Source: an uncultured bacterium (GTDB taxonomy: Bacteria; Hydrothermota; Tepidihabitantia; SM23-42; JAOAFX01). From it: 64,000 nt of DNA. Positions within the stretch are counted from its first letter, which is position 1. Every line of letters starts with the position of its first letter. A program made the translations under genes and the position numbers. The notes under the pieces were generated by a model. The model did not search any database, was not told where the DNA came from, and saw only the letters and a list, made by a program, of their open reading frames with translations. The stretch lies in contig CAZLGA010000002.1 of assembly GCA_964559225.1 (NCBI GenBank), forward strand, positions 11,837 through 75,836, read 5' to 3'. Below, piece after piece: positions 1 through 64,000 of the stretch.

Positions 1-320
1 TCAGGACAATATCCTTGTTTCACCGCATAATTCTTTATAGCATTAATAACTTCTGCAACACGAATACCCTGTGGACATCTTTCAGTGCAGGCATGGCAAT
101 GGGCACAGAGCCATAAGAATGGGGAAGAAAGAACTTCGGTTTTCATTCCCAACAAAGTGAGCCTGATTATCTTTCTCGGATTATACCGTTCATCCAGATA
201 CCGCACCGGACAACTTGCAGAACAATCACTGCAGCCAAAACATTTTAGTAAACCTTCGCCACCTTCGCTTTTGATAATTTTCCATTTAAAACTGATATCA
301 GCATTTCTTAAATCAATCAT
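1..320 (-). CDS. hdrC: Heterodisulfide reductase subunit C-like protein, 3' end truncated by the window edge. It is a second hdrC paralogue transcribed divergently from the NtrC-type regulator gene.
   Basis: Reverse-strand translation from ATG(320) gives MIDLRNADISFKWKIIKSEGGEGLLKCFGCSDCSASCPVRYLDERYNPRKIIRLTLLGMK...CAHCHACTERCPQGIRVAEVINAIKNYAVKQGYCP. This is collinear with, and highly similar to, the HdrC ORF at 6188-6682 (two CxxCxxCxxxCP motifs). An RBS ggaggcaatATG is present. Confidence 0.8.
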   Translation of the reverse strand, partial: MIDLRNADISFKWKIIKSEGGEGLLKCFGCSDCSASCPVRYLDERYNPRKIIRLTLLGMKTEVLSSPFLWLCAHCHACTERCPQGIRVAEVINAIKNYAVKQGYCP

Positions 321-386
321 ATTGCCTCCATCGGTGGTGAAATTATATATATTGGAGACAAAAAATCAAGGGGATGATAATGGGTA

Positions 387-414
387 TTGATTTCTTTCAT
401 TGGTTGTGTATAAT
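387..414 (+). promoter_or_regulatory. Putative sigma-70 promoter (-35 TTGATT, 16-nt spacer, -10 TATAAT) 12 nt upstream of the regulator ATG. It lies in a divergent intergenic region.
   Basis: Sequence ..attgatttctttcattggttgtgTATAATttttaatcactATG. Confidence 0.35.
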
Positions 415-425
415 TTTTAATCACT

Positions 426-1778
426 ATGAGGAGATACAGAATCTTGATTGTGGATGATGAAGCAATTGTTAGAGACGCACTGAGTGAATGGCTTGATAAT
501 TTAGGGTATGATACTAAAGCAGTTGATGATGGCGCAAAGGCAGTTGAACAAATTGAGCTGAATGAATGGGACGTTGTACTTGTGGATTTGAAGATGCCGA
601 AGATGGATGGGATTGAGACATTACGCAGGATACATAAAATAAAACCCGATTTGTCGGTAATCATAATAACCGGACATGGGAGTGTTGACAGCGCGGTTAT
701 GGCGATGAAAGAAGGCGCTGCAGATTATGTTATGAAACCTTTCAATCCTGAAGAAATAAATATCATTCTTAAGAAATTGCTTGAACATCAAGAAGTCATT
801 AAAGAGAACATAATTTTACGCAAGGAACTCGAAAAAAGATTCAAATTAGAAGATTTGATAGGGAAGAGCCCGAAAATGCAAAGAATCTTTGACTTGATAA
901 AGACCGTAGCAACAACAAAGTCGACCATTCTGATCAGAGGGGAGAGTGGAACTGGTAAAGAACTTGTTGCAAGGGCAATCCATAATTTGAGTCCTCGCAA
1001 TAAAGGTCCTTTTATCGCAACTGCCTGTGGTGCGATACCTGAGACTCTTCTTGAAGCAGAACTTTTTGGTTATGAAAAAGGTGCATTCACCGGTGCCTTG
1101 AGCCAGCACAAAGGGAGAATAGAGATGGCTGACCAGGGAACGCTTTTTCTTGATGAAATTGGTGACATCAGTCCTAAAACCCAGGTTGATCTTTTAAGAT
1201 TCTTGCAGGAGCGTGAGTTTCGCAGATTAGGTGGAAAAGAGCTTATCAAAGTAGATACGAGGGTGATTGCTGCGACTAACAAGAATCTTGAAGAAATGAT
1301 AAGAAAAGGGACTTTTCGTGAGGATCTGTATTATCGATTGAATGTTATTACGATTGAAATTCCCCCATTACGTGAGAGAAAAGAAGATATACCACTTCTT
1401 ATAGAGCATTTTTTGAGAAAATTTAGCGTTGAAAATAGAAAGGATATTTCAAGAGTCAGTCTTGATGCGATGGAACTATTGATAGCTTATGACTGGCCGG
1501 GTAATGTTCGTGAATTGGAGAATATAATTGAACATGCCGTCGTTGTGTCAAAAGCAAAGGAGATTGGGAAAAAGGACCTGCCAAGGAATTTGACTGATAA
1601 GTTCTCGGTCCCACAACTCGCCACTAAAGATCTCCGTCTTAACGCTGTTGAAAAAGAGCATATCCTGAATGTTCTTAAAATCTGTGATTGGAATATTAAG
1701 AAAGCAGCCCAAGTATTGGACATAAATCGCGTTACATTGTATAATAAAATGGAAAAGTATGGGTTGAAAAAGGGGTAG
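426..1778 (+). CDS. Sigma-54-dependent response regulator of the NtrC/AtoC family (REC + AAA+ sigma-54 activation + Fis-type HTH).
   Basis: N-terminal receiver (ILIVDDE...DLKMP). Walker A GESGTGKE and GAFTGA motif (EKGAFTGAL). C-terminal HTH (KKAAQVLDINRVTLYNKMEKYGL). Confidence 0.93.
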   Translation: MRRYRILIVDDEAIVRDALSEWLDNLGYDTKAVDDGAKAVEQIELNEWDVVLVDLKMPKMDGIETLRRIHKIKPDLSVIIITGHGSVDSAVMAMKEGAADYVMKPFNPEEINIILKKLLEHQEVIKENIILRKELEKRFKLEDLIGKSPKMQRIFDLIKTVATTKSTILIRGESGTGKELVARAIHNLSPRNKGPFIATACGAIPETLLEAELFGYEKGAFTGALSQHKGRIEMADQGTLFLDEIGDISPKTQVDLLRFLQEREFRRLGGKELIKVDTRVIAATNKNLEEMIRKGTFREDLYYRLNVITIEIPPLRERKEDIPLLIEHFLRKFSVENRKDISRVSLDAMELLIAYDWPGNVRELENIIEHAVVVSKAKEIGKKDLPRNLTDKFSVPQLATKDLRLNAVEKEHILNVLKICDWNIKKAAQVLDINRVTLYNKMEKYGLKKG

Positions 1779-1907
1779 TAAAATTCATTCATATTTTAAG
1801 GGCGCGAAGTCCCCTGGCTGAAAATGATTAGAAATCATTTAACCATTCAACCTTACTGGCAATTGTTTTAATTAACATCTGGGATTTGGCAGAGATTTTT
1901 AGATTCC

Positions 1908-1935
1908 TTGACTTCGCAGTCGGTTTTGATATAAT
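1908..1935 (+). promoter_or_regulatory. Putative sigma-70 promoter: TTGACT, 16-nt spacer, TATAAT, 20 nt upstream of the kinase ATG.
   Basis: Sequence ccTTGACTtcgcagtcggttttgaTATAATttg, seen directly. Confidence 0.5.
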
Positions 1936-1954
1936 TTGAAACGGAGATTTCTCA

Positions 1955-3871
1955 ATGGCACTGTTTCAATTTAGCTCTCTAAGAACTAAACTTGCACTAA
2001 GTTACATAGTCGCTGTTGGTTTCGTTGGCATTTTGTGTGCGATGATTGGTATCGTCACCATCAATCAGGGCATTATCAATCAGGCACAGGATCGAGTGAG
2101 CGCGGATTTGAATGCAGCAGGTTATATATATAACCAGATTGCGTTACAAGTTTTGAATACCTGCAGATTTACTGCTTCAAGATTTTTTTTGAAGGAAGCG
2201 TTGGTAAGAAATGACCGGAAAATAATCGCTACTGAATTCCGCCGAATACTAAACACAGAAAAAATCGATTTTCTTTCCGTCATTAATACAAAGTGTATCG
2301 TTGTGGCCCGGGGCTCAACTTCGGACCGATCAAATGATACTGTTAATAATCGGCTAATTGAGCATGCAATAAAAACAAAGACTCCTGTCAGTGCTACAGA
2401 AATATTAACTGCTGAAGAATTATATAAAGAGAATCCTCTGCTAAAACAAAAGGCAGAAATCAGGATTTTGCCGACCACCCGTGCTAAGTTCCAGCGCACA
2501 GGTGTTGAGACTTCAGGATTGGTGATCATCGGTGCTGCGCCAATTCTTGATGAAAATGAAAACGTGATCGGAGTTGTGTATGCCGGTAAGTTGATAAACA
2601 ATAATTTTGAAATTGTCGACCGTATAAAAAATACTGTCTTTATGAGTGAACAGTATAAGGGAAAGGATATTGGAACATCAACCATATTTATGAGAGATTT
2701 AAGGGTTTCCACAAATGTGACAAATATTGATGGCTCAAGGGCAATAGGGACATTAATATCAAAGGAAGTATATGATGCAGTACTTGAAAAAGGTCAGACC
2801 TGGCTCGCTCGGGCATTTGTAGTGAAGGACTGGTACATTACTGCCTATAGACCCATAAAAAATTTTGCCGGGGAGACAATAGGTGTTCTTTATGTTGGAA
2901 TATTGGAAAAAAAATATACTGATATGCGGAATCAGGTCATTTTGTTTTTTGTCGGTCTCACAATCATTGCAATGCTTGCAGTGACTGGATTCTCGTATCT
3001 GCTTTCCGGTGCAATCACAAAATCACTTGGAGAGATTGCTTGTGCAGCACGAGAAATTGGAAAGGGGAATTTCCCAGAGAAGATAAACATCACAACTAAA
3101 GATGAGATAGCAGATTTAGCAAAGGCGTTCCAGTATATGATAGATTCAATAAAGAGACGCGATGAAGAGCTGAAAAGATATGCACAGCAGACCATCGCTG
3201 AAGCAGAAAGACTGGCGATAATTGGACAACTTGCTGCCGGAGTTGCCCACGAGATAAACAATCCTTTGACAGGTATCTTACTGTATTGTGACTTAATGTT
3301 GAAAAATCTTTCTGATGATCACCCTCATAAGAAGCATCTTCTGCGCATAAACAATGAAGCTCAGCGCTGTAAAATGATAGTCAAGGGTCTGCTTGATTAT
3401 GCCAGAGAGAAGAAGCTTGAGATAAAGAAAGCATCAATAAATGAATTAGTTGAATCAACATTGAGCCTGTTGAAAACGCAGCCAATCTTTCTTAATATAA
3501 ACACAAAGATTGAACTTGATGGGAATATCCCTCAAATAAATATGGACCCCGGGCAAATCCAGCAGGTATTGATAAATATTATAATGAATGCGGTTGAGGC
3601 GATGGAAGGAAAAGGCGATTTGATAATAAAAACAGAGTTTTCTGAGGATAAGAGCTTTGTCCTCATATCTATATCTGATACTGGTCCGGGAGTAAAACCC
3701 GAGTTTATGAAGAAAATCTTTGAACCGTTCTTTACAACCAAAGAAGCACGTCAGGGAGTTGGACTTGGACTTTCAATAAGCAAGAGAATAATTGAGGACC
3801 ACAAAGGAACTATTGAGATTGTTAGTGAGCAGGGCAAAGGCGCCACATTTAAGATAAGGTTACCAATTTGA
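1955..3871 (+). CDS. Sensor histidine kinase with a periplasmic Cache-like domain, HAMP, HisKA and HATPase domains.
   Basis: Two TM segments (res ~15-35 and ~325-350) flank a ~290-aa extracytoplasmic domain. HAMP follows. H-box LAAGVAHEINNPL. G-boxes DTGPGV and GVGLGLSISKRI. Confidence 0.9.
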   Translation: MALFQFSSLRTKLALSYIVAVGFVGILCAMIGIVTINQGIINQAQDRVSADLNAAGYIYNQIALQVLNTCRFTASRFFLKEALVRNDRKIIATEFRRILNTEKIDFLSVINTKCIVVARGSTSDRSNDTVNNRLIEHAIKTKTPVSATEILTAEELYKENPLLKQKAEIRILPTTRAKFQRTGVETSGLVIIGAAPILDENENVIGVVYAGKLINNNFEIVDRIKNTVFMSEQYKGKDIGTSTIFMRDLRVSTNVTNIDGSRAIGTLISKEVYDAVLEKGQTWLARAFVVKDWYITAYRPIKNFAGETIGVLYVGILEKKYTDMRNQVILFFVGLTIIAMLAVTGFSYLLSGAITKSLGEIACAAREIGKGNFPEKINITTKDEIADLAKAFQYMIDSIKRRDEELKRYAQQTIAEAERLAIIGQLAAGVAHEINNPLTGILLYCDLMLKNLSDDHPHKKHLLRINNEAQRCKMIVKGLLDYAREKKLEIKKASINELVESTLSLLKTQPIFLNINTKIELDGNIPQINMDPGQIQQVLINIIMNAVEAMEGKGDLIIKTEFSEDKSFVLISISDTGPGVKPEFMKKIFEPFFTTKEARQGVGLGLSISKRIIEDHKGTIEIVSEQGKGATFKIRLPI

Positions 3872-4035
3872 ATACTTCATTCAAAAGTCAATAAATATAT
3901 GTTTAAGAATTAAACAAAAAACCATTGAGATTTGGAAATAAACAATCGTGTTTAAATAATATACAACAAGTCTTTCATTAGATTGCCTGGTTTCACCAAA
4001 AACTCACAAAATTTCATAAAATATTTGTTGTCCTC

Positions 4036-4051
4036 TGGCATGAATTTTGCA
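4036..4051 (+). promoter_or_regulatory. Canonical sigma-54 (-24/-12) promoter TGGCATG-N4-TTGCA. It probably drives the downstream phosphorelay and hdr genes under control of the adjacent NtrC-type activator.
   Basis: ctcTGGCATGaattTTGCAttt matches consensus TGGCACG-N4-TTGCW with one mismatch. GG and GC are spaced correctly. Confidence 0.6.
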
Positions 4052-4064
4052 TTTAGAATTAGTG

Positions 4065-4259
4065 ATGAAATGTCCATACCTTGAAGAGATTGTTGTAAAC
4101 TATTGTGCAGTAGCCCCGGTGAGAAAGATGATTCCCAAAGGAAAGCACAAGGAGCTTTCAAAGTGTGAGCAAGGATATTTTGATTGTCCTGTTTATCAAA
4201 ATTACCTCATGAAGAAGAAACAGGAACGACGTAATGGCGATGGAAGGAAAGAGAAATGA
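4065..4259 (+). CDS. Small Cys4 protein (64 aa from ATG 4065; the ORF track begins at a TTG at 4047). Possible zinc ribbon, translationally coupled (ATGA) to the hybrid kinase.
   Basis: MKCPYLEEIVVNYCAVAPVRKMIPKGKHKELSKCEQGYFDCPVYQ. Cys spacing C-x10-C-x19-C-x6-C. The stop overlaps the next start. The start lies at the predicted sigma-54 TSS, so the mRNA would be near-leaderless. Confidence 0.3.
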   Translation: MKCPYLEEIVVNYCAVAPVRKMIPKGKHKELSKCEQGYFDCPVYQNYLMKKKQERRNGDGRKEK

Positions 4260-5383
4260 AGCCGACGATTCCCAAGATACTGGTGATTGATGATGAACCG
4301 ACCATTTGCGATGCCTGTTATCAAATTCTCGCTGATAGGAACTACTCGGTGGAGGTCGCCAACAATGGTTTAGAGGGACTTAAGAAATTTGAAGATTTTG
4401 ACCCTGATATTGTGTTTATTGACCTGAAGATGCCTGGATTGAGTGGTGTTGATGTGCTAAGGGTAATTGTGGAAAAGAAAACAAATTCAATTCCAATTGT
4501 GATTACTGGTTATGCCTCTATTGAAACTGCAGTGGAATCAATGAAGAATGGTGCGTTTGACTTTCTCCCGAAACCATTCACTGCCGAGGAACTCATTGTG
4601 ATTACTGAACGAGCAATTGCAGAAAAACGGATTCTTGATGAGAAGGAAAAGATTGAAAAAGAGAAGGAGATGATGCGACAGAATTTTATCTCACTCGTTT
4701 CCCATGAATTACGAACTCCGTTGGTTGCGGTAATGCAGTATCTTGAGGTCCTTTTGGGCGGAATGGCAGGTCTGGTAACAGAGCAGCAGAAGAACATTCT
4801 TGATAGGATGAAGATACGGCTGAATGAGCTTCTAAATCTAATCAACCGCTGGTTGAAACTCGCTCGGATGGAAGAACTCAGTGTCAGGGAATCTTTTCAA
4901 AAATTTGAACTTGGGGATATCATTGAAGAGGCAATTGAGCTATTAAAGCCTCTTGCCGATGAAAAGGAGATAAAGATAGAAAAGAAGACAATTAGTGAAT
5001 CAACAAGAGTATTTGGTGACAGGGATTTAATCAAGGAAGTTTTTGTTAACATAATCACGAATAGCATAAAATACAATAAGGAGCAAGGATCGGTTTTCAT
5101 TGATTGCCGGCGAAACGGTAGTTGTGTTGCAGTTGATATTACTGATACAGGAATGGGTATTTCTGAAAACGAACTCAGTAAACTTGGTGAGGAATTTTAC
5201 CGAGTTAAGCGTGAAGGTATTGCCAGCGGTTCAGGACTTGGTCTGGCAATTGTGAAGAAAATACTTGATATTCACAATGGAAGAATTGAAATGAAGAGCA
5301 AACTGAACGAGGGGAGCACATTTTCAGTTTATTTGCCTCTTGCCTTTGATGAGGGTGAGAGCAGAAAAAGGAGTGAGTTATGA
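4256..5383 (+). CDS. Hybrid response regulator/histidine kinase (N-terminal REC, then HisKA + HATPase).
   Basis: REC (ILVIDDEPT...DLKMPGLSG). H-box ISLVSHELRTPLVAV. ATPase boxes DTGMGI and GSGLGLAIVKKI. Confidence 0.9.
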   Translation: MKPTIPKILVIDDEPTICDACYQILADRNYSVEVANNGLEGLKKFEDFDPDIVFIDLKMPGLSGVDVLRVIVEKKTNSIPIVITGYASIETAVESMKNGAFDFLPKPFTAEELIVITERAIAEKRILDEKEKIEKEKEMMRQNFISLVSHELRTPLVAVMQYLEVLLGGMAGLVTEQQKNILDRMKIRLNELLNLINRWLKLARMEELSVRESFQKFELGDIIEEAIELLKPLADEKEIKIEKKTISESTRVFGDRDLIKEVFVNIITNSIKYNKEQGSVFIDCRRNGSCVAVDITDTGMGISENELSKLGEEFYRVKREGIASGSGLGLAIVKKILDIHNGRIEMKSKLNEGSTFSVYLPLAFDEGESRKRSEL

Positions 5384-6171
5384 AAAAATCAAAGATTTTG
5401 TTCATTGATGATGATAAGGACTTTACTGAAGCGAACAAAATAATACTTGATAACGCGGGATATGATGTTATTACTGCTCAGGATGGTAAGACTGGAATGC
5501 AGAAGGCGATGAATGAGAAGCCCGATTTGATTATTCTTGATGTCATTCTGCCCGATATAAATGGGTTCTCATTGTGCCGGGAAATAAAAGAGGATATGAA
5601 CTTACAGGGTATCCCGGTAATACTTTTTACTGCTATTGGTGGAAAACCAGGTGCTTATCCTGAGAATATTGGAATACAGCACAAGGCAGATGCATATATT
5701 GAAAAACCTGCAAGTCCTCAAATTCTCTTAGAGAAAGTTAGTTTTCTCCTTACCACTGCTGCGCCCAGACAAAAAATTGAAGGTGCGAAGCCTAAAATTC
5801 TGCTTGTTGATGATGACCCAGATTTTCTTGAGGCAACAAAGCAAATCTTACAGGCAAATCGTTTTGAGGTGATCACTGCTAAGGATGGTGAAGAAGGTAT
5901 TCAAAAGGCAAAGATTGAGAATCCTGACTTAATATTTCTTGATGTGATTATGCCTGGCAAGGATGGTTATACGGTATGCTATGAACTGAGAAAGAATCCT
6001 CAAACAAGGCCAATTCCCATAATTATGCTTACAGCAATCGGACAGCAATTATCAAAACCCGAGTATGCTGTTGATATTGCGATTGACCACCTCGCAGATG
6101 ATTTTATTGACAAACCAGTTGATGCCCAAACTCTTTTGAAAAAAATAGAGAAGCATCTGTTATTCAGATAG
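5380..6171 (+). CDS. Tandem dual receiver-domain protein (REC-REC) with no output domain.
   Basis: Two receiver domains: ILFIDDDKDF...DVILPDINGF and ILLVDDDPDFLEA...DVIMPGKDGY. The start overlaps the upstream stop. Confidence 0.85.
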   Translation: MKKSKILFIDDDKDFTEANKIILDNAGYDVITAQDGKTGMQKAMNEKPDLIILDVILPDINGFSLCREIKEDMNLQGIPVILFTAIGGKPGAYPENIGIQHKADAYIEKPASPQILLEKVSFLLTTAAPRQKIEGAKPKILLVDDDPDFLEATKQILQANRFEVITAKDGEEGIQKAKIENPDLIFLDVIMPGKDGYTVCYELRKNPQTRPIPIIMLTAIGQQLSKPEYAVDIAIDHLADDFIDKPVDAQTLLKKIEKHLLFR

Positions 6172-6187
6172 ATAGGGTGGGCGATTT

Positions 6188-6682
6188 ATGAGCGATATTG
6201 AACCAAAATTCAAATATGAAGTCGCGCAGGAACCTGGTGGCGAGAAGATAAAACTCTGCTTTGCCTGTGGAATATGTACTGCAAGCTGTGCAGTGAGGGA
6301 AATTGACGAACGCTACAATCCCAGGAAGATAATAAGAATGATTCTTTTAGGTATGAAGAAAAGGGTTCTTGAGAATGAGTTTATTTGGTTGTGTTCGAGT
6401 TGTTACGCCTGCACTGAACGGTGTCCACAGGGTGTTCGGTTTACCGATGTTATGAATGCCATAAAAAATCTTGCAGTAAAACAGGGGTATGTCCCAAGTG
6501 CATTCATTCAGCAGATTGAAATCTTAAGAAATCTGGGAAGGCTCTATGAGATTGATGAATTTGACAATAACAAGAGAACAGCACTCGGGTTACCGAAGGT
6601 CTCAAAGGCTAAAGGATTTACACGGAAGATTATGGAGATAACAGGACTAATCAAGATTGTTAATAGAAAGAATGGACTGTAG
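6188..6682 (+). CDS. hdrC: Heterodisulfide reductase subunit C (4Fe-4S dicluster domain protein).
   Basis: CFACGICTASCAV and CSSCYACTERCPQ motifs. The end of the gene matches HdrC. Confidence 0.88.
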   Translation: MSDIEPKFKYEVAQEPGGEKIKLCFACGICTASCAVREIDERYNPRKIIRMILLGMKKRVLENEFIWLCSSCYACTERCPQGVRFTDVMNAIKNLAVKQGYVPSAFIQQIEILRNLGRLYEIDEFDNNKRTALGLPKVSKAKGFTRKIMEITGLIKIVNRKNGL

Positions 6683-6730
6683 GTTATCCGTTATTCTGAT
6701 AACCTTTTCTATGAAATGGAGTGTTAGATT

Positions 6731-7609
6731 ATGAAGTACGCATTTTTCCCTGGTTGTACGGTATTGGGTCGGGGCAGAAACTACGAGATGTCGGCAAGGG
6801 CGATTTCTTCGGTTTTAGGCATTGAGCTTATTGATCTTGATGATTTTGAATGTTGCGGCTTTCCGTTGAAATCGGTTCACTATGATACATATACGCTTAT
6901 GGCAGTAAGGAATATTTTTATTGCCGAAGAAAAGGGGTTTGATATCTGCACATTATGCAGTGCCTGCACTGGCTCACTTACGGAGGTCAACAGACATTTC
7001 AATGAAAATTTTGATGAAAAAGCCAAGGTTGTAGCACAACTGAGGAAAAGTGGAATTGAATTGAGAGTCAGCAAACCAGTAAGAGTAAAACACTTGATAA
7101 AAATTATTTATGAAGAGGTCGGGTTGGAAAAATTAGAAAAATCAATAAAGAAAAAGTTATCAAATCTTGCTCTTGCACCACATTACGGTTGTCATTACCT
7201 AAAACCTTCAGACATTTATGAGCCATCAGAAGATCCTGAGAATCCGAAATCCCTGGATGAATTGATCAGTGTTACTGGTGCACGAGTCGTCAATTATTCA
7301 GAGAAATTGAGATGTTGTGGGGCAGGTATCCTTGCGGTTAATGAAGATACCGCATATTTAATGACTCAACCGAAATTGAGAGAACTGACAAGAAATTCAG
7401 CTGATGCAATGGTTCTGATGTGTCCATTTTGCAGTGTGATGTATGATGATAATCAGAAGAAAATTGAACAGAAGTTTCAGGAACAGTACAATCTTCCCGT
7501 TCTCTATTACCCACAAGTGCTTGGGCTGGCAGTGGGATTAGAACCGAAAGCTCTTGGATTACAGATGAACAGGGTATCAACGCGGACACTGTTGGAGAAA
7601 ATAAAATGA
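6731..7609 (+). CDS. hdrB: Heterodisulfide reductase subunit B (two CCG cysteine-rich domains).
   Basis: CCG motifs ECCGFPL and LRCCGAG, flanked by CxxC-type segments (CTLCSACTG; CPFCSVM). Confidence 0.88.
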   Translation: MKYAFFPGCTVLGRGRNYEMSARAISSVLGIELIDLDDFECCGFPLKSVHYDTYTLMAVRNIFIAEEKGFDICTLCSACTGSLTEVNRHFNENFDEKAKVVAQLRKSGIELRVSKPVRVKHLIKIIYEEVGLEKLEKSIKKKLSNLALAPHYGCHYLKPSDIYEPSEDPENPKSLDELISVTGARVVNYSEKLRCCGAGILAVNEDTAYLMTQPKLRELTRNSADAMVLMCPFCSVMYDDNQKKIEQKFQEQYNLPVLYYPQVLGLAVGLEPKALGLQMNRVSTRTLLEKIK

Positions 7610-7675
7610 TGGCACTAATTATAACCACCCCTTTAATCTTATTGACTGTCATATTATTCAACCGGTTACTATATA

Positions 7676-10600
7676 ATGAATACATCTGATCAAAAAGTTG
7701 GTGCTGTCTTGGTCATTGGTGGTGGTATAGGGGGGGTCCAGGCATCTCTGGACCTTGCCGATTCTGGATTCAAAGTGTATTTGCTTGAAAAGTCCCCAAG
7801 CATTGGTGGTGTGATGGCACAACTTGATAAAACATTCCCAACCAATGATTGTTCAATGTGTATATTAGCGCCAAAACTTGTCAGTGCGGGCAGACATCCG
7901 AATATTGAATTAATAACCTATGCTGAACTTGAAAGTATCCAGGGCGAACCTGGTGAGTTCACGGTTCGTATTCTAAGAAAATCGCCATTTGTTGATTGGG
8001 ATAAATGTAATGGGTGTGGTGTATGCTGGGGAAAGTGTCCAATAAATACTCATTCTGATTTTGAATGTGGCCTGGGAAAGAGAAAGGCGATATATGTTCC
8101 GTTCCCACAGGCAGTCCCGAATAAAGCAGTTATTGATAAGGAACACTGCACATATTTCGTAAAGGGTGGTAAATGTCGGGTGTGTCAGATTCTTTGTCCA
8201 GCAAAGGCAGTAGATTTCAATATGCCTGATAAGATGATTGATATAAGTGTAGGTAGCATAATAATAAGTAGTGGCTTAAAAACTTTTGATCCTCATTTGA
8301 AAACAGTTTTTGGTTATGGTAAATATGCAAATGTAATAAAATCTATTGAGCTGGAAAGAATCTTGAACGCCTCGGGTCCGTTCCAGGGGCATCTTGTAAG
8401 ACCTTCAGACCGAAAGGAACCACAAAAACTGGCATTTATTCAATGTGTTGGTTCCAGGGATATAAAATCAGGTAATGCATATTGCTCATCAGTTTGCTGT
8501 GTATATGCAATAAAAGAGGCAATTCTAATGAAGGAGCATAATCGGTCACTTGATTGCACGATATTTTATATGGATATGAGAACATTTGGAAAGGGGTTTG
8601 AAGCATACTACAAAAGGGCAAAAGAAAAATATGGAATAAAATTTAAGCGGGCAATGGTTGGAGAAATCACTGAGTTGTCCGAGAGCAAGAATTTATTGGT
8701 CAAATATGAAGATGAGGACGGCAATCTCAATAGAGAAAATTTTGATATGGTTATTCTGTCTGTTGGACTGAGACCCGATGAAAACGCAAAAAAACTTGCT
8801 GAAATTTTGAATTTAGAATTATCCGAATTCAATTTTGTAAAATCTATTCCTTTTTCGCCGATTGAGACAGCCCAACCAGGTATATTTGTATGCGGAACCG
8901 CTTCGTCACCCAAAGATATTCCAGAAACAGTTACCGAAGCGAGCGCTGCGGCGCAGAAGGCGATTGAATTGATAAAAGAAGAAAGGCATAAACTTACGAG
9001 AAAGGTTGAATATCCTGGCGAGATTGATGTTTCGGGTGAACAACCCCGTATAGGTGTCTTTGTCTGTCATTGTGGCATAAATATTGCTGGAACAGTAAAG
9101 ATAATGGAAGTTGTTGAATATGCAAAAACATTACCGAATGTTGTATATGCAGAAAATAATCTTTATTCCTGTTCTGATGATTCCCAGCAACATATAAAAG
9201 AGATGGTTGAAAAACATAAACTGAACAGGGTTGTAGTGGCTGCATGCACACCAAGAACTCACGAACCTTTATTCCAGGAGACGATAAGAGAAAAAGGATT
9301 GAATAAATTTTTATTAGAATTTACAAATATACGAGACCAGTGCTCCTGGGTTCATTCGCAGGAACCAGAACAAGCCACTGAAAAGGCAAAAGACCTTGTT
9401 AGAATGGCGTGCGCGAGGGCAAGCCATTTGGAAGCGTTGCCAACGATTACTATTCCGGTTACACAGAGTGGGCTTATTATCGGCGGTGGTATCAGTGGAA
9501 TGAATGCAGCACTGAGCCTTGCAAATCAGGGATACAAGGTTTATCTTGTGGAAAAACAGGGAGAGCTTGGTGGAAATGCCCGGCATCTAATCTACACAAT
9601 TGATGGCAGGAATATAAAAGAATATTTGGATTCACTGATACAAAAAGTGGAGACACATCCTGATATCACGGTTCATAAGAACAGCAATATTGAATCAGTA
9701 AACGGATATATTGGTAATTTTCAGACGAGAGTAAAGAAGCAAGAAGCAGGAAATAAGAAGCAGGAAATAATTGAGATTGAACACGGCGTGATAATCATTG
9801 CAACCGGGGCTACAGAATACAAACCAGTTGAATATCATTATGGTAAGGATCCGAGAATAATTACTCAGAGAGAACTTGAAAAATTTCTATTTGACCATCA
9901 AACTATCACACCATCAGACTATAAGACGGTTGTCATGATTCAATGCGTTGGTTCACGCGATAACGAAAGAAAATATTGCAGTCGCATCTGTTGTTCTGAG
10001 GCGATAAAAAATTCCTTGCTTATTAAACAGAAGAATCCTGAAACCGAAGCCATTATATTTTATAAAGATATGAGGACGTATGGACTTAATGAGATATTCT
10101 ATCAAAAGGCAAGGGATGCTGGTGTTGTATTCATAAGATATGATGACGAGTTTAAACCTGAGATTTCTTCTCATAATGGTAAGCTTGTTGTTAAGGCAAG
10201 AGAGCCGATACTGAATGAGGAAATTGAATTACCAGCAGATCTCGTTGTTCTGTCTGCAGGAACTGTTCCGAATGAATCAAACAGGGAGATCGCCCAGTTG
10301 CTAAAAGTGCCTTTGAATGAAGATGGATTTTTTCTTGAGGCGCATATGAAACTTCGTCCGGTTGACTTTGCTACAGATGGAATATTTATTTGTGGTATGG
10401 CGCATTCACCAAAGACAATTGATGAGTCCATTGTTCAGGCTCAGGCAGCAGCATCAAGGGCAGGGATAGTTCTTTCAAAAGACACAATTGAAGTCCTGCC
10501 AGCAGTTGCCAAAGTGGATGCGGAAAAATGCATTGGTTGTGGAATTTGCGAGACGTTATGTGCTTATCAGGCACACGAGTTAAAAAAGACTGATAAGGGT

Positions 10601-10729
10601 TATCGTTCAGAAGTCATTTCCGCTTATTGTAAGGGCTGTGGTAGTTGTGCAGCGTCCTGCCCCCAGCATGCGATACTGATGAAACATTTCACAAATGACC
10701 AGATAATGGCAATGGTGGAAGCAGTATGA
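7676..10729 (+). CDS. hdrA: Large HdrA-like flavoprotein (1017 aa) with two FAD/NAD(P)-type Rossmann modules and ferredoxin-type clusters. The architecture is HdrL-like.
   Basis: N-terminal VIGGGIGGVQASLDLA. HdrA hallmark Cys clusters (CNGCGVCWGKCP; CRVCQILCP; CVGSRD...YCSSVCC). A second dinucleotide fold IIGGGISGMNAALSLA at ~res 600 with its own CVGSRD...YCSRICC segment. C-terminal 2x[4Fe-4S] (CIGCGICETLC...CKGCGSCAASCPQ). Confidence 0.88.
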   Translation: MNTSDQKVGAVLVIGGGIGGVQASLDLADSGFKVYLLEKSPSIGGVMAQLDKTFPTNDCSMCILAPKLVSAGRHPNIELITYAELESIQGEPGEFTVRILRKSPFVDWDKCNGCGVCWGKCPINTHSDFECGLGKRKAIYVPFPQAVPNKAVIDKEHCTYFVKGGKCRVCQILCPAKAVDFNMPDKMIDISVGSIIISSGLKTFDPHLKTVFGYGKYANVIKSIELERILNASGPFQGHLVRPSDRKEPQKLAFIQCVGSRDIKSGNAYCSSVCCVYAIKEAILMKEHNRSLDCTIFYMDMRTFGKGFEAYYKRAKEKYGIKFKRAMVGEITELSESKNLLVKYEDEDGNLNRENFDMVILSVGLRPDENAKKLAEILNLELSEFNFVKSIPFSPIETAQPGIFVCGTASSPKDIPETVTEASAAAQKAIELIKEERHKLTRKVEYPGEIDVSGEQPRIGVFVCHCGINIAGTVKIMEVVEYAKTLPNVVYAENNLYSCSDDSQQHIKEMVEKHKLNRVVVAACTPRTHEPLFQETIREKGLNKFLLEFTNIRDQCSWVHSQEPEQATEKAKDLVRMACARASHLEALPTITIPVTQSGLIIGGGISGMNAALSLANQGYKVYLVEKQGELGGNARHLIYTIDGRNIKEYLDSLIQKVETHPDITVHKNSNIESVNGYIGNFQTRVKKQEAGNKKQEIIEIEHGVIIIATGATEYKPVEYHYGKDPRIITQRELEKFLFDHQTITPSDYKTVVMIQCVGSRDNERKYCSRICCSEAIKNSLLIKQKNPETEAIIFYKDMRTYGLNEIFYQKARDAGVVFIRYDDEFKPEISSHNGKLVVKAREPILNEEIELPADLVVLSAGTVPNESNREIAQLLKVPLNEDGFFLEAHMKLRPVDFATDGIFICGMAHSPKTIDESIVQAQAAASRAGIVLSKDTIEVLPAVAKVDAEKCIGCGICETLCAYQAHELKKTDKGYRSEVISAYCKGCGSCAASCPQHAILMKHFTNDQIMAMVEAV

Positions 10730-10934
10730 ATACTACGACGCAGGATTGCATCGCTCGCAGGATCGTCCTGACAGGGAAGTCAAGACTCGCAGGATTATCC
10801 GCCACGAAGATTGGCGGATTTGCAGGAGATGCTTTTGCAGGTCGCAGGCGATACTGCAAATTGAATCACACTGCGAATCCCGATTTTATTATTGAGATAG
10901 ATGCTCCGAATAGTGCATCTTTTTAGGAGTTTCA

Positions 10935-11693
10935 ATGTCTGATTTTCAACCACGGATTCTTGGGTTTTTATGCAACTGGTGTTCTTATGCAGGTGCCGAC
11001 CTTGCGGGTGTATCAAGAATTCAGTATCGCCCGAATATCAGAGTGATAAGAGTGATGTGTTCGGGTAGGGTTGATCCAGTTTTCATAGTTAATGCTTTTT
11101 TGAGAAAAATTGATGGTGTTATGGTACTGGGTTGTCATTTTGGCGATTGCCATTATCTGAACGGCAATTATAATGCTGAAAAAAGGATTGTTGCTGCACA
11201 AGAGCTTTTGGCTTTTACCGAAATTGCAAAGGATAGACTATACTTAGATTGGGTATCTGCAGCAGAAGGCGAAAGGTTTGCAAATCTCGCAAACACATTC
11301 GTAAACAAAATTAGGGACATCGGTCCGATAACTATCTCAGAGCAGACCGAAGCAATGCTTTTATCGGTCAGAGATGTGCTCCAGAGTGAACTATTTAGAC
11401 ACCTGACTGGTGTGGAGTACCAGATAACCGAGAGAGAGAATGCCTATGGTGAGAAGATTCCGGCTGAGGATTTCAAGAAGAAGTTAGGTGGAATACTTTA
11501 CCAAGAGTATATTAGGGCACGCATATGTCGCTTACTGAAGAGCAACTATTATACAGTACCTGAAATTGCTCGAATTCTCAATATCGCGCCGGACCTTGCA
11601 TTTGAAAGTGTCTGTTCATTGCAGGAAAAAGGTAGTGTTTCAATGATAGAAATAAGAAATGAATATCCGATATATGGAGCTAACAAATCATAA
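10935..11693 (+). CDS. mvhD: MvhD-like protein (methyl-viologen-reducing hydrogenase delta-subunit family) fused to a ~120-aa C-terminal extension that has the look of a winged helix-turn-helix.
   Basis: N-terminal ~130 aa LGFLCNWCSYAGADLAGVSRIQYRPNIRVIRVMCSGRVDP...GCHFGDCHY is collinear with the MvhD ORF at 14980-15384. The C-terminal tail ...YTVPEIARILNIAPDLAFESVCSLQEKGSVSMIEI resembles a wHTH recognition helix plus wing. Confidence 0.8.
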   Translation: MSDFQPRILGFLCNWCSYAGADLAGVSRIQYRPNIRVIRVMCSGRVDPVFIVNAFLRKIDGVMVLGCHFGDCHYLNGNYNAEKRIVAAQELLAFTEIAKDRLYLDWVSAAEGERFANLANTFVNKIRDIGPITISEQTEAMLLSVRDVLQSELFRHLTGVEYQITERENAYGEKIPAEDFKKKLGGILYQEYIRARICRLLKSNYYTVPEIARILNIAPDLAFESVCSLQEKGSVSMIEIRNEYPIYGANKS

Positions 11694-11836
11694 TCCAAGA
11701 GTTAATAAAGATTTATGGGTTGAGGTTGGGATGCGGCTCTTTTTGAACCACTTAACCAATTACCATTTAACCAAAATATACCAGTTTATCAGCCCCAATC
11801 AAGCAACTATTCCCGGACATTTTGAAGGATACATAT

Positions 11837-14800
11837 ATGAATAAGATTGGTGCAGTCATGGTCGTGGGTGGCGGTATCGGCGGTATCCAGGCATCTCTTG
11901 ACCTGGCGAATTCTGGGTTCAAAGTCTATTTACTGGAGTCCGCCCCGGCAATAGGCGGAATAATGGCAATGCTTGATAAGACATTTCCGACAAATGATTG
12001 TTCAATGTGCATAATGGCACCTAAACTTGTTGAATGTGCACGCCATCTCAATATAAAAATTATTCCCGACGCAAGAATTGAAAGGCTTAGCGGTGGAGCG
12101 GGAAATTTTATTGTCAGGGTGCGGAAGAAAGCAAGATATGTAGATACTACAAAGTGCACAGGCTGTGGTGAATGCCGGAAACACTGTCCGATTGAAATCG
12201 CTGATAGATTTAATCAGGGATTGACAAAGAGAAAGAGTATTTATATTGACTATCCACAGGCTGTCCCCGCAGTATACGCGATTGATAAGAACAATTGTCT
12301 TGGATGTGGGGTATGTGAAAAGATATGTCTTGCTGGTGCAGTTAAATATAAAGATAGTGACACAATAGAGGACCTGAATGTTGGTTCAATAATTCTTTCT
12401 TCTGGTTCAGACGCATTTTACCCGAAGGGTTATACAAATTTTGGTTATGGTATTTATAAGAATGTTGTTACAAGCCTTGAATTTGAGCGTATTCTATCTG
12501 CTTCAGGCCCGTTTTCCGGGCATTTGCTCAGACCTTATGAAGGAAAGGCGCCAAAGAGGATTGCCTTTATTCAGTGTGTTGGTTCAAGAGACCCGCAAGC
12601 AGGGAAGGGATATTGTTCTTCAGTTTGCTGCACCTATGCGATAAAAGAAGCAATAATTGCAAAAGAGCACTCAAAGAATGGACTTGAAGCTACGATATTC
12701 TTTATGGATATCAGGACATTTGGTAAGGGCTTCGAAGATTATTATAATCGTGCCAAGAATGAATACGGTGTAAGATTTGTTCGTGCTGGTGTATCCAAAA
12801 TAGAAGAGGTTCCTGAGACGAATAACCTCATAGTGCATTACGAAGATGAAGAAGGCAAGATTATAGAAGAAGAATTTGACATGGTGATACTCTCTGTTGG
12901 TCTTGTCCCGAAGCAGGATACTGCTCAAATGGCAAGATGCTTGCGGCTTAAGCTGAATACTTATGATTTCTGTAAGACCTCTGAATTTATTCCAGTTGAC
13001 ACGATACATGACGGAATATTCGTTTGTGGTGCATTTGCGGGTCCCAAAGACATTCCTGAAACTGTTGCCCAGGCTTCTGCTGCTGCAGGTAGGGCAATGG
13101 CTTTGTTGTCTGAATCCCGGGGTAGTTTAATTGTCAGGAAAGAATATCCTCAGGAATTAGATGTATTAAATGAGAAGCCACGCATAGGAGTTTTTGTTTG
13201 CCACTGCGGAATAAATATTGGTGGGTACGTAAATGTGCCTGAGGTTGTAGAATACACAAAACAATTGCCAGATGTAGTATTTGCAGATAACAATCTTTAT
13301 ACCTGTTCCCAGGATACGCAGAAGAGAATAATTGAAAAAATCAGAGAGCATAACCTGAACCGGATTGTTGTTGCTTCGTGCACTCCGAGAACCCATGAGC
13401 CACTTTTCAGAGAGACCATTCGTGAGGCAGGTTTGAACCAGTATCTATTTGAGATGGCAAATATCCGCGACCAATGCAGTTGGATTCATATGAATGAACC
13501 ACAACCTGCAACTCAAAAAGCAAAGGATTTGGTGAAGATGGCGGTCTCAAAGGCAAGGTTACTTATGCCTTTGAAAAGGGTTGAAATTGATGTAATTCAG
13601 AAAGCGCTTGTTGTTGGTGGTGGTATTGCAGGTATGAGTTCTGCACTTCTGCTTGCGGAACAGGGATTTGAAGTTGTTCTTGTTGAGAAGGAAAAAGAAC
13701 TTGGTGGTAATCTACGACATATACACCGGACATTAGAAGACAGAGATGTACAGGATTTTTTGAAGAAGACGGTTGAAGCAGTAAGCAAAAGTAAATTGAT
13801 AAAGGTGTACACAAATGCTCGGATTGAAGATATAACAGGCTTTGTGGGGAATTACAAAACACGTATTAAAATTGGGGGGTTGGAGGCGGAAAGTGAGAAA
13901 CTGGAACAAAAGCAAGTGGAAATTGAACATGGGGTAGTCATTGTTGCAACCGGGGCTCAAGAATACAAACCCACAGAATATCTCTATGGTAAGGACCGAC
14001 GGATAATCACCCAGAAAGAACTTGAAAGAGTTATTTTTGACGATCAGACCATCAGACTGTCAAACTATGAGACTGTTGTCATGATTCAATGCGTCGGTTC
14101 GCGCGATAACGAAAGAAAATATTGCAGTCGTATATGCTGTTCTCAGGCAATAAAGAATGCCTTAAATCTTCTTGAAATAAACCCTGATACGAACATCTAT
14201 ATTATTTACAAAGATATCCGTACCTATGGATTCAAAGAAGAATTATACCGCGAGGCAAGAGGAAAAGGTATTGTCTTTATTAGATATGATGATACAAGAA
14301 AGCCAGAACTAAAAAACGAAAATGGAAAATTTAAAATAAAGGTCTTTGAACCGATTTTGAAAGAAGATTTGATAATAGATGCTGACTTGATTGTTCTTTC
14401 TTCTGGTATTATTGCAGATCCGAACAATAAAACCCTCGCAAAAATGCTAAAAGTTCCTTTGAATAGTGATGGTTTCTTCCTTGAAGCCCATGTTAAGCTA
14501 AGACCGGTTGACTTTGCAACCGAAGGTGTATTCGTAGCAGGAATGGCGCATAGTCCGATGACTATCGCTGAATCTATTACACAGGGACAGGCAGCAGCAG
14601 CACGTGCTACAACTATTTTAGCAAACAAAAAATATTATGCGGAAGCAACTGTTTCTTCAGTTAATGAAGAACTATGCGCAGGTTGCGGTATGTGTGGGGC
14701 ATTGTGTCCTTACGAGGCAATAATATATAAAGAAAAAGATGGCAAGAAAATTTCCAGTGTTAATGAGGCATTGTGTAAGGGCTGTGGGACCTGCGTTGCT

Positions 14801-14875
14801 GCTTGTCCTTCTGGTGCAATAGTTCAGTATGGTTTTACAAAAAAACAGATAATCGCAATGGTGGAAGCAATATGA
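11837..14875 (+). CDS. hdrA: Second large HdrA-like flavoprotein, a paralogue of 7676-10729. The ORF track starts at a TTG at 11822; ATG 11837 has a better RBS.
   Basis: Collinear with the first copy: VVGGGIGGIQASLDLA; CTGCGECRKHCP; CVGSRD; VVGGGIAGMSSALLLA; C-terminal CAGCGMCGALCPY...CKGCGTCVAACPS. About 75% identical over the first ~75 aa by eye. Confidence 0.88.
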   Translation: MNKIGAVMVVGGGIGGIQASLDLANSGFKVYLLESAPAIGGIMAMLDKTFPTNDCSMCIMAPKLVECARHLNIKIIPDARIERLSGGAGNFIVRVRKKARYVDTTKCTGCGECRKHCPIEIADRFNQGLTKRKSIYIDYPQAVPAVYAIDKNNCLGCGVCEKICLAGAVKYKDSDTIEDLNVGSIILSSGSDAFYPKGYTNFGYGIYKNVVTSLEFERILSASGPFSGHLLRPYEGKAPKRIAFIQCVGSRDPQAGKGYCSSVCCTYAIKEAIIAKEHSKNGLEATIFFMDIRTFGKGFEDYYNRAKNEYGVRFVRAGVSKIEEVPETNNLIVHYEDEEGKIIEEEFDMVILSVGLVPKQDTAQMARCLRLKLNTYDFCKTSEFIPVDTIHDGIFVCGAFAGPKDIPETVAQASAAAGRAMALLSESRGSLIVRKEYPQELDVLNEKPRIGVFVCHCGINIGGYVNVPEVVEYTKQLPDVVFADNNLYTCSQDTQKRIIEKIREHNLNRIVVASCTPRTHEPLFRETIREAGLNQYLFEMANIRDQCSWIHMNEPQPATQKAKDLVKMAVSKARLLMPLKRVEIDVIQKALVVGGGIAGMSSALLLAEQGFEVVLVEKEKELGGNLRHIHRTLEDRDVQDFLKKTVEAVSKSKLIKVYTNARIEDITGFVGNYKTRIKIGGLEAESEKLEQKQVEIEHGVVIVATGAQEYKPTEYLYGKDRRIITQKELERVIFDDQTIRLSNYETVVMIQCVGSRDNERKYCSRICCSQAIKNALNLLEINPDTNIYIIYKDIRTYGFKEELYREARGKGIVFIRYDDTRKPELKNENGKFKIKVFEPILKEDLIIDADLIVLSSGIIADPNNKTLAKMLKVPLNSDGFFLEAHVKLRPVDFATEGVFVAGMAHSPMTIAESITQGQAAAARATTILANKKYYAEATVSSVNEELCAGCGMCGALCPYEAIIYKEKDGKKISSVNEALCKGCGTCVAACPSGAIVQYGFTKKQIIAMVEAI

Positions 14876-14979
14876 ATATGAATTCCAGATTCCATACTCA
14901 TCAGAAATACTCAAAGATCAGAAATTGGAATTGGTTTGGTCATCGGTGGTTCGGATTTAGTACTTGATTTTGCGGAGTA

Positions 14980-15384
14980 TTGATGTCTAATTTCAAACCC
15001 AAAATAATCGTCTTCTGCTGCAACTGGTGTTCTTATGCGGGTGCTGACCTTGCAGGGGTATCAAGGCTACAAATGAACCCCAATTTTCGGGTAATAAGGA
15101 CTATGTGTTCAGGAAGGATAGAACCAGAGTTTATATTAACTGCATTCACAAAAGGGGTAGATGGTGTATTAATCACTGGATGCCATCCTGGTGACTGTCA
15201 TTATATTTCAGGTAATTATAAAACCTTGAGGCGGTATAATGCATTAAAATTACTCTTAAAAGAAATGGGTATTGATGATAGACGCCTTAAATTAGAATGG
15301 ATTTCTGCAGGGGAGGGGGCAAGATTTCAGGAGGTTATAAATAACTTCATAAAAACTATTTCCGAACTTGGACCCAAAGATTAA
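14980..15384 (+). CDS. mvhD: MvhD-like protein (134 aa, no C-terminal extension).
   Basis: IVFCCNWCSYAGADLAGVSRLQ...RVIRTMCSGRIEP...GCHPGDCHY. Confidence 0.85.
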   Translation: MMSNFKPKIIVFCCNWCSYAGADLAGVSRLQMNPNFRVIRTMCSGRIEPEFILTAFTKGVDGVLITGCHPGDCHYISGNYKTLRRYNALKLLLKEMGIDDRRLKLEWISAGEGARFQEVINNFIKTISELGPKD

Positions 15385-15502
15385 ATAGCATTTTTCCCTT
15401 ACCTCTAATAGTTTTAGTATGTATCAAAAAAGGAATTGAAGTTCTCTGAATTAAATAACGGAAAACGAGTTTTACAAAAAGGGCGGAAAGATGATAGATT
15501 GA

Positions 15503-16240
15503 TTATTTGAGGATTTCTTTCAGATTTTCCATATTTTCATAATCAGTAAGGTCAAGCTTTAAAGGAGTGATTGAGACATAGTTATTATCAACTGCCTCAA
15601 AATCAGTATCAGTATCAACATGATAGTCAAGAACCCCATCAATTACACTATACATTACACCATTCTGTTCCAGATCTCTTAAAACTTTGTCCCTGTATAT
15701 TCTTCTGCCCATTTTTGTTATTTTTTCGCCTTTAATCTCTTTTTCTGGAATGTTTACATTAAGAATGAAATTATTAATATGCTTATAAAGTAGCCGTTGT
15801 ATTAAATTTATTGAATATTTGACCGCACCTTCAAAATTGCTATAAGTCTCACCTGAAAGTGAAAGTGCAATCGCTTTTTTTATTCCAAGTGTGCCAGCCT
15901 GGAGTGCAGCCGCAACCGTCCCGGAATAGAATACATCGCTCCCCATATTGGGTCCATGATTTATGCCGGAGACCACTATCTCTATTTCTTTATTACGAAC
16001 AAGGTCATGATACGCAAGTAACACACAGTCGGTTGGTGTCCCATCAATGATAAAAAAGTCGTTCTTTAATTTTTCGACCCTTATCGGCCGGCGCAGGGTC
16101 AAAGAATGGCTTGAACCACTCTGTTGGAATCTGGGTGCAGCAACAAAAATTTCAAATTTTTTATTCTTCAATTCTTTATAGAGTGCCTGCAATCCCGCTG
16201 CGTCATAGCCATCATCATTTGTTAATAATACTAACCCCAT
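15503..16240 (-). CDS. surE: 5'/3'-nucleotidase SurE.
   Basis: N-terminal MGLVLLTNDDGYDAAGLQAL is the SurE signature. Length 245 aa. Confidence 0.9.
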   Translation of the reverse strand: MGLVLLTNDDGYDAAGLQALYKELKNKKFEIFVAAPRFQQSGSSHSLTLRRPIRVEKLKNDFFIIDGTPTDCVLLAYHDLVRNKEIEIVVSGINHGPNMGSDVFYSGTVAAALQAGTLGIKKAIALSLSGETYSNFEGAVKYSINLIQRLLYKHINNFILNVNIPEKEIKGEKITKMGRRIYRDKVLRDLEQNGVMYSVIDGVLDYHVDTDTDFEAVDNNYVSITPLKLDLTDYENMENLKEILK

Positions 16241-16899
16241 AAGAACCTCACCGCCATATTTATAAATCTTATCGTATCAAGAACGGGCATTATATAACTC
16301 CTTTCGCTATTATAAAGCGTTGCTATTGGCACGCAACCAACCCGATATCCGTTTTTTATTGTTTTATAAATAAGCTCAGACTCAGTCTGAAAATTTTTTG
16401 TTTTCAATTGAATTTTATCAAAAATTTTTAAATCAATCAATCTAAATCCAGATTGCACATCAGGTATATATTTTTTGCTCAACAAAGAGATTACCAATGA
16501 TGTGGTCCGATTCACAATTCGTCTTATAAGAGGCATATCAGGTGAGTTTTTTAGTCGCATGCCGATAATAAGGTCATACTCATTTTCAATTTTTAAAAAG
16601 TTTGGTATATCAGCAATTCTATGCTGTCCGTCCGCATCAATGGTAAATACCTTGTTGATACCCTTGGATATCGCCCTTTTAAATCCTTTATCCAGTGATG
16701 CACCTTTTCCAGTATTTTTTTCGTTCCTTAAAACATCAACTTTGTACTCAAGAGCAGTATTTCCGGTTCGGTCTTTCGAACCATCATCAATAACAATTAT
16801 TGCTTCCCGGTCAAAACCATAATCAACTAATGATTTTATTATTGCGCCAATAGTTTTTTCAGCATTATATGCAGGTATCACAATTCCAATGCGAGCCAT
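16231..16899 (-). CDS. Family-2 glycosyltransferase (dolichol-phosphate mannosyltransferase-like).
   Basis: IGIVIPAYNAEKTIGAII...VIDDGSKDRT with DxD-like IDADGQH. Confidence 0.8.
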   Translation of the reverse strand: MARIGIVIPAYNAEKTIGAIIKSLVDYGFDREAIIVIDDGSKDRTGNTALEYKVDVLRNEKNTGKGASLDKGFKRAISKGINKVFTIDADGQHRIADIPNFLKIENEYDLIIGMRLKNSPDMPLIRRIVNRTTSLVISLLSKKYIPDVQSGFRLIDLKIFDKIQLKTKNFQTESELIYKTIKNGYRVGCVPIATLYNSERSYIMPVLDTIRFINMAVRFLWG

Positions 16900-16947
16900 A
16901 GACGAATAATTTTATGCCTATTAGGGATAAAGTCAAGTATCATCAAC

Positions 16948-18207
16948 TTATCGCGCTAATACCGCAGTCTTTTTTGCCTTTGTGATGTTATTAAGATAGT
17001 GATATTCAAGATAGACAATATACATTCCTGTTGGTGCATTGCCCTTTACCGTCTTGCCATTCCAAAATAAAGTTCCTTTATCAGAATCAATGGGCATTTT
17101 TTTGCATAAGTCGCAGATTTTAATTCCTCGTGAATCATAAATTGATATTGTAAGTTCACCACCGGGTTGAGGTAATCGATAATCGATTTGAAGTTCATCA
17201 TTATAACCATCACCGTCAGGCGTAAATATTGCGGGTGTAAGGCATAGTTCACCAACTTTGCCGAGGACGAGCAATTTTTTAAAGGCGGTGTTATTGTTTA
17301 AATTTTTATCTTCGGCAAATTCTATTTTAAATCCAAGATTGTGTTCTCCCTGATATGGTTTCACATATTCATGATATAGAAAGGTTGTATCAAATGCACC
17401 GACTGGTTCGCCGGTAATATTCCAAAGTAATTCAGAATTTTCAAGAATTTTGTCATTATTTTTGTCATCAAAGATTAATAGACTATAATCAATTGAAGAC
17501 CTTATTCCTGAGTTTATTATTCCAATGCTTATTTTAACATCTTCGCCTGCCTCTACTTTCGCGGGTATAAATGAAATCAAATCGGCACCAAGTCCAAGGT
17601 CAAATGCATCAGTTACACTATTTGTATAACCGGGTGTGCAACCAGAGGCACTAATACTGGGATGCCAGTTTGTAATTGTGTCGGGTAAGCTATAATCAAT
17701 TCTTTCCCAGGAAATGCCATCCCCGGGATTTTTAGGAAAATTATCTCCAATGTATGGTGTCCCAAAGCTCGTGGTACAGGCAGCACTGATTGAAAAAACA
17801 ATTATCGGGTCATTCGTTGCGAGCCCATCGCCAATTGATGTATCATCTGTTGTTAATATCAGAATTCCCGGAGGTATATTATATGGCTGACAATTTATGG
17901 AATCCGGAACAATATATTCACGGTCAAGTATCAAAGCATAAGAATAGGGATAAATAATGGTAGAATGAATACGGACAGCAGGGTATTTTATTAAGATTGA
18001 TTCATTTTCCCATGCACATATTTCATCCGGGTTTGCATCAAAATCAGAAACAAGGTAGCCGTTCAAATCAATCGTATCGGAACTTTGATTGTAAATTTCC
18101 ACAAATTCATTTCTGTCTCCGTAGGGATTTTCCGGTCCTTTTACATTGGACATTACTTCAGTTATAATTAGTCGTGAGTTGCTTATTAGTATAAAGAGAA
18201 TTACCAT
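16948..18207 (-). CDS. Secreted lamin-tail-domain (LTD) protein with a T9SS type-B (gliding-motility-associated) C-terminal sorting domain.
   Basis: LTD motif LIITEVMSNVKG...NEFVEIYNQSSDTIDLNGYLVSD. C-terminal FTPDGDGYNDELQI...ISIYDSRGIKI matches the type-B CTD pattern FSPNGDGxND. Confidence 0.7.
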   Translation of the reverse strand: MVILFILISNSRLIITEVMSNVKGPENPYGDRNEFVEIYNQSSDTIDLNGYLVSDFDANPDEICAWENESILIKYPAVRIHSTIIYPYSYALILDREYIVPDSINCQPYNIPPGILILTTDDTSIGDGLATNDPIIVFSISAACTTSFGTPYIGDNFPKNPGDGISWERIDYSLPDTITNWHPSISASGCTPGYTNSVTDAFDLGLGADLISFIPAKVEAGEDVKISIGIINSGIRSSIDYSLLIFDDKNNDKILENSELLWNITGEPVGAFDTTFLYHEYVKPYQGEHNLGFKIEFAEDKNLNNNTAFKKLLVLGKVGELCLTPAIFTPDGDGYNDELQIDYRLPQPGGELTISIYDSRGIKICDLCKKMPIDSDKGTLFWNGKTVKGNAPTGMYIVYLEYHYLNNITKAKKTAVLAR

Positions 18208-18256
18208 AACATATATTACAAATTTTATTTATAGTGTCAAGTATTGTTTATAAATC

Positions 18257-18961
18257 TTGACCCTGTTGACTTTTGTTCTATTCTGGTTATATTTTTATGT
18301 GAAAGTTTTCGCAATCATTGTTGGTGCTGGAAAAGGAAAACGTTTTGGCGGACCGAAGCAGTTTTTCGATGTTTTGGGCAAGCCACTTATTGTTCATACT
18401 GCTGAATGTTTTGAAAAAAACAGATCTGTGGATAAGATAATAGTTGTTGTTCCCAAAAATATGATAAAAAAGATAGAAAGAGTTATGAACAATTTCGGAT
18501 TAAAAAAAATTCAGAAGGTTGTTTCTGGGGGCAAAAGAAGGCAGGATTCGGTTTTAAATGGTGTCAAGACTATTAAAGATGAACATGGAATAGTAATAAT
18601 CCATGATGCGGTGAGACCATTTATTACTCAGAGATTAATAAATCGCGGGATAAAATTATGCAAGAAATATAAGTCGGTCATATTCGGAACACCGGTCTTT
18701 GACACATTGAAACTTGTCAAAGGAAATAAAGTAGTTTATACGGTCCCGCGAATATCACCATATGCGATTCAGACTCCCCAATTTTTTGACATCAAATATT
18801 TAAGAGAGGCTTACAAAAAAGTCAATTTCAAAAATGAATTTACTGACGAGGCAGGTATCATTGAGAATGCGGGAATGGGTGTATTTGTCTTTAAGGGCGA
18901 GCCGAACAATATCAAGATAACAACAAAAAAAGATTTAAGATTCTTAAAAATAAAAAAATAA
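18257..18961 (+). CDS. ispD: 2-C-methyl-D-erythritol 4-phosphate cytidylyltransferase. The true start is probably GTG near 18298; the ORF track begins at an upstream TTG.
   Basis: AIIVGAGKGKRFGGPKQF nucleotide-binding motif. Length and position (upstream of dxr) fit IspD. Confidence 0.8.
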   Translation: MTLLTFVLFWLYFYVKVFAIIVGAGKGKRFGGPKQFFDVLGKPLIVHTAECFEKNRSVDKIIVVVPKNMIKKIERVMNNFGLKKIQKVVSGGKRRQDSVLNGVKTIKDEHGIVIIHDAVRPFITQRLINRGIKLCKKYKSVIFGTPVFDTLKLVKGNKVVYTVPRISPYAIQTPQFFDIKYLREAYKKVNFKNEFTDEAGIIENAGMGVFVFKGEPNNIKITTKKDLRFLKIKK

Positions 18962-18964
18962 ATT

Positions 18965-20101
18965 ATGAGAAAAGTAATAATATTTGGCTCTACTGGTTCA
19001 ATTGGATTGAACACAATTAAAGTTTTAAAAAAATTAAAGAAATATAAAATTGTTGGTTTAGCAACTTATTCAAATTACAAACTTTTGCACAAGCAGATAA
19101 ATGCATTAAGACCCCAATATGCTGTTCTGGTTGATAAACGATACTACACTGGACTAAAACAATTTTACAAAAAAAAGAATATTCTGTTCGGTGAAGATGG
19201 ATTATATGAAATGATAGAAAAATCTTATGCTGATATACTTGTTGCGGCATTTTCAAGTGCAATTGGCATATATGCAATTCTTGCCGCAATTAAGAAAGCT
19301 ATGAGAATATGCCTCGCGACAAAAGAGATACTTGTAAGTTTTGGTGAAGTTGTAATGCGCGAGGTAAAAAAGAGTAATGGAGAATTGATACCAGTGGATA
19401 GTGAACATTCAGCGATATACCAGTGCCTTGAAGGTAGAAAACCAGACGAGATTGATAAAATTATCCTCACTGCAAGTGGTGGTCCGTTTTTAAAACGTTC
19501 CTTAAAAAATGTTCGTAAATCAGATGTCCTGAAACATCCTGTCTGGAATATGGGTAAAAAAATAACAGTTGATTCGGCAACGATGATGAATAAGGCACTG
19601 GAGATTATAGAAGCGCACCATCTTTTTAGTATTCCCCCTGAGAAAATAAAGGTTGTAATACATCCTGAGGCAATCTGTCATTCTTTAGTCCAATTTATTG
19701 ATGGTACTTTAATCGGTCAATTTTCTCGTCCCGATATGAAATTGCCCATCCAATATGCATTGACCGCCCCCCAGAGAATGCCATCACTTGTAAAATCAAT
19801 AGCGCTTGATAAAATAAAACAGTTAAATTTTCTCACTCCAGATTATAAGAAATTTCTTGGATTAAATTTAGCCTATGATGCATTAAGGATTGGAAAAAGT
19901 ATGCCGGCGGTCCTTAATGGTGCGAATGAAGCAGCGGTCAAGGCATTCCTTGATGATAAATTAAAATTTCAGGACATCACCACTATTATTAAAAAAGCAA
20001 TGTCAGCCCACAATCCTGTGTCAGGAGGTATTGAAGAATACAGGCAGGCTGAGATATGGGCAAAAGAATTTGTTCGCACCGAGATAAAAAAAAGGAGGTA
20101 A
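18965..20101 (+). CDS. dxr: 1-deoxy-D-xylulose 5-phosphate reductoisomerase.
   Basis: MRKVIIFGSTGSIGLNTIKVL NADPH-binding N-terminus, 378 aa. The classic dxr-rseP arrangement follows. Confidence 0.9.
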   Translation: MRKVIIFGSTGSIGLNTIKVLKKLKKYKIVGLATYSNYKLLHKQINALRPQYAVLVDKRYYTGLKQFYKKKNILFGEDGLYEMIEKSYADILVAAFSSAIGIYAILAAIKKAMRICLATKEILVSFGEVVMREVKKSNGELIPVDSEHSAIYQCLEGRKPDEIDKIILTASGGPFLKRSLKNVRKSDVLKHPVWNMGKKITVDSATMMNKALEIIEAHHLFSIPPEKIKVVIHPEAICHSLVQFIDGTLIGQFSRPDMKLPIQYALTAPQRMPSLVKSIALDKIKQLNFLTPDYKKFLGLNLAYDALRIGKSMPAVLNGANEAAVKAFLDDKLKFQDITTIIKKAMSAHNPVSGGIEEYRQAEIWAKEFVRTEIKKRR

Positions 20102-20102
20102 G

Positions 20103-21401
20103 GTGTTATTGATCACAGTAATTGCATTTCTCTTTATTCTCGGGTTTTCCATTACTATTCATGAATTTGGTCATTTTATATTTGCCAAAATTTTTCGTAT
20201 TCCGGTAGAAAAGTTTTCTATTGGTTTTGGCCCGCCGATAATAAAAAAGAAAATCGGTGAAACTGATTTTAGAATTGCATATTTACCTGTTGGTGGTTAT
20301 GTGAAAATGGCAGGTGAGGAAGATGCTGAAATTCCTTTTTCAAAACAGAATCTTAAATTACCAGAAAATCAAGTTCCGGGCTTTTATGAAGCACCTTTAT
20401 TCCATCGAATAATGGTTGTCCTTAGCGGTCCTGTGTTTAATATATTTTCTGGAGCATTTGTGTTAATTGTTCTTTATATGTTTTTCGGATTATATGTAAA
20501 TCCGCATTTGCGAATAAAAGTTGAAGATGGAAGTTATGCAGAAAGATTGGGATTAAAAAATCTTGATTCACTTATTGCTATAAATGGCTTGTCTATAAGT
20601 TACTGGGATGAGATAGAAAGAATATTTGAAGCAAAAAAAGACAGTGTTATAAAATTTACAATCAAAAGAGAATTTCAAATATTAGAAATGGATTTAGTTG
20701 TGAATCCTGAATCACTTGATTTGAGACCTTTTGTGCCACCAGTAGTTGGCTCTCTTAAAATAGATGGACCAGCACACAAGGCAGGAATGGCAAATAATGA
20801 CACCATCATAAGTATCGAGGGAGAAAAAATTGAAACCTGGGATGACTTTGTGTCAATAGTCCGCAGGTCTAAGAATGTGTCATTAAATATAACCTGGAAA
20901 CACAACAATGAATTGAAATCAGCAGTAATAACCCCGCAACCTTATTATGACCCTATATTAAGAGATACGATTGGTCAAATTGGTATTGTTATGTCATTGA
21001 AGAAGATCAATATTAAACCGGGTAGGGCAGTGCTAATGGCTATAAATCGCTCAGTAGAATTGATCTATTTGACACTCAAGATCTTTTATCAACTAATAAA
21101 AGGCGAAATTTCAAGAAAAGCGCTGGGAGGTCCAATTGCTATTGCCAGGCTTACTGGAGAATCAGCTCGCTGGGGGTTTGAGAATTTATTGAGTTTATTG
21201 AGTGTAATATCTATAAACCTTGGGCTTGTAAATCTCTTTCCTATTCCAGCATTAGATGGAGGTCACATAGTCATTGCACTAATCGAAGGTCTCCGAAAGA
21301 AACGATTCAGTAAAAGGACAAGATTGGTGATTCAACAAATAGGTTTTGCCATAATCATAATGCTTATTATTTGTATTACACTTAACGACCTTACGAGATG
21401 A
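20103..21401 (+). CDS. rseP: Site-2 protease RseP (M50 zinc metalloprotease with PDZ domains).
   Basis: HExxH (ITIHEFGHFIFAK). Multi-TM. Internal PDZ-like segments. Located downstream of dxr. Confidence 0.88.
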   Translation: MLLITVIAFLFILGFSITIHEFGHFIFAKIFRIPVEKFSIGFGPPIIKKKIGETDFRIAYLPVGGYVKMAGEEDAEIPFSKQNLKLPENQVPGFYEAPLFHRIMVVLSGPVFNIFSGAFVLIVLYMFFGLYVNPHLRIKVEDGSYAERLGLKNLDSLIAINGLSISYWDEIERIFEAKKDSVIKFTIKREFQILEMDLVVNPESLDLRPFVPPVVGSLKIDGPAHKAGMANNDTIISIEGEKIETWDDFVSIVRRSKNVSLNITWKHNNELKSAVITPQPYYDPILRDTIGQIGIVMSLKKINIKPGRAVLMAINRSVELIYLTLKIFYQLIKGEISRKALGGPIAIARLTGESARWGFENLLSLLSVISINLGLVNLFPIPALDGGHIVIALIEGLRKKRFSKRTRLVIQQIGFAIIIMLIICITLNDLTR

Positions 21402-22705
21402 AGATTCTATTTTATTATCCGGTTTCATCCGCAAAAAGATTTGAACCGCTCATTGCAATTAAGGGAAGTGCATTTTTTCGCAGACCTAATTATGATGCGA
21501 TACGACTTGCGTATCTATCAAAAAACCATTATTTTTATTATTTTGATGAAAGAACCGAAGAAAGACCCGAAATCACACCAGATTTGATTGTTTTTCCTGT
21601 CCCCCTTGCACTGGCATATTATACCCAAACTTTGGCACAACAGTATCAAAAAATAGGTGCCAAGACGGTCGCCTATGGTGTTTATCCATCGTTATTTTTG
21701 GCTGAAGCAAAAAAGTATTTTGATGTGGTAGTCAGGGGTGACATAACAGCAGTCTGGGAAAGGATTCTCAACGACTATGAAAATAAAGAAATAGCTGATG
21801 TTTATGAGGCAGGGGAGACAAAAGTAAGTTTTAAAACGCAACGTGAGTTTGAGAAAAAATATGGTTTAACGCCGATAATTTCTCAATTAAGAACTTCCTA
21901 TGGATGCTTCTGTAGCAATGAGTTTAAAGACTATTGCTACGAAAGTGTCATTTATAAAAAAGAGCAATTCTGGAATCCTAAAGAAGTTTACCAAGAGGTG
22001 TCGAGAATAGGTCGAAAGATGATATATATAATGGATGATGATTTTTTAAATAATCTTGACTATGCCTGTGAAATTCTCCGTGAATGCTGGCGGTTTAAAA
22101 AGATGTGGATATTCCAAACTAGTAGTTTGCTTTTCAAACATCACTGGCTTATTAACTTTTTAAAAGAGCATGGTGCACGCATAATATACCTGAAAGAAGA
22201 TTGGTTAGCTACTAATCTCGTAAATGATATTTACAGGCGGGAGTTTATAAGGCAAAAGGAATACGAAGTAAATATGATACATGGAAGTAGAATGACCGTT
22301 GGCACGAAGATTATTCTTGGTTTTGAAGGCGAAACTGCACAGTTTTTCAGAGATTTCTTAAAATTTTTGATTAATATCAAACTTGATTTTGTGGAAATTG
22401 CTGTGCGCACACCGTTGCCTTTTACCGAGACATATAAAAAGCTGGAGAAAAATAAACGAATTAACAAAGATCTTTCTTTATATGACCGATGGATGCCAGT
22501 GGTAAGGCTCGATGGAATCGCCCAGAATGAATTGTATAGTTGGCTTGAGTTATTAAGGGATAGTTTTTATTCCTGGGATTCAATCTTACGGCGTTTAATA
22601 CTTGTGGCACCACAGCTTGGATTTTACAATACTATGTTTTTCTATCTTGTTCCCAATCTTTCTTATCGTGATAATTTTCTTGAAAAAGTAGGTTATCCAC
22701 CTTAA
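21398..22705 (+). CDS. Hypothetical protein. It has a possible B12-binding/radical-SAM-like fold, but the canonical CxxxCxxC is degenerate (SYGCFCSNEF).
   Basis: 435 aa, translationally coupled to rseP. The motif context resembles SRGCPYRCSFC with a deletion. No firm family assignment is possible by eye. Confidence 0.45.
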   Translation: MKILFYYPVSSAKRFEPLIAIKGSAFFRRPNYDAIRLAYLSKNHYFYYFDERTEERPEITPDLIVFPVPLALAYYTQTLAQQYQKIGAKTVAYGVYPSLFLAEAKKYFDVVVRGDITAVWERILNDYENKEIADVYEAGETKVSFKTQREFEKKYGLTPIISQLRTSYGCFCSNEFKDYCYESVIYKKEQFWNPKEVYQEVSRIGRKMIYIMDDDFLNNLDYACEILRECWRFKKMWIFQTSSLLFKHHWLINFLKEHGARIIYLKEDWLATNLVNDIYRREFIRQKEYEVNMIHGSRMTVGTKIILGFEGETAQFFRDFLKFLINIKLDFVEIAVRTPLPFTETYKKLEKNKRINKDLSLYDRWMPVVRLDGIAQNELYSWLELLRDSFYSWDSILRRLILVAPQLGFYNTMFFYLVPNLSYRDNFLEKVGYPP

Positions 22706-22788
22706 TAATGAATTGCGTTAAAGTTATTTAATTATATCTTGATGTGGTTTTTTTCTGTTAATATAATTTATTATAGAGAAGAGGTACA

Positions 22789-23028
22789 ATGAAGCGGTTT
22801 ATATTTTTTCTGTCTTTTATAGCGACAGGGGCTTTATCTGCCCAGACAATGATAGTGAGGGTCTATGGCAGATGGGAAGACCTTACTTCCATATCACCAA
22901 AATATAATCTTGATATTGCCACAGGAAGAATGAATGAATGGTATGACATCGTTGCAGACTACAATACAGCAGACAGATTCCTGATTCAATTTTATGTGCC
23001 CAGAAAGGAAGTTATATGGCTTCCTTAA
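22789..23028 (+). CDS. N-terminal fragment (signal peptide plus 60 aa) of a T9SS cargo protein. It is the 5' part of a frameshifted gene that continues at 23016.
   Basis: MKRFIFFLSFIATGALSAQ signal peptide. The ORF terminates 12 nt after an out-of-frame ATG that opens the CTD-bearing ORF. Confidence 0.5.
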   Translation: MKRFIFFLSFIATGALSAQTMIVRVYGRWEDLTSISPKYNLDIATGRMNEWYDIVADYNTADRFLIQFYVPRKEVIWLP

Positions 23029-23813
23029 TCCTGCGTCTCGGTGGCGGAACTTATTCACCGAGTCATATGAGTGGATTGAGCGGCTCAAGCATAGACTGGT
23101 TCTATAGTTATAACCATTATTTAAACGGTATATCAAATCTTGCATACCTGGCAGAAATCGGTACGGCATTCTATCAATCCATAAATGACCTTGATATAAT
23201 CTTTCGCGAAAATTTTAAAGCCTTAAAATATCTTGCTCGCTTTACTGATTCTATTGTTTATCTCTGCGAAGGAGTAGTTCCGCCTCCAGTGATATACCCA
23301 TTAGATACGGTCGGGCAGACTGTGTGTTTATTTAATAATGTTAATGTGATTGCGAATAATATAACGGATACGACATATGCCTTTACGAATCATGCGGTGG
23401 GTGAGTATTATTATTATGTTCGTGGTTATAACACAACCTGGGGTTGGGGTGGTTATTCTTGTCTGGAAAAGATTGTAGTGAGCGATGTGGGATTTCCCGA
23501 AATAAAGCATAATGATAAAAAAGGGTTTATGTTTTCAGTGTATCCGAATCCTTTCACGAATTACTGCGTGATTAAATTTCAATTTGCCACGCATCCACAA
23601 TTCGAAATTATTTCTAAATTAGCCAGTATAAAGATTTTTGATAGTCGTGGTCGTTTGGTAAAATCATTTAACCATTTAATCAATTGCTCATTTGACCAAG
23701 TTGTGTGGTCTGGTGAAGGTGATTCGGGTCGGCTTTTACCTGTTGGTGTCTATTTTGTGCGGCTGGAGACAGAGAATTTCAAGAAGGTAGAAAAGATCAT
23801 TATTTTGAGATAG
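23016..23813 (+). CDS. C-terminal part of a T9SS type-A sorting-domain protein. It has no signal peptide of its own and is probably a single gene with 22789-23028.
   Basis: C-terminal FSVYPNPFTNYCVIKFQF...IKIFDSRGRLVKSF...GVYFVRLETENFKKVEKIIILR is a Por-secretion tail. Confidence 0.6.
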   Translation: MASLILRLGGGTYSPSHMSGLSGSSIDWFYSYNHYLNGISNLAYLAEIGTAFYQSINDLDIIFRENFKALKYLARFTDSIVYLCEGVVPPPVIYPLDTVGQTVCLFNNVNVIANNITDTTYAFTNHAVGEYYYYVRGYNTTWGWGGYSCLEKIVVSDVGFPEIKHNDKKGFMFSVYPNPFTNYCVIKFQFATHPQFEIISKLASIKIFDSRGRLVKSFNHLINCSFDQVVWSGEGDSGRLLPVGVYFVRLETENFKKVEKIIILR

Positions 23814-23884
23814 TGTTATTTTATGTCTACCTTTGGTCCAGCCTCTTTAATTTTTTGTTATAAAGTAAAACTTGAAAGGAGAAA

Positions 23885-25162
23885 ATGATGCTGAATCTCA
23901 TTACATTTATATTTTCTTTTCAGCCCATTAATGTTTATGAATATCAACTTGATAATGGGCTGAAAATTTTGGTATACGAAGACCATTTTGCACCAGTAGT
24001 TGCGACTCAAATTCATTATAAGGTAGGTTCATATAATGAATTCCTTGGCTGTACCGGTATTTCCCATTTGTTAGAACACATGGCATTCAGGGGTACTAAA
24101 AATTATGGTCCCAAAGAATATGACCGCATCATTGGGGAGGCCGGTGGTGAAGAAAATGCATTTACCTCAACCCATCAGACCGTTTATTGGGCTAATCTTT
24201 ATAAAGACCGTTATGAATTAGAATTGATGTTAGAATCAGATCGTATGCAGAATTTGCTCATTGCTGAGAAAGAATTTATACCAGAAAAGGGTGTGGTAAT
24301 GGAAGAGCGGAGGCTCGGTGAGAATGATCCCTACGGAACTTTCTTTGAAATGATGGACCAAATGACTTATCTTTATCATCCGTATCGGAATCCTACAATT
24401 GGCTACATGATTGATTTACAAAATATCACACGTGATGATGTGTTTAATTGGTACAAAAAATACTACAATCCCTCAAATGCAATAATTGTTGTTAGCGGGG
24501 CTGTTAATAAAGAAGAGGTAGTCAAACTCGTAAAAAAATATTACGGTAAAATAAAGGGTAATCCAGTAAAAGAGGTTGAATATTTTGAACCGCTACAAAA
24601 TGGTGAAAGGAGGTTTAAATTGTATAAAGATGTAAATTTTCCAGTTCTGGCGATAAATTATCGCACAGTATCAATTAATCATCCTGATGTTTATGCCCTT
24701 GATGTTATAAGTAAGATACTGTCTTATGGTAAATCATCAAGATTTGAAAAAATTCTCATAAGAGAGAAGGAACTGGCTACAAATATAAATGTGTATACTG
24801 CTTCTACAAAATACGACGGCACATTTTTTATTTTTGCTATACCCCAGGCAGGGATTAATAATGAAGAACTTGAAAAGGAAATATATTCCGAGATTAATTT
24901 ATTGAAAAGTGGTGCTATAACCGATGCTGAGATAGAAAAGGCAAAAAATCAAACCCTTGCTCAATTTGTTTTTCGCCAGGATTCACCTACCGGGATGGGT
25001 TTTACAATTGGATATTGGGAGATTATAAGTGGTTCCTGGAAGAATATTAATATTTATCCACAAAAAATTCTTGAGTTAACGAAGAATGATATAGCGCGTG
25101 TTGCTGAAAAGTATTTTACCGAAGATAATAGGACAGTAGGATATTTACTGCCACGGAGGTAG
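23885..25162 (+). CDS. M16 family zinc peptidase (pitrilysin/insulinase-like), the active subunit.
   Basis: Inverted zinc motif HxxEH (GISHLLEHMAFRGT). 425 aa. Confidence 0.85.
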   Translation: MMLNLITFIFSFQPINVYEYQLDNGLKILVYEDHFAPVVATQIHYKVGSYNEFLGCTGISHLLEHMAFRGTKNYGPKEYDRIIGEAGGEENAFTSTHQTVYWANLYKDRYELELMLESDRMQNLLIAEKEFIPEKGVVMEERRLGENDPYGTFFEMMDQMTYLYHPYRNPTIGYMIDLQNITRDDVFNWYKKYYNPSNAIIVVSGAVNKEEVVKLVKKYYGKIKGNPVKEVEYFEPLQNGERRFKLYKDVNFPVLAINYRTVSINHPDVYALDVISKILSYGKSSRFEKILIREKELATNINVYTASTKYDGTFFIFAIPQAGINNEELEKEIYSEINLLKSGAITDAEIEKAKNQTLAQFVFRQDSPTGMGFTIGYWEIISGSWKNINIYPQKILELTKNDIARVAEKYFTEDNRTVGYLLPRR

Positions 25163-26499
25163 TGATGATAAAAAATATCATTTACTTTTTATTAAGTCTG
25201 GTGGTATTTTTAAATTTTACTTTTGCATTTAATATTCAGAGAGATACGCTTGAAAATGGCTTTGTGATGCTTTTAAGTGAAGCACACAAAATACCGATGG
25301 TTGAACTGAAAATTATTGTTAAATCAGGTAGTGTGTTTGACCCACCTGGTAAAGAAGGTCTTGCAAATTTGACTACAAAGATGTTATTGAGGGGCACGGA
25401 ACTTAATAAAGGGGACGAATTGATTGAAAAAATTGAATATCTTGGTGCAAATATTAATGTGAATGCACAAGAAGATTACATTGAAATTTCAGGTCGTGCA
25501 TTGAGCAAACATCTTTTTATATTAATGGACATTGTCTCAGAATGTTTGCAAAAACCTGCTTTTGATACCACAGAATTAAAAAAACTACAAAGAAAGACAT
25601 ATTCCGAAATTTTAAGTCAGTTAGATGACCCATTTTATGTTGGTCAGGTTGCGTTTAGAAGTCTGCTCTTCGGGACCCATCCACTTAACCACGACCCGCT
25701 CGGTTTTGATTCCACAATTATGAAGATAAGTATAACGGATATAAAAAATTTTTATAATACTTATTTCGTTCCGAATAATGCTGCAATTATTCTGGTCGGC
25801 GATTTTAATACTGACTCCGTCAAAGAGGGGATTAAAAAATATTTCTCTAATTGGAAGAGAAAAAACATTCCAGATTTTTCGGTTCAATTACCTGAATTCA
25901 AAGGCAAGAAAGGAATGATAATAAACAGAGATCTATCGCAATCTTATATCTTCCTTGGATTTTTTGGCCCGAATAATAAAATATCAGATTGGATACCGAC
26001 GCGGATAATGAACTATATACTGGGGGGTTCGGGTCTAACTTCGCGGCTCGCCACCGAAATTCGCGAAAAAAGAGGACTTGCTTATAGCGTATATTCATTC
26101 TTTGACCGTTATAATTTAGGGGGCTATTTTCTCGCCGGGGTGCAAACCAAAAACGAGTCTGCTGATGAAGCTATTAATTTGATTTTACAAGAAATAAAAC
26201 GGATGGCTGAGGGTGCCAGCACTGATGAGCTTGAATGGGCAAAAAAGTACTATATTGGAAATTTTCCACTTAATTTTGATACCTATCGTGAAATGACAAA
26301 TTTTATCACAAGAATTGAGATTGAGAATTTGGGGCTTGATTATCCAGACAAATACGAACAAATGGTTAAGAAAGTTACAATAAAAGATATAAAGGAGTCA
26401 GCACTAAAGTATCTTAAACCAGATGATTTTTGTCTTGTCATTGTTGGAAATATTAATGAAGAGATGATTAAGATACAAGGTGTAGAGTGGATTAAATAA
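25162..26499 (+). CDS. M16 family peptidase partner subunit. It has a signal peptide and no HxxEH motif.
   Basis: N-terminal hydrophobic signal. M16 C-terminal-domain-like sequence. Overlapping start (ATGATG), which is the typical paired arrangement. Confidence 0.75.
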   Translation: MMIKNIIYFLLSLVVFLNFTFAFNIQRDTLENGFVMLLSEAHKIPMVELKIIVKSGSVFDPPGKEGLANLTTKMLLRGTELNKGDELIEKIEYLGANINVNAQEDYIEISGRALSKHLFILMDIVSECLQKPAFDTTELKKLQRKTYSEILSQLDDPFYVGQVAFRSLLFGTHPLNHDPLGFDSTIMKISITDIKNFYNTYFVPNNAAIILVGDFNTDSVKEGIKKYFSNWKRKNIPDFSVQLPEFKGKKGMIINRDLSQSYIFLGFFGPNNKISDWIPTRIMNYILGGSGLTSRLATEIREKRGLAYSVYSFFDRYNLGGYFLAGVQTKNESADEAINLILQEIKRMAEGASTDELEWAKKYYIGNFPLNFDTYREMTNFITRIEIENLGLDYPDKYEQMVKKVTIKDIKESALKYLKPDDFCLVIVGNINEEMIKIQGVEWIK

Positions 26500-26509
26500 T
26501 ACTTGTTTT

Positions 26510-27610
26510 TTATCTAATTATACTCAAAAAAGCCTTTACAACCTTAGGGTCAAATTGTCCGCCGCTTTCCTCTTTCAGTCTTTTAATTGCCTCTTTTTTG
26601 CTTAACGCCTTACGATATGGTCTGTCCGTAGTCATTGCGTCGTATGCATCGGCAACTGCAATAATCCTTGCCCCGATAGGTATTTCACTTTTTTTAAGTC
26701 CATTGGGATAGCCATTACCATCGTATCTTTCGTGTTCGTATTTTATTATCTCGCAGGCACCGGATAAATGGTGGGCGTGTTTTAATATATTATGCCCGAT
26801 CTTGGGATGCTTTTTGATTGTTTCATATTCTTCTTGTGTTAAGGGGCTTGGTTTAGTCAAAACTGAATCACTTATGCCTATCTTTCCAATGTCATGTAAA
26901 TATCCTGCATAATCAATTTCTTCTATAGCCTCGGGTGGAAGTTTTAACTTGCGTGCGATTTTCAATGCATACTTTCTTACCCTTTCTGAATGCCCTGATG
27001 TATATGGGTCTTTTGCCTCAATTGCTGAGACAAGTGTTTTGATACTATCAAGATAACTCTGTTTCAATGAAGAATATAACTCACTGTTCTGGATGGCGAT
27101 AGATGCCTGATTAGCAACCAGTTTTAAAACTTCTAAGTCTCTTTCACTAAATGCATTCTTTTCATAACTTTCAATATTAATAACACCGATTACTTTTTCA
27201 CCTATTTTTAGTGGAACAGCGATTTCAGATTTAGTTTTTTTATCAAAAATGTGATAATGATGATTTCTTGAGACATCGTTGGCAATGTAGGGGTTGCCAG
27301 TCTTGGCTACATAACCGGTTATGCCTTCCCCCAAATTGAGTCTCAATCGTGGTTGTATTTTTTTTGAATAAGGTTTTTCCGCAGCCCTGATTACCAGTTG
27401 TTTTGTTCGTGGATCTATTAAAGCAACAGCAGCCCTTTCGTACTTAAGGGTTTCTTTAAGATGTCGCACGATATGCTGTAACAAAAGTTCAAGATCAAGG
27501 ATAGAAGAAAGTTCCTGACTTATTTGCTGGAGTAGATAAAGTTCTTTTACCATCTGGGATAATTCCATAGTCAATTTTTTATGTTCTGTAATGTCGGTTG
27601 CAATACCCAT
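26510..27610 (-). CDS. GAF + HD-GYP domain protein (c-di-GMP phosphodiesterase). It is the 3' part of a PAS-GAF-HD-GYP gene disrupted in an A10 run.
   Basis: HD motif GYLHDIGKIG. GYP motif ERYDGNGYPNGL. The N-terminus GIATDITEHKK is the end of a PAS/PAC domain. Confidence 0.8.
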   Translation of the reverse strand: MGIATDITEHKKLTMELSQMVKELYLLQQISQELSSILDLELLLQHIVRHLKETLKYERAAVALIDPRTKQLVIRAAEKPYSKKIQPRLRLNLGEGITGYVAKTGNPYIANDVSRNHHYHIFDKKTKSEIAVPLKIGEKVIGVINIESYEKNAFSERDLEVLKLVANQASIAIQNSELYSSLKQSYLDSIKTLVSAIEAKDPYTSGHSERVRKYALKIARKLKLPPEAIEEIDYAGYLHDIGKIGISDSVLTKPSPLTQEEYETIKKHPKIGHNILKHAHHLSGACEIIKYEHERYDGNGYPNGLKKSEIPIGARIIAVADAYDAMTTDRPYRKALSKKEAIKRLKEESGGQFDPKVVKAFLSIIR

Positions 27611-27639
27611 TATACCCTGAACTTTGTCTTCTTTAAAGA

Positions 27640-27990
27640 TTATATGTTCGCTTGTTTTAAGATGGATTTTTTTTTTCTATCTTTATCAAAAACAACTAAT
27701 TCATAAGGTTTGATATCTTGTCCTTTCAACTGCTGAAGGAATGTTTTGCGCACATTCTTAATAGATTCAGGAGCAACGATATGTTTGAAATGTTTTCCCA
27801 GAAGTTCTTTAACTTTATAATGCGAGATTTTTTCAGCAAAGTCGTTTAGATAAACTATCCTGCCTTTACGGTCAATTACATAAATGACTGCGTTCAGATT
27901 TTTAAAGAGTAATTTATAATTGGGATTTATATCTGCAACATCAAAAAAATCTTTAAACTGAAGTCTAAGCTTATTGGGGGAGATCCTCAT
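27640..27990 (-). CDS. PAS-domain fragment, the 5' part of the same PAS-GAF-HD-GYP gene.
   Basis: IYVIDRKGRIVYLNDFAEKISHYKVKELLGKHF. It ends in KKK encoded by the A10 run at 27661-27670 (plus-strand T10). One extra A gives a continuous ...FDKDRKKKIHLKTSEHIIFKEDKVQGIMGIATDITE. Confidence 0.7.
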   Translation of the reverse strand: MRISPNKLRLQFKDFFDVADINPNYKLLFKNLNAVIYVIDRKGRIVYLNDFAEKISHYKVKELLGKHFKHIVAPESIKNVRKTFLQQLKGQDIKPYELVVFDKDRKKKSILKQANI

Positions 27991-28131
27991 CAGTCAATTA
28001 TAATTAATAAATATAATTTGTCAATAATATATTTAACATTTTTGAAAAATTATTTTTGATTTAAATCGTGTGCTTGATTTTTTAAATTATCAGAATATAA
28101 TTAACCAATGAGGTTATAGAAAGGAGTAGTT

Positions 28132-28779
28132 ATGAAGATTAAATTCTTGGGTCATGCAGCGTTTTTAATAACATCAGAAAAAGGTGTTAGAATAATCACT
28201 GACCCATATAAACCGGGTTGTTACGGTGGGGGCATAAAATATAATCCGATAACAGAAGAGGCAGATATTGTAACAATCTCACACGAACACGACGACCACA
28301 ACGAAACAAAGATAAATGGTAATCCTGTTTTTGTGCGAGAATCGGGCAAGAGACAAGTGAAAGGCATAAATATCTCTGGTTACGAGGTTTATCATGACAA
28401 GAATTCAGGAAAAGAAAGGGGGAGGGATGTTATTTTCAATATTGAGATAGACGGTGTTAATGTTGTTCATCTTGGAGACCTTGGACATACACTTACAGAA
28501 TCAGATGCCGAAAAAATTGGAAGAGTGGATATTTTACTCATTCCTGTCGGCGGATATTTCACGATTGATTCTACGGATGCAGAAGCAATTGTAAATTTAC
28601 TTAATCCTAAGGTAGTGATACCAATGCATTTCAAAACTTCTAAATGTGACTTTCCAATTGCGCCGGTTGAAGAATTTACTAAAAGTAAAGAAATAGTGAA
28701 GGTTGATGGCGAATTAGATATCAAAAGTGAGATGCTACCAGAAAAAACTACGATTTACCTGCTAACACCAACAAAATAA
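28132..28779 (+). CDS. Metallo-beta-lactamase-fold metal-dependent hydrolase.
   Basis: HxHxDH motif (ISHEHDDHNE). 215 aa. Confidence 0.7.
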   Translation: MKIKFLGHAAFLITSEKGVRIITDPYKPGCYGGGIKYNPITEEADIVTISHEHDDHNETKINGNPVFVRESGKRQVKGINISGYEVYHDKNSGKERGRDVIFNIEIDGVNVVHLGDLGHTLTESDAEKIGRVDILLIPVGGYFTIDSTDAEAIVNLLNPKVVIPMHFKTSKCDFPIAPVEEFTKSKEIVKVDGELDIKSEMLPEKTTIYLLTPTK

Positions 28780-28793
28780 TTTAAGGGGGTACA

Positions 28794-29633
28794 ATGAGAG
28801 AAATTGAATATAATACAATCGTGGAGACGGTTGCACGATTGTGTAAAGAGGCGAATTATTTTTTAGGTGACGATGTATACAATGCCTTGAGAAATGGACT
28901 GGAAAAAGAAGAATCACCAGTCGGTAAAGATATATTGAATCAACTAATTAAAAATGCAGATATTGCAAAAAGTGAACAGATTCCAATGTGTCAAGATACC
29001 GGGTTTGCTGTAGTATTTCTTGAATATGGTGCCGATGTTCGGGTAAAGGGAGATATTAATAAGGCAATCAGTGAAGGTGTTGCAAAGGGATATACCGAAG
29101 GTTATTTGAGGAAATCTATTCTTTCTGACCCGATTCAGGGCAAAAATACAAATGATAATACCCCGCCTATTATACATACTACAATCGTGCCTGGTGATAA
29201 AATAAAGATAACCGTAGCGCCAAAGGGCGGAGGCAGCGAGAATATGAGCGCGGTTAAGATGATGACACCCGCTGCCGGGATTGAAGGGGTGAAGAAATTT
29301 GTCATTGATACAGTGGTGCAGGCGAGTTCCAATCCCTGCCCCCCAATTGTCGTTGGTGTGGGAATCGGTGGTAATTTTGAGTATGTTGCATATCTTGCAA
29401 AAAAGGCCCTATTGAGAAACATCGGTGAAAGACATCCAGACCCATTCTATGCTGATGTGGAAAGAGAACTGCTCGAAAAGATTAATAGGACCGGAATTGG
29501 TCCAATGGGGCTTGGTGGCAGGATTACCTGTCTTGATGTCTTTATTGAAGTCTTTCCAAGACATATCGCTTCTTTCCCTACAGCAATAAATATTAACTGC
29601 CACGCAGCACGACACAAGAGTGCAGTGATATAA
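28794..29633 (+). CDS. Fe-S hydro-lyase alpha subunit (class I fumarate hydratase / L(+)-tartrate dehydratase alpha type).
   Basis: QDTGFAVVFLEYGADVRV and ...GGGSENMSAVKMM segments are typical of the FumA/TtdA catalytic domain. Confidence 0.8.
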   Translation: MREIEYNTIVETVARLCKEANYFLGDDVYNALRNGLEKEESPVGKDILNQLIKNADIAKSEQIPMCQDTGFAVVFLEYGADVRVKGDINKAISEGVAKGYTEGYLRKSILSDPIQGKNTNDNTPPIIHTTIVPGDKIKITVAPKGGGSENMSAVKMMTPAAGIEGVKKFVIDTVVQASSNPCPPIVVGVGIGGNFEYVAYLAKKALLRNIGERHPDPFYADVERELLEKINRTGIGPMGLGGRITCLDVFIEVFPRHIASFPTAININCHAARHKSAVI

Positions 29634-29669
29634 GCACATAAGTGAGAAGTGGGAAGTAGGAAGTGAAAA

Positions 29670-30029
29670 ATGCAAAATAACAAAGAACTGCGACAACGTC
29701 TTTATGAATTTGCCCTAAGAATTGTTAAATTTGTTCAATCACTTCCCAAAAACTGGGTCGTACTGGAATTAGGAAGACAACTGCTAAGGTCGGGTACATC
29801 TATAGATGCCAATTACGAAGAAGCCTGTGGTGCGTTCAGCAAAAGTGATTTTATTTATAAGTTGAATACATCGTTTAAGGAAGCAAAAGAAAGCCACTAC
29901 TGGTTACGATTGTTATATAACTCCAAAATTGTGACTAATGAGGAAACGCGATATTTACTCCGAGAATCTGAAGAAATTAGAAACATACTTGGAAAAGGGG
30001 TAAAAACAGCAAGGGCAAACAAAAAGTGA
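29670..30029 (+). CDS. Four-helix-bundle protein (23S rRNA intervening-sequence protein family) inserted between the alpha and beta hydro-lyase subunit genes.
   Basis: ELRQRLYEFALRIVKFVQSLPKN...LGRQLLRSGTSIDANYEEA...EAKESHYWLRLL is the hallmark of that family. 119 aa. Confidence 0.75.
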   Translation: MQNNKELRQRLYEFALRIVKFVQSLPKNWVVLELGRQLLRSGTSIDANYEEACGAFSKSDFIYKLNTSFKEAKESHYWLRLLYNSKIVTNEETRYLLRESEEIRNILGKGVKTARANKK

Positions 30030-30092
30030 AAACTTTCTTGATTTCTCACTTCCAACTTATTAAGTTATTATGGTTGTGTACAAGGAGGTAAA

Positions 30093-30650
30093 ATGTCTGA
30101 ACCAATCAGATTGAAAACCCCTCTTTCTGAAGGGGATGTTTTGAAACTTAAAATTGGTGATAGTGTTTTAATCACAGGGAAAATTTACACAGCAAGGGAT
30201 GCAGCCCATAAAAGACTTTTTGAACTTGCACAGAAAGGTGAACCATTGCCTCTTGATTTAAATGGGCAGATTGTGTATTATGCCGGACCCGCACCAGCAA
30301 AACCTGGTTATGTGATTGGTCCAGCCGGTCCCACGACATCGGGTCGGTGCGACCCCTATACCCCTAAATTGCTTGAGATTGGTTTGAAAGGAATGATTGG
30401 TAAGGGTGTGCGTTCAAAGGAAGTGCGTGATGCAATGAAGACATACAAAGCAGTCTATTTTGCGGCGACTGGTGGTGCCGCAGCACTTATTGCCAAAAAT
30501 ATCAAGGCGGTGAAGATAGTTGCTTATGAAGACCTTGGTGCTGAGGCGATTCAGGAACTCGAGGTTGAAGACTTTCCAGTGATTGTTGCCAATGATGCAT
30601 ATGGTGGTGATTTGTATGAAGAAGGTATAAAGCAGTTCAAAAAAGAATAG
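30093..30650 (+). CDS. Fe-S hydro-lyase beta subunit (fumarate hydratase / tartrate dehydratase beta type).
   Basis: KIYTARDAAHKRL...GPAPAKPGYVIGPAGPTTSGR. 185 aa. Partner of the alpha subunit at 28794. Confidence 0.8.
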   Translation: MSEPIRLKTPLSEGDVLKLKIGDSVLITGKIYTARDAAHKRLFELAQKGEPLPLDLNGQIVYYAGPAPAKPGYVIGPAGPTTSGRCDPYTPKLLEIGLKGMIGKGVRSKEVRDAMKTYKAVYFAATGGAAALIAKNIKAVKIVAYEDLGAEAIQELEVEDFPVIVANDAYGGDLYEEGIKQFKKE

Positions 30651-30758
30651 TAAGCGGGTTAGGATTGGGTAGTTGGTTTTTTTCAAATCTATAGCGGCGT
30701 TCTGCCATAAAGTATGGTGTTTTTCTTAACAAACAGTCTTAAAGAAAGGAGATAATGT

Positions 30759-31886
30759 ATGAAAATATGCTTGATTTTGCTTTGTGTGTTAATGCTTTCC
30801 TGCAAACCGCAGGAGAATGTTATAAAGATTGGTCTTGTAGCACCATTGACCGGTGATGTAAAGACTTTTGGTGAATCTACAAAAAATGGCTTTCTGTTGG
30901 CAATTGAAGAAATAAATGCACAGGGTGGAATAAACGGAAAGCAGATAAAGACTTTTATTCAGGATGACAGGAATGACCCGACCGAGGCTAGGAATGCAGG
31001 TAGTAAACTCATAAATCAGGATGGCGTCAAATTAATAATTGGTTCGGTTTCTTCAAAGTGTTCAATATCATTATCACAGGTCTGTCAGGATGCAAGTGCG
31101 GTGATGATAACTCCTACATCAACAAATCCTAAGGTTACTATCAGGGACGACGGTTCTCGTAAAGATTTCATATTCAGAGCCTGTTTTATTGACCCGTTTC
31201 AGGGAAGGGTTGCTGCAAAATTCGCGCTTGAGAATCTGAAGTCAAAGACAACTGCTATCCTTTATGATGTGGGTAATGATTATGTAAAAGGACTTGCTGA
31301 ATTTTATCGTGATAATTTTGTTCAAGGGGGTGGACAGGTGCTGGTTTATGAATCGTATCAGAAGGATGACACAGATTTCTCGGCGTTGTTGACCAAGGTC
31401 AAACAGGCGAATCCAGATATACTTTATATTCCTGATTACTATAACAAGGTGGGTTTAATCGCAAAACAGGCAAGGCAGGTGGGCATAAAATCAATTCTTA
31501 TGGGCGGTGATGGCTGGGATTCACCAGAGATGCTCAAGATTGCGGGTGATGCAATTGTAGGTGGTTATTTTACTAATCATTATTCACCTGATGACTCCAG
31601 ACCTGAAGTTCAGGAATGGGTTAAGAAATACTTAGCAAAATATGGCTCAATGCCTGATGCCTTGGCAACCCTTGGTTATGATGCAACCTGTCTTTTGCTT
31701 GAGGCAATAAAAAAGGCAAATTCTGACAATCCGATAAAGGTAAAAGAATCTTTGCAAGGAATAAAAGATTTCAAATCTGTGTCAGGAAATATTTCATTTG
31801 ATGAATTCGGTAATCCAATAAAAAGTGCTGTGATTCTTAAATATACCAAAGGTGGACAGGAGTATGTAGCAACGGTAAGTCCGTAG
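30759..31886 (+). CDS. Orphan ABC-type branched-chain amino acid (LivK family, type-1 periplasmic binding fold) substrate-binding lipoprotein.
   Basis: Lipoprotein signal MKICLILLCVLMLSC. KIGLVAPLTGDVKTFGES...DPTEARNAGSKLI. No permease or ATPase genes adjacent. Confidence 0.8.
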   Translation: MKICLILLCVLMLSCKPQENVIKIGLVAPLTGDVKTFGESTKNGFLLAIEEINAQGGINGKQIKTFIQDDRNDPTEARNAGSKLINQDGVKLIIGSVSSKCSISLSQVCQDASAVMITPTSTNPKVTIRDDGSRKDFIFRACFIDPFQGRVAAKFALENLKSKTTAILYDVGNDYVKGLAEFYRDNFVQGGGQVLVYESYQKDDTDFSALLTKVKQANPDILYIPDYYNKVGLIAKQARQVGIKSILMGGDGWDSPEMLKIAGDAIVGGYFTNHYSPDDSRPEVQEWVKKYLAKYGSMPDALATLGYDATCLLLEAIKKANSDNPIKVKESLQGIKDFKSVSGNISFDEFGNPIKSAVILKYTKGGQEYVATVSP

Positions 31887-32048
31887 GAAAGTTCACACTG
31901 TCTTAAACCAATAACCACGCCTGTTCAAAGAGCAGGGGTCAGGACTAAAACAGTCTGGTCTTTCTGGTCTATTTAGTCTGTTTGGTTTATCTGGTTTCAT
32001 AACTACTTTCGCTACCATAATCATTCTAATTCTGCTGTAGCAGAATCA

Positions 32049-32066
32049 AAAATAAACACCTTTTCC
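32049..32066. repeat. Perfect 18-nt palindrome attctgcTGTAGCagaat. It shares the TGTAGC core with the repeat family below.
   Basis: Seen directly; self-complementary. Confidence 0.5.
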
Positions 32067-32446
32067 ACTACCAGTTTTTTTTCACTAATTAACAATTTTA
32101 TCAACTAAACCTGAGGGAAGATGATTTGAATTTAATTCCTTTACGGGTTCACAGAGAAGAACCCTGAAAGGTTATTTTTTTATTGTTCATAACATTGGTT
32201 GTATTTATTATAAAGGAGATTATAGAGAAATTGAAGATCATAGTGCCTGAAAGTTTGGGAATTTAGGTAAGTGCAGAAATTTCAAAAATGCGCACACCTA
32301 TTTTGGGGAGTTCTGTTTATTACCATATTTTTTGGAATGAAAATAGCACAAATCTGACACAAGAGGGGGTCAGCAATAGCCTGCCCGTCTGAAAAGATGC
32401 CTTGATGAAAAAAGGATTGTGTGGGTGGAATAAACTAATTCCAGAT

Positions 32447-32511
32447 TGTAGCGTCCAGATTTATCTGGACCGAATAGTTTTTTCGTCCATCTAAAGATGG
32501 ACGCTACAGAT
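32447..32511. repeat. Compound head-to-head pair of TGTAGC hairpin elements (REP/MITE-like small palindromic repeats).
   Basis: TGTAGCGTCCAGAtttaTCTGGACcgaatagttttttCGTCCATCTaaAGATGGACGCTACA. The outer TGTAGCGTCC and GGACGCTACA arms are inverted complements, with two inner hairpins. Confidence 0.6.
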
Positions 32512-32590
32512 GCAATACCTAAATTTACTTTGCCTTCGTAGGTGGTAAACACACTTTTCCATTGACAAACTGCAAAAATTTGATAAACTT

Positions 32591-35500
32591 ATGTATATGC
32601 CAGACGATTTAAGGAAGACTATCATTGAAAGGCTTAAACCTCTTTTTGTTCAGTATGATTCAAGTTTTAAAGATTTTTTATCCATAGGTCAAAAAATTGA
32701 TGATGGGCTTCAAACAAATTCAGAAATTTTGAGTGGAATCCCTCATAGATTTAATAACCTCTCGGCAACTGTAGAACTCGTTCTTGAAGGTGTAGATGTA
32801 TTTGATACTGAAATCAAGAAGATGCACGAATTTCTGAAAAAAAGTATTGAGAATTTTAAAGAATCAGTGCTGATATCAGAAAAAATAAGTTCGGATCTTA
32901 ATAATATCGCAGAGGTTTTAAAGCAAATTCAACGCGGTATTAGGAATCTTGCAGAGATTATTTATAATATCAATTTTGTTTCCGAATCAATAGAGGTTGC
33001 CTCAAGAAATGCGGGAATAACTGCTTTTCATGCTGGCAGAGAGGGAAGGGGTTTTGAGGTAATTGCACGAGAGATGACAGTTCTGGCGCGCAATGTCCAG
33101 GGACCGACAAAAGTTATTCCTGTAGTATCTAACGAATTATTAAGAAATATTGATGAATTAAATCAAGATTTAAAAAAGATTCAAGATGTAATTACATATT
33201 TAAGAGAGATTGGTGAAAAGTTTTTGACTATCAATAACGAATTGCTCACCTTGATTCCGGAGCTTGAAAATTCTATAAGGGATATATCTAATAGTATATC
33301 TGTCCAGAAGGATTTGCATATAAATTTGCAAAAAGAAAGTGATAAGTTGTCTGAATATCTTGGTGATATTTATCGTATCATTAGAACAACCGCAATAACA
33401 GAAATGTTTTTAGGTGCATTTTTTCAGCACCTTAATAATTTAAAAAACAACTTGATGATTGCCGAAGACGAACAGAATTTTTATTATATCTTCAATAGCA
33501 TAAAACAGGTATTGGATAATGAACCAAAATTAGAGGGAGGACATGAGGAATTTTTCAATGTTGCATTAAAAAAGCTTGAAATGCATACTTCAGAAAGATT
33601 GATATTACAGTTTATTTCGGAAGCAAAACATCTCAACGAAGTAATAGGAGTAATATCTGAAAGAATAAAATCCTGGACAAAAACCCATAATTTTGCAAAT
33701 GAAGCATTGACCCGTGCCAAAGTTTTTTATAAGGATATTAGTGAATTACTTTGTTCTTTGAATGAAAAATCAAATAACTTAAAGAAACTTATTAATAAAG
33801 TAGAAAGGCCGGTTCAGGAATTAAAAAGGATATCTGAACGTTCGCGTCTTTTGGGTTTATATGCGGGTATTGAAAGTGCACGCAGTGGAAAATATGCTGA
33901 AGCACTCGGGGTTGTTACTAATGAAATTAAGACGCTTTCAATGAGGTCCTCTGAATTCGTTGGAAGCGTTGACTCGGTTGTTGGAGAGATATTGAAGAAT
34001 ATAAATTATCTCATTTCGTGTTTTTCCCGAACTACTGAAGATGTTGAATTGGGTGTAGCGTCTCTAACTATCTCAATGGAGGCAGTTGGTGAGAGCGGTA
34101 AAGTTCTTGATAACATTACAGCTCTTTCGCAAGAAATGTTGTCTTCTACGATGGAAATGGTAAATCAGTGTGGAATGCTTGGAGAACACTACCGGAATTT
34201 TGATACTGAATACCACAAAATAGGTGAATATTTTTCTTCCTATGGAACGACAATAAAATCAGGTGAAGAATTAACAAAGCAAATGAAGACAATTATAAAT
34301 GAGTTCAAAAAAGAGATTTCTCTGCTTACAACCAAGAGGAAGAAGATAGTATTGCGTGCGACTGAAGACCCAATAACACTTGACCCGGCAATAAAAACAG
34401 ATACTACAAGCCATCAGGTAATTGAACAAATATTTACCGGGCTCTATACCTTTGATCAGTTTAACCGATTGATTCCCGGTGTCGCATTATCATTCACAGT
34501 ATCTGAAGACGGAAAGGTTTGGGATTTCCATCTTAAAAAAGGGGTGAAATTTCATAATGGAAAAGAAGTGCAAGCAAAGGATATTTTGTTTTCACTGGAT
34601 AGGGTTAAAAAGGGTCCTAATGCAAATTTTATAGAGTATCTAAACGAGATGGTTGTTATTGACCCTTACCATATAAGGTTTATACTGAAATTTCCTTATA
34701 TTCCGTTTCTTGCAAACCTTGCCTGTGGTGTATGTGATATAGTTCCTTCAGACTTTAATCCAGATAAGCCGGTGGGTTGTGGTCCATATAGACTTGTTTC
34801 TTATGAAAAGAATAACGAAATTGTTCTTGAGGCTTTTGATGAATTCTATGACGGCAGACCACCGATTGATGAATGTGTGATTAAAACCGTCCGAGACGAC
34901 AGGGAAGCGATTGAATTATTTAAAAATGGTGAAATTTCTATCCTTGATTTAACCCCGGATATGCTACAAGAATTTTCGCAGGAAGGAATTTATACGGGTC
35001 CTGCCCTATCTACTCAGTATCTTGCTATAAACTTTTCTAAAAAAAATCCATTTTTTGATTTAAATGTGCGAAGAGCAATGAATTACGCTATTGATCGCGA
35101 CTATTATTGTCGCACATTGTTGAAAGGAAAAGCAATCCCCGCATTTGGAGTATATCCACCCGGACTTCCTGGATATAATAGAAATCTTCAGGTTTATCAA
35201 TATGATATCAAAAAAGCTCGGGATTTAATGCGCCAGGCAGGATTCGGGGGTGGAATTCCAGAGGAATTCGTCTTTGATGTCCGGGCAGGGGTTGATACAG
35301 TCAAAAGGGCAGAATTCATAAAAGATTCGTTTGCCAAGATTGGTATCCATCTACAGATAAATCCCCTGCCCTGGAAAGAGTTTCTTGATAAAACATATAG
35401 TGGAAATAGTGTGCTCAGTCTGAGGGGGTGGGTATCGGACAACGGTGACCCAGATAATTTTGTCTATACACTATTTCATTCAAAGAATTTTGGAGCGAGT

Positions 35501-35740
35501 GGCAACACCTCTTTTTATGCTAATGAAGAACTTGATAAAATGATTGAGTCAGCCAGGGCTGAACAGATTCCAAGACGAAGAATTGAACTATATCAAAAGA
35601 TAGAAAATTTTATTGTGGAGAATGCGCTCTGGGTTTTCATTTCCCACGGAGTCGATTGCTACGCCGTTCAAAAGAATATAAAGGGGTTTACAGTTGACCC
35701 TTTTGGTTTGGTCCGTTTTCGCAACCTATTTTGCTTATAA
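32591..35740 (+). CDS. Soluble chimeric receptor: two tandem methyl-accepting-chemotaxis-protein signalling modules (N-terminal ~590 aa) fused to a C-terminal ABC solute-binding-protein family-5 (OppA/DppA/NikA-type) domain.
   Basis: MCP conserved-domain motifs SESIEVASRNAGITAFHAGREGRGFEVIAREMTVLARN and SERSRLLGLYAGIESARSGKYAEALGVVTNEIKTLS. C-terminal EDPITLDPAIKTDTTSHQVIEQIFTGLYTFDQ...SEDGKVWDFHLKKGVKFHNGKEV is a textbook SBP_bac_5 N-lobe. No signal peptide or TM segment is evident. Confidence 0.75.
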   Translation: MYMPDDLRKTIIERLKPLFVQYDSSFKDFLSIGQKIDDGLQTNSEILSGIPHRFNNLSATVELVLEGVDVFDTEIKKMHEFLKKSIENFKESVLISEKISSDLNNIAEVLKQIQRGIRNLAEIIYNINFVSESIEVASRNAGITAFHAGREGRGFEVIAREMTVLARNVQGPTKVIPVVSNELLRNIDELNQDLKKIQDVITYLREIGEKFLTINNELLTLIPELENSIRDISNSISVQKDLHINLQKESDKLSEYLGDIYRIIRTTAITEMFLGAFFQHLNNLKNNLMIAEDEQNFYYIFNSIKQVLDNEPKLEGGHEEFFNVALKKLEMHTSERLILQFISEAKHLNEVIGVISERIKSWTKTHNFANEALTRAKVFYKDISELLCSLNEKSNNLKKLINKVERPVQELKRISERSRLLGLYAGIESARSGKYAEALGVVTNEIKTLSMRSSEFVGSVDSVVGEILKNINYLISCFSRTTEDVELGVASLTISMEAVGESGKVLDNITALSQEMLSSTMEMVNQCGMLGEHYRNFDTEYHKIGEYFSSYGTTIKSGEELTKQMKTIINEFKKEISLLTTKRKKIVLRATEDPITLDPAIKTDTTSHQVIEQIFTGLYTFDQFNRLIPGVALSFTVSEDGKVWDFHLKKGVKFHNGKEVQAKDILFSLDRVKKGPNANFIEYLNEMVVIDPYHIRFILKFPYIPFLANLACGVCDIVPSDFNPDKPVGCGPYRLVSYEKNNEIVLEAFDEFYDGRPPIDECVIKTVRDDREAIELFKNGEISILDLTPDMLQEFSQEGIYTGPALSTQYLAINFSKKNPFFDLNVRRAMNYAIDRDYYCRTLLKGKAIPAFGVYPPGLPGYNRNLQVYQYDIKKARDLMRQAGFGGGIPEEFVFDVRAGVDTVKRAEFIKDSFAKIGIHLQINPLPWKEFLDKTYSGNSVLSLRGWVSDNGDPDNFVYTLFHSKNFGASGNTSFYANEELDKMIESARAEQIPRRRIELYQKIENFIVENALWVFISHGVDCYAVQKNIKGFTVDPFGLVRFRNLFCL

Positions 35741-36159
35741 TTATGGATACATTGATAGTTTTTAAGGTTGCCGATGAATCAGTCGGCTTAGATATTAAGA
35801 AGGTGCGGGAGGTTACAGAATTATCTTCTTATGTTCCTGTACCTAAAACACCGGATTTTTTAACAGGACTGGCAAATATAAGGGGAGAGGTTGTGCCGGT
35901 CATTTCCTTACGCAAACGTCTTGGTCTTGCCGGCGAGGAGCTCTGTAATATATTAGTGGTTGTTGAAGAAGAAGATAGAATAGCTGGTTTGCGAATTGAC
36001 CATCTGCTCGGGACAAAAAAGATTGATGAAAGATTGATAAATAAGCATTCTGAATTGCTTTCTACGAAAAAAGAAAAGGATTTCTTCATTGGTGCTTATG
36101 AGACCGAAGAGAAACCGATTTTGATATTAAACCTTGCGCGAGTTTTTGCAAAGGAGTGA
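35731..36159 (+). CDS. cheW: CheW-like coupling protein.
   Basis: 142 aa. LIVFKVADESVGLDIKKVREV...IRGEVVPVISLRKRLGL. Overlaps the upstream stop. Confidence 0.85.
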   Translation: MLIIMDTLIVFKVADESVGLDIKKVREVTELSSYVPVPKTPDFLTGLANIRGEVVPVISLRKRLGLAGEELCNILVVVEEEDRIAGLRIDHLLGTKKIDERLINKHSELLSTKKEKDFFIGAYETEEKPILILNLARVFAKE

Positions 36160-36171
36160 TAAAAAAAGATA

Positions 36172-36199
36172 TTGACTTTTTTAAAAATTAAGATAGAAT
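36172..36199 (+). promoter_or_regulatory. Possible internal sigma-70 promoter (TTGACT, 16-nt spacer, TAGAAT) ahead of cheY-cheA.
   Basis: atTTGACTtttttaaaaattaagaTAGAATtaa, ~70 nt upstream of cheY. Confidence 0.3.
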
Positions 36200-36270
36200 T
36201 AATTTACTATGGATATAAGAAAAAGGGTAATCATCTTATCACATAGGAGTTTGAGGAAAAAGGAGGTTAA

Positions 36271-36630
36271 ATGAGAATACTGGTGGTGGACGACGCCATG
36301 TTTATGCGTCGGATGCTAACCGATATTTTAGAAAAAGGTGGACATAGTGTTTGTGGGGAAGCATCAACGGGTAAAGAAGCGGTGGAACGATATAAAGAAT
36401 TGAAGCCTGATTTGGTTACTATGGACATTATTATGCCGGATATGAGCGGGATAGAAGCGGTTAAAGAAATAAAAAAGATTGATCCGAAGGCGAAGATTTT
36501 AATGGTATCAGCAATGGGTCAGCAGGCACTTGTGCTTGAAGCGGTTCAAGCAGGTGCAATAGACTATGTAGTAAAACCCTTTCAACCTTCAAGGGTTCTT
36601 GAGTCTATTGAACGGATTATGAAAAAATAA
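36271..36630 (+). CDS. cheY: CheY-like single-domain response regulator.
   Basis: 119 aa. MRILVVDDAMFMRRML...DIIMPDMSGIEA...AMGQQ. Confidence 0.88.
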   Translation: MRILVVDDAMFMRRMLTDILEKGGHSVCGEASTGKEAVERYKELKPDLVTMDIIMPDMSGIEAVKEIKKIDPKAKILMVSAMGQQALVLEAVQAGAIDYVVKPFQPSRVLESIERIMKK

Positions 36631-36647
36631 GTAATAATTTATAAAAG

Positions 36648-38156
36648 ATGGCTGAAGAATATTTATCCCTTTTTATCAGTGAGACTGAATCATATATAAA
36701 ACAACTTGAAAAGGAACTTTTGGTCCTTGAGAAGGATGGGAAAAACCGAAATTCAATACTTGAGGTTTTTAGAATTTTACACACAATTAAAGGGATGGCA
36801 CAGACAATGGGTTTTGATGAACTTGGTAATTTAGCACACTCAGTTGAAGACTTGCTCACCGAACCCAAAACAAAAGGGAAGATAGATGGAAAAACTGTGG
36901 AATTTCTCTTTATTATAGTTGATTACTTTTCTCAGTTTTTAAAATCAGTAAAAAATAATGTGGTTGCACCACCCGTAATTGAGTTATTGACAATTTGTGA
37001 AGACATTAAACAGGGAAAGGAAGTTACATTAAAGAAAGGTGCGGTTGAAGGTGAAGGATTTGGCGAGATCAGAGTAAAAATGTCAAAGATTGATAATCTA
37101 TTCAATCTTACGAATGAATTACTTATAATAAAATCCCGTCTTGTAAAATTGAGTTCGGAGATAAAAAATAGTGAACTACAAAATATTAGTGAAAATGCGT
37201 CAAGGTTAATATCCGCATTACAGGATGAAATGATGCGATTACGAATGCTTCCATTGTCAACAGTATTTGAATTTTTCCCACGCTGGCTTAGGGATGAGGC
37301 AAAAAAACAGGATAAAGAGGTTGAATTTGTAATAATTGGTGGTGAACTTGAGGTTGACCGTTCAATCATAGATATTCTTAAGGAACCCATTATGCATCTT
37401 TTACGAAATGCCCTTGATCATGGGATAGAGAAAAAGGGCAAAATAACTTTGAACGCAACGAGAGAAAAAGAAATCATTAGAATCAGCGTTTCCGATGATG
37501 GAAAAGGAATTGATTCCGAACAGATTAGAAGACTGATTGTTGAAAGGAATATCGTTGATTATAAAACTGCACAGGCATTGGGCGGTGATGAGTTGTATAA
37601 ATTTTTATTGAGACCCGATTTTTCAACAAAAAAGGATGTATCAAAGGTTTCGGGAAGGGGAATAGGACTTGATATAGTCAATTCTTTTGTTAAGGAATTG
37701 GGCGGCAGACTGGAGATAAAATCGGAGAAAGGGAAGGGCTCAACATTTATTATTGAACTACCCATCAGTCTCGCCGTGATACGTGCTCTTATTTTGAGCA
37801 TGGACAGCCAGCGTTATGCACTTCCGCTTAATTTAGTTCAGGAAACTTTTTATATTGATGATAATAATATCCAGACCGTTTGTAACCATGAACTTATTAA
37901 ACTTAGAAATAGTATTCTGCCTCTGGTTAGAATATCTGAAAAATTAAATTGCACAACAAAGTTAGGGAAAAAATCGGTTGTTGTTGTTAATTACGAAGGG
38001 AAAAAAAGAGGATTTATTGTTGATGAGATATTAAGTGAGGATGAAATTGTTGTTAAAAAAACAGACCGATTTTTGCCTTCTTCACTATATTCAGGCTGTT
38101 CAATTTATGGGGATGGCAAGCCTATATTAATCCTTGATCCGAGGGGGTTTGAATGA
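36648..38156 (+). CDS. cheA: CheA histidine kinase (Hpt-dimerisation-HATPase-CheW-like; no obvious P2).
   Basis: Hpt FRILHTIKGMAQTMGF. ATPase RNALDHGIE...GRGIGLDIV. C-terminal CheW-like domain. Confidence 0.88.
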   Translation: MAEEYLSLFISETESYIKQLEKELLVLEKDGKNRNSILEVFRILHTIKGMAQTMGFDELGNLAHSVEDLLTEPKTKGKIDGKTVEFLFIIVDYFSQFLKSVKNNVVAPPVIELLTICEDIKQGKEVTLKKGAVEGEGFGEIRVKMSKIDNLFNLTNELLIIKSRLVKLSSEIKNSELQNISENASRLISALQDEMMRLRMLPLSTVFEFFPRWLRDEAKKQDKEVEFVIIGGELEVDRSIIDILKEPIMHLLRNALDHGIEKKGKITLNATREKEIIRISVSDDGKGIDSEQIRRLIVERNIVDYKTAQALGGDELYKFLLRPDFSTKKDVSKVSGRGIGLDIVNSFVKELGGRLEIKSEKGKGSTFIIELPISLAVIRALILSMDSQRYALPLNLVQETFYIDDNNIQTVCNHELIKLRNSILPLVRISEKLNCTTKLGKKSVVVVNYEGKKRGFIVDEILSEDEIVVKKTDRFLPSSLYSGCSIYGDGKPILILDPRGFE

Positions 38157-38764
38157 TTGATGCAAAAAATCTTACCGTAAAACAGATTGATGCTCTCACC
38201 GAAGTCGCTAATATTGGAGGTGGGCATGCAGCCACATCATTATCCCAGTTACTTGGTAAAAAAGTAATGATTCGTGTTCCAAAACTTTATACGGGACAAC
38301 TTGAAGAAGTGATATTAAAGATTGCTGACCCCAATGATGTTGTTGCATCAGTTCTATTATATTTCCTTGGTGATTTGACGGGGAGAACTCTCCTTATTTA
38401 TCCTTATGAAGATGCCCAGGAACTAACAAGGTTATTGATGCCAGAAGGACACGAAAGCACAATTGAAATCCAGGAATCACTACTTAAGGAAGTTTCAAAT
38501 ATATTGTCCTGTGCCTATATGAACGCCCTGGGCGAATTACTTGGACTTTTGATTCTCCCTTCAGTTCCCGGGATGATAATTGATATGATTGGTGCGGTTC
38601 TCTCCAGTGTCATTGTTGAATTCGGCAATGAGAAAGACTTTATTTTCTGCATTGAGACTCAATTTGATTTTGGAGATTTCAACAAGCCGTTATCAGCCTA
38701 TTTTCTCTTGCTACCTGATAATTCAAGTTTAGAAGTTATGTTGAAAAAACTAAATTTAGTATAA
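38153..38764 (+). CDS. cheC: CheC-family CheY-P phosphatase (CheC/CheX/FliY family).
   Basis: Both D/S-x3-E-x2-N-x22-P active-site motifs are present: D-ALT-E-VA-N-(22 aa)-P and S-LLK-E-VS-N-(22 aa)-P. Confidence 0.8.
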   Translation: MIDAKNLTVKQIDALTEVANIGGGHAATSLSQLLGKKVMIRVPKLYTGQLEEVILKIADPNDVVASVLLYFLGDLTGRTLLIYPYEDAQELTRLLMPEGHESTIEIQESLLKEVSNILSCAYMNALGELLGLLILPSVPGMIIDMIGAVLSSVIVEFGNEKDFIFCIETQFDFGDFNKPLSAYFLLLPDNSSLEVMLKKLNLV

Positions 38765-38765
38765 A

Positions 38766-41162
38766 ATGATTTCCCCAGAAGAATATAAGGTATTGAAAAG
38801 TTTTGCAGAAAGAATCCCGGCTAATGACCCAGGTGCACATAACAATCTGGCAGTAGTGTATTATAATAAAGGGCTCTATGAGGAAGCAATTCAGGAATTG
38901 GAAAAGGCACTAAGCATTGACCCGAATTTTACGCTTGCAAGAAACAATTTAGAGATAATTTTAAAAAAATCTGGAAAACTTGATAACAAGGTAAAGGAAC
39001 TTGCACACCATATTGATGTTGAGCCATTTGATGAAATAAAAACCCTTGAACTTGCTGATACCTACCGGAAATTGAATCGGTATTCTCAGGCAATAATCTA
39101 CTACCGTAAGGTCCTTGATTTTAACCCAGGTTCTTACGAAGCACATTTTGGTCTTGGTATTACGCTTAGACACCTGGGCAAATATGATGATGCCCTTGAG
39201 GAAATAAAAAAGAGTCTTGAAATAAAGATTTCGCCAGAAGGTTATCGCCTGCTTGGTGAGATATATTTTAACAAAGGCATCATCGACCTTGCGATCAAAA
39301 ATTTCGAGGAAGCAATAATGCTTGATCCAGCTTCGGCTGAAGCTCATTTCTTTTTAGGCTTTGCTATGGGTGAGAAGGGAATGCACAAAGAAGGAAGGGA
39401 AGAAATTAAAAAGGCAATTCAGTTGAATCCCGCACTCGCCCAATTTGAACCAAATCTGCCAATTGAATTAAAAGAACACAAGGGCTACCTTGATTTTTTA
39501 AAGGAACAGCTGGGAGTTCCCAAAAGTTCAGTAAACGAGTTTCAGGTTCATAATAATCTGGGTATTACATACCGGAATAAGGGTTTGTTTACTGAGGCAA
39601 AAAGAGAATTTGAAGAGGCTTTGAAATTTAAAGATGATGATGCTGAATTGTTTGCTTCTTTAGGTGAGGTAAATCTTTTTTTAAACAAACTGGATGATGC
39701 TTATAACTATTTTTCCCGCTGTCTTGCACTTGATTCACTGTCGGTAAGAGGGCTCAATGGTTTGGGCGTTGTCTGTTTAAAGAAAAATAATTATGGAGAG
39801 GCTAAAACTTATTTTGAGAAAGTGCTCGCAGTTGATAAAACTTATATACAGGGTCTTGCGAATCTTGGGCTTGCTAATTATTTATTAAATCAGATTGAAG
39901 AAGCGGTGAAGATTTTTAATGCCGCTATAGAACAAGGTAGTGAAGATGCAAAATACAATTTAGGTATGTATTTTTATAAAAAGGGTGATTATGAACAGGT
40001 ATTAAAACTCTTTAAAGATGAATCTGTTGATAGCAAGTTTTTCCGCGGTCTTGTTTATGCCGAGTTAGGAAGAGATGATGAGGCAGTAACTTCATTTAAA
40101 AATGTCATCAATGTTCTGCCGAGTTATGCAGGTGCATACTATAACTTGGGCTTTTTACTGATGAAAATGGGACAATTTGAAGACGGTTTATCAAATATCC
40201 GAAAGGGTATGGAGATAGAACCGAACTACGAAAAAGAAAAATATCGTATTGCAATTGCACCCGAATTATATGAATATGGCTTATACTATACACCGTTCCG
40301 AATAGAAGAAAAATTTGAAGAAAAAATTATTGAAGAAGTTGAAGAGTTTTTCCCGACTCTGGAAGTTCCCACACCTCAGGATTATATACAGGAAGCAGAA
40401 AATTTGTTGAAAAAGAATGAATTTGATAAGGCGTTAAATATGATTGATGAAGCACTTAAACTCGTTCCGGAAATGAGTGAACCAGTTATACTGAAATCTA
40501 AGATTTTGTTTCAGGCTGGTAATATTGATGATGCACTTAATCAACTTGAAAGTTTTACAAAAAAACACCCTGATGACATTGATTCTATTTTGACACTTGC
40601 GAATATGCTAAAGACACTTGGCAAATTAAAAGAGGCCAAAGAGAAATATCGTAATCTTTTGCTAATACAAAAAGATAATTTTGACTGGCTCAAAGAACTG
40701 GCTTCATTAAGTTTTGCCTTGAATGAGTTGGAAGATGCTTTGATTATTTATAATCAGTTATATGAGAAAAATCCTGACGACATTTCAGTTAATTTAGGAC
40801 TATTGAGTATACACCTGAAGAAAAAGGATTTGGAAAAGGCGGCGAAATATATTGATATGCTTGAGAAAGACAAACCTGAAATTTATGACTTTTACGCTTC
40901 AGCAGGATTGTATTATCTTGAAAAGAATGAACGAAGTAAGGCAAAGAATTATTTTGAACGGGCAGTAGAACTTGAGCCTTCAAAGCCAATTCCTTACTAT
41001 AACCTCGGCATTATTGCTGTTCAGGAGGGTAAATTCGACGAAGCATGCAGTTACTGGAAAAAGGCAATGCTTTTAAGTCCGGACGAAGACCTGGCAAGTA
41101 AAATCACCCATTGTTTGAATATAACTATGGAAATGATGGAATTCTTAAAAAGTAGTTTATAG
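38766..41162 (+). CDS. Large tetratricopeptide-repeat (TPR) protein, 798 aa, inside the che-like operon.
   Basis: Many 34-aa TPR units (..AHNNLAVVYYNKGLYEEAIQELEKALSIDPN..; ..AYYNLGFLLMKMGQFEDGL..). Confidence 0.8.
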   Translation: MISPEEYKVLKSFAERIPANDPGAHNNLAVVYYNKGLYEEAIQELEKALSIDPNFTLARNNLEIILKKSGKLDNKVKELAHHIDVEPFDEIKTLELADTYRKLNRYSQAIIYYRKVLDFNPGSYEAHFGLGITLRHLGKYDDALEEIKKSLEIKISPEGYRLLGEIYFNKGIIDLAIKNFEEAIMLDPASAEAHFFLGFAMGEKGMHKEGREEIKKAIQLNPALAQFEPNLPIELKEHKGYLDFLKEQLGVPKSSVNEFQVHNNLGITYRNKGLFTEAKREFEEALKFKDDDAELFASLGEVNLFLNKLDDAYNYFSRCLALDSLSVRGLNGLGVVCLKKNNYGEAKTYFEKVLAVDKTYIQGLANLGLANYLLNQIEEAVKIFNAAIEQGSEDAKYNLGMYFYKKGDYEQVLKLFKDESVDSKFFRGLVYAELGRDDEAVTSFKNVINVLPSYAGAYYNLGFLLMKMGQFEDGLSNIRKGMEIEPNYEKEKYRIAIAPELYEYGLYYTPFRIEEKFEEKIIEEVEEFFPTLEVPTPQDYIQEAENLLKKNEFDKALNMIDEALKLVPEMSEPVILKSKILFQAGNIDDALNQLESFTKKHPDDIDSILTLANMLKTLGKLKEAKEKYRNLLLIQKDNFDWLKELASLSFALNELEDALIIYNQLYEKNPDDISVNLGLLSIHLKKKDLEKAAKYIDMLEKDKPEIYDFYASAGLYYLEKNERSKAKNYFERAVELEPSKPIPYYNLGIIAVQEGKFDEACSYWKKAMLLSPDEDLASKITHCLNITMEMMEFLKSSL

Positions 41163-41184
41163 GTGAAGGAGGTTATGATTAAAT

Positions 41185-42252
41185 ATGGCAGATGAACTTG
41201 CAATGGACTCCAAAGCACTCATATTTGCTACACTGGCAGATGTCTATTTAACTTCGGGTATGGTTGATGAAGCAATATCAATTTTAAAAGATGGGTTGAG
41301 TAGAAATCCCAATTATACACTCGCTAAGATAATCCTGGGAAGGGCATATTATCTTAAAGGCGATATAGAACAAGCACGGAAAATTCTTGAAGAAATATAT
41401 GAACAGGCAAAAGAAAGTGAAAACGAAAATCTTTATTTAGGATATATATATAACAAACTTGGTGATTATGAAAAGGCAATCCAATTTTATGAGGCAACAT
41501 TAAAGATAAATCCTGAAAATAAAGAGGCAAAGCAAGAGCTTGAATTGTTAAAACCAAAGCCACAGGTTGTTGAGGTTGAGAAAGGGGTAGTGCATGAAAG
41601 ACCTTTTGAGACTATTACCCCTGAAATGATTGCAGTCCCGAAAGAGAAAATTACTAAACCTGAACTGCCGATAGAGGAAGTTATTGAGAAGATAGAACCT
41701 GAAAGAGAAAAGATAACTGAACCAGAACCGGAAATTAAACCTGAAGAAGTTTCAAAGTCTGAACCGGTTCAGGTGGTTCCTGTCCAGAAGCCTGTGGAGG
41801 TATCGAGGAAAGAAGAGGAGATAGAACTTATACCCGTTTTACCGGAAATAGGACTTGAGCCTGTGGTTGAAGAGAAAGAAATTGAAAAAGTAAGTCCGCT
41901 TGATGCCTTGAACGAACCTATGAAAAGATTGACTGATATAAAGTCTGTAAAGGGTGCATTTATATTATCACGCGATGGGTTACTCATTCAGAGTTATTAT
42001 CAAGGCAGGGATGATATAGAAGAAATTTGTGCTCTTCTTGCCGGCGTATACAATGATGCCGACAATGCCTTTAAATTTTTGCAAACGGGTTGTTTAGAAA
42101 AGTTTATTATTGAAAAAAGTGATGAGACAATCTGTGTAATTACAGCAGGTGAATCACTTTTGTGCATAATAACAAAGCCTGAAGCAAAACCAGGACTTGT
42201 ATTTGTTTATGCACGCAAAATTATTGAAGAAATTAGAAAAATACTGGGGTAA
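41185..42252 (+). CDS. TPR domain, then a Pro/Glu/Lys-rich linker, then a Roadblock/LC7 (MglB-like) domain protein.
   Basis: N-terminal TPRs. Low-complexity linker KPELPIEEVIEKIEPEREKITEPEPEIKPEE. C-terminal LTDIKSVKGAFILSRDGLLIQSYYQG is a Roadblock fold signature. Confidence 0.7.
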   Translation: MADELAMDSKALIFATLADVYLTSGMVDEAISILKDGLSRNPNYTLAKIILGRAYYLKGDIEQARKILEEIYEQAKESENENLYLGYIYNKLGDYEKAIQFYEATLKINPENKEAKQELELLKPKPQVVEVEKGVVHERPFETITPEMIAVPKEKITKPELPIEEVIEKIEPEREKITEPEPEIKPEEVSKSEPVQVVPVQKPVEVSRKEEEIELIPVLPEIGLEPVVEEKEIEKVSPLDALNEPMKRLTDIKSVKGAFILSRDGLLIQSYYQGRDDIEEICALLAGVYNDADNAFKFLQTGCLEKFIIEKSDETICVITAGESLLCIITKPEAKPGLVFVYARKIIEEIRKILG

Positions 42253-42255
42253 GTT

Positions 42256-42555
42256 ATGGATTTATCTCAAATTATAAAAATTCCGAGGGTTTTAGGCGTG
42301 GGTCTGGCAACTTATGATGGTTTCATAATAGATAGCCAGCTCGTTCATGGCTTTGATGCAGAAAAATTTGGAGCAATGTCAGCAAAGATTGTGAATCAAA
42401 TCAAAAGAAATTTTGGGAAGGAAAATCCGTCTATAATCCTTTATACAGATAAAATCATATTTCTTGCAAAGGCAAAGAACGAAGGTGTCTTTTTTGTCGT
42501 TGCAGATAAGGAAGCAAACTTAGGTCTTATCAAAATAAAATTTGAAAAGATGTAG
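42256..42555 (+). CDS. Stand-alone Roadblock/LC7 (MglB-like) domain protein.
   Basis: 99 aa. IPRVLGVGLATYDGFIIDSQLVHGFDAEKFGAMSAKIV. Confidence 0.7.
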   Translation: MDLSQIIKIPRVLGVGLATYDGFIIDSQLVHGFDAEKFGAMSAKIVNQIKRNFGKENPSIILYTDKIIFLAKAKNEGVFFVVADKEANLGLIKIKFEKM

Positions 42556-42596
42556 GAAAAAACTTCGGGCTTGCATTTAATGCGGACGGTTTAATT

Positions 42597-43304
42597 ATGA
42601 AAACAATATTGGTTCGGTTGTTAATTATGATACTCATATTTGGCTGTCGCCAGAAGACGAAAACAAATACACCCTGGCATGAAATAGCACGCAGACAGAT
42701 GGTGAAAGAACAGATTGTTGCGCGAGGGATTATTGACTCAAATGTAATAAATGTAATGCTCAAGGTTGAAAGACACAAATTCGTTCCCAAGGAATACGAA
42801 AGATATGCATATACAGATGGACCTTTACCTATCGGTGAGGGGCAGACGATTTCCCAGCCGTATATTGTGGCGTTAATGACCCAAGTTTTAGAACTCAAAG
42901 GAAGCGAGAGGGTCTTAGAAATTGGCACTGGCTCAGGATACCAGGCAGCAATTCTATCACTTCTGGTAAAAGAGGTTTATACGATTGAAATAATTCCTGC
43001 GCTTGCAAATTCAGCACAGCAGCGCCTTGAAAGTCTTGGTTATAAAAATGTATATGTAAAATGTGGAGATGGATTTCTGGGGTGGCCAGAAAAGGCACCA
43101 TTTGATGGAATAATAATAACCTGCGCAGCACCAAGGGTTCCTGAACCATTGATAGAACAACTTGCAGAGGGTGGTAGACTGGTAATGCCCGAAGGTGAAG
43201 ATTGGCAGATGCTCGTCTTATACAAAAAAATTGGTGGTGGATTACAAAAGAAGGAACTTATTCCTGTCTTGTTTGTGCCTATGAAAGGGAAGATAAGAGA
43301 GTAA
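42597..43304 (+). CDS. pcm: Protein-L-isoaspartate O-methyltransferase with an N-terminal lipoprotein-type signal.
   Basis: GEGQTISQPYIVALMT...VLEIGTGSGYQAAIL. Signal MKTILVRLLIMILIFGC. Confidence 0.88.
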   Translation: MKTILVRLLIMILIFGCRQKTKTNTPWHEIARRQMVKEQIVARGIIDSNVINVMLKVERHKFVPKEYERYAYTDGPLPIGEGQTISQPYIVALMTQVLELKGSERVLEIGTGSGYQAAILSLLVKEVYTIEIIPALANSAQQRLESLGYKNVYVKCGDGFLGWPEKAPFDGIIITCAAPRVPEPLIEQLAEGGRLVMPEGEDWQMLVLYKKIGGGLQKKELIPVLFVPMKGKIRE

Positions 43305-43306
43305 GC

Positions 43307-43340
43307 CCACCAGGAAATTACGAATGACCCTGCCTGGTGT
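43307..43340. terminator. Bidirectional stem-loop (CACCAGG-N18-CCTGGTG) between convergent pcm and the radical-SAM gene, followed by a T-rich tract.
   Basis: ccCACCAGGaaattacgaatgaccctgCCTGGTGtgttattcatttt. Confidence 0.35.
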
Positions 43341-43345
43341 GTTAT

Positions 43346-44287
43346 TCATTTTATCACTGAGTATGTATAACTATCCTTAAGCTTCCGGGCTGTTTTCAGA
43401 TAATGCATTATATATTGTCCACAGTTTGAACCAATTTTATTTTCTTCAAGTTCACCAATGCTTAAAATTACTTCATAACCGGCTGCTTTTAACCGCTCTA
43501 TTATCTCATTTTTTTCGTTTTCTATTTTAATGTATGAAACTACTTTGTTTTCAGAAGCGGTAAGGGTGGGATTTACTGGCGTAATCTTTATCATAAATTT
43601 TTCAGGTTTGAAATGTCTTAATAGCACATTTTCATCAACAGGCATATCTTCAGCAAGGGCAAAATTTAATGCAATTTTTCTATCCCCATTTTGATAAAAT
43701 ACTTCACCGAAATCGGAAATTTGCTCGAAATTCCATTTGTTTATGGGAACAAGCCAATCTCTTAATCTGTCGTCCGTTGTATGGATGGAAAATTGTAACT
43801 GAAATTTACCCGTGTAATATTTCTGTTTTATTTTCAACATTTTGGCAAAAAATTTTTCTCTGCCAGACGGTGCGATTGTGGAGATGCACACCATAAGTCC
43901 GGGTGCATTATAGAGTTCTGGTAATCTTTCAAGAACCTCAAGGACTTCATCATTAAAAACAGGCTCGCCAATGCGGGCAAATTGAATCTTGAACTTTTTT
44001 ACGGGAATCTTGCTATCAGGAAAGCGATTTTTAATCATAAAATCTATCTGTTGAATGATGTCTTCTGCGGATAATTTTCCTTTATAAGTTCCTCCTGCAT
44101 CACAGATTTTGCACTTTACCGGGCAACCATAGAGTGTAGATACAATTAAAACCCATTTTTCTTCACGGGGGATTGGAGGCTGAACAGATTCAACAAATTC
44201 AGTGAATAGTCCATTACCCATTTCAGCAATGTATACGACGGCGATGTCTTCTCTTCCTGCCTTGCCTATTATTTTCATATTTATCAA
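43346..44287 (-). CDS. Radical SAM domain protein (CxxxCxxC). The subfamily cannot be resolved by eye.
   Basis: YGCPVKCKICDAGG gives C-x3-C-x2-C. 313 aa. Confidence 0.65.
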   Translation of the reverse strand: MINMKIIGKAGREDIAVVYIAEMGNGLFTEFVESVQPPIPREEKWVLIVSTLYGCPVKCKICDAGGTYKGKLSAEDIIQQIDFMIKNRFPDSKIPVKKFKIQFARIGEPVFNDEVLEVLERLPELYNAPGLMVCISTIAPSGREKFFAKMLKIKQKYYTGKFQLQFSIHTTDDRLRDWLVPINKWNFEQISDFGEVFYQNGDRKIALNFALAEDMPVDENVLLRHFKPEKFMIKITPVNPTLTASENKVVSYIKIENEKNEIIERLKAAGYEVILSIGELEENKIGSNCGQYIMHYLKTARKLKDSYTYSVIK

Positions 44288-44342
44288 TGGTCCTTAGTTT
44301 TTGCCATACTATTTTTAAAATAATGCAGAGTAAAGTCTGCCA

Positions 44343-45227
44343 CTACTTCTTGGGACAACTATCATCGTGTCGTTCTCCCATTGTTATTTCCATAGCAGTT
44401 TTAATCCCATTGCCCACTGCGATTGCTGTCTGTCTAAAAATCTTATTCTTCACATCTCCAATCATATATAACTTTTTGTTTTTTTCAAGCATTTTTAGTT
44501 TATGTTTTATATTTTTGCTTAAGAAATCAAGGTTTGGTTCCCGACCGATTGCCACAATAAGATAGTCTACAGAAACTGACTTTTTATTCTTTGGATGTAA
44601 AACGAGTTTCTTATTCTTTAATTGAATTTTTGTAATTTCAAAATTGGTTATATACATTATATTCTTATTTTCCATACATCTTTTAAAAAGTATTGGCAGG
44701 CATTTATGTTTATCAGTTCTATTGAATATGATAATTTTATTCTTTTTGCTTAAACCTATTGCATAATCAAATCCTGCGTCACCCGAACCAATTATTCCAA
44801 TTTTTTTCCCATTTAGTTTTTTAAGGTTAACAACTTCATAAAATATTTTTGATTCAGTATTGCGTGGTATCTTAATATTCAATCTTTTCGGCTTTGTTCC
44901 TGAAGCAACAATTAGTATTTCTGACTGGTATCTACTCTTATTTGTTTTAATCGAAAAACCATCTTTATAATCAATAGATTCAACATTTTCTTTTGTAGGA
45001 TTTATATTGTTGAACTCCAATTGTCTGCAAAAAAGATTCACAAGTTCTTCGCCTGTTATTTTTTCGGGAAACCCTAAGTAATTTTCAACAAGATTGGCAT
45101 TTCTAAGGAGACCACCCGGCTTATTCCGTTCAAATATAATAAAATCAATCTCATATCTTTTCAGTTGTATCGCGCAGGCAATACCAGCAGGACCAGCACC
45201 GATAATTGCGACTTTGAATGTTCTCAT
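44343..45227 (-). CDS. FAD/NAD(P)-binding oxidoreductase of the thioredoxin-reductase structural family. No redox-active CxxC is evident.
   Basis: VAIIGAGPAGIACAI and a second IGIIGSGDAGFDYA dinucleotide motif. 294 aa. Confidence 0.7.
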   Translation of the reverse strand: MRTFKVAIIGAGPAGIACAIQLKRYEIDFIIFERNKPGGLLRNANLVENYLGFPEKITGEELVNLFCRQLEFNNINPTKENVESIDYKDGFSIKTNKSRYQSEILIVASGTKPKRLNIKIPRNTESKIFYEVVNLKKLNGKKIGIIGSGDAGFDYAIGLSKKNKIIIFNRTDKHKCLPILFKRCMENKNIMYITNFEITKIQLKNKKLVLHPKNKKSVSVDYLIVAIGREPNLDFLSKNIKHKLKMLEKNKKLYMIGDVKNKIFRQTAIAVGNGIKTAMEITMGERHDDSCPKK

Positions 45228-45580
45228 TTAATCAAATTTTCTGTAAGAACAGGAATGGCAAATCCATAGGTGAGATTTATAAGTGTAGCGCGATGCATCA
45301 TTTCATTCTGGGTTGCGGTTCCATCAATGACAAAGAATACTTCAAACCCCTTCATGAATGCATTCCGAGCTGTGGTCTCGCAGCACAAATTTGTCATAAC
45401 GCCAGTGACGACAACCTGCTTTGCTTTAAATTTTTTCAAAAGTTTTTCTAAATTCGTTTTGTAAAATGCATCATACTGGGTTTTTACAATTACAGGTGAG
45501 CCAGGCACATAGATTTCATCGCTCAGTTTGTAATAATCATTATCCTGTGTAATTATCTCGTCCCACCATTTCTTGAGCAT
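45224..45580 (-). CDS. Isochorismatase-family hydrolase, C-terminal part (frameshifted in an A9 run).
   Basis: VVVTGVMTNLCCETTARNAFMKGFEVFFVIDGTA is the catalytic Cys region. Confidence 0.7.
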   Translation of the reverse strand: MLKKWWDEIITQDNDYYKLSDEIYVPGSPVIVKTQYDAFYKTNLEKLLKKFKAKQVVVTGVMTNLCCETTARNAFMKGFEVFFVIDGTATQNEMMHRATLINLTYGFAIPVLTENLIK

Positions 45581-45618
45581 ACCAGCATTTTTCCGAGTAT
45601 TAATATGCTGGGTGAATA

Positions 45619-45867
45619 TTACCGGTCTTTTTTTTTACGAAAAAGTTCTATGAGTTTATTAATATTTGGAATTATTGCAGGTGCTGAAGGTATAAATGCG
45701 TGCGAGTTTCTTTCAAGAAAGTATTTCTGCATATCAATAACAAGCAGGGCAGAGGTTTCAGGATTAAATTTTATATAGGGAAAATGATAGAGTACCCTTA
45801 ATTCTCTTAAAAATTTTCTGGACTTGTTTAAAATATTCTTATGAGTAAAATAAATTTCTTTACCCAT
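45619..45867 (-). CDS. Isochorismatase-family hydrolase, N-terminal part.
   Basis: [12 protein letters not shown]. It ends FRKKKDR* encoded across the A9 run (plus-strand T9 at 45628-45636). One extra A restores ...[26 protein letters not shown], joining the downstream ORF. Confidence 0.7.
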
Positions 45868-46168
45868 TCACCTGAGACTTTTTCTGGTTTATTGGCGGTA
45901 GTTTATTGCATTTTTGTTGATATTCATCAATCAATTTCTTGTATTCTTTTTCTGGTTCGCTTGTGGTTTGGAATCTGAAAAATGCAGCGATATTGAAATC
46001 CGGGTCTTTTTTTTCAAAGATTAATTGCATAGTCTGGGCAAGGCTCTGTGTACATCCAATATAAACAATATCCTGCAAAATATCCGATAGTTCAAATACC
46101 CCGGGATAATCCGGTGCATTCTTTAACTGCTCGGGTATCAATTTTCTCCATCCACTATCAATTGGCAT
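45860..46168 (-). CDS. Hypothetical 102-aa protein with a degenerate GIY-(10)-YIG-like motif.
   Basis: [22 protein letters not shown]. The conserved Arg and His are lacking, so the assignment is weak. Confidence 0.4.
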
Positions 46169-46252
46169 AAGAGATTATATATAAAAAAATTAGTCTGTCA
46201 ATAATACGATTTAAATCAAATGATTTCTCACCTTCTTCATTATTTACTATTT

Positions 46253-47191
46253 TTATGATATTTCAAAATCTGTTGTTACTCTATTTCTTCCATTCTGTTT
46301 ACTCTGATACATCAATTTATCTGCCCTCTTTATTATTGATTTTAGTGTATCTTTCTCTTTTATGAGGGTGGCACCAATAGAGACAGTGATATTTATAAAA
46401 TCTGAATTAACTCTTATATTGGAGAGACTGACTAAATTTTTGAATTTATGGGCAATTGTATATAATTGAGTGTCATTAACATTCGGAATAATGACAATAA
46501 ATTCTTCACCGCCCCAGCGACCTACAAGGTCAAATGAACGCGAATTTTTTATAAGAAGATTGGCGAGCATTTTAAGAACGCGGTCTCCAGTTTCATGACC
46601 ATATTTATCATTTATTGACTTGAATAAATCTATGTCAATAAACAGGAGCCCGAATTGCCAACCAAACCTTCTAAATTCGTTCAACCGTGCATGAAGTTGT
46701 ATTTCTATATATCTTCTATTAGCAATCTTTGTTAGGCTATCAATCAAAGCAAGCTTTTCAAGTTCATGGATTCTTACATTCAAATCATCTATTTCCGAGT
46801 TGTCGTAGAAGATTTCTATCGCACCAATAACATTGTGATTTTCATCAAATACAGGATATGTTTTTATTTGAACCAAAACTCTATATCCCTCGCGGTGTTT
46901 GAAATATAATTCTGTATTATAGGGATGTTTAGAATTCAAGGTTTTTAATACAGGACAAAACTCAGGATTTTCACAGCATTTCTTTCCTTCTTCATTAATA
47001 TGAATTAGTATGTCATCACCACAACTTTTTCCAATAACATCTTCTGCTTTATATCCGGTAATTTGCTCAGCTCTTGAATTCCAGTATATTATCTTTTTAT
47101 TTCGGTCTACGAAATAGACCCCCTGGTTAAGGTTTTCCAAAAGTATCTGGCAAAAATTATGACAGTCTAAATTTGATATTGATTGTGCCAT
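46253..47191 (-). CDS. Cys-rich PAS domain + GGDEF diguanylate cyclase.
   Basis: GGEEF active site. RYIEIQL...FIDIDLFKSINDKYGHETGD. PAS with C-x13-CC-x5-C (CGDDILIHINEEGKKCCENPEFC). Confidence 0.85.
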   Translation of the reverse strand: MAQSISNLDCHNFCQILLENLNQGVYFVDRNKKIIYWNSRAEQITGYKAEDVIGKSCGDDILIHINEEGKKCCENPEFCPVLKTLNSKHPYNTELYFKHREGYRVLVQIKTYPVFDENHNVIGAIEIFYDNSEIDDLNVRIHELEKLALIDSLTKIANRRYIEIQLHARLNEFRRFGWQFGLLFIDIDLFKSINDKYGHETGDRVLKMLANLLIKNSRSFDLVGRWGGEEFIVIIPNVNDTQLYTIAHKFKNLVSLSNIRVNSDFINITVSIGATLIKEKDTLKSIIKRADKLMYQSKQNGRNRVTTDFEIS

Positions 47192-47505
47192 ACAAATTTT
47201 TCTATGGGTACTCTTTGGGGCCTATTTTTTTCTGCCTCAATCTGTTTTTCAGAAAGAACCATGCTGATTTTATCTGAATGTTTGCCCACAATTACAAGGG
47301 TAATTAGTTCCATGTCACCAGGAATTTTTAAGATTTCTTTTACCTTTTGCTGATTATAACCCGCAATTGGATGGGCGACCAGTCCGAGTTCAGTTGCCCG
47401 CAATATTATTGCGGCGGTTGCCATTCCAGTATCAAATAAATAGTATTTTCTGCCATCTTTCATTATACAATCAAGTTCAGGTTTGCTAAAAACTGCAATA
47501 ATCAT
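47167..47505 (-). CDS. Nitroreductase-family protein, C-terminal ~110 aa only. It is N-terminally truncated and possibly a gene remnant.
   Basis: LFDTGMATAAIILRATELGLVAHPIAGY. The ORF begins 35 nt after the upstream gene stop, leaving no room for the ~70 missing N-terminal residues. Confidence 0.45.
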   Translation of the reverse strand: MIIAVFSKPELDCIMKDGRKYYLFDTGMATAAIILRATELGLVAHPIAGYNQQKVKEILKIPGDMELITLVIVGKHSDKISMVLSEKQIEAEKNRPQRVPIEKFVWHNQYQI

Positions 47506-47540
47506 ACTCGCTGACCTTGCCCATTCATTATTATTTTCTC

Positions 47541-48356
47541 CTAACCAAAGGCAACATCAAGTATCATCATAATCAAAAATCCTATGATTGTGCCGCCGGT
47601 TGCAAATTCTACATTACCGTTCCGTTGTGATTCAGGGATTACTTCTTCTACAACAACGAACAGCATGGCACCCGCCGCAAAACTCAATGCATAAGGAAGC
47701 AATAAGTGGGCATATATGACCGCAGAACATCCAATTATCGCCGCAATTGGTTCTACTACACCTGATAATTGACCAAACCAGAAACTTTTAAATCTGGAAA
47801 TTCTTTCCCGGTATAGTGATATTGAAACTGCAAATCCTTCGGGAATATTTTGAATACCTATTCCAATTATTAGCGCCAGTGCACCGGTGAAAGTTGAGTC
47901 AGGAAAACCACTGACCGCAGAGCCGATTGCAACTCCAACCGCCAGTCCTTCTGGAACATTATGGAGTGTTATGGCAAGAACTAAAAGTATACTACGGTGC
48001 CACGAAGTTTTAATTCCTTCGGATTCTGCAGTTGGAAACCCAAGATGAAGATGGGGGAGAACCATATCAACAACTCTCAGAACAATTGCACCAATTAAAA
48101 AACCAACGGTTGGAGCAAACCAGGAGAGGAAAGAATTATATGATTTAGCAATTTCTATTGCTGGAGCAAGCAGCGACCAGAAACTTGCCGCGACCATAAT
48201 TCCGCCTGCAAATCCTAACATTGTATCAAATAATTTCTGGCTGAATTCTCTTTTTAAAAAGACAAGTGCCGAGCCTAAACCAGTGAATAACCAGGTGAAG
48301 CATCCTACAATGAGAGCAATGATAACCGGATTAATCTTATTGATTAAATCGTCCAT
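47541..48356 (-). CDS. ZIP-family divalent metal (zinc) transporter, ZupT-like.
   Basis: HNVPEGLAVG and HNIPEGFAVS metal-binding motifs in a multi-TM protein. Confidence 0.85.
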   Translation of the reverse strand: MDDLINKINPVIIALIVGCFTWLFTGLGSALVFLKREFSQKLFDTMLGFAGGIMVAASFWSLLAPAIEIAKSYNSFLSWFAPTVGFLIGAIVLRVVDMVLPHLHLGFPTAESEGIKTSWHRSILLVLAITLHNVPEGLAVGVAIGSAVSGFPDSTFTGALALIIGIGIQNIPEGFAVSISLYRERISRFKSFWFGQLSGVVEPIAAIIGCSAVIYAHLLLPYALSFAAGAMLFVVVEEVIPESQRNGNVEFATGGTIIGFLIMMILDVAFG

Positions 48357-48389
48357 TCTATTTTAGAGTATCTGTAAGTTCCTTTTTGA

Positions 48390-49094
48390 TTATCTATTTA
48401 ATTTCTTGTGGCATAACCACCAGTCAAAACATTCATATTCACCAATCTTTGCTTTTTCAATTCGTTCTTTGGCAGTTTTGACATCCTTTGCTGGTGGAAC
48501 AATCACATGGTCTTTTACAATTTCATTATTAGGCCAGTTTGCCGGCATTGCCACACCGTATTTATCTGAGATTTGCATTGCTTCAACAGCCCTCAGAATT
48601 TCATCTATATTTCTACCGAGTTCTTGAGGATAATAAAATATTATTCTAATTTTCCCCTTATCGTCAACCACAAAGACCGCTCGAACAGTATTGGTCCCCT
48701 TGCCTGGATGAATAAGACCAAGAGTTTCTGCTACTGCGCCGGTATCAGCAATGATGGGGAATTGTATTTCAACCCCTAACTTTTCTTTTATCCATTCTTC
48801 CCATTTGATGTGTGAAAAGACCTGATCAACACTGAGACCTATCAGTTCGCAATTCAATGCCTTGAATTTCTCGTACCTTTTTTGGAATGCAACAAATTCA
48901 GTGGTGCAGACTGGTGTAAAGTCCGCAGGATGGCTGAATAAAACAAACCATTTACCTGCGAACGCTTTTGGTAGCTCCAGAACACCATGTGTGGTCTGGA
49001 CTTTCATCTCTGGGAAATCATCTCCCAGAAGCGGCATCCTTTTTTCGGTTATTTTGTCCATATTACCTCCTTTTTCAATAAAATTACTCTTCAA
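48390..49094 (-). CDS. Peroxiredoxin (AhpC/TSA family, Prx6-like 1-Cys type). The true start is probably an internal Met (MDKITEK or MPLLGDD).
   Basis: FTPVCTTEF peroxidatic-Cys motif. Confidence 0.85.
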
Positions 49095-49449
49095 TTTTCT
49101 TTATTATTTGGTTGGTTTTTACTGTTAATTTTTTCTTTCCAGAAATATTACAGTATGCTTCAAAAGTGATAGTGTCATCTATTTTTGCCTCCGGAATTAT
49201 GTAAATGTATCTTTGAATCGTGTTATCTATCTGTTGAACGCTTTTCTGTTCTATTATCTGGCTATCGTTAAGTTCAATTTCGAGCTTATTGATATAATGC
49301 TTTTGTGCATCGCGAACCGGATGTTTAATTGAAACTTGTAAAATCTTGCTGGTTGTATCAAATTCAGCAACAATTTCACTCGGTGGATGGGCATAGGTGA
49401 TATTAGCTATTACTAATGTCATTATTGTAATAAGAATCAAGTGCTTCAT
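49084..49449 (-). CDS. Hypothetical secreted protein (signal peptide).
   Basis: [20 protein letters not shown]. Strong RBS aaggaggcaaaaATG. Confidence 0.5.
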
Positions 49450-49459
49450 TTTTGCCTCC

Positions 49460-49639
49460 TTAAAAATATGTCAGATAAATGACAATTAATGCGTGTATCG
49501 TTGCGAGAAGAATAGCGATAAGGGCGATGAATCTATGTATCTTTAAGGGCGCTTTAATGATTTTTAAACCTGTAAGAACTGCCAATAACACGCATATATA
49601 AGTAACAATGCCTAAAGGTTTTATTAAATCACCAATCAT
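49460..49639 (-). CDS. Unannotated 59-aa two-helix small membrane protein, just below the ORF-track length cutoff.
   Basis: Manual translation: MIGDLIKPLGIVTYICVLLAVLTGLKIIKAPLKIHRFIALIAILLATIHALIVIYLTYF*. It ends 10 nt before the next gene's RBS. Confidence 0.35.
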   Translation of the reverse strand: MIGDLIKPLGIVTYICVLLAVLTGLKIIKAPLKIHRFIALIAILLATIHALIVIYLTYF

Positions 49640-49698
49640 TGTAATTTCCCATTATTATCGTCCGAATGAATTTGGAGGCTACAATTAAAAAAGTTCTT

Positions 49699-49726
49699 CT
49701 GTAGCGTCCAACTTTAGATGGACGAG
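49699..49726. repeat. TGTAGC hairpin element copy (TGTAGCGTCCAACTTTAGATGGACG). It matches the reverse complement of the second half of the 32447 element at 24 of 25 positions.
   Basis: Seen directly. Confidence 0.55.
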
Positions 49727-49738
49727 TATTTTTTAACA

Positions 49739-50242
49739 CTACTCTCCCCAGACAATCGTTCCTTTATTTGCAAGATTATATACCTCTGCCTCAAGAATTG
49801 TCTGATGCCTCTTTTCATCCTCAGCCAGTTGTTCAAATAACTTTTTACCTTCCCGGTCTTTTATACTTTTTGCAATCTTCAAATATCTGGACATCGCCAT
49901 TTTTTCCGCCTTTATCCCGATATTCAAAACATCAATAATCTCATCCTTATTTGGTTCAAAATCTCCTGATACCTCGGGCTTTATATTTTTTGATGCCGGG
50001 GCAAAGCGCGAAAGGTCTATGGCTGTTTTACCCTTACGGGCTTCAATAATGTTATGGATATATTCGTAATGCCTTGCCTCAAATCCAGCAAGTTCTAAGA
50101 ATAGCTTTTTTCCTGCTTCACTCTGTGCCTTTCCTGCGGCATCAGTATAGAAATCCTGTGCCTTTTTTTCCGCTATTAGGGCACTTGTAAGTAGTCTGTT
50201 TATACTCGTTACTTTCCTCTTTGTTGTTTTTTTCTTTTTCAT
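49739..50242 (-). CDS. Ferritin-like / rubrerythrin-family diiron protein, with no rubredoxin domain.
   Basis: E...EARHYEY and E..EKRH paired motifs. 167 aa. Lys-rich N-terminus. Confidence 0.65.
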   Translation of the reverse strand: MKKKKTTKRKVTSINRLLTSALIAEKKAQDFYTDAAGKAQSEAGKKLFLELAGFEARHYEYIHNIIEARKGKTAIDLSRFAPASKNIKPEVSGDFEPNKDEIIDVLNIGIKAEKMAMSRYLKIAKSIKDREGKKLFEQLAEDEKRHQTILEAEVYNLANKGTIVWGE

Positions 50243-50243
50243 T

Positions 50244-50702
50244 TTACCTCCTTCCGCCTAAAAATGTTAATATTTCTTCAAAATCGGGTAATTGGGGAAT
50301 ATCATAGGTCTTCATCCAGACAACAAACTGATTTTCATCGATTATGATATTCGCCCGTTCTGAGAAACCTTCTTTTTCCCTGAATATTCCAATTTTTTGA
50401 GCATATTCACCATGGGGCCAGAAATCAGACAAAAGCCGGGTCTCTTTGACACCCATATCTTTTGCCCAGGCATGCTTTGAAGGAACCGGGTCAACACTGA
50501 TACCAAATGCTACAGTGTTTAATCTATCAAACTCGGTCTTGTATTGTTCCAGTGCCTTCATTTGTTTAGTACAGACACCGGTCCAGGCAAGGGGGTGGAA
50601 GGATAAAAGAATCTTTTTGCCTTTGAAATCAGCAAGTTTAACCTCCTGATTATGCTGGTCTTTTAGAACAAATTCAGGAATTTTATCACCAACTTTCACC
50701 AT
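50244..50702 (-). CDS. Thiol peroxidase / peroxiredoxin (Bcp/PrxQ-like redoxin).
   Basis: HPLAWTGVCTKQM. Confidence 0.8.
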   Translation of the reverse strand: MVKVGDKIPEFVLKDQHNQEVKLADFKGKKILLSFHPLAWTGVCTKQMKALEQYKTEFDRLNTVAFGISVDPVPSKHAWAKDMGVKETRLLSDFWPHGEYAQKIGIFREKEGFSERANIIIDENQFVVWMKTYDIPQLPDFEEILTFLGGRR

Positions 50703-51575
50703 TTAGCCTCCTTTATTCTCTTCAAAAAATTTTCTAACAAAATCCAATCGCTTTTCCGTATTTCTATAAATTATCGGGATTTTATCATCTTTGTAAACAT
50801 TGAGGTTCTCTTCAAATGTTGTCCTTTTTGGATTTTTGTATATTATTCCAAGTGGCATCGGGTCTTCCTCACAGGCTTTTTTAAATGCCCCATAGCGGTC
50901 AAGTGGGTTATAGGAGTTATCAAGATAATAAGTGTGTTCTCTGAACCAGGAATATGTATTAAATTTATTGAAGGTAACACAGGGTTGTAATACATCAATA
51001 AGTGCATATCCTTTATGCAAGATTGCCTGTTTTATGATTTCTTTTGTTTTCTCAACATCACCAATGAAAGTTCGTGCGACGAAGGATGCATCCAGAGCAA
51101 TCGCTATGGCGATAGGATTGAATGGTGTCACGAAGACACCATCTACCTGGACAGGTGTTTTAAATCCCATTTGGCTCGTTGGTGATGCCTGCCCTTTTGT
51201 CAATCCATACACCATATTATTGTGGACGATATTTGTAATATCTGGATTCCGTCTTATTGTATGTATGAAATGATTTCCGCCCTCTGCGTATGTACATCCA
51301 TCACCACTCACAGCAATAACAGTTAATGCCGGATTCACTGATTTGATTGCAGTTGCAGCTGAAAGGTATCTTCCGTGCAATCCATTAAAGAGATTTGTCT
51401 TTAGATAATGGGGTAGTTTTGCAGCCTGACCGATACCAGAAACGAGCACGAGTTTTGATGGTTCAATATCCAGTTCACTTAATGCTTCTTTTATCGTATT
51501 CAATATACCAAAATTACCGCAACCAGGACACCAGGCAATATCAATATCGTCAAGGGTAAATCTGTTTTTTTTCAT
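50703..51575 (-). CDS. korB: 2-oxoacid:ferredoxin oxidoreductase beta subunit (TPP-binding).
   Basis: [11 protein letters not shown]-terminal motif and the TPP-binding GDG region. Confidence 0.85.
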
Positions 51576-51580
51576 AATTA

Positions 51581-51991
51581 TTAAGCCTCCCTTATTTCTA
51601 TCATATTACCTTCAGGATCCTCAATAAAATATACCTTGCGCTCATTTCGTTTAATGGTGATGATTTTTACTTGTTTTTTTCTTAGATAATTTATGAATTG
51701 TTCCCGGTCGCTTACTGTTAATCCAAAATGGTGTAATCCGTAATGATTTTTTCTTTTCTCTACTCTATTTTTGTAATGCGGTTCAAATATTTCTAAAATA
51801 AGTTTTTCGGATTTCAGCCGGTAGAAACAGCAGGTAGAATTTGTTCTAAAAAGTTTTTTGACGATGTCGGTCTGGAGTCTTTCTCCTGAGATAAGTTTAA
51901 ATCCCAAAATATTTCTGTAAAATTTTATCAAACGCTCGGCGTTTTTCGTGAATATTCCGATATGGTCACAGGAATAAATGCTTTTATTCAT
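51581..51991 (-). CDS. Glyoxalase / VOC-family protein inserted between korA and korB.
   Basis: 136 aa. [24 protein letters not shown]...GLHHFGLTV. Confidence 0.65.
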
Positions 51992-53715
51992 ATTAACTCC
52001 TCTATTCCCTTTGTAATTTCTTCTACATAAAATGGTAATCCGTTATACTTTAAGATTAAATCTTTAATATCCACTCCAAAATTCAATTTCAAGAATTTTG
52101 CCATTTGTCCGGTCGCATTATTTTCAACCATACATAATTTTTTTGCATTGCTTAAATACTGATATGTAACTGGATGGATAGGATGGATCTGGCTGAAATA
52201 TAGCATTGCTACATCATCTGAATTTATTCTTTCGATCGCTTCTTTTACAATCTCATAATTTGAGCCCCAGCACATCACGAGTAGTTTATAATTTTTCGAC
52301 CCGATGAATTCAGGTTCAACCAAATCAGCGCTTATCACCCTATATTTATTCAACAATTTATTCATCATCTTAGTGCGTAGACTGAGGTCTTCAGAAATGT
52401 GTCCTTCTTCATCATGGTGATGGCAGTCCGCTATGACCAGGCCTTTACCGTAACCTGGTATTCCCCGTGGCGATATTCCAGATTCCGTAAGTATATACCG
52501 CTTATAATCCTCTGTTGTTTCAATTATATAATTTTCAATCTTTATATCCTCTACATTGAAAGGGATGACACTATATGAAGAATCAATAAAATATTGGTCA
52601 GTAAGTATGAAGACAGGAATCTGATATTTATCTGCAAGATTGAATGCCTTTTGAGTCAGGTAAAAACCCTGTTCAAAGTTGCCTGGAGCAAAGATGATGC
52701 GGGGAAATTCACCATGTCCGGCATACAAAGCGAGCTGGAGGTCTGCCTGCTCTGTTCTTGTTGGTAATCCTGTAGCAGGTCCTGGTCGCTGGGCAAGGTG
52801 AATTACCATTGGGGTTTCTTGTATTGCTGCCAAACTCAATCCTTCGGTCATCAAATCAAAACCTCCACCCGAGGTGGTGACCAAGGCACGGGCACCTGTG
52901 TAGGAACCACCAATGCCCATATTCATTGCTGATATTTCATCTTCAGCCTGTTCGGTTATTATGTCTAAATCTTTTCCAACCTGAGCAAGATATGTCCAGA
53001 CACCACTTGAGGGTGTCATTGGATAGGCAGCAATGAATTTTACTCCGCCTGCTATCGCACCTAATGCAATCGCTGCTGAACCGTCAATAATTTTCTCTTT
53101 AAACACATCCTTGCTCGATGGAGAGGCAAAATTTATCAATTTTGGTCCTTTGACCTCTTCAGCCTTTTCAAATCCCAATTTTGCTGCCTGAATATTTTTT
53201 TCTACTATTGTCCCACCTTTAGCAACAAAATGAGTTTTGATAAGGTTTGCAAGGTTATCAAAGGAAATATTCATTAGACCAACAAGGAGACCGACTGCAA
53301 TGGTATTAGCAAAAAGCGGATTTCCAAGCTCCTTTGCCATTTTCAGATAAGGAATATAATAATATGAATTGTAACCACTGATTGGAAATTCACTCAAAAT
53401 CAATGTGTCTTTAGAGATATTATCTTTATTGTGTTCCAATGCCTTATCTGTCAGTGGAATTAAAACATCAATTTTTTTAAGAGGTGCCCGTGTTCTCTTA
53501 TTACTAATTCTTATTTGCACTGAATTCATACCCCCACGAATACGGGACATAAATTCAGTCCAGATGAATGCATAATAACCAGATGACTGGGCTACTTTTA
53601 ATGTAATATCACCAACAGCATTTATGCCCTGTCCAGCCTCACCGGAAATAACTATTGAGATGTCAGAGTTCGTCATAATATCAGAACTTCTTGAACTTGC
53701 TATTCGGTGCACCAC
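51988..53715 (-). CDS. korA: 2-oxoacid:ferredoxin oxidoreductase alpha subunit (fused gamma-alpha type).
   Basis: 575 aa. The N-terminal gamma-like domain (ISGEAGQGINAVG) is followed by the pyruvate-flavodoxin/ferredoxin oxidoreductase core. Confidence 0.85.
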   Translation of the reverse strand: MVHRIASSRSSDIMTNSDISIVISGEAGQGINAVGDITLKVAQSSGYYAFIWTEFMSRIRGGMNSVQIRISNKRTRAPLKKIDVLIPLTDKALEHNKDNISKDTLILSEFPISGYNSYYYIPYLKMAKELGNPLFANTIAVGLLVGLMNISFDNLANLIKTHFVAKGGTIVEKNIQAAKLGFEKAEEVKGPKLINFASPSSKDVFKEKIIDGSAAIALGAIAGGVKFIAAYPMTPSSGVWTYLAQVGKDLDIITEQAEDEISAMNMGIGGSYTGARALVTTSGGGFDLMTEGLSLAAIQETPMVIHLAQRPGPATGLPTRTEQADLQLALYAGHGEFPRIIFAPGNFEQGFYLTQKAFNLADKYQIPVFILTDQYFIDSSYSVIPFNVEDIKIENYIIETTEDYKRYILTESGISPRGIPGYGKGLVIADCHHHDEEGHISEDLSLRTKMMNKLLNKYRVISADLVEPEFIGSKNYKLLVMCWGSNYEIVKEAIERINSDDVAMLYFSQIHPIHPVTYQYLSNAKKLCMVENNATGQMAKFLKLNFGVDIKDLILKYNGLPFYVEEITKGIEELI

Positions 53716-54184
53716 ATACCGGACAGTATTCAGGCGGTTTGCCGATGTGTGTAAATCCGCAGATAGGGCAGATGTAGATTTCTTTAATATCTATGTCTTT
53801 GCCTTTTTCTGCAGTTGCCTTTGCGTCAGCATACATTCTCATATGGATTTTTTCTGCTTCCAGAGCGTAATGGGTTGATTGCTCGGCGCCTTTTTCGTTT
53901 TGAAATTTGGCAGTATTATTAAATACCGGATACATCTCCTCTACTTCGTAGGTCTCGCCATCAATACCGGTCTGGAGATTATCGGGTGTCTTTTTTATTA
54001 TTCCTAAATTGCGTGCATGATTTGTTGCATGGACCTGCTCGGCATAGGCAATTGCTTTGAAAAGGCGCGCTATATTCGTTAGTCCTTCTTTTTCAGCAAT
54101 TTCGCTGAAGATTAAATATTTCATATGTGCCATTGACTCTCCTGCAAATGCCTCAAGCAATGCTTTTTCGGTCATTTTCTTCAT
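53681..54184 (-). CDS. rbr: Rubrerythrin (diiron domain + C-terminal rubredoxin-like Cys4).
   Basis: C-terminal CPICGFTH...CPVCGAPNSKF. N-terminal ferritin-like helices with E..H pairs. Confidence 0.88.
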   Translation of the reverse strand: MKKMTEKALLEAFAGESMAHMKYLIFSEIAEKEGLTNIARLFKAIAYAEQVHATNHARNLGIIKKTPDNLQTGIDGETYEVEEMYPVFNNTAKFQNEKGAEQSTHYALEAEKIHMRMYADAKATAEKGKDIDIKEIYICPICGFTHIGKPPEYCPVCGAPNSKFKKF

Positions 54185-54266
54185 TTTAGCCTCCTTTCAC
54201 CCTCACCTTAATCCTCTCCCTTCAAAGAATAGGGCAAGGGTCCAAGATTGACTTCTACTCTATGAA

Positions 54267-54293
54267 TTGTAGCATCCAGATTTATCTGGATGC
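54267..54293. repeat. TGTAGC hairpin element copy (TGTAGCATCCAGAtttaTCTGGATGC), 24/25 identical to the first half of the 32447 element. A partial CGTCCAG unit follows at ~54303.
   Basis: Seen directly; perfect palindrome. Confidence 0.6.
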
Positions 54294-54368
54294 TTAAATA
54301 GTTCGTCCAGTTAAAACTGAACACTGCATTAATTGTTCTGCTGATTAATGCGGAAAACTGCAGAGAAT

Positions 54369-54785
54369 CTATTCAACTTTTATCTCCTGTGAATTCTGCC
54401 ATAAACCATGGATGTTGCAGTAGGAGAATGCGACAATGGTGCCTGGTTTCTCGGTCTTGAATGTAAATACTGCTTCAGGATGTGTATAAACCGTGCTCGT
54501 ATTTGGACCATTGGTTGATGCCCCATGTGCCAGAAATTCAAATTTGCCTATCTGATAGGGAAATTTTTCTCCATCAGGATAAAAGTAGACATCAATCCAT
54601 GAGATATGGTGTTCTGTTGTATTTGGATGGGCAATCTCCTTGCCAACGCAGACCGTAACTTTAAAATTTTCACCTTTTTTTACCTTTGCCGGTGCTTCAA
54701 TCACCGGAACATGTTTTTCTTTTTTCCAGTCTGCAGACTGGAAGATTATATTAAGGTCTTTCATAATTGCTCCTTTCTTAACCAT
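54369..54785 (-). CDS. Superoxide reductase, 1Fe neelaredoxin type. The likely true start is the second Met at 54764.
   Basis: ADWKKEKHVPVIE...HPNTTEHHISWIDVYF...SYCNIHGLW. Nearly collinear with archaeal 1Fe-SOR. Confidence 0.88.
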   Translation of the reverse strand: MVKKGAIMKDLNIIFQSADWKKEKHVPVIEAPAKVKKGENFKVTVCVGKEIAHPNTTEHHISWIDVYFYPDGEKFPYQIGKFEFLAHGASTNGPNTSTVYTHPEAVFTFKTEKPGTIVAFSYCNIHGLWQNSQEIKVE

Positions 54786-54909
54786 TTATTGTAGCATCCA
54801 TTCCTGATTTTCATCAACATTACCACATATTTCGCACTTAAATATTTGACCGACACTGGTCACATTTGCCATATTACCTCCTTGAGATTATCTATTTATA
54901 TGCATCATT

Positions 54910-56136
54910 TTAGTCTAACAGCCTTTTTTCGCCTTCAATCTTTTTTATATTGGTTATATCCTGGGTTACCTCAAGACATCCCAGGTATTCACATTTAACA
55001 TTCCGGACTGGAAAATAGCGGATGTAAATCAATCTTCCTTTTAGATTTATCCAGAATTCTGCAACATCCCTTTTATTGTTCCTGAAATCATTCAAAATCT
55101 GTTCTACCCTGTGGACACTCTCCTTAGGATGACATAACTGGACTTTGCGCCCAATAACTGCTTTTGTCCTTGGAAAGATGCGCTCCTTTGACTGGCTGAA
55201 ATACCTCACTTTATCCTCTTTATCAACAAATGTGATATCAACAGGCAGTGTATTGAGCAGGGTCTCAAGTTCTTCTTTAGAAAAACTTCCGGTATCAAAT
55301 GCTATTTCCCTTTCAGCGGGTATGGATTCCGGCGAGATTTGCTCTGTTTTCGCAAAAACCTTCATTGTTGGTTCAGGAGTAAAGCAACAGTAGCCTATTT
55401 CATCAAATTGCTCTCTAATTTCTGTCCATTCATTTTTGTCAATTACCTTCAATGCAGTTGGAAAAAGAATATTATTTTCTTTGTAAAAATGGTTTGAAAG
55501 CATTTCAATCAGTGATATTGATATCTCATTCAGTGTTTTAGTAAAGTCGAGAAACTCAAGGGATTGCATATCCTCTACAATTTCGTAGAGTTTTTTTTCA
55601 ATCTTCCTGATCTCGTTATGCTCTGACCACATTATTGCTGGTGGTTGGGTAATTCCGTGTTTTTCAAGGAACGGAAAAAGCACATTCTCCTCGCGAAGAT
55701 AATGACTTTCTGATTCCTTAAAGTGTGAAATCAGATGTTCTAACTCTTCTATTTCTTTATCTATTGATGAAAAACCTTTAGCCTTGCTAATTTTTGACGA
55801 AGTTTTTTTTAGTCCATCAGCGAACTCAAGAAGCTTTTTATGCTCCTCCATAAGAATATGAATGGGATGTCCTTGTTCTCCTAAAGATTTTTCCTGGTTT
55901 AAGGATTCTTTAAATAGTGCAATGTGCACATCACAGAGTTTTTGAATCTCATCCCTTGATATTCCTTCATTTATAAGTTCTTCTTCTATTTGCGTGATGT
56001 CTGCTGGTCCTACATCCTTTAAAAAATCTCTAAATTCCTTTTTTAGTTCATCCAGCGGCATCCCTTTATGGAGTTGTTTTATAATCTCCTTTAATTTGTG
56101 CTTTTTATTTTTTTCTCCACCGAATGCTTCAGTCAT
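54910..56136 (-). CDS. Hemerythrin-like (HHE cation-binding) / DUF438 / C-terminal PAS domain protein. A candidate O2/NO or iron sensor.
   Basis: Multiple H/E-rich helical repeats (ELINEGISRDEI..CDVHIALF...MWSEHNEIRK). C-terminal PAS-like segment (VDITFVDKEDKVRYFS...GRKVQLCHP). Confidence 0.65.
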   Translation of the reverse strand: MTEAFGGEKNKKHKLKEIIKQLHKGMPLDELKKEFRDFLKDVGPADITQIEEELINEGISRDEIQKLCDVHIALFKESLNQEKSLGEQGHPIHILMEEHKKLLEFADGLKKTSSKISKAKGFSSIDKEIEELEHLISHFKESESHYLREENVLFPFLEKHGITQPPAIMWSEHNEIRKIEKKLYEIVEDMQSLEFLDFTKTLNEISISLIEMLSNHFYKENNILFPTALKVIDKNEWTEIREQFDEIGYCCFTPEPTMKVFAKTEQISPESIPAEREIAFDTGSFSKEELETLLNTLPVDITFVDKEDKVRYFSQSKERIFPRTKAVIGRKVQLCHPKESVHRVEQILNDFRNNKRDVAEFWINLKGRLIYIRYFPVRNVKCEYLGCLEVTQDITNIKKIEGEKRLLD

Positions 56137-56141
56137 TTTTT

Positions 56142-56576
56142 CTACTCCTTTTTTGAACAGTCTTTGCAGATGCCAATTAAATAACCACAGACTTCATTGA
56201 TTTTATGACCAGCAATGGTTTTTTTGCTTGATAGCGCAAGCGGACATTTAATCATGATATCATAGACCTTACCGCATTTTTTACAGAGCAGATGGTGGTG
56301 GTTTTCAATCTGTGGGTCATATCGTGTCTCTTCTCCAGTAATAGTTAGGGCATTTACCATACCCTTTTTCCGCAAAGCGTTGATTGTATTATAGACCGTG
56401 GTTATTGAAATTACCGGAAGACTTTTGTGTAGGTAATTATATATCATCTCAACTGTAGGATGTTTGTACCGAAATTTGTTCATCAAACAATCCACAACAC
56501 AAATTCGCTGATATGTGGCTTTGAGTCCTGACTGTTCTAACATTTTTCTAATATCTTGGGTTCGTATTTTTTTCAT
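56142..56576 (-). CDS. Fur-family transcriptional regulator (probably PerR-type peroxide sensor given context).
   Basis: TYQRICVVDCL...HHHLLCKKCGKVYDI...CGYLIGICKDC. Fur fold with structural CxxC pairs. Confidence 0.8.
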   Translation of the reverse strand: MKKIRTQDIRKMLEQSGLKATYQRICVVDCLMNKFRYKHPTVEMIYNYLHKSLPVISITTVYNTINALRKKGMVNALTITGEETRYDPQIENHHHLLCKKCGKVYDIMIKCPLALSSKKTIAGHKINEVCGYLIGICKDCSKKE

Positions 56577-56604
56577 TTTTCACCTTGAGGCTATACTCCA
56601 TTTA

Positions 56605-57117
56605 TCAAATAAATCGTTCAAACCTTTCTTTTTTTGCCTTGCAGATAGGGCAGACTTCAGGTGGAACCAGGCGAGCACACAGATAACCACAGACCCTACA
56701 TCGCCAGACCGGAAAGGGGAGAGGTGCAGATATTTCCCTTACCGAGGAAATACTATTTTTTCTTTGTTCTGCAGGCGGTCTCCTTTCTGGTATAGATTGA
56801 AGTTCCATTTCACCCTTCATAACCCTTTCTGAGACATATAGTCCACAATAACAGGCACCATATTCTATAATATCATCATCCCGATAATCACAAGGGCAGA
56901 TTATATCAAGGTCATCTGCTTTTTCACCCGATGCCAACCTGCATGGGCATGCCTGATAACCATACCTTTTTTGGTTTATTATCAATGATTTTACAAGTTG
57001 CTTTGTGAACTCAACATCTGGATTCAGATGATAACCACCCTCTTCTGATTCTTTTTTCAGTTTCTCGTAAAGTTTTTGAATTTCTGCATCGGTAATAATA
57101 TTTATATTATCTCGCAT
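56605..57117 (-). CDS. Ferredoxin:thioredoxin-reductase catalytic-subunit-like domain fused to a C-terminal rubredoxin-like domain.
   Basis: [22 protein letters not shown]...GACYCG is the FTR CPC..CPC..C(H/Y)C pattern. Then WRCRVCGY...CPICKA is a rubredoxin Cys4. Confidence 0.75.
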
Positions 57118-57214
57118 TTAAGCCACCCATTATTCGGGAGTTAAGCCGTAAGGCTTTTATTGTAGAATTCATACGAATTAACTTTAGAAAACCTTCTTTG
57201 AAATTCAAAAAATA

Positions 57215-57496
57215 TCACTGCAATAAATCCTTTATTTCCTTTTCTTTAAATCCCACGATACATTTCTCGTTATTAAATACTATTGTTGGAAAAGAGCAGG
57301 CTGGGTTCCATTTCTCTACCTCTTTTTTTATCTTCCCTTTATCATCGCCGTTTAGCAAATCTACATAGATATAGTCAAATTCTACACCAAGTTTTTCTAA
57401 CAATTCTTTTGTTTTTTTACACCAGATACAGGTGCTCAATGCATAGAGCATAATTTTGCCTTTATTTATGCCCGGAACATGTTTGATTTCAACCAT
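57215..57496 (-). CDS. Glutaredoxin-like / NrdH-like small thioredoxin-fold protein.
   Basis: LYALSTCIWCKKTKELLEKLGVEF gives a CxxC in a thioredoxin fold. 93 aa. Confidence 0.75.
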   Translation of the reverse strand: MVEIKHVPGINKGKIMLYALSTCIWCKKTKELLEKLGVEFDYIYVDLLNGDDKGKIKKEVEKWNPACSFPTIVFNNEKCIVGFKEKEIKDLLQ

Positions 57497-57554
57497 TGGT
57501 CACCCCTGTAGAATTCCGGGGCAGGGTAAAATACTTCTGCCCCGGAACCATTGG

Positions 57555-57995
57555 TTAAATTTCCTCCAGCAGACTGGAAAAGGTGTCGTGATGTTCCTCT
57601 TCATCAGTAAGTATAGATTCAAACAATTTTCTCGTGACCTCATCACCTTCTTTGCGGGCGATTTCAATGATCTGTTTATATAATTTAATTGCACCCTCTT
57701 CATCCTTTTTATCCTGCTCAATCATCTCTTTTAATGTATTGCCAACATTTATCGGTTCGGGTTTGGTTGTTGGTTTGCCTCCGAGATAGTTTAAACGTTC
57801 AGCAATCGCCTCGGCGTGTTTCATTTCGGTGATTGCAATTTTCTTTAATTCATCTTTCACTGCAAATCCCTTTACACCTACCCACTGAACATGCTGCCAC
57901 ATATACTGAATGGCAACCTGTAGTTCACGCGCAATCGCACTGTTAAGTGCTTCCAGCAGTTCTTTTGATGCCATACATACCTCCTTTTTTAGCAT
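57555..57995 (-). CDS. Bacterioferritin-like ferritin-fold protein.
   Basis: LNSAIARELQVAIQYMWQH resembles the Bfr N-terminus LN..L..EL.AINQY. E..H motifs (EMKHAE; EEEHHD). Confidence 0.7.
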   Translation of the reverse strand: MLKKEVCMASKELLEALNSAIARELQVAIQYMWQHVQWVGVKGFAVKDELKKIAITEMKHAEAIAERLNYLGGKPTTKPEPINVGNTLKEMIEQDKKDEEGAIKLYKQIIEIARKEGDEVTRKLFESILTDEEEHHDTFSSLLEEI

Positions 57996-58048
57996 CTAAA
58001 CATCTGTGATTGTATTTGAATAATTTCATATTTAAAATCATTTCAAAC

Positions 58049-58063
58049 TTATAATCATTATAA
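58049..58063. promoter_or_regulatory. PerR/Fur-box-like 7-1-7 inverted repeat TTATAATcATTATAA upstream of the bfr-like gene, which is the first gene of the long ROS-defence transcription unit.
   Basis: Plus strand cTTATAATCATTATAAtc at 58048-58065, ~55 nt upstream of the minus-strand ATG at 57995. It matches the Bacillus-type PerR box consensus TTATAATNATTATAA. Confidence 0.55.
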
Positions 58064-58410
58064 TCATTTTTTAGACAATGTCAAGGGGGAAGATGTTTAG
58101 TCAAATAGTCATAAGGGGTGGTTTGATGGTTATCAATGGAGTAGGGATTTTTATCCTGGAACTAAAGCATATCCTAAAGAAGGTCAGGGTCACTATTCCA
58201 GAGGAATCAGGGGTCAATCTTTTAGCCAGGAGCAGGAACTCTGATTTTCATTAGGGCAGGATTTAGTTTCATAAAAATTGTAAGTTGTTTAACTAAAGTC
58301 GTTTTTTTCTATAGGAACAGGTTCCGGCTATCGCTCCGCAGACCAGGAAATACAACCATAATACCTGTGTAGCTATTTTGTAATATACGGTTTTAACCAA
58401 ACGAAATAGC

Positions 58411-59772
58411 TTACCTCACAATCAGCAGTCTCTTTGTTTCCCTTTCCATTTTGCCATCAAGGATTAAAAAATAAACCCCAGAGCTGAGCTTGGTAGTATT
58501 GATGTTAAGAGAAAAAATTCCAGCGTCAACAATTCTATTAGCAATAACTAAGACTTCTCGCCCAACAATGTCATAAAGTTTCAGGGTAATTCTCTGTTTT
58601 TCAGGAATGTTGTATTGAATTTGAACATTATTCCTGATAACATTTGGCAAAACCATCAACTTTAACCGTTCACATTCTGCTTCTAACCTTTTATCCTCTT
58701 CAATTCCCACTATTGTGCCGTAGATGTAATGGATTTCGCGGATGGTGTTGGGAGCGTTATATGCTATTCTCGACACATGGATTGTGCCATCATGGTCAAT
58801 ACGAAGGGCACCGGGAGATTGGCAGTCGAAAGGGGGATTTATAGACGGTAAAGTTACTCTTTGCCATACATTAGGTTCTTTTCTGTAAGCCACAAAATTA
58901 CTATATAGTATCCAAGGGCGGCCTAATCCATCTATATCCATTGCTTTCGGAGTTCCGATCACTGCAGGAGAATCCACATGCTCAATATTCCAGGATACAC
59001 CATTGTAGTAATAATATTTCAACCAATCTCTGCCATCTTCTGAAACAACGTGAAGTATGTTATCAGAACCTGCACGAATAGACGTTGGACTACTAACTAA
59101 GAAGAACATATCATCTACCTGTTCTGAGAACATGTTGCCCCCTATCTTATATGAATGAAATAAACCCTCTGGCGGAAATAGTTCCTGGCGTATCCAACTT
59201 ATGTGAGGTTGATTGGAAGAATCACAGTCAATAGAACAGCAGTACTCAAAAGTGTATTTACTAGAAGGGACTGTATCAAAGAGCCATTGATTTAATATCT
59301 TGTAGCCATAGAGGCCAGCCTTGTCGTTCGGCAGTTCATCTACACGTTTAGTGTAAGTAATATGAGGATTATTCCCCTTATCAATGGCGATTGCTTTCCA
59401 TAGGAAATCTATGTTTAGGCCAGAATCTACGGTGTCTTTTACCCACCCAAATCCATCTTTCCTGGCCACAATCAAATAGTATTTTGAAGCGAGAGTATTA
59501 TAAACTCTATAAATAGTCCACGGACAATTATTATAATCAATTGTTAAATCTAGTGGAGTGTGACTATAAATTTCACTCGCGCACGTATCAATGGTATCAC
59601 ATATCCAAAGTGCACCAATTTTAGAATATAATGCGAGTAATGAAGTATCATATACTGCAAGTATGTGGGGATTACCTGATGAATCAATTGCAAGTGTAGG
59701 GCGAACGAGAATGGTGGTTGGGGTAACTATTTCCATAGTCCATGAGGTAAATAATAAATAAATTATTAGCAT
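58411..59772 (-). CDS. T9SS type-A sorting-domain cargo protein. The start is reassigned to Met22 of the track ORF (RBS ggaggatatcttATG).
   Basis: Signal MLIIYLLFTSWTMEIV. C-terminal KLYDIVGREVLVIANRIVDAGIFSLNINTTKLSSGVYFLIL is a Por-secretion tail. Confidence 0.75.
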   Translation of the reverse strand: MLIIYLLFTSWTMEIVTPTTILVRPTLAIDSSGNPHILAVYDTSLLALYSKIGALWICDTIDTCASEIYSHTPLDLTIDYNNCPWTIYRVYNTLASKYYLIVARKDGFGWVKDTVDSGLNIDFLWKAIAIDKGNNPHITYTKRVDELPNDKAGLYGYKILNQWLFDTVPSSKYTFEYCCSIDCDSSNQPHISWIRQELFPPEGLFHSYKIGGNMFSEQVDDMFFLVSSPTSIRAGSDNILHVVSEDGRDWLKYYYYNGVSWNIEHVDSPAVIGTPKAMDIDGLGRPWILYSNFVAYRKEPNVWQRVTLPSINPPFDCQSPGALRIDHDGTIHVSRIAYNAPNTIREIHYIYGTIVGIEEDKRLEAECERLKLMVLPNVIRNNVQIQYNIPEKQRITLKLYDIVGREVLVIANRIVDAGIFSLNINTTKLSSGVYFLILDGKMERETKRLLIVR

Positions 59773-59838
59773 AAGATATCCTCCTCGCCTTTGTCTCCTG
59801 TTGTGCAAACAGGAGACAAAGGAATCAACCATCAAGCG

Positions 59839-62800
59839 TTATTTTATTGTTATGATTTTCTGGGTTTTTGTTTCTTTTTCACCAGTGAACACGAGGAAGT
59901 AGACACCGGCACTGAAATTTGTAGAATTAAAGTTGTAGGAGTAAATACCGGATTCAACAATGCCTTCGGCAATCGTTACGACTTTACGACCGAGAACATC
60001 ATAAACATTCAAGCTAATATACTGTTTTGCAGGCGTAGAATAATGGATTTGAGCATTACGATTGAGAATATTAGGAAGAACTTTAAGACTGAATTCAAAA
60101 TTTAATGGAATACTCATAATCGTTTGTGGTCCACCTTGCCCTTCTTTTTCAAACCCATAGAGATTTCCTTTATGTAGTGAGGCAAAATTTCCACGGATTT
60201 TTGGTATTCTGACAATAATTTCACCATCATTCATATAAGATGCAGGTGGCACCGGCACCTCAACAGTTTTCGGATTACCTCCATCATATTTTATCAAATG
60301 TTTGGCAGTATTATCCACCTCCACCCATTCCCGCCACTCACCATCACCCTCATGATAGGCAGTTATATCAAACCGATATTTCAAGTGAGGATTCAATCCA
60401 GTGAATTTGTAGATTAACTCTGTTGTATCATAATCAACTGGATAATTTTCGTAAGGAATGTATCCATCCCTCTGGATTAAGTAAGGTGATGGGATTTCGC
60501 TACCCGCATAAATCGTATATGCCGGAATTGGTAACACTAAGGGGAATATCTCCGTCTTAGTTTTAATGCCGAAGATATAAGGATCAGGTTCATATTCATA
60601 TTTTTCAGTAAAAGCAGAATAGAGATAAACATTATTCAAGGTCTGACGCCAATCACAAGAAGAATAAAGAGATTGGGTGTAAGGTGTATTACTTAAATTC
60701 CCAGAACCATAAATAGACGATTTGTAGAGGACTTCCCAGTTCTGTTTCAGTTCAATAAATTGATGCTCGCACCAGACAAGGAATTCGCCGTTTGCTGTGA
60801 TAACCGGCCAATCCGATGCCTGATTTGGTGTTACGACCTCGGGCCAAATGTTCCAGGTATTGGGCGGCGCAGTTATCAGCCGTTCACCTCTATAAATGTC
60901 GCGACTTTCTGTATTACCCGGTTCCTCTTCTTCGCTCCATACTACAAGAACTTTTTCATTCGTTGTATAAATAAATGGATGTTCGCTCGGCTTATCATAG
61001 GAGTTAGAAATATTTATCTTTTCACTCCACCCGGTTTCTTCCAAGCATTTATGCCAGATTTCAGGATATGGTTCACTAGCCTCAGGTGGGAAGTCCCAAA
61101 CAAAGTGTGGGTAACCATAATAAGTCGCAATGCAGGGTGAGGAAGGTTGCCAATCTAAAGGCACATCCGCTGAATCAATAATTACAGTTTCGGTTGATGG
61201 ATTGAAGGCATCAAAGCGTTTGTAGATAACATATGCCTTGCCCGGGGCATAGAGCACACCAGAATAGACCAGATGGCAGATGTCATTTGCATCAATAACA
61301 ATGCTGGGCGGCGATACGCTGGGTGTGAATGTAGGTATAACAGGATAAGAATCAATCGTATAGACTATCCAGTTTGGCTCATCATAACGGGCAAAATAGA
61401 TGACAGCGGATTGTTCGGTCATCCAGCCTACGGATTTTCTAAATGCTATGCAGGGACGATTGTCACTGGTTATATCTATACTTGGATTATGATTATATCC
61501 CATTGGCAAAACCGAGACCCCTGAAGACCAGGCAGAACCGCCATCCGTAGAGAAAGAATAATTTGCCCATTCCTTTGGTATATCAGCACCGCCTATACCA
61601 TAAGTATACGCCAGATGCAGATTCTCTGCATTAAATTGACGTACCAATTTTCTGCCTTCAGTATATTGAGTGTGCGCGGTTGGAAAGTCAACCACATATT
61701 CAAAGACCCGGACATCATCTTGATAGGGAATATGATTACTCACCGTAACGGTCACTTTCATCATGCCGGTTGTGGGAACGGTAAGATTATTAAAGATAAC
61801 TAATCCACTGGCATCGGTTCTCTTTGATTCTGCCAGATAACCTTCAGGTTCTTTATAAAGGGTAACGAGCGCATTAACCAGCGGTCCATTTACATCCTGA
61901 ATATAGACCTGAAAATCAATTGGTGTATTTGCCGGAATAGCGTCTATATGCTCAACAATAAGGTCTAATGGAATTTCGGTCCACACAGGCATTTCCGGTG
62001 AGCCGAAGAGGTTGTGGCTATAGGCTACATACCAGCCTTGCCATCCCCATGGCTCAGAAGAATATCTTGCCTTTGCTTCAGCAATTCCTAAGAGTGTATC
62101 ATAATAGAATACCCGTTTGATGAAGTTTTGATGTAAGTAAAAAGAATTCCAGTATAACCCCCATCGTGTATTGCCTAAAAACGCAACAGCATTAAAGGGT
62201 GGGTATCCGTTTGGAGAAGGCCCTGGCCAACGATAAAAAGACGCAAAGGCTTCGGCTATGCAGGGATAAGGGCCGTTGGCTGTCCAAGGGTAACAAGGAC
62301 CGTCAAGATAAGTGCTTGTGTCAAAGCAGGCATTCTCACAGCCCACAGAATAGGCAACATAGAATTTGTTGATATTGCGCGGTTCACCCAAATAAGGCAA
62401 ATTATTTCTTTCCCAGGAGTAAAAGTGTCTTCCATCCGCAACTCTTGCCCTTTGAGCCTCGGGAGAACCATGTCCATAGGTTGAGAGAATTCCATATCCC
62501 TTGCTCAATGTATCGGTCATCAATCTATGATCACCTTCATTGCAGGGATGGTCTATGACACGCCGTTGTGTAAACTGAGGTGGAAAGCATCGAATAGCAT
62601 CCTCCATAAGGGATATAAAACTATTACCACTTTGAGTAATCCAGAGTGACTGTGTCATAGAGTCTCTATTTGCTGGCGCCCTTTCGTAGACTAATCGCTT
62701 CTCAACCCAGGAAATAGATTGTTCTAAATCCCAGGCAGGAACACGACCAATCCAGATTTCTTCATAATAGTCTGCTATATCATTATTAGGTTCACCGAAC

Positions 62801-63840
62801 CTTCTATCTTCATCAGCATCCCATCTACCAGTAAAATCCTGAAAATAGAGGTCAGAAGGAATAACGTCCCTTGGATCATCGTAATTATTATAACGCCAAC
62901 AATATCTTATTGGAAAACTCCTGTTGATATTGCCAGGTTGTAGTACACCACCAAGAATAGCAAAGGCAGTGCCGTTCGTCAGGTATAATGTTCTTAAATA
63001 TTCTTTTATCTTAGCTGCCTCATCACCAGTATTCTCACCAGGATAACCAGGCAGGTCATGCCATATCCCATCAAAATTATCATATACCCAGGTAGTTGCC
63101 CTTACAAAGCAGAGCATTCCTTTCTGGGTTAACCAATCGGCTAAAGGACGATATGCAGCGGTGCAAGCAGGCGCAGCAATTATTATTACTTCAGGATAAC
63201 CCAACCTTCCTAATTGTTCATCAGGCACAACTTGGTTCGGCGGGGTATAGAAAGCATCGACTTCCCAGGAGTTGAAAACTGCAGATTTTATGCCATTAAG
63301 GTATAGTTGATGAATTCGCATACCGCGTATCTGTGGTCGGATTGACATCGGTACCGTCTCAAATTGAAAACGGAAAGTAATTGATTGAATCAGGTATAAA
63401 GTATTCCTAACAGGATTATACAGTAGTGGATAAATACCAACTGTTACAATCGGATGACCATCGTAATAGCCTTGATGGGACATAAAAATCGGTGTTGAAT
63501 CCGGGTAAAGGGCATCCTGTGAATAAACAGAAGAATCAGGAGGAACCCATGGAGGCGGTGCTTCATGGATTGATAGTGGTATCGGTGGTTGTGCGGGGTA
63601 GATATTATATGTGCCTGTGAGTGGAGCTACGGAAAGATTAATAATTTCAATATTTAGAACTCTATTACCATTGGGAATAATGAAGTTTAGGTATTTTACG
63701 GGTAGTTCTGGTGCGCCGGTGTCCGTTGTGGCGGACATATCTATTCCGTTTACCCTATCAAAACCATTCTCAACTGAAAACTCAAATTGAGAAAGGTCAA
63801 AAGGTAGGGTATATGGACTTTGAGCAAAGAGCATACTCAA
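59839..63840 (-). CDS. 1333-aa gingipain-like C25 cysteine peptidase with a T9SS type-A C-terminal sorting domain. The 5' end is affected by a probable 1-nt deletion; the SD-linked ATG is at 63869.
   Basis: C25 propeptide-like N-terminus. Catalytic His (LSTYGHGSPE) and Cys (YSVGCENACFD) segments. C-terminal VYDVLGRKVVTIAEGIVESGIYSYNFNSTNFSAGVYFLV. Confidence 0.8.
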   Translation of the reverse strand: MSMLFAQSPYTLPFDLSQFEFSVENGFDRVNGIDMSATTDTGAPELPVKYLNFIIPNGNRVLNIEIINLSVAPLTGTYNIYPAQPPIPLSIHEAPPPWVPPDSSVYSQDALYPDSTPIFMSHQGYYDGHPIVTVGIYPLLYNPVRNTLYLIQSITFRFQFETVPMSIRPQIRGMRIHQLYLNGIKSAVFNSWEVDAFYTPPNQVVPDEQLGRLGYPEVIIIAAPACTAAYRPLADWLTQKGMLCFVRATTWVYDNFDGIWHDLPGYPGENTGDEAAKIKEYLRTLYLTNGTAFAILGGVLQPGNINRSFPIRYCWRYNNYDDPRDVIPSDLYFQDFTGRWDADEDRRFGEPNNDIADYYEEIWIGRVPAWDLEQSISWVEKRLVYERAPANRDSMTQSLWITQSGNSFISLMEDAIRCFPPQFTQRRVIDHPCNEGDHRLMTDTLSKGYGILSTYGHGSPEAQRARVADGRHFYSWERNNLPYLGEPRNINKFYVAYSVGCENACFDTSTYLDGPCYPWTANGPYPCIAEAFASFYRWPGPSPNGYPPFNAVAFLGNTRWGLYWNSFYLHQNFIKRVFYYDTLLGIAEAKARYSSEPWGWQGWYVAYSHNLFGSPEMPVWTEIPLDLIVEHIDAIPANTPIDFQVYIQDVNGPLVNALVTLYKEPEGYLAESKRTDASGLVIFNNLTVPTTGMMKVTVTVSNHIPYQDDVRVFEYVVDFPTAHTQYTEGRKLVRQFNAENLHLAYTYGIGGADIPKEWANYSFSTDGGSAWSSGVSVLPMGYNHNPSIDITSDNRPCIAFRKSVGWMTEQSAVIYFARYDEPNWIVYTIDSYPVIPTFTPSVSPPSIVIDANDICHLVYSGVLYAPGKAYVIYKRFDAFNPSTETVIIDSADVPLDWQPSSPCIATYYGYPHFVWDFPPEASEPYPEIWHKCLEETGWSEKINISNSYDKPSEHPFIYTTNEKVLVVWSEEEEPGNTESRDIYRGERLITAPPNTWNIWPEVVTPNQASDWPVITANGEFLVWCEHQFIELKQNWEVLYKSSIYGSGNLSNTPYTQSLYSSCDWRQTLNNVYLYSAFTEKYEYEPDPYIFGIKTKTEIFPLVLPIPAYTIYAGSEIPSPYLIQRDGYIPYENYPVDYDTTELIYKFTGLNPHLKYRFDITAYHEGDGEWREWVEVDNTAKHLIKYDGGNPKTVEVPVPPASYMNDGEIIVRIPKIRGNFASLHKGNLYGFEKEGQGGPQTIMSIPLNFEFSLKVLPNILNRNAQIHYSTPAKQYISLNVYDVLGRKVVTIAEGIVESGIYSYNFNSTNFSAGVYFLVFTGEKETKTQKIITIK

Positions 63841-64000
63841 AAGTCCTGTAAGTAAGTAATGCGTAACATCTTACCTCCTGTGTTTATATTGACCCATCTT
63901 TTCTGCTATCCATTTAAGTGTGGTGCAGGCACTTAAAAGTATTTTTGTCTTTACCTTTCCACCACCTTCTATAACTTCATTTCTAATTATAATATTTTAC

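Follow-up and report, generated by a model that had tools for sequence, protein, structure and literature searches.

What does a chemosensory operon do when its last genes encode TPR and Roadblock/LC7 proteins and its host, an uncultured WOR-3 bacterium, belongs to a phylum without reported flagella? The question is raised by eight closely packed genes at positions 32591–42555 (+) of a 64 000-nucleotide stretch of DNA (the window), which are all predicted to encode cytoplasmic proteins. A sequence-only reading had seen in them a candidate for an undescribed signalling system, perhaps a Frz-like one acting on polarity, gliding or pilus reversal, or on another non-flagellar function. We surveyed the window with Pfam on 58 ORFs (all non-nested ORFs of at least 110 amino acids except three) and compared the operon with related loci. 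On balance, we favour a non-flagellar chemosensory pathway of the WOR-3 lineage, in which an input module of Che proteins is coupled to a TPR/Roadblock output module.

Organization of the operon

The gene identities first assigned agree with the ORFs and their domains (Table 1), and the tight coupling, with overlapping stops and starts, is borne out by intergenic distances of -10, 111, 17, -4, 1, 22 and 3 nt down the operon. The TTG start of cheW lies 10 nt inside the end of the receptor gene, an ATG at 35743 being an alternative, and NCBI starts the receptor at the ATG at 32597. The promoter-like site stops 1 nt short of the receptor ATG and, if used, would thus imply a near-leaderless transcript; it is the top-ranked of 33 consensus matches, but evidence for it is weak, such matches being no more numerous in the region than expected from shuffling. 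The PCMT gene that follows the operon is probably outside the pathway. As to the T9SS context proposed earlier, four cargo proteins with Por_Secre_tail/CHU_C tails are indeed encoded in the window, but no T9SS secretion machinery was found among the 58 ORFs.

Table 1. Features of the operon and its borders (window coordinates)
Feature	Position	Strand	Basis or remark
Promoter-like site	32562..32589	+	TTGACA-16 nt-TAAACT, TG preceding second hexamer
Receptor, 1049 aa	32591..35740	+	Pfam MCPsignal in 2 stretches and SBP_bac_5 (E 1e-83)
CheW coupling protein	35731..36159	+	Pfam CheW, 98 bits; collinear in ~25 loci
CheY, single-domain response regulator, Thermotoga/archaeal type	36271..36630	+	1TMY, NCBIfam
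CheA histidine kinase	36648..38156	+	Pfam Hpt, H-kinase_dim, HATPase_c, CheW
CheC-type CheY-P phosphatase	38153..38764	+	Pfam CheC; overlaps cheA stop by 4 nt
All-TPR scaffold protein, 798 aa	38766..41162	+	Pfam TPR families; starts 1 nt past cheC stop
TPR(1-120)-linker-Roadblock protein	41185..42252	+	Roadblock/LC7 at aa ~236-355; Robl_LC7, 41 bits
Stand-alone Roadblock/LC7 protein, 99 aa	42256..42555	+	AF2 and Foldseek
PCMT (protein-L-isoaspartate O-methyltransferase)	42597..43304	+	Pfam PCMT, 221 bits; lipoprotein-like signal (…LIFGC)

A cytoplasmic receptor with two signalling hairpins

None of the eight operon proteins has a transmembrane-grade hydrophobic segment in a hydrophobicity check, in keeping with the cytoplasmic receptor described at the outset. 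That the receptor is chimeric was also right as regards its solute-binding fusion, but this description was incomplete, for the protein carries two MCP signalling hairpins in tandem (NCBIfam regions 95–178 and 346–526). Hairpin 1 has a canonical tip, AGREGRGFEVIAREM (about aa 147–161), and hairpin 2 a divergent yet invariant one, IESARSG...GVVTNEI (about aa 427–446); both are unchanged across 35 orthologues. The C-terminus (aa ~584–1046) is a complete DppA-like solute-binding domain (E 4e-63 with the PDB entry for DppA, 1DPP; E 3e-64 with E. coli DppA). In the AF2 model (pLDDT 88), long helices at 5–122, 126–288, 330–429 and 431–573 precede the SBP fold, and Foldseek matches the model to DppA with a TM score of 0.84. 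The equivalent of DppA D408 is at least 90% conserved among orthologues, and their consensus has an Arg at most one alignment column away from DppA R355; judged by alignment and model, the residues gripping the amino and carboxyl ends of a dipeptide are kept. From these two residues and the similarity of fold, we infer that the ligand is a peptide. The fusion family comprises 60 clusters, all of about 1048 aa and restricted to the cassette, and in a family search E-values fall from 1e-241 to 1e-41, where plain SBPs begin. SBP_bac_5 proteins at large also bind nickel, opines and oligosaccharides.

An F1-type core and the enzymes that are absent

The Che core appears closest, by similarity, to Thermotoga and archaeal F1-type proteins. 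Structures from T. maritima match CheY (1TMY, E 5e-50, about 70% identity by hand count from the alignment), CheA (1B3Q, E 1e-74) and CheC (1XKR, E 8e-26), and the top NCBIfam models are CheY_Halo, CheA_Halo and CheC_Thtogales, with all scores far under the equivalog cut-offs. By the same comparison, the core is not ACF/Tfp-like. CheA consists of P1 (with the LHTIKG His), P3, P4 and P5, and has neither P2 nor a receiver domain; in an exhaustive HMMER search it forms a separate clade, followed by a generic CheA continuum at 33–41% identity. The two D/S-x3-E-x2-N-x22-P phosphatase sites previously noticed in CheC are at aa 13 and aa 109. Of all cassette proteins CheY varies least, with 89–99% identity between loci, equal to that of PilT (89–99%), versus 49–87% for CheA; the range for CheC is 78–98%.

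The reported lack of cheR, cheB, cheD and flagellar genes in the window was confirmed: Pfam detected no CheR, CheB, CheD, CheV, flagellar, pilus or small-GTPase gene among the 58 ORFs. The nearest 30 kb in the window and the nearest 10 kb in two complete genomes are free of cheR, cheB, cheD and cheV, and adaptation enzyme and flagellar genes are absent within ±10 kb of the cassette at every locus. The non-flagellar setting also holds for the ‘Pyropristinus’ assemblies of the WOR-3 lineage, which lack all flagellar synthesis genes while having cheY and cheC (PMC4791363). However, Colman et al. list a ‘cheB’ for one WOR-3-lineage genome (PMC4791363), so adaptation enzymes may lie elsewhere in the genome. 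The sole cultured WOR-3 isolate, sy37, has pili and showed no motility under the microscope (PMC12285271), and the text and accessible supplements of a 181-genome WOR-3 study mention neither flagella nor chemotaxis.

The TPR/Roadblock triad

Conservation of the 798-aa TPR protein, found in 40 loci including Che-less ones, peaks at residues 1–280 and in the final ~60 residues. The TPR-Roadblock protein belongs to a family that falls into 196 or more clusters at the 90% identity level, with a variable E/P/K/V-rich linker that gives a range of total lengths of 288–583 aa. Both Roadblock assignments made from the sequence stand, although on different grounds. The first protein scores well above the Pfam Robl_LC7 cut-off of 23 bits, whereas the 99-aa protein, at 19.1 bits, is below it and is recognized as a Roadblock because its AF2 model (pLDDT 92.4) and Foldseek confirm the fold: the top PDB matches are all Roadblock/LC7, LAMTOR or MglB (probability 1.0, TM 0.75–0.87). 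Its family profile matches Asgard Roadblock structures (E 8e-4), and hhalign makes it a remote paralogue of the upstream Roadblock domain (24% identity, E 1e-4). Its gene is invariably 3′ of the TPR-Roadblock gene in all cassette loci, and the protein is likely to be the heterodimer partner of the TPR-tethered Roadblock domain.

Conservation of the cassette among WOR-3 genomes

The linkage of che and Roadblock genes seen in the window proved to be conserved: about 25 loci of WOR-3 genomes and metagenome contigs, the complete WOR-3 genomes CP070834.1 and CP070664.1 included, have these eight genes in the same order and with near-identical protein lengths, and all cassette loci with a named source are WOR-3 genomes. 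In many loci the flanks have been rearranged, yet the eight cassette genes are never split; some 25 independent collinear loci with differing flanks mean clustering far beyond chance. Furthermore, in essentially every locus the end of cheC and the start of the TPR gene lie 1 nt apart or overlap by 4 nt.

Two departures from this pattern are informative. In a separate deep clade (L047, L049–L051), the triad is found without che genes, which indicates an independent function; its neighbours there are cstA upstream and PCMT downstream, as at Che-linked loci, and its conservation profiles are alike in the two settings. In L043 and L044, CheY-CheC lies directly upstream of the triad, duplicated along with a small TPR protein, and receptor, CheW and CheA are missing from the locus; of the Che parts, CheY and CheC thus have the closest tie to the triad. 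Other neighbours vary. PCMT is adjacent in 23 loci, Che-less ones included, and absent from L013–L015, L022, L028, L034 and L038. In 7 loci the cassette borders directly on cstA, a peptide transporter gene. Thirteen loci have a bona fide PilT gene at a distance of 2–7 kb from the triad, on the opposite strand and flanked by accC and accB; the window has no such gene.

Comparison with known systems

With the F1 core of Thermotoga, Bacillus and archaea, the cassette shares CheY, CheA P3–P5 and CheC, best matched by T. maritima structures, and a CheC with both phosphatase sites. It differs in that its operon is devoid of CheR, CheB, CheD and CheV, its NCBIfam scores are all far below equivalog cut-offs, its CheA lacks P2 and forms its own clade, and its receptor is a unique cytoplasmic fusion in a lineage without reported flagella or archaella. 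DosM of Vibrio cholerae (F9) is likewise soluble and has two MCP signalling domains in a single polypeptide (PMC7534058), and by analogy the cassette receptor may build or stabilise a cytoplasmic array; however, DosM belongs to another Che class, and the cassette receptor has a divergent tip 2 that lacks the GRGF motif, and an additional C-terminal DppA-like sensor. A DppA-family protein also feeds a ligand signal to an MCP in the E. coli Tap-DppA pair (PMC8050422), but there DppA is a separate protein of the periplasm that docks onto a transmembrane receptor, whereas here the domain is fused to the receptor C-terminus and is cytoplasmic, without signal peptide or TM segment. Streptomyces conservons (kinase CvnA, Roadblock CvnB, CvnC and GTPase CvnD) co-encode a histidine kinase with a Roadblock protein (CvnB5 matches at E 9e-5); their kinase is the membrane protein CvnA, in contrast to a CheA with CheW, CheY and MCP, and the cassette has neither a DUF742 protein nor a GTPase.

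The Frz system of Myxococcus xanthus resembles the cassette in its cytoplasmic receptor, its two Roadblock paralogues and a Che-type kinase whose regulators target a Roadblock polarity module (MglA/MglB/MglC/RomR) rather than a flagellar switch, an output that for the cassette is proposed by analogy. Large TPR proteins such as SgmX take part in Myxococcus pilus polarity. The Myxococcus Roadblock genes are located outside the frz operon, unlike those of the cassette, and Frz has a CheA-REC fusion, FrzZ, CheR and CheB, none of which is present here. FrzX, a single-domain CheY-like protein, is reported to act at MglB (Guzzo et al. 2018).

Alternative explanations

The reading first proposed is a specific sub-case of the explanation that we favour: a strict Frz-like switch, in which the Roadblock pair would serve an MglA-family GTPase encoded elsewhere as GAP or scaffold of the MglB/MglC type and CheY-P would gate pilus polarity reversal. 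It is plausible, in an aflagellate, piliated lineage with PilT near the triad in relatives. The Roadblock folds are confirmed, with MglB and MglC among structural matches, the adjacent paralogues resemble MglB plus MglC (PMC7949163, PMC4719450), and orphan MglB homologues are common (328/749; PMC4316618). Yet it remains unproven, because an MglA-like GTPase or other NTPase partner was found neither in the window nor up to 10 kb away at any of 54 related loci (52 loci and the window scanned for P-loops, L053 and L054 covered by precomputed Pfam matches). The TPR-Roadblock profile is closer to a Thorarchaeota Roadblock (7F8M, E 1.7e-10) and to CvnB5 than to MglB, with which its similarity is marginal (E 0.01–0.02), the stand-alone Roadblock, at 99 aa, falls short of the 129–179 aa reported for the MglB family (PMC4316618), the core is not ACF-like, and the Frz-specific parts are wanting. 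Gliding has no support at the locus. We consider such a strict switch rather unlikely.

About equally doubtful is that the two halves are unrelated neighbours, i.e. a self-contained che pathway whose CheY acts elsewhere (on a pilus motor, a T9SS/gliding component or an enzyme), beside a triad serving as an independent housekeeping scaffold in ancestral gene order. The adjacency could be inherited synteny: the che-free triad keeps its cstA and PCMT neighbours and is equally conserved with and without che linkage, and PCMT exemplifies non-functional synteny of this stability. But the spacing of cheC and the TPR gene, with no terminator-like site seen between them, the presence of CheY-CheC beside the triad in L043/L044, where receptor, CheW and CheA are missing, and the cohesion of the eight genes amid shuffled flanks all argue against it. 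Very improbable, finally, is ordinary flagellar F1-class chemotaxis with flagellar and cheR/cheB/cheD genes elsewhere and the TPR/Roadblock proteins as accessories. The nearest relatives of CheY, CheA and CheC are Thermotoga and haloarchaeal chemotaxis proteins, and a ‘cheB’ is on record for one related assembly; but the absence of flagellar synthesis genes from ‘Pyropristinus’, the non-motile, piliated sy37, the silence of the accessible 181-genome material, a sole receptor that is cytoplasmic and lineage-specific, and the lack of cheR, cheB, cheD and cheV over the distances given above all speak against it.

A proposed pathway

The favoured non-flagellar pathway can be outlined as follows. 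The parts of the input module (receptor, CheW, P2-less CheA, F1-type CheY and CheC) are identified by their sequences and models. The receptor would sense the intracellular level of imported di-/oligopeptides and, through CheW, set the activity of CheA, which would phosphorylate CheY; CheC would reset CheY, methylation-based adaptation being absent from the operon. The output module is suggested by conserved co-transcription and modular distribution, and co-transcription is the only link from CheY to it: the 798-aa TPR protein and the heterodimer of tethered and 99-aa Roadblocks would form a scaffold bound or remodelled by CheY-P. By analogy with MglB/MglC, Ragulator and CvnB dimers, this scaffold would most likely regulate an NTPase encoded elsewhere, the Frz-RomR-MglA/MglB connection being a precedent (PMC3441718).

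As to the process controlled, our best guess, which is speculative, is where retractile type IV pili are placed or how active they are, or else cell polarity. The lineage context, with no flagellar genes, a piliated isolate, PilT near the triad and cstA abutting the cassette, speaks for the proposed pathway as a whole. We found no published description of the cassette, in line with the initial claim of novelty. Beyond that claim, the analysis adds a dual-hairpin DppA receptor, an F1-type core in which CheY is more conserved than CheA, and a triad that also exists che-free or with CheY-CheC alone; the cassette probably encodes a non-flagellar pathway of signalling that has not been described before.

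Composition of the cassette and its surroundings

The cassette consists of eight plus-strand ORFs, for a receptor, CheW, CheY, CheA, CheC, a 798-aa TPR protein, a 355-aa TPR-Roadblock protein and a 99-aa Roadblock protein (the last three are called the triad below), separated by intergenic spacings of -10, 111, 17, -4, 1, 22 and 3 nt. Domains and spacing confirm the compact che-Roadblock operon proposed in the sequence-only reading. The components of a generic Che pathway, i.e. an MCP signalling domain, CheW, a four-domain CheA and CheY, are all present, with every Pfam match above its gathering score. The phospho-acceptor histidine of CheA sits in LHTIKG, CheY has D7, D8, D52, S80 and K101 (located by eye), and CheC possesses both D/S-x3-E-x2-N-x22-P sites, at residues 13 and 109. 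The catalytic histidine, the receiver residues and both CheC sites are in place, and the phosphorelay is complete and apparently functional. A membrane-grade hydrophobic stretch was found in none of the eight proteins, and neither was a Walker A motif. One promoter-like site, TTGACA-16-TAAACT, abuts the receptor ATG; apart from this single site, the terminator and promoter scans gave nothing informative. The receptor gene is preceded by a 704-nt non-coding gap with no Rfam match, which contains a 24-nt imperfect inverted repeat with a small hairpin within each arm.

Pfam was run on 58 window ORFs, which include every non-nested ORF of at least 110 aa except three, and assigned the remainder to housekeeping, redox and further signalling proteins. 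No cheR, cheB, cheD, cheV, flagellar, pilus, gliding or small-GTPase gene was seen among these 58, which bears out the earlier remark that adaptation enzymes and flagellar genes are missing from the window; the type IX secretion (T9SS) context that had also been proposed holds for cargo only, as sorting tails on four window proteins. The tRNA and Rfam scans of the window returned zero matches. Among the redox genes, a heterodisulfide-reductase-like pair is duplicated in tandem, each 1017-aa HdrA-like flavoprotein being followed by an MvhD/FlpD-like protein, with ferredoxin and CCG-domain proteins and a two-component gene set ahead of the duplication. The two genes for fumarate hydratase subunits flank a gene of the '23S rRNA-intervening sequence protein' family (119 aa).

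Several genes downstream of the cassette deserve mention. An isochorismatase-family gene is broken into two frames where nine A follow one another (TCGTAAAAAAAAAGACC); L001 and L003, two further species-level MAGs, share this split down to the codon, and the gene is unbroken in L006, L013 and L022. Since this homopolymer frameshift is common to several genomes, the split suggests programmed frameshifting or transcriptional slippage, and not an assembly error. In 17 loci, a DUF7508 protein of ~100 aa is encoded on one strand or the other, no more than a few kb downstream of the cassette or the triad. Finally, a nitroreductase-family ORF of 112 aa matches the C-terminal part of the Pfam model only and is 186 aa long in L001 and L003; the window version is probably truncated or mis-started.

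Cassette proteins and other features of the window and of related loci (L numbers denote WOR-3 genomes and metagenome contigs compared with the window)
Feature	Position	Strand	Content	Identity to window across loci
Two-component gene set	426-6171			
HdrA-like tandem duplication	7676-15384			
Fumarate hydratase subunit genes	28794-29633; 30093-30650			
23S rRNA-intervening sequence protein family gene	29670-30029			
Non-coding gap before receptor gene	31887-32590			
Inverted repeat	32447-32470 / 32485-32508			
Cassette	32591-42555	+	Eight ORFs	
Receptor, 1049 aa	in cassette	+	Two MCPsignal stretches; C-terminal SBP_bac_5, 282 bits (Pfam)	45-85%
CheW	in cassette	+	CheW (Pfam)	54-87%
CheY, 119 aa	in cassette	+	Receiver (Pfam)	89-99%
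CheA, 502 aa	in cassette	+	Hpt, H-kinase_dim, HATPase_c, CheW (Pfam); no P2, no receiver	49-87%
CheC, 203 aa	in cassette	+	CheC (Pfam); two phosphatase sites	78-98%
TPR protein, 798 aa	in cassette	+	TPR repeats only (Pfam)	50-91%
TPR-Roadblock protein, 355 aa	in cassette	+	N-terminal TPRs; C-terminal Robl_LC7, 41 bits, cut-off 23 (Pfam)	
Roadblock protein, 99 aa	in cassette	+	Robl_LC7 at only 19.1 bits, cut-off 23 (Pfam)	43-86%
PCMT gene	42597-43304		Protein-L-isoaspartate O-methyltransferase	
Isochorismatase-family gene	45224-45867	-	Nine-A run at ~45628-45643	
Isochorismatase split, L001	14137-14783			
Isochorismatase split, L003	16171-16814			
DUF7508 protein gene	45860-46168	-		
Nitroreductase-family ORF	47167-47505	-		
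PilT block	L014 17091-21413; also L008, L028, L029, L034, L038, L043, L044, L047, L050, L051	- (L014)	TPR protein gene follows	

Affinities of the Che core

The Che proteins resemble those of Thermotoga maritima: CheY matches 1TMY over its full length (E 5e-50, ~70% identical as counted from the alignment; archaeal CheYs also match), the P3-P5 part of CheA matches T. maritima CheA at E 1e-74, and CheC its counterpart at E 8e-26. The top NCBIfam models were CheY_Halo, CheA_Halo and CheC_Thtogales, with scores all far under the cut-offs. When 1.8 billion representatives were searched exhaustively, the cassette CheAs were found as two full-length representatives (48% and 41% identity) and two fragments, and a WOR_3 SM23_60 protein belongs to one of their clusters; the other matches form a continuum of generic, unnamed CheAs at 33-41% identity, none outside the clade exceeding 41%. 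In the scheme of Wuichet and Zhulin, CheA, CheY and CheC of the F1 class are closest to members from Firmicutes, Thermotogae or archaea, and the class comes with CheR, CheB and CheD and drives a flagellum or archaellum; genes for these accompaniments occur neither in the window nor within 10 kb on either side of any locus. We conclude that the Che core probably descends from an F1-type lineage yet forms its own clade, being F1-like by similarity only. The accessible part of the supplements of the CheA-architecture paper has no WOR-3 entry.

Conservation and modularity

With the TPR-Roadblock protein as query, ten loci were found on scanning a single genome for each species; eight of them come from sources named candidate division WOR-3 or 'bacterium', one from an 'uncultured bacterium' and one from 'TA06 DG_78'; isolate names suggest that several of these genomes are hot-spring MAGs. 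By tblastn, the whole cluster is collinear in every sufficiently long locus, and with the loci added through exact-protein matches and a metagenome scan, the same eight genes occur in the same order in about 25 loci. The cassette is present in CP070834.1 (2.38 Mb) and CP070664.1 (2.85 Mb), both of them complete WOR-3 genomes. Protein lengths are steady (receptor 1046-1049 aa, CheW 140-144, CheY 119, CheA 501-509, CheC 203-204, TPR protein 791-798 and last Roadblock protein 99-113), and the one element of varying length is the linker of the TPR-Roadblock protein. Since the flanks differ among loci, the eight genes travel and are maintained together. These results show a conserved operon, lineage-specific as far as its sources are named, that joins a Che phosphorelay to a TPR/Roadblock triad.

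Conservation is uneven along the cassette. Within the TPR protein it is highest for residues 1-280 and the final ~60, and within the TPR-Roadblock protein for the Roadblock domain and the first 60 residues. CheY is as constrained as the pilus motor PilT in the same genomes (PilT is 85-92% identical between loci), which suggests that it has several partners at once.

Three arrangements were distinguished among the loci. Type A is the full cassette. In type C (L047, L049, L050 and L051) the triad is followed by the protein-L-isoaspartate O-methyltransferase (PCMT) gene, with no che gene in up to 7 kb upstream, where cstA and carbamoyl-phosphate synthase genes are found. In type B (L043 and L044), CheY', CheC' and a small TPR protein precede CheY, CheC, the triad and PCMT; the receptor, CheW and CheA are not at that locus, which adjoins the same ornithine carbamoyltransferase gene as one type A locus. 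CheY' and the window CheY share 71% identity. Between the conserved N-terminus of the 798-aa protein and the small TPR protein of L044, only generic TPR similarity was seen, and specific homology was rejected. In a neighbour-joining tree of the TPR protein, where the labels of four contig-truncated loci are artefacts, type C forms a separate deep clade and type B falls within the type A clade. For this reason the triad is the older, self-sufficient unit, with the che block gained or lost once at depth, and of this block it is CheY-CheC that remains with the triad. Triad conservation does not differ between Che-linked and Che-less loci in a way that might mark a CheY docking site, and inspection of the triad N-termini by eye gave no convincing FliM-N-like CheY-binding peptide.

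PCMT adjoins the triad in 23 loci, including Che-less ones. Its N-terminus bears a lipoprotein-type signal (MKTILVRLLIMILIFGC), implying a putative exported repair enzyme; because of this export signal and its absence from several full cassettes, PCMT was ruled out as a part of the pathway.

The receptor

The C-terminal 465 residues of the receptor form a complete DppA-type binding protein: the SBP_bac_5 match spans profile positions 2-366 of 368, E. coli DppA (1DPP) matches at E 3e-64 over residues 11-504, and the model of the domain superposes on DppA-type proteins with Foldseek TM scores of 0.84-0.86. The Asp that corresponds to DppA D408 (WVSDNGDPDNF) has a conservation of at least 90% among 35 receptor orthologues, whose consensus also retains an Arg at most one alignment column from DppA R355; in the DppA structures, these two residues bind the amino and carboxyl ends of the peptide. 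With the predicted two-lobed fold and the residues of the DppA type (SBP_bac_5, cluster C), the domain is a putative peptide binder.

The N-terminal 580 residues comprise, in the AF2 model, four very long helices (5-122, 126-288, 330-429 and 431-573), i.e. two long-helix pairs, and NCBIfam matches place MCP signalling regions at 95-178 and 346-526, in agreement with the two Pfam stretches of a double-signalling-domain receptor. The first tip is canonical (AGREGRGFEVIAREM) and the second divergent (IESARSG...GVVTNEI), both being invariant across the 35 orthologues. The fusion family comprises 60 clusters, all of ~1048 aa, and those named to a taxon are WOR-3; outside the family, the nearest matches (E 1e-41) are plain binding proteins. 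The soluble DosM of Vibrio cholerae likewise has two MCP signalling domains, at opposite ends of its chain, and staples a cytoplasmic array (PMC7534058). E. coli Tap senses dipeptides through DppA that is free and periplasmic (PMC8050422), whereas in the cassette receptor the DppA domain is fused and cytoplasmic. We found no account in the literature of a receptor combining fusion, cytoplasmic location and a double tip. Such a cytoplasmic DppA domain, fused to a two-hairpin receptor, suggests that imported peptides are sensed and not external gradients. The peptide transporter gene cstA adjoins the cassette in seven loci, which fits sensing of imported peptides, short of proof.

The Roadblock proteins

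In Myxococcus, as well as in eukaryotes (Ragulator, dynein), proteins of the Roadblock family serve to organise small GTPases and motors. Both Roadblock proteins of the cassette belong to the Roadblock/LC7 superfamily by profile or structure (an alpha-beta-alpha sandwich of helix, two strands, long helix and three strands). The profile check upheld the assignment for the 355-aa protein; the 99-aa protein stayed under the Pfam cut-off, yet its fold is confirmed. Its AF2 model, built with 27 orthologues, has a pLDDT of 92.4 and the Roadblock order of elements, the top Foldseek matches, with probability 1.0, are all structures of Roadblock/LC7, LAMTOR/Ragulator, Asgard Roadblock, MglB or MglC proteins, and the family profile matches PDB Roadblock entries at E 8e-4. 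On this evidence, we take the 99-aa protein to be a Roadblock protein. The two Roadblock domains are distant paralogues (24% identity, hhalign E 1e-4).

The more specific claim that these proteins belong to the MglB family was not borne out. In a PDB profile search, the Roadblock domain of the 355-aa protein matched a Thorarchaeota Roadblock at E 1.7e-10, CvnB5 at 9e-5 and MglB at 0.01-0.02 only. By the criteria of a survey (PMC4316618), a member of the MglB family is encoded within a few genes of mglA, has ~129-179 aa and resembles MglB more than it does other Roadblock proteins; the cassette proteins have no GTPase neighbour and measure 99 aa and, for the domain, ~120 aa. The same large survey of prokaryotic MglB homologues counted 328 orphan MglBs, none of them characterised, and reported no Che linkage.

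Possible output of the pathway

No flagella are reported for the lineage. In 'Pyropristinus' assemblies (Ca. Caldipriscus and Thermoproauctor, of the EM3/WOR-3 lineage), Colman et al. found none of the flagellar synthesis genes and nevertheless cheB, cheY and cheC (PMC4791363), and sy37, the first isolate of the lineage, is a thin rod with pili in which no motility was observed (PMC12285271). Motility is not mentioned in the text or the accessible supplements of a 181-genome WOR-3 study. A true PilT gene (368 aa; E 1.7e-113 to Thermus PilT 5FL3) lies 2-7 kb downstream of the triad in 13 related loci and makes retractile pili plausible in this group. Oddly, this pilus motor gene sits within an acetyl-CoA carboxylase cluster, flanked by accC (biotin carboxylase) and accB (biotin carboxyl carrier), and the placement is conserved.

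We propose that the receptor would read intracellular peptides and that CheY-P would act on the triad, probably a TPR scaffold with a Roadblock heterodimer, which in turn would regulate an NTPase-driven process. Our best guess for the target is type IV pili or polarity, since the lineage is piliated and aflagellate, a PilT gene is nearby and Myxococcus offers a precedent for signalling from Che to Roadblock proteins (PMC3441718).

The main rival is that che genes and triad are merely independent neighbours. The Che-less clade speaks for it; the type B arrangement and the cheC/TPR junction, invariably 1 nt or overlapping, speak against it, and we consider it unlikely. The sequence-only reading had favoured a Frz-like system. 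FrzX-MglB is a further Myxococcus example of Che-to-Roadblock signalling. By Pfam, the cassette CheA ends with a CheW domain, the sole receiver is the 119-aa CheY, and there is no methyltransferase or methylesterase; thus the CheA-receiver fusion (FrzE), the dual-receiver FrzZ, CheR (FrzF) and CheB (FrzG) are all missing, and a Frz-like composition had to be given up. A strict Frz/MglA mechanism also demands MglA, which was not found in the window or the 54 loci: no small P-loop ORF (140-330 aa) occurs in the window or 52 loci, and no small GTPase is among the precomputed Pfam matches of the other two, L053 and L054. As the Roadblock domains are not specifically MglB-like either, we consider this mechanism unlikely. 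Our own proposal in its full form is tentative, and on balance we would not yet bet on it: a flagella-less phylum may use a Che phosphorelay, fed by an intracellular dipeptide sensor and hard-wired to a TPR/Roadblock scaffold, in which CheY-P, directly on the Roadblock heterodimer, would switch an NTPase-driven machine (type IV pili, polarity or possibly secretion).

Neither a Che-Roadblock operon nor WOR-3 chemosensing nor the cassette receptor is treated in any publication that we found. A chemosensory system is of a known kind; new are the receptor architecture and the candidate output. For most non-flagellar chemosensory systems the output is, to our knowledge, not known, and here a candidate, the Roadblock scaffold, is written into the operon. 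If CheY-P does act on the Roadblock heterodimer, the cassette would be the first case of a Che-to-Roadblock output encoded in an operon, and an evolutionary intermediate for the recruitment of Che pathways to eukaryote-like Roadblock/GTPase polarity modules. The finding will weigh more if the CheY-Roadblock link is demonstrated and less if the modules are independent. Being small or soluble and of thermophilic origin, the eight proteins lend themselves to biochemistry and structural work. Should CheY-P bind the scaffold, the cassette would provide a compact, testable model of how a phosphorelay talks to Roadblock/GTPase modules, and a handle on the behaviour of WOR-3, a widespread phylum with a single reported cultured isolate.

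Follow-up and report, generated by a model that had tools for sequence, protein, structure and literature searches.

A conserved pair of Roadblock proteins at the 3' end of a WOR-3 chemosensory operon without MglA or MglB in cis

The association of Roadblock proteins with small GTPases is ancient and extends from MglB in bacteria to Ragulator in eukaryotes. Roadblock domains dimerize through beta3 and alpha2, and MglB, in Thermus and Myxococcus, is the GAP of MglA: it stimulates GTP hydrolysis by MglA, and its gene lies beside mglA and co-evolves with it. In Ragulator, two different Roadblock chains, LAMTOR2 and LAMTOR3 (p14/MP1), pair obligately into a heterodimer that scaffolds small GTPases, while in the Streptomyces conservons a Roadblock protein (CvnB) is encoded together with a histidine kinase (CvnA), CvnC and a GTPase (CvnD). 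FimV and HubP, hubs at the cell pole that serve to place components of chemosensory systems and pili, unite TPR motifs and an extended acidic region of low complexity; they differ from the proteins described here in being membrane-anchored, in their LysM domain and in lacking a Roadblock domain, and no homology to them was detected. MglC, a small Roadblock protein beside MglB/MglA that is not a GAP itself, joins a phosphorelay component to a polarity switch: acting downstream of Frz, it has MglB and RomR as its binding partners (PMC7949163, PMC10329633). MglB needs its C-terminal region for MglA binding (PMC7949163). Nearly half of bacterial MglB-family genes (328/749) are orphans of unknown function, PATAN genes occur near MglB homologs, and some MglA proteins are coupled to two MglB-like genes (PMC4316618); the type IV pilus motor is reported to be a binding target of PATAN regulators (bioRxiv 10.1101/2021.06.11.447907). 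These are general precedents only: our literature search returned no direct description of a TPR-Roadblock protein, of a Che operon with Roadblock genes or of WOR-3 motility.

The locus described here lies in a 64-kb stretch of DNA (hereafter, the window), where two Roadblock genes follow each other on the forward strand:

41185..42252, + strand: TPR·Roadblock fusion gene, 355 aa (121-aa TPR module, 116-aa linker, 118-aa Roadblock domain)
41185..41547, + strand: TPR module at the N-terminus of the fusion, residues 1-121, about three TPRs, with the conserved motif ALIFATLADVYL.SGMVDEAISILKDGL
41548..41895, + strand: acidic Pro/Glu/Lys/Val-rich linker of the fusion, residues 122-237
41614..41646, + strand: short conserved linker motif ITPEMIAVPKE
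41836..41862, + strand: short conserved linker motif VLPEIGLEP
41896..42252, + strand: Roadblock/LC7 domain of the fusion, residues 238-355 plus the stop codon
42256..42555, + strand: stand-alone Roadblock protein (Robl2), 99 aa

The original prediction, of a 355-aa protein that joins TPRs to a PEKE-rich linker and a Roadblock domain, agrees with what we found. Residues 13-120 match many Pfam TPR families, and the TPR module is 121 aa long in all orthologs, with a mean identity of 79%. The linker contains the peptide quoted in the prediction; it consists of 69% Pro, Glu, Lys and Val, carries a net charge of -13, and its tail is modeled by AlphaFold2 with pLDDT below 50. Among orthologs the linker ranges from 61 to 246 aa with 38% identity and a net charge of -4 to -38, and in some it contains internal repeats. 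The Roadblock domain matches Robl_LC7 (PF03259) at residues 247-330 with 41.0 bits, above the cutoff of 23, and has a mean identity of 75% across orthologs and a dN/dS of 0.035-0.057. Its AlphaFold2 model (pLDDT 83.9) has the same fold as that of the 99-aa protein, and in Foldseek it best matches Asgard Roadblocks (E 2.5e-10), followed by 3kye, LAMTOR and MglB.

The predicted second Roadblock gene does follow directly: the TAA stop codon of the fusion ends at 42252 and the ATG of Robl2 lies at 42256, in the same frame. The proposed PF03259 check thus succeeds for the fusion and fails for Robl2, which scores only 19.1 bits, below the Pfam cutoff of 23. The cutoff is passed, however, by Robl2 orthologs, namely a 100-aa protein from the nearest outgroup locus (L023, 28.7 bits) and proteins of 113 aa (36-39 bits), and two clusters of Robl2 homologs (P0014 and P0024) carry PF03259. 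Weak Pfam matches to MAPKK1_Int and LAMTOR5 were also seen in orthologs of this second gene. The AlphaFold2 model of Robl2 (pLDDT 92.4) displays the topology a-b-b-a-b-b-b-a and matches 3kye, LAMTOR2/3, Asgard Roadblocks and MglB at TM 0.72-0.87; the top Foldseek matches of Robl2 and of the fusion domain are Roadblock structures throughout. As had been anticipated, structural modeling confirms the Roadblock fold in both proteins of the pair. The profiles of the two domains align with 24% identity (E 8.5e-5), and by this measure the two are paralogs. Homologs of Robl2 fall into 28 clusters at 51-100% identity, and all those with a named organism are from WOR-3.

The pair always stands at the 3' end of an operon of eight genes (MCP, CheW, CheY, CheA, CheC, TPR798, TPR·Roadblock, Roadblock), which bears out the Che neighborhood that had been claimed for it. 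Upstream of the pair, the operon comprises:

32591..35740, + strand: soluble double-headed chemoreceptor that opens the operon, with two tandem MCP signaling domains and SBP_bac_5 at the C-terminus
35731..36159, + strand: CheW
36271..36630, + strand: single-domain CheY
36648..38156, + strand: CheA histidine kinase with Hpt, dimerization, HATPase and CheW domains, lacking P2
38153..38764, + strand: CheC-type CheY-P phosphatase (Pfam CheC, 62.9 bits)
38766..41162, + strand: 798-aa all-TPR protein (TPR798), with Pfam TPR matches; directly 5' of the pair

The CheC gene also matches NCBIfam CheC_Thtogales with 157.8 bits, a score under that model's cutoff. The cassette is complete in all 14 of the WOR-3 loci with enough sequence, so that presence and linkage of the pair in relatives are upheld; the downstream flanks vary. 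TPR798 always accompanies the pair, with 54-91% identity in all WOR-3 loci, and CheY is 92-99% identical across loci whose CheA identity is just 54-86%. The two Roadblock genes co-occur in every locus examined, with a 4-nt overlap or a gap of 2-4 nt, a spacing that suggests translational coupling, and both are under strong purifying selection (dN/dS 0.03-0.12). Promoter-like sites in the window are no more common than in shuffled sequence. On the + strand no terminator-like site was found between 39767 and 43500, which hints at co-transcription of the pair through the PCMT gene. We rejected PCMT as a part of the module: in most WOR-3 loci it lies 3' of the pair, yet L002, L003/L018 and L023 lack it. 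The genes 3' of the pair in the window and in the WOR-3 loci are PCMT or unrelated genes, not MglB-like or MglA genes.

The expected absence of MglA in cis was borne out. A six-frame scan of the 64-kb window revealed the P-loop motif GxxxxGK[ST] in no real ORF, and MglA as a tblastn query had no match at E≤1 in the 342 kb that the window and the WOR-3 loci comprise. In the same sequence, we found no MglA, MglB-like, PATAN or pilus genes. L023 also lacks MglA, MglB-like and PATAN genes, indicating that their loss from the operon is old and stable; an old, stable loss fits a GTPase-independent function equally well. A search with a Zixibacteria-type MglA gave more than 8000 matches, and none of the 120 matches listed was named WOR-3. 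A GTPase partner of the pair in this organism is putative.

A homology search with the Roadblock half of the fusion returned only fragments of orthologs, without outgroup information, and an exhaustive profile search was used instead. Together with an HMM of the TPR module, which also picks up 17 non-orthologous TPR-linker-Roadblock clusters, this search revealed orthologous TPR·Roadblock and Roadblock pairs in Zixibacteria-like, Edwardsbacteria and other metagenomic contigs. The gene order in these distant clusters is CheW-CheY-CheA-CheC-bigTPR-PATAN·TPR-TPR·Robl-Robl-MglB-like(-MglA). Where at least 700 bp of sequence follow the pair (21 loci), an MglB-like and/or MglA gene lies 3' of it in 19, and where at least 3.5 kb follow (15 loci), MglA is present in 10; the loci behind both counts are not phylogenetically independent. 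Outside WOR-3 and its nearest relative, MglB-like and/or MglA follows the pair directly in 19 of 20 readable loci. Because the pair almost always adjoins MglB-like/MglA outside the WOR-3 lineage, a GTPase-related function would be the ancestral state. One 197-aa neighbor is a genuine MglA (E 3.8e-82 against M. xanthus MglA), and a second example was also found; the third Roadblock gene of the Zixibacteria cluster L021 (a 182-aa neighbor) matches the NCBIfam MglB model NF052242 with 48 bits. Association of the pair with pilus genes was seen in one inspected locus, L039, where pilB-pilT-pilC lie directly 3' of the module and the TPR and Roadblock parts are separate ORFs, and as a PilB-like gene near L024.

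The window shares with these larger clusters the CheY-CheA-CheC-large TPR arrangement directly 5' of the pair; the window and all WOR-3 loci lack the PATAN(DUF4388)-TPR gene before the pair and the MglB-like and MglA genes after it. The WOR-3 operon is a reduced form without PATAN, MglB and MglA in cis; these may be encoded at another site in the genome and act from there, or may have been lost. TPR798 has full-length homologs in the larger clusters, TPR proteins of 893-896 aa that are 27-32% identical to it across ∼800 aa. An HMM of the Robl2 family scores 41-45 bits against the 113-aa second-gene Roadblocks, compared with at most 30 bits for the fusion proteins, and does not match the MglB-like genes of the larger clusters. 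By profile score and gene order, then, Robl2 and the second-gene Roadblock of these clusters (111-115 aa) are positional orthologs, and the two Roadblock lineages of the pair stay distinct from WOR-3 to Zixibacteria.

It is instructive to compare the pair with the described systems. The structures closest to the 99-aa model are those of LAMTOR2 and LAMTOR3 (TM 0.83-0.87). Ragulator, however, is eukaryotic, is membrane-anchored by LAMTOR1 and has no TPR or chemosensory link, and the heterodimer that is obligate there is only putative here. As in the conservons, a Roadblock protein is encoded with a histidine kinase, and 3kye is among the top fold matches; the kinase, however, is a CheA with CheY and CheC, and a TPR·Roadblock fusion gene accompanies the stand-alone Roadblock gene. 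A conservon-like reading was rejected: the operon contains neither DUF742/CvnC nor a GTPase. With MglB the pair shares the fold (TM 0.75-0.79 for both models), and orthologs of the pair share operons with mglA. In sequence, neither window protein has an NCBIfam MglB match at E≤0.1 or reaches MglB in a PDB sequence search at E≤1. The MglB chains among the PDB matches are ∼123-145 aa long, compared with 99 aa for Robl2, which ends after a short alpha3, and 118 aa for the fusion domain; moreover, there is no mglA in cis at the window, and the larger clusters have a separate MglB-like gene. The setting in relatives resembles that of MglC, since the pair directly adjoins MglB-like and MglA genes downstream of Che genes, whereas in WOR-3 no MglB/MglA is nearby. 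MglC shows no detectable sequence relationship with the pair, and its structure (7ct3) matches the 99-aa model poorly (TM 0.56) and is not in the top 50 for the fusion domain. MglC, in which the alpha2 helix is shifted, is a homodimer without a TPR fusion or a paired second Roadblock gene, and no gene resembling that of its partner RomR was seen in the window.

Our preferred reading, which we hold to be somewhat better than an even bet, is that the co-inherited Roadblock pair and TPR798 are, in one WOR-3 lineage, the output or adaptor end of a cytoplasmic Che operon, relaying to an MglA/MglB-type switch. The pair would most likely be an accessory Roadblock adaptor with an MglC-like role and not MglB itself: it looks like an adaptor and not a GAP/GEF platform because the third Roadblock protein of the larger clusters matches MglB models and the window proteins do not. 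The two Roadblock domains would bind one another, in the simplest case as a LAMTOR2/3-type heterodimer, as strict co-occurrence, the 4-nt overlap or 2-4-nt gaps, precedent and structural similarity to LAMTOR2/3 suggest. The constant 121-aa TPR module would be the site at which the platform docks, be it to the large TPR protein, to the Che array or to CheY-P, and the variable acidic linker would be a flexible tether; co-occurrence, gene spacing and precedent are consistent with such tethering to the Che array or the TPR scaffold. The platform would then relay the Che phosphorylation state to an MglA/MglB-type polarity switch, and the switch would position a surface machine, for which type IV pili are the most plausible candidate. 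The model is MglC of Myxococcus, which connects RomR with MglB in the pathway downstream of Frz.

The same observations can be read without a GTPase. TPR798 and the pair could be a hub that organizes or positions a cytoplasmic array, or that binds CheY-P to act on a non-GTPase target, the ancestral link to MglA/MglB having been lost. We regard this as possible though doubtful, and its specific form, in which MglA and MglB are gone from the genome and the pair with TPR798 reads CheY-P directly as a GTPase-independent output platform, as rather unlikely. The receptor is soluble and double-headed like DosM, a scaffold of cytoplasmic arrays (PMC7534058); the pair is under strong purifying selection even though neither any of the WOR-3 loci nor the sister locus L023 has MglA, MglB or PATAN; and the conservation of CheY across the clade suggests several constrained interaction surfaces. 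Roadblock-related outputs of response regulators also exist (REC-Roadblock proteins P0151 and P0176; NitrOD3, PMC5847659). Against this stand the nearly constant MglB-like/MglA neighbors of the pair outside the WOR-3 lineage and the fact that absence in cis does not prove absence from the genome; the MglB family at large is rich in orphans (PMC4316618).

The remaining alternatives fare worse. The original prediction had made the heterodimer itself a GAP/GEF platform for an MglA or Ras-like GTPase encoded elsewhere, in place of MglB, and this we consider improbable. MglB and Ragulator do show that Roadblock dimers can serve as such platforms, the fold similarity to MglB extends to both models, and the pair could have assumed the role of MglB in a WOR-3 cassette that has no separate MglB-like gene. 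The larger clusters, however, hold a distinct MglB-like gene beside the pair, indicating that the pair was not ancestrally the GAP; neither window protein matches MglB by sequence; and the 99-aa protein, being far shorter than MglB chains and MglB-like genes, would have no room for the C-terminal MglA-binding region (PMC7949163). Of the predicted small-GTPase role, the link itself gains strong support by comparison, from the orthologous pairs that adjoin MglB-like/MglA; the platform does not. That the two genes are independent, forming homodimers with separate roles or decaying as remnants of a larger cluster, is very improbable. Most characterized bacterial Roadblocks, such as MglB and MglC, are homodimers (PMC7949163), and the separate ORFs of L039 show that the modules are separable, but the two genes are found together, in close spacing, in every locus examined, their dN/dS excludes decay, and two distinct Roadblock lineages have been kept from WOR-3 to Zixibacteria.

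The comparison places an orphan pair in an evolutionary series of three forms: a PATAN/Roadblock×3/MglA module beside pilus motor genes, the same module inside a Che cluster, and the WOR-3 form, which keeps the Che genes and the pair and drops the GTPase. The host organisms of the pair are uncultured. If the adaptor reading is true, the TPR·Roadblock protein and its short partner would constitute an undescribed accessory Roadblock family that, in several uncultured phyla, couples polarity switches to chemosensory pathways, and the WOR-3 form would be a natural experiment on whether a Roadblock platform is able to work without its GTPase. If instead the GTPase-independent reading is true, these would be Roadblock proteins acting without a small GTPase in a bacterial phosphorelay.

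The Roadblock pair consists of two adjacent ORFs, as originally predicted, with only TAA-GTT-ATG at their junction (3 nt between the stop and the ATG; both in one frame):

41185..42252, + strand, TPR·Roadblock fusion ORF, 355 aa
42256..42555, + strand, stand-alone Roadblock ORF, 99 aa

The architecture claimed for the fusion also holds. Pfam assigns residues 13-120 to TPR repeats and residues 247-330 to Robl_LC7 (PF03259; 41.0 bits, cutoff 23), and when set against its orthologs the protein falls into a 121-aa TPR module, a 116-aa linker (15% Pro, 26% Glu, 12% Lys and 16% Val; net charge -13) and a 118-aa C-terminal Roadblock module. The same HMM check was less decisive for the 99-aa protein, which scores only 19.1 bits, under the PF03259 cutoff, so that a separate test of its fold was required. 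Its AlphaFold2 model, built from a 27-sequence alignment (pLDDT 92.4), has the order helix-strand-strand-helix-strand-strand-strand-helix, and its top Foldseek matches in the PDB are all Roadblock proteins (Streptomyces 3kye, LAMTOR2/3 (MP1/p14), Asgard Roadblocks and MglB; TM 0.72-0.87). The C-terminal 131 aa of the fusion are modeled with the same fold (pLDDT 83.9), the best matches being Asgard Roadblocks (E 2.5e-10), then MglB at TM 0.78. The Roadblock fold is thus confirmed in both proteins. The profiles of the two protein families can be aligned over 96 columns (24% identity, E 8.5e-5), and both genes are under strong purifying selection (dN/dS 0.03-0.12 against orthologs).

The pair is the end of a closely packed, same-strand gene run: a 1049-aa chemoreceptor, CheW, CheY, CheA, CheC, a 798-aa all-TPR protein and the two Roadblock genes. 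Three features of this region are referred to below:

32591..35740, + strand, chemoreceptor, 1049 aa, two tandem MCPsignal domains and a C-terminal SBP_bac_5 domain
36271..36630, + strand, CheY, compared across loci L002-L018
42597..43304, + strand, protein-L-isoaspartate O-methyltransferase (PCMT), 41 nt past the Roadblock pair

The operon has no CheR, CheB or CheD, its CheA is without a P2 domain, and the window scan found no +-strand terminator-like site from the TPR gene to the PCMT end. PCMT, whose N-terminus is hydrophobic and lipobox-like (MKTILVRLLIMILIFGC), directly follows the pair in most WOR-3 loci and is absent in L002, L003/L018 and the nearest outgroup, L023. The MCPsignal domains of the chemoreceptor score 44.4 and 54.3 bits (Pfam cutoff 34.6), its two halves are 20% identical, and no transmembrane helix is predicted. 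It is a double-headed, soluble receptor of the DosM kind, whose cytoplasmic sensor is an ABC-type binding protein. In Vibrio cholerae, DosM stretches across the cytoplasmic F9 array and stabilises it (PMC7534058); since the window receptor, soluble and with two signalling domains, resembles DosM, the Che system probably forms a cytoplasmic array too. The receptor is kept in all WOR-3 loci at 48-84% identity. Across L002-L018, CheY keeps 92-99% identity, against only 54-86% for CheA and 48-84% for the receptor, an unusually strong constraint for a single-domain response regulator.

The absence of MglA in cis was upheld as well, which completes the confirmation of the observation: no real ORF in any of the six frames of the 64-kb window contains the Walker-A motif GxxxxGK[ST], and flagellar, pilus, PATAN and GTPase genes are missing from the rest of the window. 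This remainder encodes two-component systems, Hdr/FlpD-type redox genes, oxidative-stress genes and T9SS sorting-domain proteins, including:

6188..15384, + strand, duplicated redox module with two paralogous 1017-aa HdrA-like proteins (Pyr_redox_2 + 4Fe-4S)
16948..18207, - strand, T9SS C-terminal sorting-domain protein (this and the three below: Por_Secre_tail or CHU_C)
21398..22705, + strand, 435-aa ORF with an M50 site-2 protease on one side and a T9SS-tailed protein on the other
23016..23813, + strand, T9SS C-terminal sorting-domain protein
48390..57995, - strand, dense oxidative-stress gene cluster interleaved with pyruvate:ferredoxin oxidoreductase genes
58411..59835, - strand, T9SS C-terminal sorting-domain protein
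59839..63840, - strand, T9SS C-terminal sorting-domain protein

In the redox module an FlpD/MvhD-like gene follows each HdrA-like gene, and Fer4 and CCG-domain (HdrC/B-like) genes precede. The 435-aa ORF has no Pfam match at E≤0.001. The oxidative-stress cluster encodes peroxiredoxins, two rubrerythrins, desulfoferrodoxin, a ferritin/Dps-like protein, a Fur-family regulator, a hemerythrin-PAS protein and a ferredoxin-thioredoxin reductase-like protein. One of the four T9SS-tailed proteins is a 1333-aa gingipain-like C25 peptidase; by their sorting domains, these four proteins indicate a type IX secretion system in the WOR-3 host.

The 99-aa protein has 28 homolog clusters (51-100% identity, 99-103 aa), and all those bearing an organism name belong to candidate division WOR-3; a scan of one genome per GTDB species placed the family in 12 species, WOR-3 wherever named. 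The eight genes occur in one order in 14/14 loci with enough sequence (three further WOR-3 loci, broken off by contig ends, stand outside this count), so the linkage expected in close relatives is found, with the pair present and adjoining in each. Between the two Roadblock genes there is either a 4-nt overlap or a gap of 2-4 nt, and the downstream flank varies (PCMT, DUF7508 or DsrE/TusA genes). Across the clade, the TPR and Roadblock modules of the fusion are constant in length (mean identity 79% and 75%, respectively), and the linker ranges from 61 to 246 aa at 38% identity, acidic and P/E/K/V/A-rich throughout, with two short motifs kept (ITPEMVAVPKE and V/I-LPEIGLEP).

The key result of the analysis is the genomic contexts of distant homologs. 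Searched exhaustively as a profile against 1.84 billion representative proteins, the Roadblock region of the fusion drew 302 matches: ∼17 orthologous clusters at E<1e-28 and, after a gap, a second tier beginning at E ∼1e-12. Seventeen clusters of this second tier are also hit by an HMM of the N-terminal TPR module from WOR-3, so TPR-acidic linker-Roadblock is a wider homologous architecture. Recurrent alternatives in this tier are REC-Roadblock response regulators (P0151, P0176) and ExeA-like P-loop AAA ATPase-Roadblock fusions (P0141, P0147, P0152, P0154, P0163, P0164, P0167); P0143, P0169 and P0182 join a conserved acidic N-terminus (DWDF..F.L.DD) and an acidic linker to Roadblock. Five independent contexts share one start: CheW-CheY-CheA-CheC, a TPR protein of 885-901 aa, PATAN(DUF4388)·TPR, TPR·Roadblock, a Roadblock protein of 111-115 aa and a third Roadblock protein of 154-240 aa. 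Past the third Roadblock gene they continue as follows:

L019, Ca. Edwardsbacteria: 198-aa small GTPase
L021/L022, Zixibacteria-like: 197-aa small GTPase
L025: 398-aa gene, then 197-aa small GTPase
L024, GCA_030619885.1: DnaA-like ATPase, no MglA within 9.7 kb downstream
L026: 511-aa gene, then contig end

The GTPase matches M. xanthus MglA at E 3.8e-82 with the TVPGQ motif present (L025 against L021 MglA, 2e-87) and is a genuine MglA. The third Roadblock protein matches the NCBIfam MglB model at 48 bits, under that model's cutoff. The window's 798-aa TPR protein shows full-length homology to the ∼895-aa TPR proteins of these clusters, and the window's chemoreceptor has a homolog in L026 (E 9e-122). 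The 99-aa family HMM scores second-gene Roadblocks at 41-45 bits versus ≤30 for fusions, the fusion HMM scores fusions at 42-56 versus 25-38 for second-gene Roadblocks, and neither matches the MglB-like genes. The two HMMs thus show positional orthology of each window Roadblock gene with its counterpart. A DnaA/Hda-like AAA+ ATPase (Bac_DnaA domain, 392-477 aa; L021 12629..14062, L024 11629..12807, L019 9025..10371), unexpected in a chemosensory cluster, is conserved in these larger clusters, flanked by the Mgl genes on one side and a second PATAN·TPR gene on the other.

A metagenome scan with the second-gene Roadblock as query yielded 53 loci, annotated by tblastn with reference proteins; 24 loci, earlier ones included, contain the pair. 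These loci are not independent of one another phylogenetically, so the counts describe a pattern and not a statistic: an MglB-like gene and/or MglA directly follows the pair in 19 of the 21 loci with at least 700 bp downstream, and MglA is present in 10/15 with at least 3.5 kb. The exceptions to this adjacency are L060 and L023 (CheY-CheA-CheC-TPR801-TPR·Robl-Robl100). One subtype is Che-linked; in the other, the 7-9 kb upstream contain no CheA, and MglA begins 30-48 nt past the pair. In L039, of the second subtype, pilB (MshEN+T2SSE), pilT and pilC directly follow the module, after the MglB-like gene; its TPR (287 aa) and Roadblock (149 aa) parts are separate ORFs (8681..11583), and its 408-aa MglA has an extra C-terminal half of ∼210 aa. 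A PilB-like gene lies near L024.

The arrangement thus takes three forms: PATAN/pair/MglA/MglB/pilBTC, Che/bigTPR/PATAN/pair/MglB(/MglA) and, in WOR-3, Che/bigTPR/pair (bigTPR being the large all-TPR protein). Since only the two Roadblock genes are common to all three, the pair behaves as an autonomous module plugged in between inputs that vary (the Che pathway or PATAN proteins) and an output through MglA/MglB. The earlier interpretation is partly supported: its GTPase link is retained through the MglB-like and MglA genes after the pair in relatives. The pair itself, however, is not MglB, because a separate MglB-like gene accompanies it. In addition, neither window protein matches MglB models or sequences, and the 99-aa protein is too short for the C-terminal region that MglB uses for MglA (PMC7949163). 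Its closest functional analogue is MglC of Myxococcus, a Roadblock paralog without GAP activity of its own that links RomR to MglB and on which Frz-induced reversals depend (PMC10329633, PMC7949163), although MglC has no sequence relationship to the pair and is a poor structural match for the 99-aa model (TM 0.56). Earlier genome-context work, which placed homologs of MglB in the vicinity of PATAN genes and saw that some MglA genes are coupled to two genes of the MglB type, only one of them co-evolving with MglA (PMC4316618), fits this picture without describing the family.

As the pair is not MglB and MglC is its closest functional analogue, we propose an adaptor-platform model. The two Roadblock domains would together build a platform, in the simplest case a heterodimer like that of LAMTOR2/3; the conserved TPR module would dock it to a partner, with the acidic linker as a flexible tether; and through the platform the CheA-CheY-CheC pathway would signal its state to a polarity switch that controls a surface machine, most plausibly type IV pili. 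A serious rival is a GTPase-independent role in WOR-3, as array scaffold or direct CheY-P output, because the operon has lost PATAN, MglB and MglA in WOR-3 and in its nearest outgroup alike, and this loss coexists with the strong purifying selection on the pair. A tblastn search with MglA found no match at E≤1 in 342 kb of the window, WOR-3 and L023 loci.

Overall, the feature represents a Che-Roadblock-MglA/MglB arrangement, known in principle from Frz/MglABC, in reduced form. At its centre is an accessory Roadblock pair, of which we found no description in the searchable literature. The comparison provides a clear story, with a testable question, in uncultured organisms.

Follow-up and report, generated by a model that had tools for sequence, protein, structure and literature searches.

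A variant 2-oxoacid:ferredoxin oxidoreductase embedded in a putative PerR-controlled oxidative-stress island

Genes for a 2-oxoacid:ferredoxin oxidoreductase (OFOR), here called Kor, lie in the midst of a block of oxygen-defence genes, which raises the question of what such an enzyme does among rubrerythrin, superoxide reductase (SOR) and peroxiredoxin genes. The block is part of the stretch of DNA that was analysed as a whole (64 kb, hereafter the window). We consider it moderately probable that an anaerobe, probably of candidate division WOR-3, has here an oxidative-stress island under PerR control, in which the embedded variant Kor is oxidant-tolerant and passes electrons to the defence enzymes.

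The island is headed by a sigma-70-type promoter on the minus strand (TTGACA-16-TATAAT, 12/12 match, 58057..58084), whose -10 hexamer is overlapped by a PerR box, TTATAATCATTATAA (58049..58063, strand not assigned). No other site in the window matches TTATAATNATTATAA perfectly, and a motif scan of the window detected no PerR box inside the island when up to two mismatches were allowed. The next perfect sigma-70 promoter (46201..46174) lies past the PAS-GGDEF gene described below. The PerR-like Fur-family regulator (56142..56576, PF01475) has Bacillus subtilis PerR (2FE3) as its best solved homologue, and in the alignment with 2FE3 the residues matching PerR H37, D85, H91, H93 and D104 and the four zinc cysteines are all conserved. 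These features bear out the first-pass annotation, which had seen an oxygen-defence island here. Five nucleotides after perR begins the gene of a DUF438-hemerythrin-PAS_10 protein (54910..56136, domain matches), a candidate O2/iron sensor. The whole island is syntenic in three WOR-3 relatives: L004 carries the same PerR box, placed as here upstream of the bacterioferritin-like gene, and L003 and L008 carry one-mismatch boxes directly upstream of perR, heading perR-...-rbr-korAB.

All genes named in the first-pass annotation were recovered with significant family matches (Pfam/NCBIfam), and these, like the other genes of the block, are on the minus strand; only the ZIP-family metal transporter (47541..48356, PF02535) falls outside the start coordinate of 48390 given for the block. 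The gene nearest the promoter encodes a bacterioferritin-like protein of 146 aa (Bfr; 57555..57995, PF00210, 3e-34). The SOR core is of the neelaredoxin type (54369..54764, open frame up to 54785; PF01880, 6e-35; TIGR00332), and a good ribosome-binding site precedes its likely start at MKDLN. One correction applies to the '1Fe-SOR': a decayed desulforedoxin remnant of 28 codons, MANVTSVGQIFKCEICGNVDENQEWMLQ (54786..54872), precedes SOR in frame and ends in a stop codon. For comparison, locus L051 has an intact separate Dx ORF and L037 a fused 2Fe-SOR. Next come a rubrerythrin with its own rubredoxin domain (53681..54184, PF02915 and PF21349), the Kor genes, a BCP/Tpx-like AhpC/TSA peroxiredoxin (50244..50702, Pfam family match) with one cysteine in the entire protein, and a rubrerythrin/ferritin-like diiron protein without a rubredoxin domain (49739..50242, PF02915, 7e-16). 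Between the latter and the second peroxiredoxin, of the Prx6/archaeal type with a 1-cysPrx_C domain (48390..49061; NF009668, 372 bits, above the cut-off; Pfam), two ORFs had been overlooked. One encodes a membrane protein of two helices and 59 aa (49460..49639) that is conserved in L003 and L004, the other an exported SOR-like protein of 121 aa with HPP, HP, HYI and CNISG motifs (49084..49449); the two always occur as a pair. A nitroreductase C-terminal fragment (47167..47505) and a PAS-GGDEF diguanylate cyclase (46253..47191), both identified by Pfam, are probably the tail of the co-directional block, down to 46253. Judged from these families, the island combines the sequestration of iron (Bfr) with the reduction of superoxide (SOR) and of peroxide (rubrerythrin, the second diiron protein and the two peroxiredoxins).

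The Kor genes are the most tightly packed. In the core Rbr-KorA-VOC-KorB-Prx-ferritin-like, the gaps range from -4 to +5 nt: 4 nt separate the stop codon of rbr from korA, the VOC/glyoxalase-fold gene (51581..51991, PF00903) overlaps korA by 4 nt and is separated from korB by 5 nt, and korB is followed by the AhpC/TSA prx with a 0-nt gap. This spacing suggests translational coupling of the Kor genes to rbr and prx. Five other junctions of the island have gaps of 58-184 nt, several of them with hairpins, which allow separate transcription units. The VOC-Prx-ferritin-like trio was also found in L020 and L051.

By its sequence, the Grx-like redoxin (57215..57496, CIWC motif), with the neighbouring protein made of an FTR-catalytic and a C-terminal rubredoxin domain (56605..57117; PF02943, 4e-22; PF21349, 9e-14), is recognised as the known methanoredoxin/ferredoxin:disulfide reductase (FDR) system. 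The redoxin matches PDB 5CAX/3NZN (E about 1e-34 to 5e-34) and FDR matches 4TPU over its full length (E 1.7e-64). This system has been characterised biochemically and takes its electrons from ferredoxin (PMC7278568, PMC6262447), so that the transfer of ferredoxin electrons to the thiol-disulfide side, as ascribed earlier to the FTR domain, fits a known enzyme. The motifs CPC...CPC...CYC are invariant in the FDR family alignment (A1), and a redoxin gene lies immediately upstream of the FDR gene in 75 of the 80 genomes sampled. Service of the fused rubredoxin domain to SOR and rubrerythrin was not upheld: this domain reportedly, in work of Prakash et al. in 2018, relays incoming electrons to the active-site cluster and is not an output to SOR or rubrerythrin, and rubrerythrin has a rubredoxin domain of its own.

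The island had also been called self-contained, which does not agree with the finding that neither it nor the 64 kb window encodes a free ferredoxin or rubredoxin carrier. The check for a canonical NADH:rubredoxin oxidoreductase or TrxB that the first-pass annotation had called for was made within the 64 kb window and detected none. One TrxR-like flavoprotein (44343..45227) was considered as TrxB and rejected, since the CxxC redox site is absent and its score of 146 bits falls short of the cut-off of 343.

Kor itself has the sequence features of a two-subunit, (alpha-beta)2-type OFOR. KorA, the alpha subunit with domains III+I+II fused (51988..53676), scores 615 bits with TIGR03710 and matches PDB 5B48/6N2N/5B46; KorB, the beta subunit with a TPP site and a single Fe-S site (50703..51575), scores 463 bits with NF008821, both above the cut-off. 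In KorB, Gln50 replaces the third [4Fe-4S] cysteine ligand, a Cys in all solved homologues. This "GIGQ" form defines a monophyletic and apparently not previously described enzyme clade, which has Gln at this position throughout and no compensating conserved cysteine in KorB or KorA. Ordinary Kor-to-ferredoxin chemistry, on which the earlier proposal of reduced ferredoxin production depended, cannot be assumed for a KorB with only three of the four cluster cysteines; loss of the ligand could leave electron transfer impaired or altered instead of conferring tolerance.

The neighbours of this clade were compared across genomes. In at least five phyla, and in differing gene orders, GIGQ Kor genes have rubrerythrin, peroxiredoxin, Ni-SOD, SOR or Grx-FDR genes as neighbours; WOR-3, Zixibacteria, Planctomycetota, Thermoplasmatota and ANME archaea all provide examples. 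Among them are Prx-Bfr-Rbr-SOR-KorA-KorB..Grx-FDR in Thermoplasmatota (L037), Grx-FDR-KorA-KorB in ANME (L071), KorA-VOC-KorB-TusA-DsrE-cysteine desulfurase(-NifU)-Prx-Grx-FDR in Zixibacteria (L084) and in the P0138 contig, and Prx-ODP-Dfx-Rbr-flavin reductase/Rd-G6PD-Rbr-NiSOD-KorA-KorB in Sedimentisphaerales (L083). The order KorA-VOC-KorB recurs in L003, L004, L084, L085 and the P0138 contig. The VOC insertion is absent from the majority of the clade. Among 144 ORFs flanking GIGQ KorAB at 71 metagenome loci, the commonest Pfam families were Rubrerythrin (18), AhpC-TSA, Sod_Ni and Nitroreductase (6 each), followed by Ferritin_2/EncFtn (4) and PMSR (2); ferredoxins were rare (3/144). Up to 3 kb from KorAB, ROS genes had a density of 1.31 per 10 kb, against 0.50 at distances over 5 kb (p = 0.004); the density near KorAB is about 8-fold above the background of 0.17 per 10 kb in 1.0 Mb of unrelated FDR loci. 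Only about 5-10% of the loci anchored on Kor or on FDR had the other as a neighbour, which makes FDR one partner among several and not an obligate one. G6PD is present in the islands of L083 and L087, which indicates that reductant-supply genes do get recruited to such islands. The recurrence of the clade beside ROS-defence genes, sometimes Grx-FDR, therefore supports the functional membership of Kor in the defence island, as first proposed.

In our favoured reading, O2 or peroxide stress would inactivate PerR and the island would be expressed. The oxidant-tolerant Kor would keep oxidising a 2-oxoacid with CoA, and its electrons would reach rubrerythrin, SOR and FDR, either via a ferredoxin encoded elsewhere or directly at rubredoxin-type centres. 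FDR would reduce methanoredoxin, which would recycle the peroxiredoxins; within this scheme the korB-adjacent peroxiredoxin, with its single cysteine, needs an external thiol. In favour of a tolerant Kor, two-subunit OFORs have been reported to withstand O2 comparatively well (PMC5020499).

It is possible, if rather doubtful, that Kor is instead an oxidant-resistant replacement isozyme, like fumarase C and aconitase A in SoxRS, which would maintain carbon flow (acyl-CoA, ATP) once the O2-labile PFOR/OGOR are inactivated, reductant supply to defence being incidental. The same reported O2 tolerance of two-subunit OFORs speaks for it, as does their occurrence in aerobes (PMC5020499); FDR adjoins Kor in a minority of loci only, and downstream of Kor the Zixibacteria carry genes for Fe-S repair, for sulfur trafficking and for an ADP-forming acyl-CoA synthetase. 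The window encodes an oxidant-sensitive class I fumarase, so replacing labile enzymes would matter to this organism. However, the tightest and commonest Kor neighbours are electron-consuming peroxidases and SORs, not carbon-metabolism genes, with rubrerythrin directly upstream and Prx directly downstream of Kor at 0 nt; and the two roles are not mutually exclusive.

The ligand loss across the clade, uncompensated in either subunit, would also suit a three-cysteine KorAB that reduces no ferredoxin and itself scavenges or detoxifies through a cluster-independent or cluster-modified reaction, such as non-oxidative 2-oxoacid decarboxylation, of which StOFOR1 is capable independently of its cluster (PMC5020499), or an O2- or peroxide-consuming decarboxylation with the VOC protein. 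A VOC-fold protein does lie between the subunits in several phyla, but it is absent from most of the clade, and what stays invariant, namely three of the cluster cysteines, the TPP/Mg GDG motif and the general architecture, argues that an Fe-S centre and electron transfer are retained; we regard such a reaction as unlikely. The VOC fold includes O2-using 2-oxoacid enzymes. That Kor is an ordinary housekeeping OFOR which owes its place among the defence genes to chance or to a shared strand or expression level is already disfavoured and in our view highly improbable: anaerobes commonly carry OFOR genes, and in several copies, and about a quarter to half of well-flanked GIGQ loci have no recognisable defence neighbour, but the recurrence over phyla and gene orders, the ROS-gene enrichment, the rank of Rubrerythrin among neighbours and the spacing to rbr and prx all speak against it.

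What is new in this island is the Kor variant, a clade with a Gln ligand replacement that recurs in oxygen-defence clusters of bacterial and archaeal anaerobes. Kor shares with Sulfolobus tokodaii StOFOR1/2 (5B46-5B48) and Magnetococcus OGOR (6N2N) an alpha subunit of domains III+I+II, a beta subunit of domain VI, a single cluster site with CxGC, the TPP GDG motif and the lack of an internal ferredoxin domain. It differs in the third cluster cysteine (Cys46 in StOFOR beta), in its anaerobic hosts, in its embedding in ROS-defence clusters and, in one sub-lineage, in the VOC gene between the subunits. The methanoredoxin/FDR pair is the part already known: it is homologous over its full length to Methanosarcina acetivorans FDR (4TPU) and methanoredoxin (5CAX), with the CPC/CPC/CYC motifs, the Tyr replacing the FTR His, the C-terminal rubredoxin domain and the C-x-W-C motif of the redoxin, whereas the host is bacterial and the two adjacent genes lie in a PerR island, beside peroxiredoxins.

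PerR regulons and ROS-defence clusters include the PerR regulons of Clostridium acetobutylicum and B. subtilis and the Desulfovibrio perR-rbr clusters. The island resembles them in its Fur-family peroxide sensor, its TTATAAT-N-ATTATAA operator over the promoter, and its set of rubrerythrin, SOR/desulfoferrodoxin, peroxiredoxin, iron-storage protein and metal transporter. In those regulons electrons come from NAD(P)H via NADH:rubredoxin oxidoreductase, AhpF or TrxB, whereas this window encodes no such reductase and the island embeds a 2-oxoacid oxidoreductase and a ferredoxin-dependent disulfide reductase. In Escherichia coli, zwf (NADPH supply), fumC and acnA belong to the SoxRS regulon, another case of a reductant supplier or oxidant-resistant isozymes recruited into an oxidative-stress regulon. 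The enzymes are different, and Kor would play the part of zwf at the level of ferredoxin and rubredoxin, with low-potential iron-sulfur carriers in place of NADPH.

The oxygen-defence island is a co-directional block on the minus strand, and Pfam and NCBIfam matches backed every gene assignment made in the first-pass annotation. In transcription order, a bacterioferritin-like gene (57555..57995) comes first, followed by genes for a glutaredoxin-like redoxin (57215..57496), an FTR-catalytic/rubredoxin fusion (56605..57117), a Fur-family regulator (56142..56576), a DUF438-hemerythrin-PAS protein (54910..56136), a superoxide reductase (SOR; 54369..54785) and a rubrerythrin (53681..54184). A 2-oxoacid:ferredoxin oxidoreductase (OFOR), Kor, is encoded next, with a glyoxalase-fold protein (VOC; 51581..51991) between its alpha subunit KorA (51988..53676) and its beta subunit KorB (50703..51575). 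Then come an AhpC/TSA peroxiredoxin (50244..50702), a rubrerythrin/ferritin-like protein (49739..50242), two small genes absent from the first-pass annotation, for a 59-aa membrane protein (49460..49639) and a 121-aa exported protein (49084..49449), and a Prx6-type peroxiredoxin (48390..49061). A ZIP transporter gene (47541..48356), just beyond the limits first given to the block, a nitroreductase fragment and a PAS-GGDEF gene continue on the same strand, ahead of a strong promoter (46201..46174). Genes are tightly packed from the rubrerythrin through KorA, VOC, KorB and the peroxiredoxin to the ferritin-like protein (intergenic gaps of -4 to +5 nt) and from the regulator to the hemerythrin-PAS gene (5 nt); the remaining larger gaps are 58, 97, 124, 184 and 99 nt.

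The closest homologues of several window proteins (75-82% identity) bear the name candidate division WOR-3, which is probably the placement of the host. Type IX secretion sorting domains occur in the genes flanking the island: they form the C-termini of two large secreted proteins encoded directly upstream (58411..63840, minus strand), one of which is a 1333-aa C25 (gingipain-like) peptidase. On the same strand, ORF 47167..47505 matches only the C-terminal part of the nitroreductase Pfam model (positions 110-167 of 167) and ORF 45224..45580 only that of the isochorismatase model (positions 62-174 of 175); both look like remnants of truncated genes.

A sigma-70 promoter that matches the consensus at 12/12 positions (58084..58057) lies upstream of the first gene of the island. 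The PerR 7-1-7 operator consensus, TTATAATNATTATAA, is matched perfectly just once in the 64 kb window (58049..58063), at a site that overlaps the -10 hexamer; we estimate the chance expectation of a perfect box at the window base composition to be of the order of 0.005. The same perfect box precedes the bacterioferritin gene in the syntenic island of a relative (locus L004), and in two others (L003 and L008) boxes with one mismatch come immediately before perR, with rbr and korAB downstream of perR in both and SOR in L003 only.

PerR differs from Fur at the regulatory site by Asp104 in place of Glu. The top solved homologue of the island regulator was Bacillus subtilis PerR (2FE3, E 1e-20), and all metal-site residues were kept in the alignment (KHPT, YDP, HHH, CKKC, VYDI, CKDC), including the regulatory site H37, D85, H91, H93 and D104 and the structural Zn(Cys)4 site, for which we take the residue numbering and roles to be those of PerR. 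No PerR box with up to two mismatches was found inside the island, and a site at 54945 was unconvincing (three mismatches). No canonical terminator was found on the coding strand of the island, and two of its larger spacers contain hairpins. A shared operator in the SOR-rbr spacer was rejected, as the spacers of the window and of L003, L004 and L008 could not be aligned and each contained only unrelated hairpins. The island may be transcribed as a single long transcript or as several units, both being possible.

Kor had been proposed as the dedicated reductant source of the island, and its gene neighbourhoods in other genomes strengthened this proposal. The window enzyme belongs to a type, called here GIGQ, in which KorB has Gln50 at the third cluster-cysteine position (Cys in the GIGC type). 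GIGQ KorAB were found in the syntenic WOR-3 islands L003, L004 and L008, which had been anchored on the FTR-rubredoxin fusion (FDR, ferredoxin:disulfide reductase). The Kor was again GIGQ-type in a Thermoplasmatota locus (L037), where the order Prx-Bfr-Rbr-SOR-KorA-KorB...Grx-FDR is on one strand, and in ANME Methanocomedens (L071; Grx-FDR-KorA-KorB). A Sedimentisphaerales contig, anchored on KorB, carries Prx-ODP-Dfx-Rbr-flavin reductase/rubredoxin-G6PD-Rbr-NiSOD-KorA-KorB. In a Zixibacteria genome (L084, 5800..13306) and in another contig, that of homologue P0138, KorA-VOC-KorB-TusA-DsrE-cysteine desulfurase, with NifU after the cysteine desulfurase in the P0138 contig, is followed by Prx-Grx-FDR-DUF302, an order that ties the variant Kor to genes for Fe-S clusters or sulfur trafficking and to peroxide defence.

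ROS genes, counted with a fixed tblastn query set, reached 1.31 per 10 kb at up to 3 kb from KorAB, compared with 0.50 per 10 kb more than 5 kb away in the same loci (p = 0.004) and 0.17 per 10 kb in FDR loci without Kor (1.0 Mb). In 71 metagenome loci, the ORFs next to KorAB (two upstream and one downstream, 144 in total) had as their top Pfam families Rubrerythrin (18/144), AhpC-TSA, Sod_Ni and Nitroreductase (6 each), then Ferritin_2/EncFtn (4/144) and methionine sulfoxide reductase (2/144). The nitroreductase genes that recur next to GIGQ KorAB elsewhere (6/144) are intact.

The KorA-VOC-KorB order was found again in WOR-3, Zixibacteria and locus L085. In TA06 (L020) and in L051, with no Kor, the genes for VOC, Prx and a ferritin-like protein form a trio after FDR or SOR; VOC is therefore also part of the defence context. 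Sequence search gave no solved homologue of VOC, and its NCBIfam matches were all far under cut-offs. The window has a second unrelated small gene between two enzyme-subunit genes: the alpha and beta genes of a class I (Fe-S) fumarase (28794..30650, plus strand) are split by a gene for a 119-aa '23S rRNA-intervening sequence protein' (PF05635).

OFORs of the (alpha-beta)2 class carry one [4Fe-4S] cluster and lack an internal ferredoxin domain. The closest enzymes to KorA and KorB are of this two-subunit kind (Sulfolobus tokodaii 5B46/5B48 and Magnetococcus 6N2N), and the window subunits have their architecture, with POR (domain III) and POR_N in alpha, TPP_enzyme_C and PFO_beta_C in beta, and no ferredoxin (delta) domain. 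Enzymes of this class have been described as comparatively oxygen-tolerant and as known only from aerobes (PMC5020499). Where the class has four cluster cysteines (in CxGC, GIGC and QPC), the window KorB has only C16, C19 and C199. Its Gln50 occupies a position that is Cys in all four solved homologues (5B46, 5B48, 6N2N and 8YS5), 'VSGIGC46SGK' of the S. tokodaii enzyme being aligned with 'VSGIGQAAK'. Most of 84 full-length family representatives have cysteines at window positions 16, 19, 50 and 199 (patterns CCC.C and CCCDC), whereas the relatives of the window KorB have Gln at position 50 (CCQ..). GIGQ was present in 120/120 closest KorB homologues and in 80/80 metagenome loci, the latter fetched using the clade profile. 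In an unrooted neighbour-joining tree, 13 of 14 GIGQ representatives formed one bipartition with no Cys-type member within, and one GIGQ sequence (P0263) lay outside it; GIGQ monophyly failed when the tree was midpoint-rooted.

No conserved compensating cysteine was found in KorB (only 38% of the clade have a Cys after GDG), nor any KorA cysteine conserved in both the clade and the window protein. The CxGC, the GDG TPP motif and the QPC of KorB are invariant, and this conservation of the rest of the active-site architecture suggests that the Fe-S centre is probably retained with three cysteine ligands. The activity predicted from the class is to decarboxylate a 2-oxoacid oxidatively, with CoA, and to reduce ferredoxin; for the window Kor, with its altered cluster site, the standard ferredoxin step cannot be presumed.

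The island had also been called self-contained, a description that did not hold. A motif scan of all window ORFs of at least 40 aa detected ferredoxin or rubredoxin signatures only in Hdr-type proteins, so that the window has no ferredoxin or rubredoxin gene, and the desulforedoxin ORF upstream of SOR is decayed. In addition to HdrC-like and HdrB-like (CCG) proteins, the Hdr-like cluster (6188..15384, plus strand) encodes a pair of HdrA-like flavo-iron-sulfur proteins, each of 1017 aa, and two MvhD (FlpD) proteins; the products may make up a module for flavin-based electron bifurcation, which could serve this organism as another source or sink for reduced ferredoxin. Also on the plus strand, in a 1049-aa protein (32591..35740) an MCP signalling domain (392-523) precedes a family-5 solute-binding domain at the C-terminus (627-967), an unusual order for a chemoreceptor, and cheW, response regulator, cheA and cheC/X genes are downstream.

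No canonical Nro or TrxB, which would have counted against the proposal for Kor, is encoded next to the island within the window. The only TrxR-like flavoprotein (44343..45227, minus strand) was rejected as a canonical TrxB: it scored 146 bits (TIGR01292 cut-off 343), its 'FYEVVNLK' aligns with 'SYCSTCDG' of 3CTY, leaving no redox-active CxxC, and the HRR NADPH motif is missing. It resembles ferredoxin:NADP+ reductases of the TrxR-like class, to which PMC5020499 refers, and may be a ferredoxin/flavodoxin:NAD(P)+ oxidoreductase of this kind and thus a second link from pyridine nucleotides to iron-sulfur carriers. The isochorismatase fragment (45224..45580) comes after it.

The FTR-rubredoxin fusion matched the solved FDR of Methanosarcina acetivorans over its full length (4TPU, E 1.7e-64, residues 9-170). 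It has the seven FTRc cysteines (CPC...CPC...C(Y/H)C; PF02943 at 4e-22) and a C-terminal rubredoxin domain with two CxxC pairs (PF21349 at 9e-14), and C57PC59, C74PC76, C89YC91 and the rubredoxin cysteines were invariant in the FDR family alignment (A1). The seven FTRc cysteines supply a [4Fe-4S] cluster and a redox-active disulfide, and Tyr in CYC, replacing the His of FTR, is said to be the hallmark of FDR. With ferredoxin as its electron donor, FDR is known to reduce methanoredoxin and a thioredoxin. The rubredoxin domain had been suggested as an output to SOR and rubrerythrin; it is reportedly an input relay instead, and rubrerythrin has a rubredoxin domain of its own. FDR has been described as a class (PMC7278568, PMC6262447). 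Some homologues of about 211-220 aa (P0003, P0008 and P0047; loci L003..L082) have two tandem C-terminal rubredoxin domains, not one.

The glutaredoxin-like protein matched the methanoredoxin structures 5CAX (4.8e-34) and 3NZN (8e-34) from M. acetivorans and M. mazei, with alignment of the C-x-W-C active site ('STCIWCKKTK' and 'STCVWCKKTK'), and by these matches is a methanoredoxin orthologue. A redoxin gene is directly upstream of FDR in 75 of 80 FDR-containing loci from GTDB species genomes of many bacterial and archaeal phyla; redoxin and FDR are a conserved two-gene module. This adjacency predicts ferredoxin-dependent reduction of a Grx/Trx-like partner by the island FDR. The peroxiredoxin adjacent to korB has a single cysteine in the entire protein and therefore needs an external thiol reductant, for which a Grx-type partner would fit. 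Ferriperoxin was dropped as a ferredoxin-dependent precedent because it depends on FNR/NADPH.

Rubrerythrin, SOR and peroxiredoxins detoxify reductively. The island rubrerythrin has both expected domains (PF02915 at 1e-22, PF21349 at 1e-9). SOR matches PF01880 and TIGR00332, with the motifs EKHVP, HP..EHHI and CNIHG, and is of the 1Fe type (neelaredoxin), having a His4Cys SOR domain without an intact desulforedoxin domain. The decayed desulforedoxin ORF directly upstream of the SOR core (54786..54872, minus strand) retains KCEICGN; the CC pair is gone and a stop is in frame. Across loci, the desulforedoxin forms a series from a fused 2Fe-SOR (L037) and a separate intact ORF next to SOR (L051) to a remnant (window, L002) and nothing (L003, L004).

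Of the two small proteins, the 59-aa membrane protein has two helices and contains His. The AF2 model of the 121-aa exported protein (pLDDT 81) gave Foldseek matches to superoxide reductases and SoxYZ (E 2e-4 to 5e-3). SOR-like HPP, HP, HYI and CNISG are retained, with Ser in place of the last iron-ligand His; profile comparison with SOR gave a weak match confined to the C-terminal motif (E 0.027), and a profile search of PDB sequences gave none. The protein may be a SOR-like metalloprotein that acts outside the cytoplasm. It has only seven homologues among the matches, the named ones all being WOR-3, and a more distant one lies between Dfx and KorA in locus L098.

What the sequences establish is which genes are present, where the PerR box lies, that the island is syntenic in relatives and that ROS genes are enriched near Kor. 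As an inferred mechanism, peroxide would inactivate PerR and derepress the island. The variant Kor would oxidise a 2-oxoacid and pass low-potential electrons to rubrerythrin, SOR and FDR, either via a ferredoxin encoded elsewhere or straight to rubredoxin-type centres, and FDR would reduce methanoredoxin, and methanoredoxin the peroxiredoxins. As the reductant source of the island, Kor thus gained from its genomic context, but its standard reduction of ferredoxin is not a given with the altered cluster site of KorB. The main rival explanation makes Kor, above all, a metabolic isozyme that resists oxidants; sequence alone does not tell this role from reductant supply, and Kor may have both.

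A bolder version of the supply role, which we consider rather unlikely, is that the GIGQ clade is a functionally new OFOR, whose [3Fe-4S] or atypically ligated cluster, oxidant-stable and of higher potential, delivers electrons to rubredoxin-type centres. For comparison, the midpoint potential reported for the S. tokodaii enzyme StOFOR1 is -545 mV. Rubrerythrin and FDR (through their rubredoxin domains), flavin-reductase-rubredoxin fusions or rubredoxin-less rubrerythrins would be the direct acceptors; Kor would in effect be a '2-oxoacid:rubredoxin oxidoreductase', with VOC as a third subunit in some lineages. If this were true, reductive detoxification of O2 and ROS in anaerobes would be supplied without ferredoxin or NAD(P)H.

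PerR islands, the FDR/methanoredoxin pair and two-subunit OFORs are already known separately. In the literature searched, no account was found of an OFOR that recurs in ROS-defence (or PerR) clusters, nor any of a Cys-to-Gln OFOR clade, and these are apparently the new elements here. The FDR/methanoredoxin pair gains a candidate physiological role, the recycling of peroxiredoxins, and a candidate upstream electron source; SGIGQ in KorB provides a sequence marker for annotating aerotolerance potential in uncultured anaerobes. Since O2 inactivates the low-potential metabolism of obligate anaerobes at the very time of need, how they pay for the reductive detoxification of O2, superoxide and peroxide is an open problem. 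The characterised routes draw electrons from NAD(P)H via NROR, AhpF or TrxB; the conserved, phylogenetically widespread GIGQ OFORs, with their changed Fe-S site and their place among defence genes, point to another source of supply.
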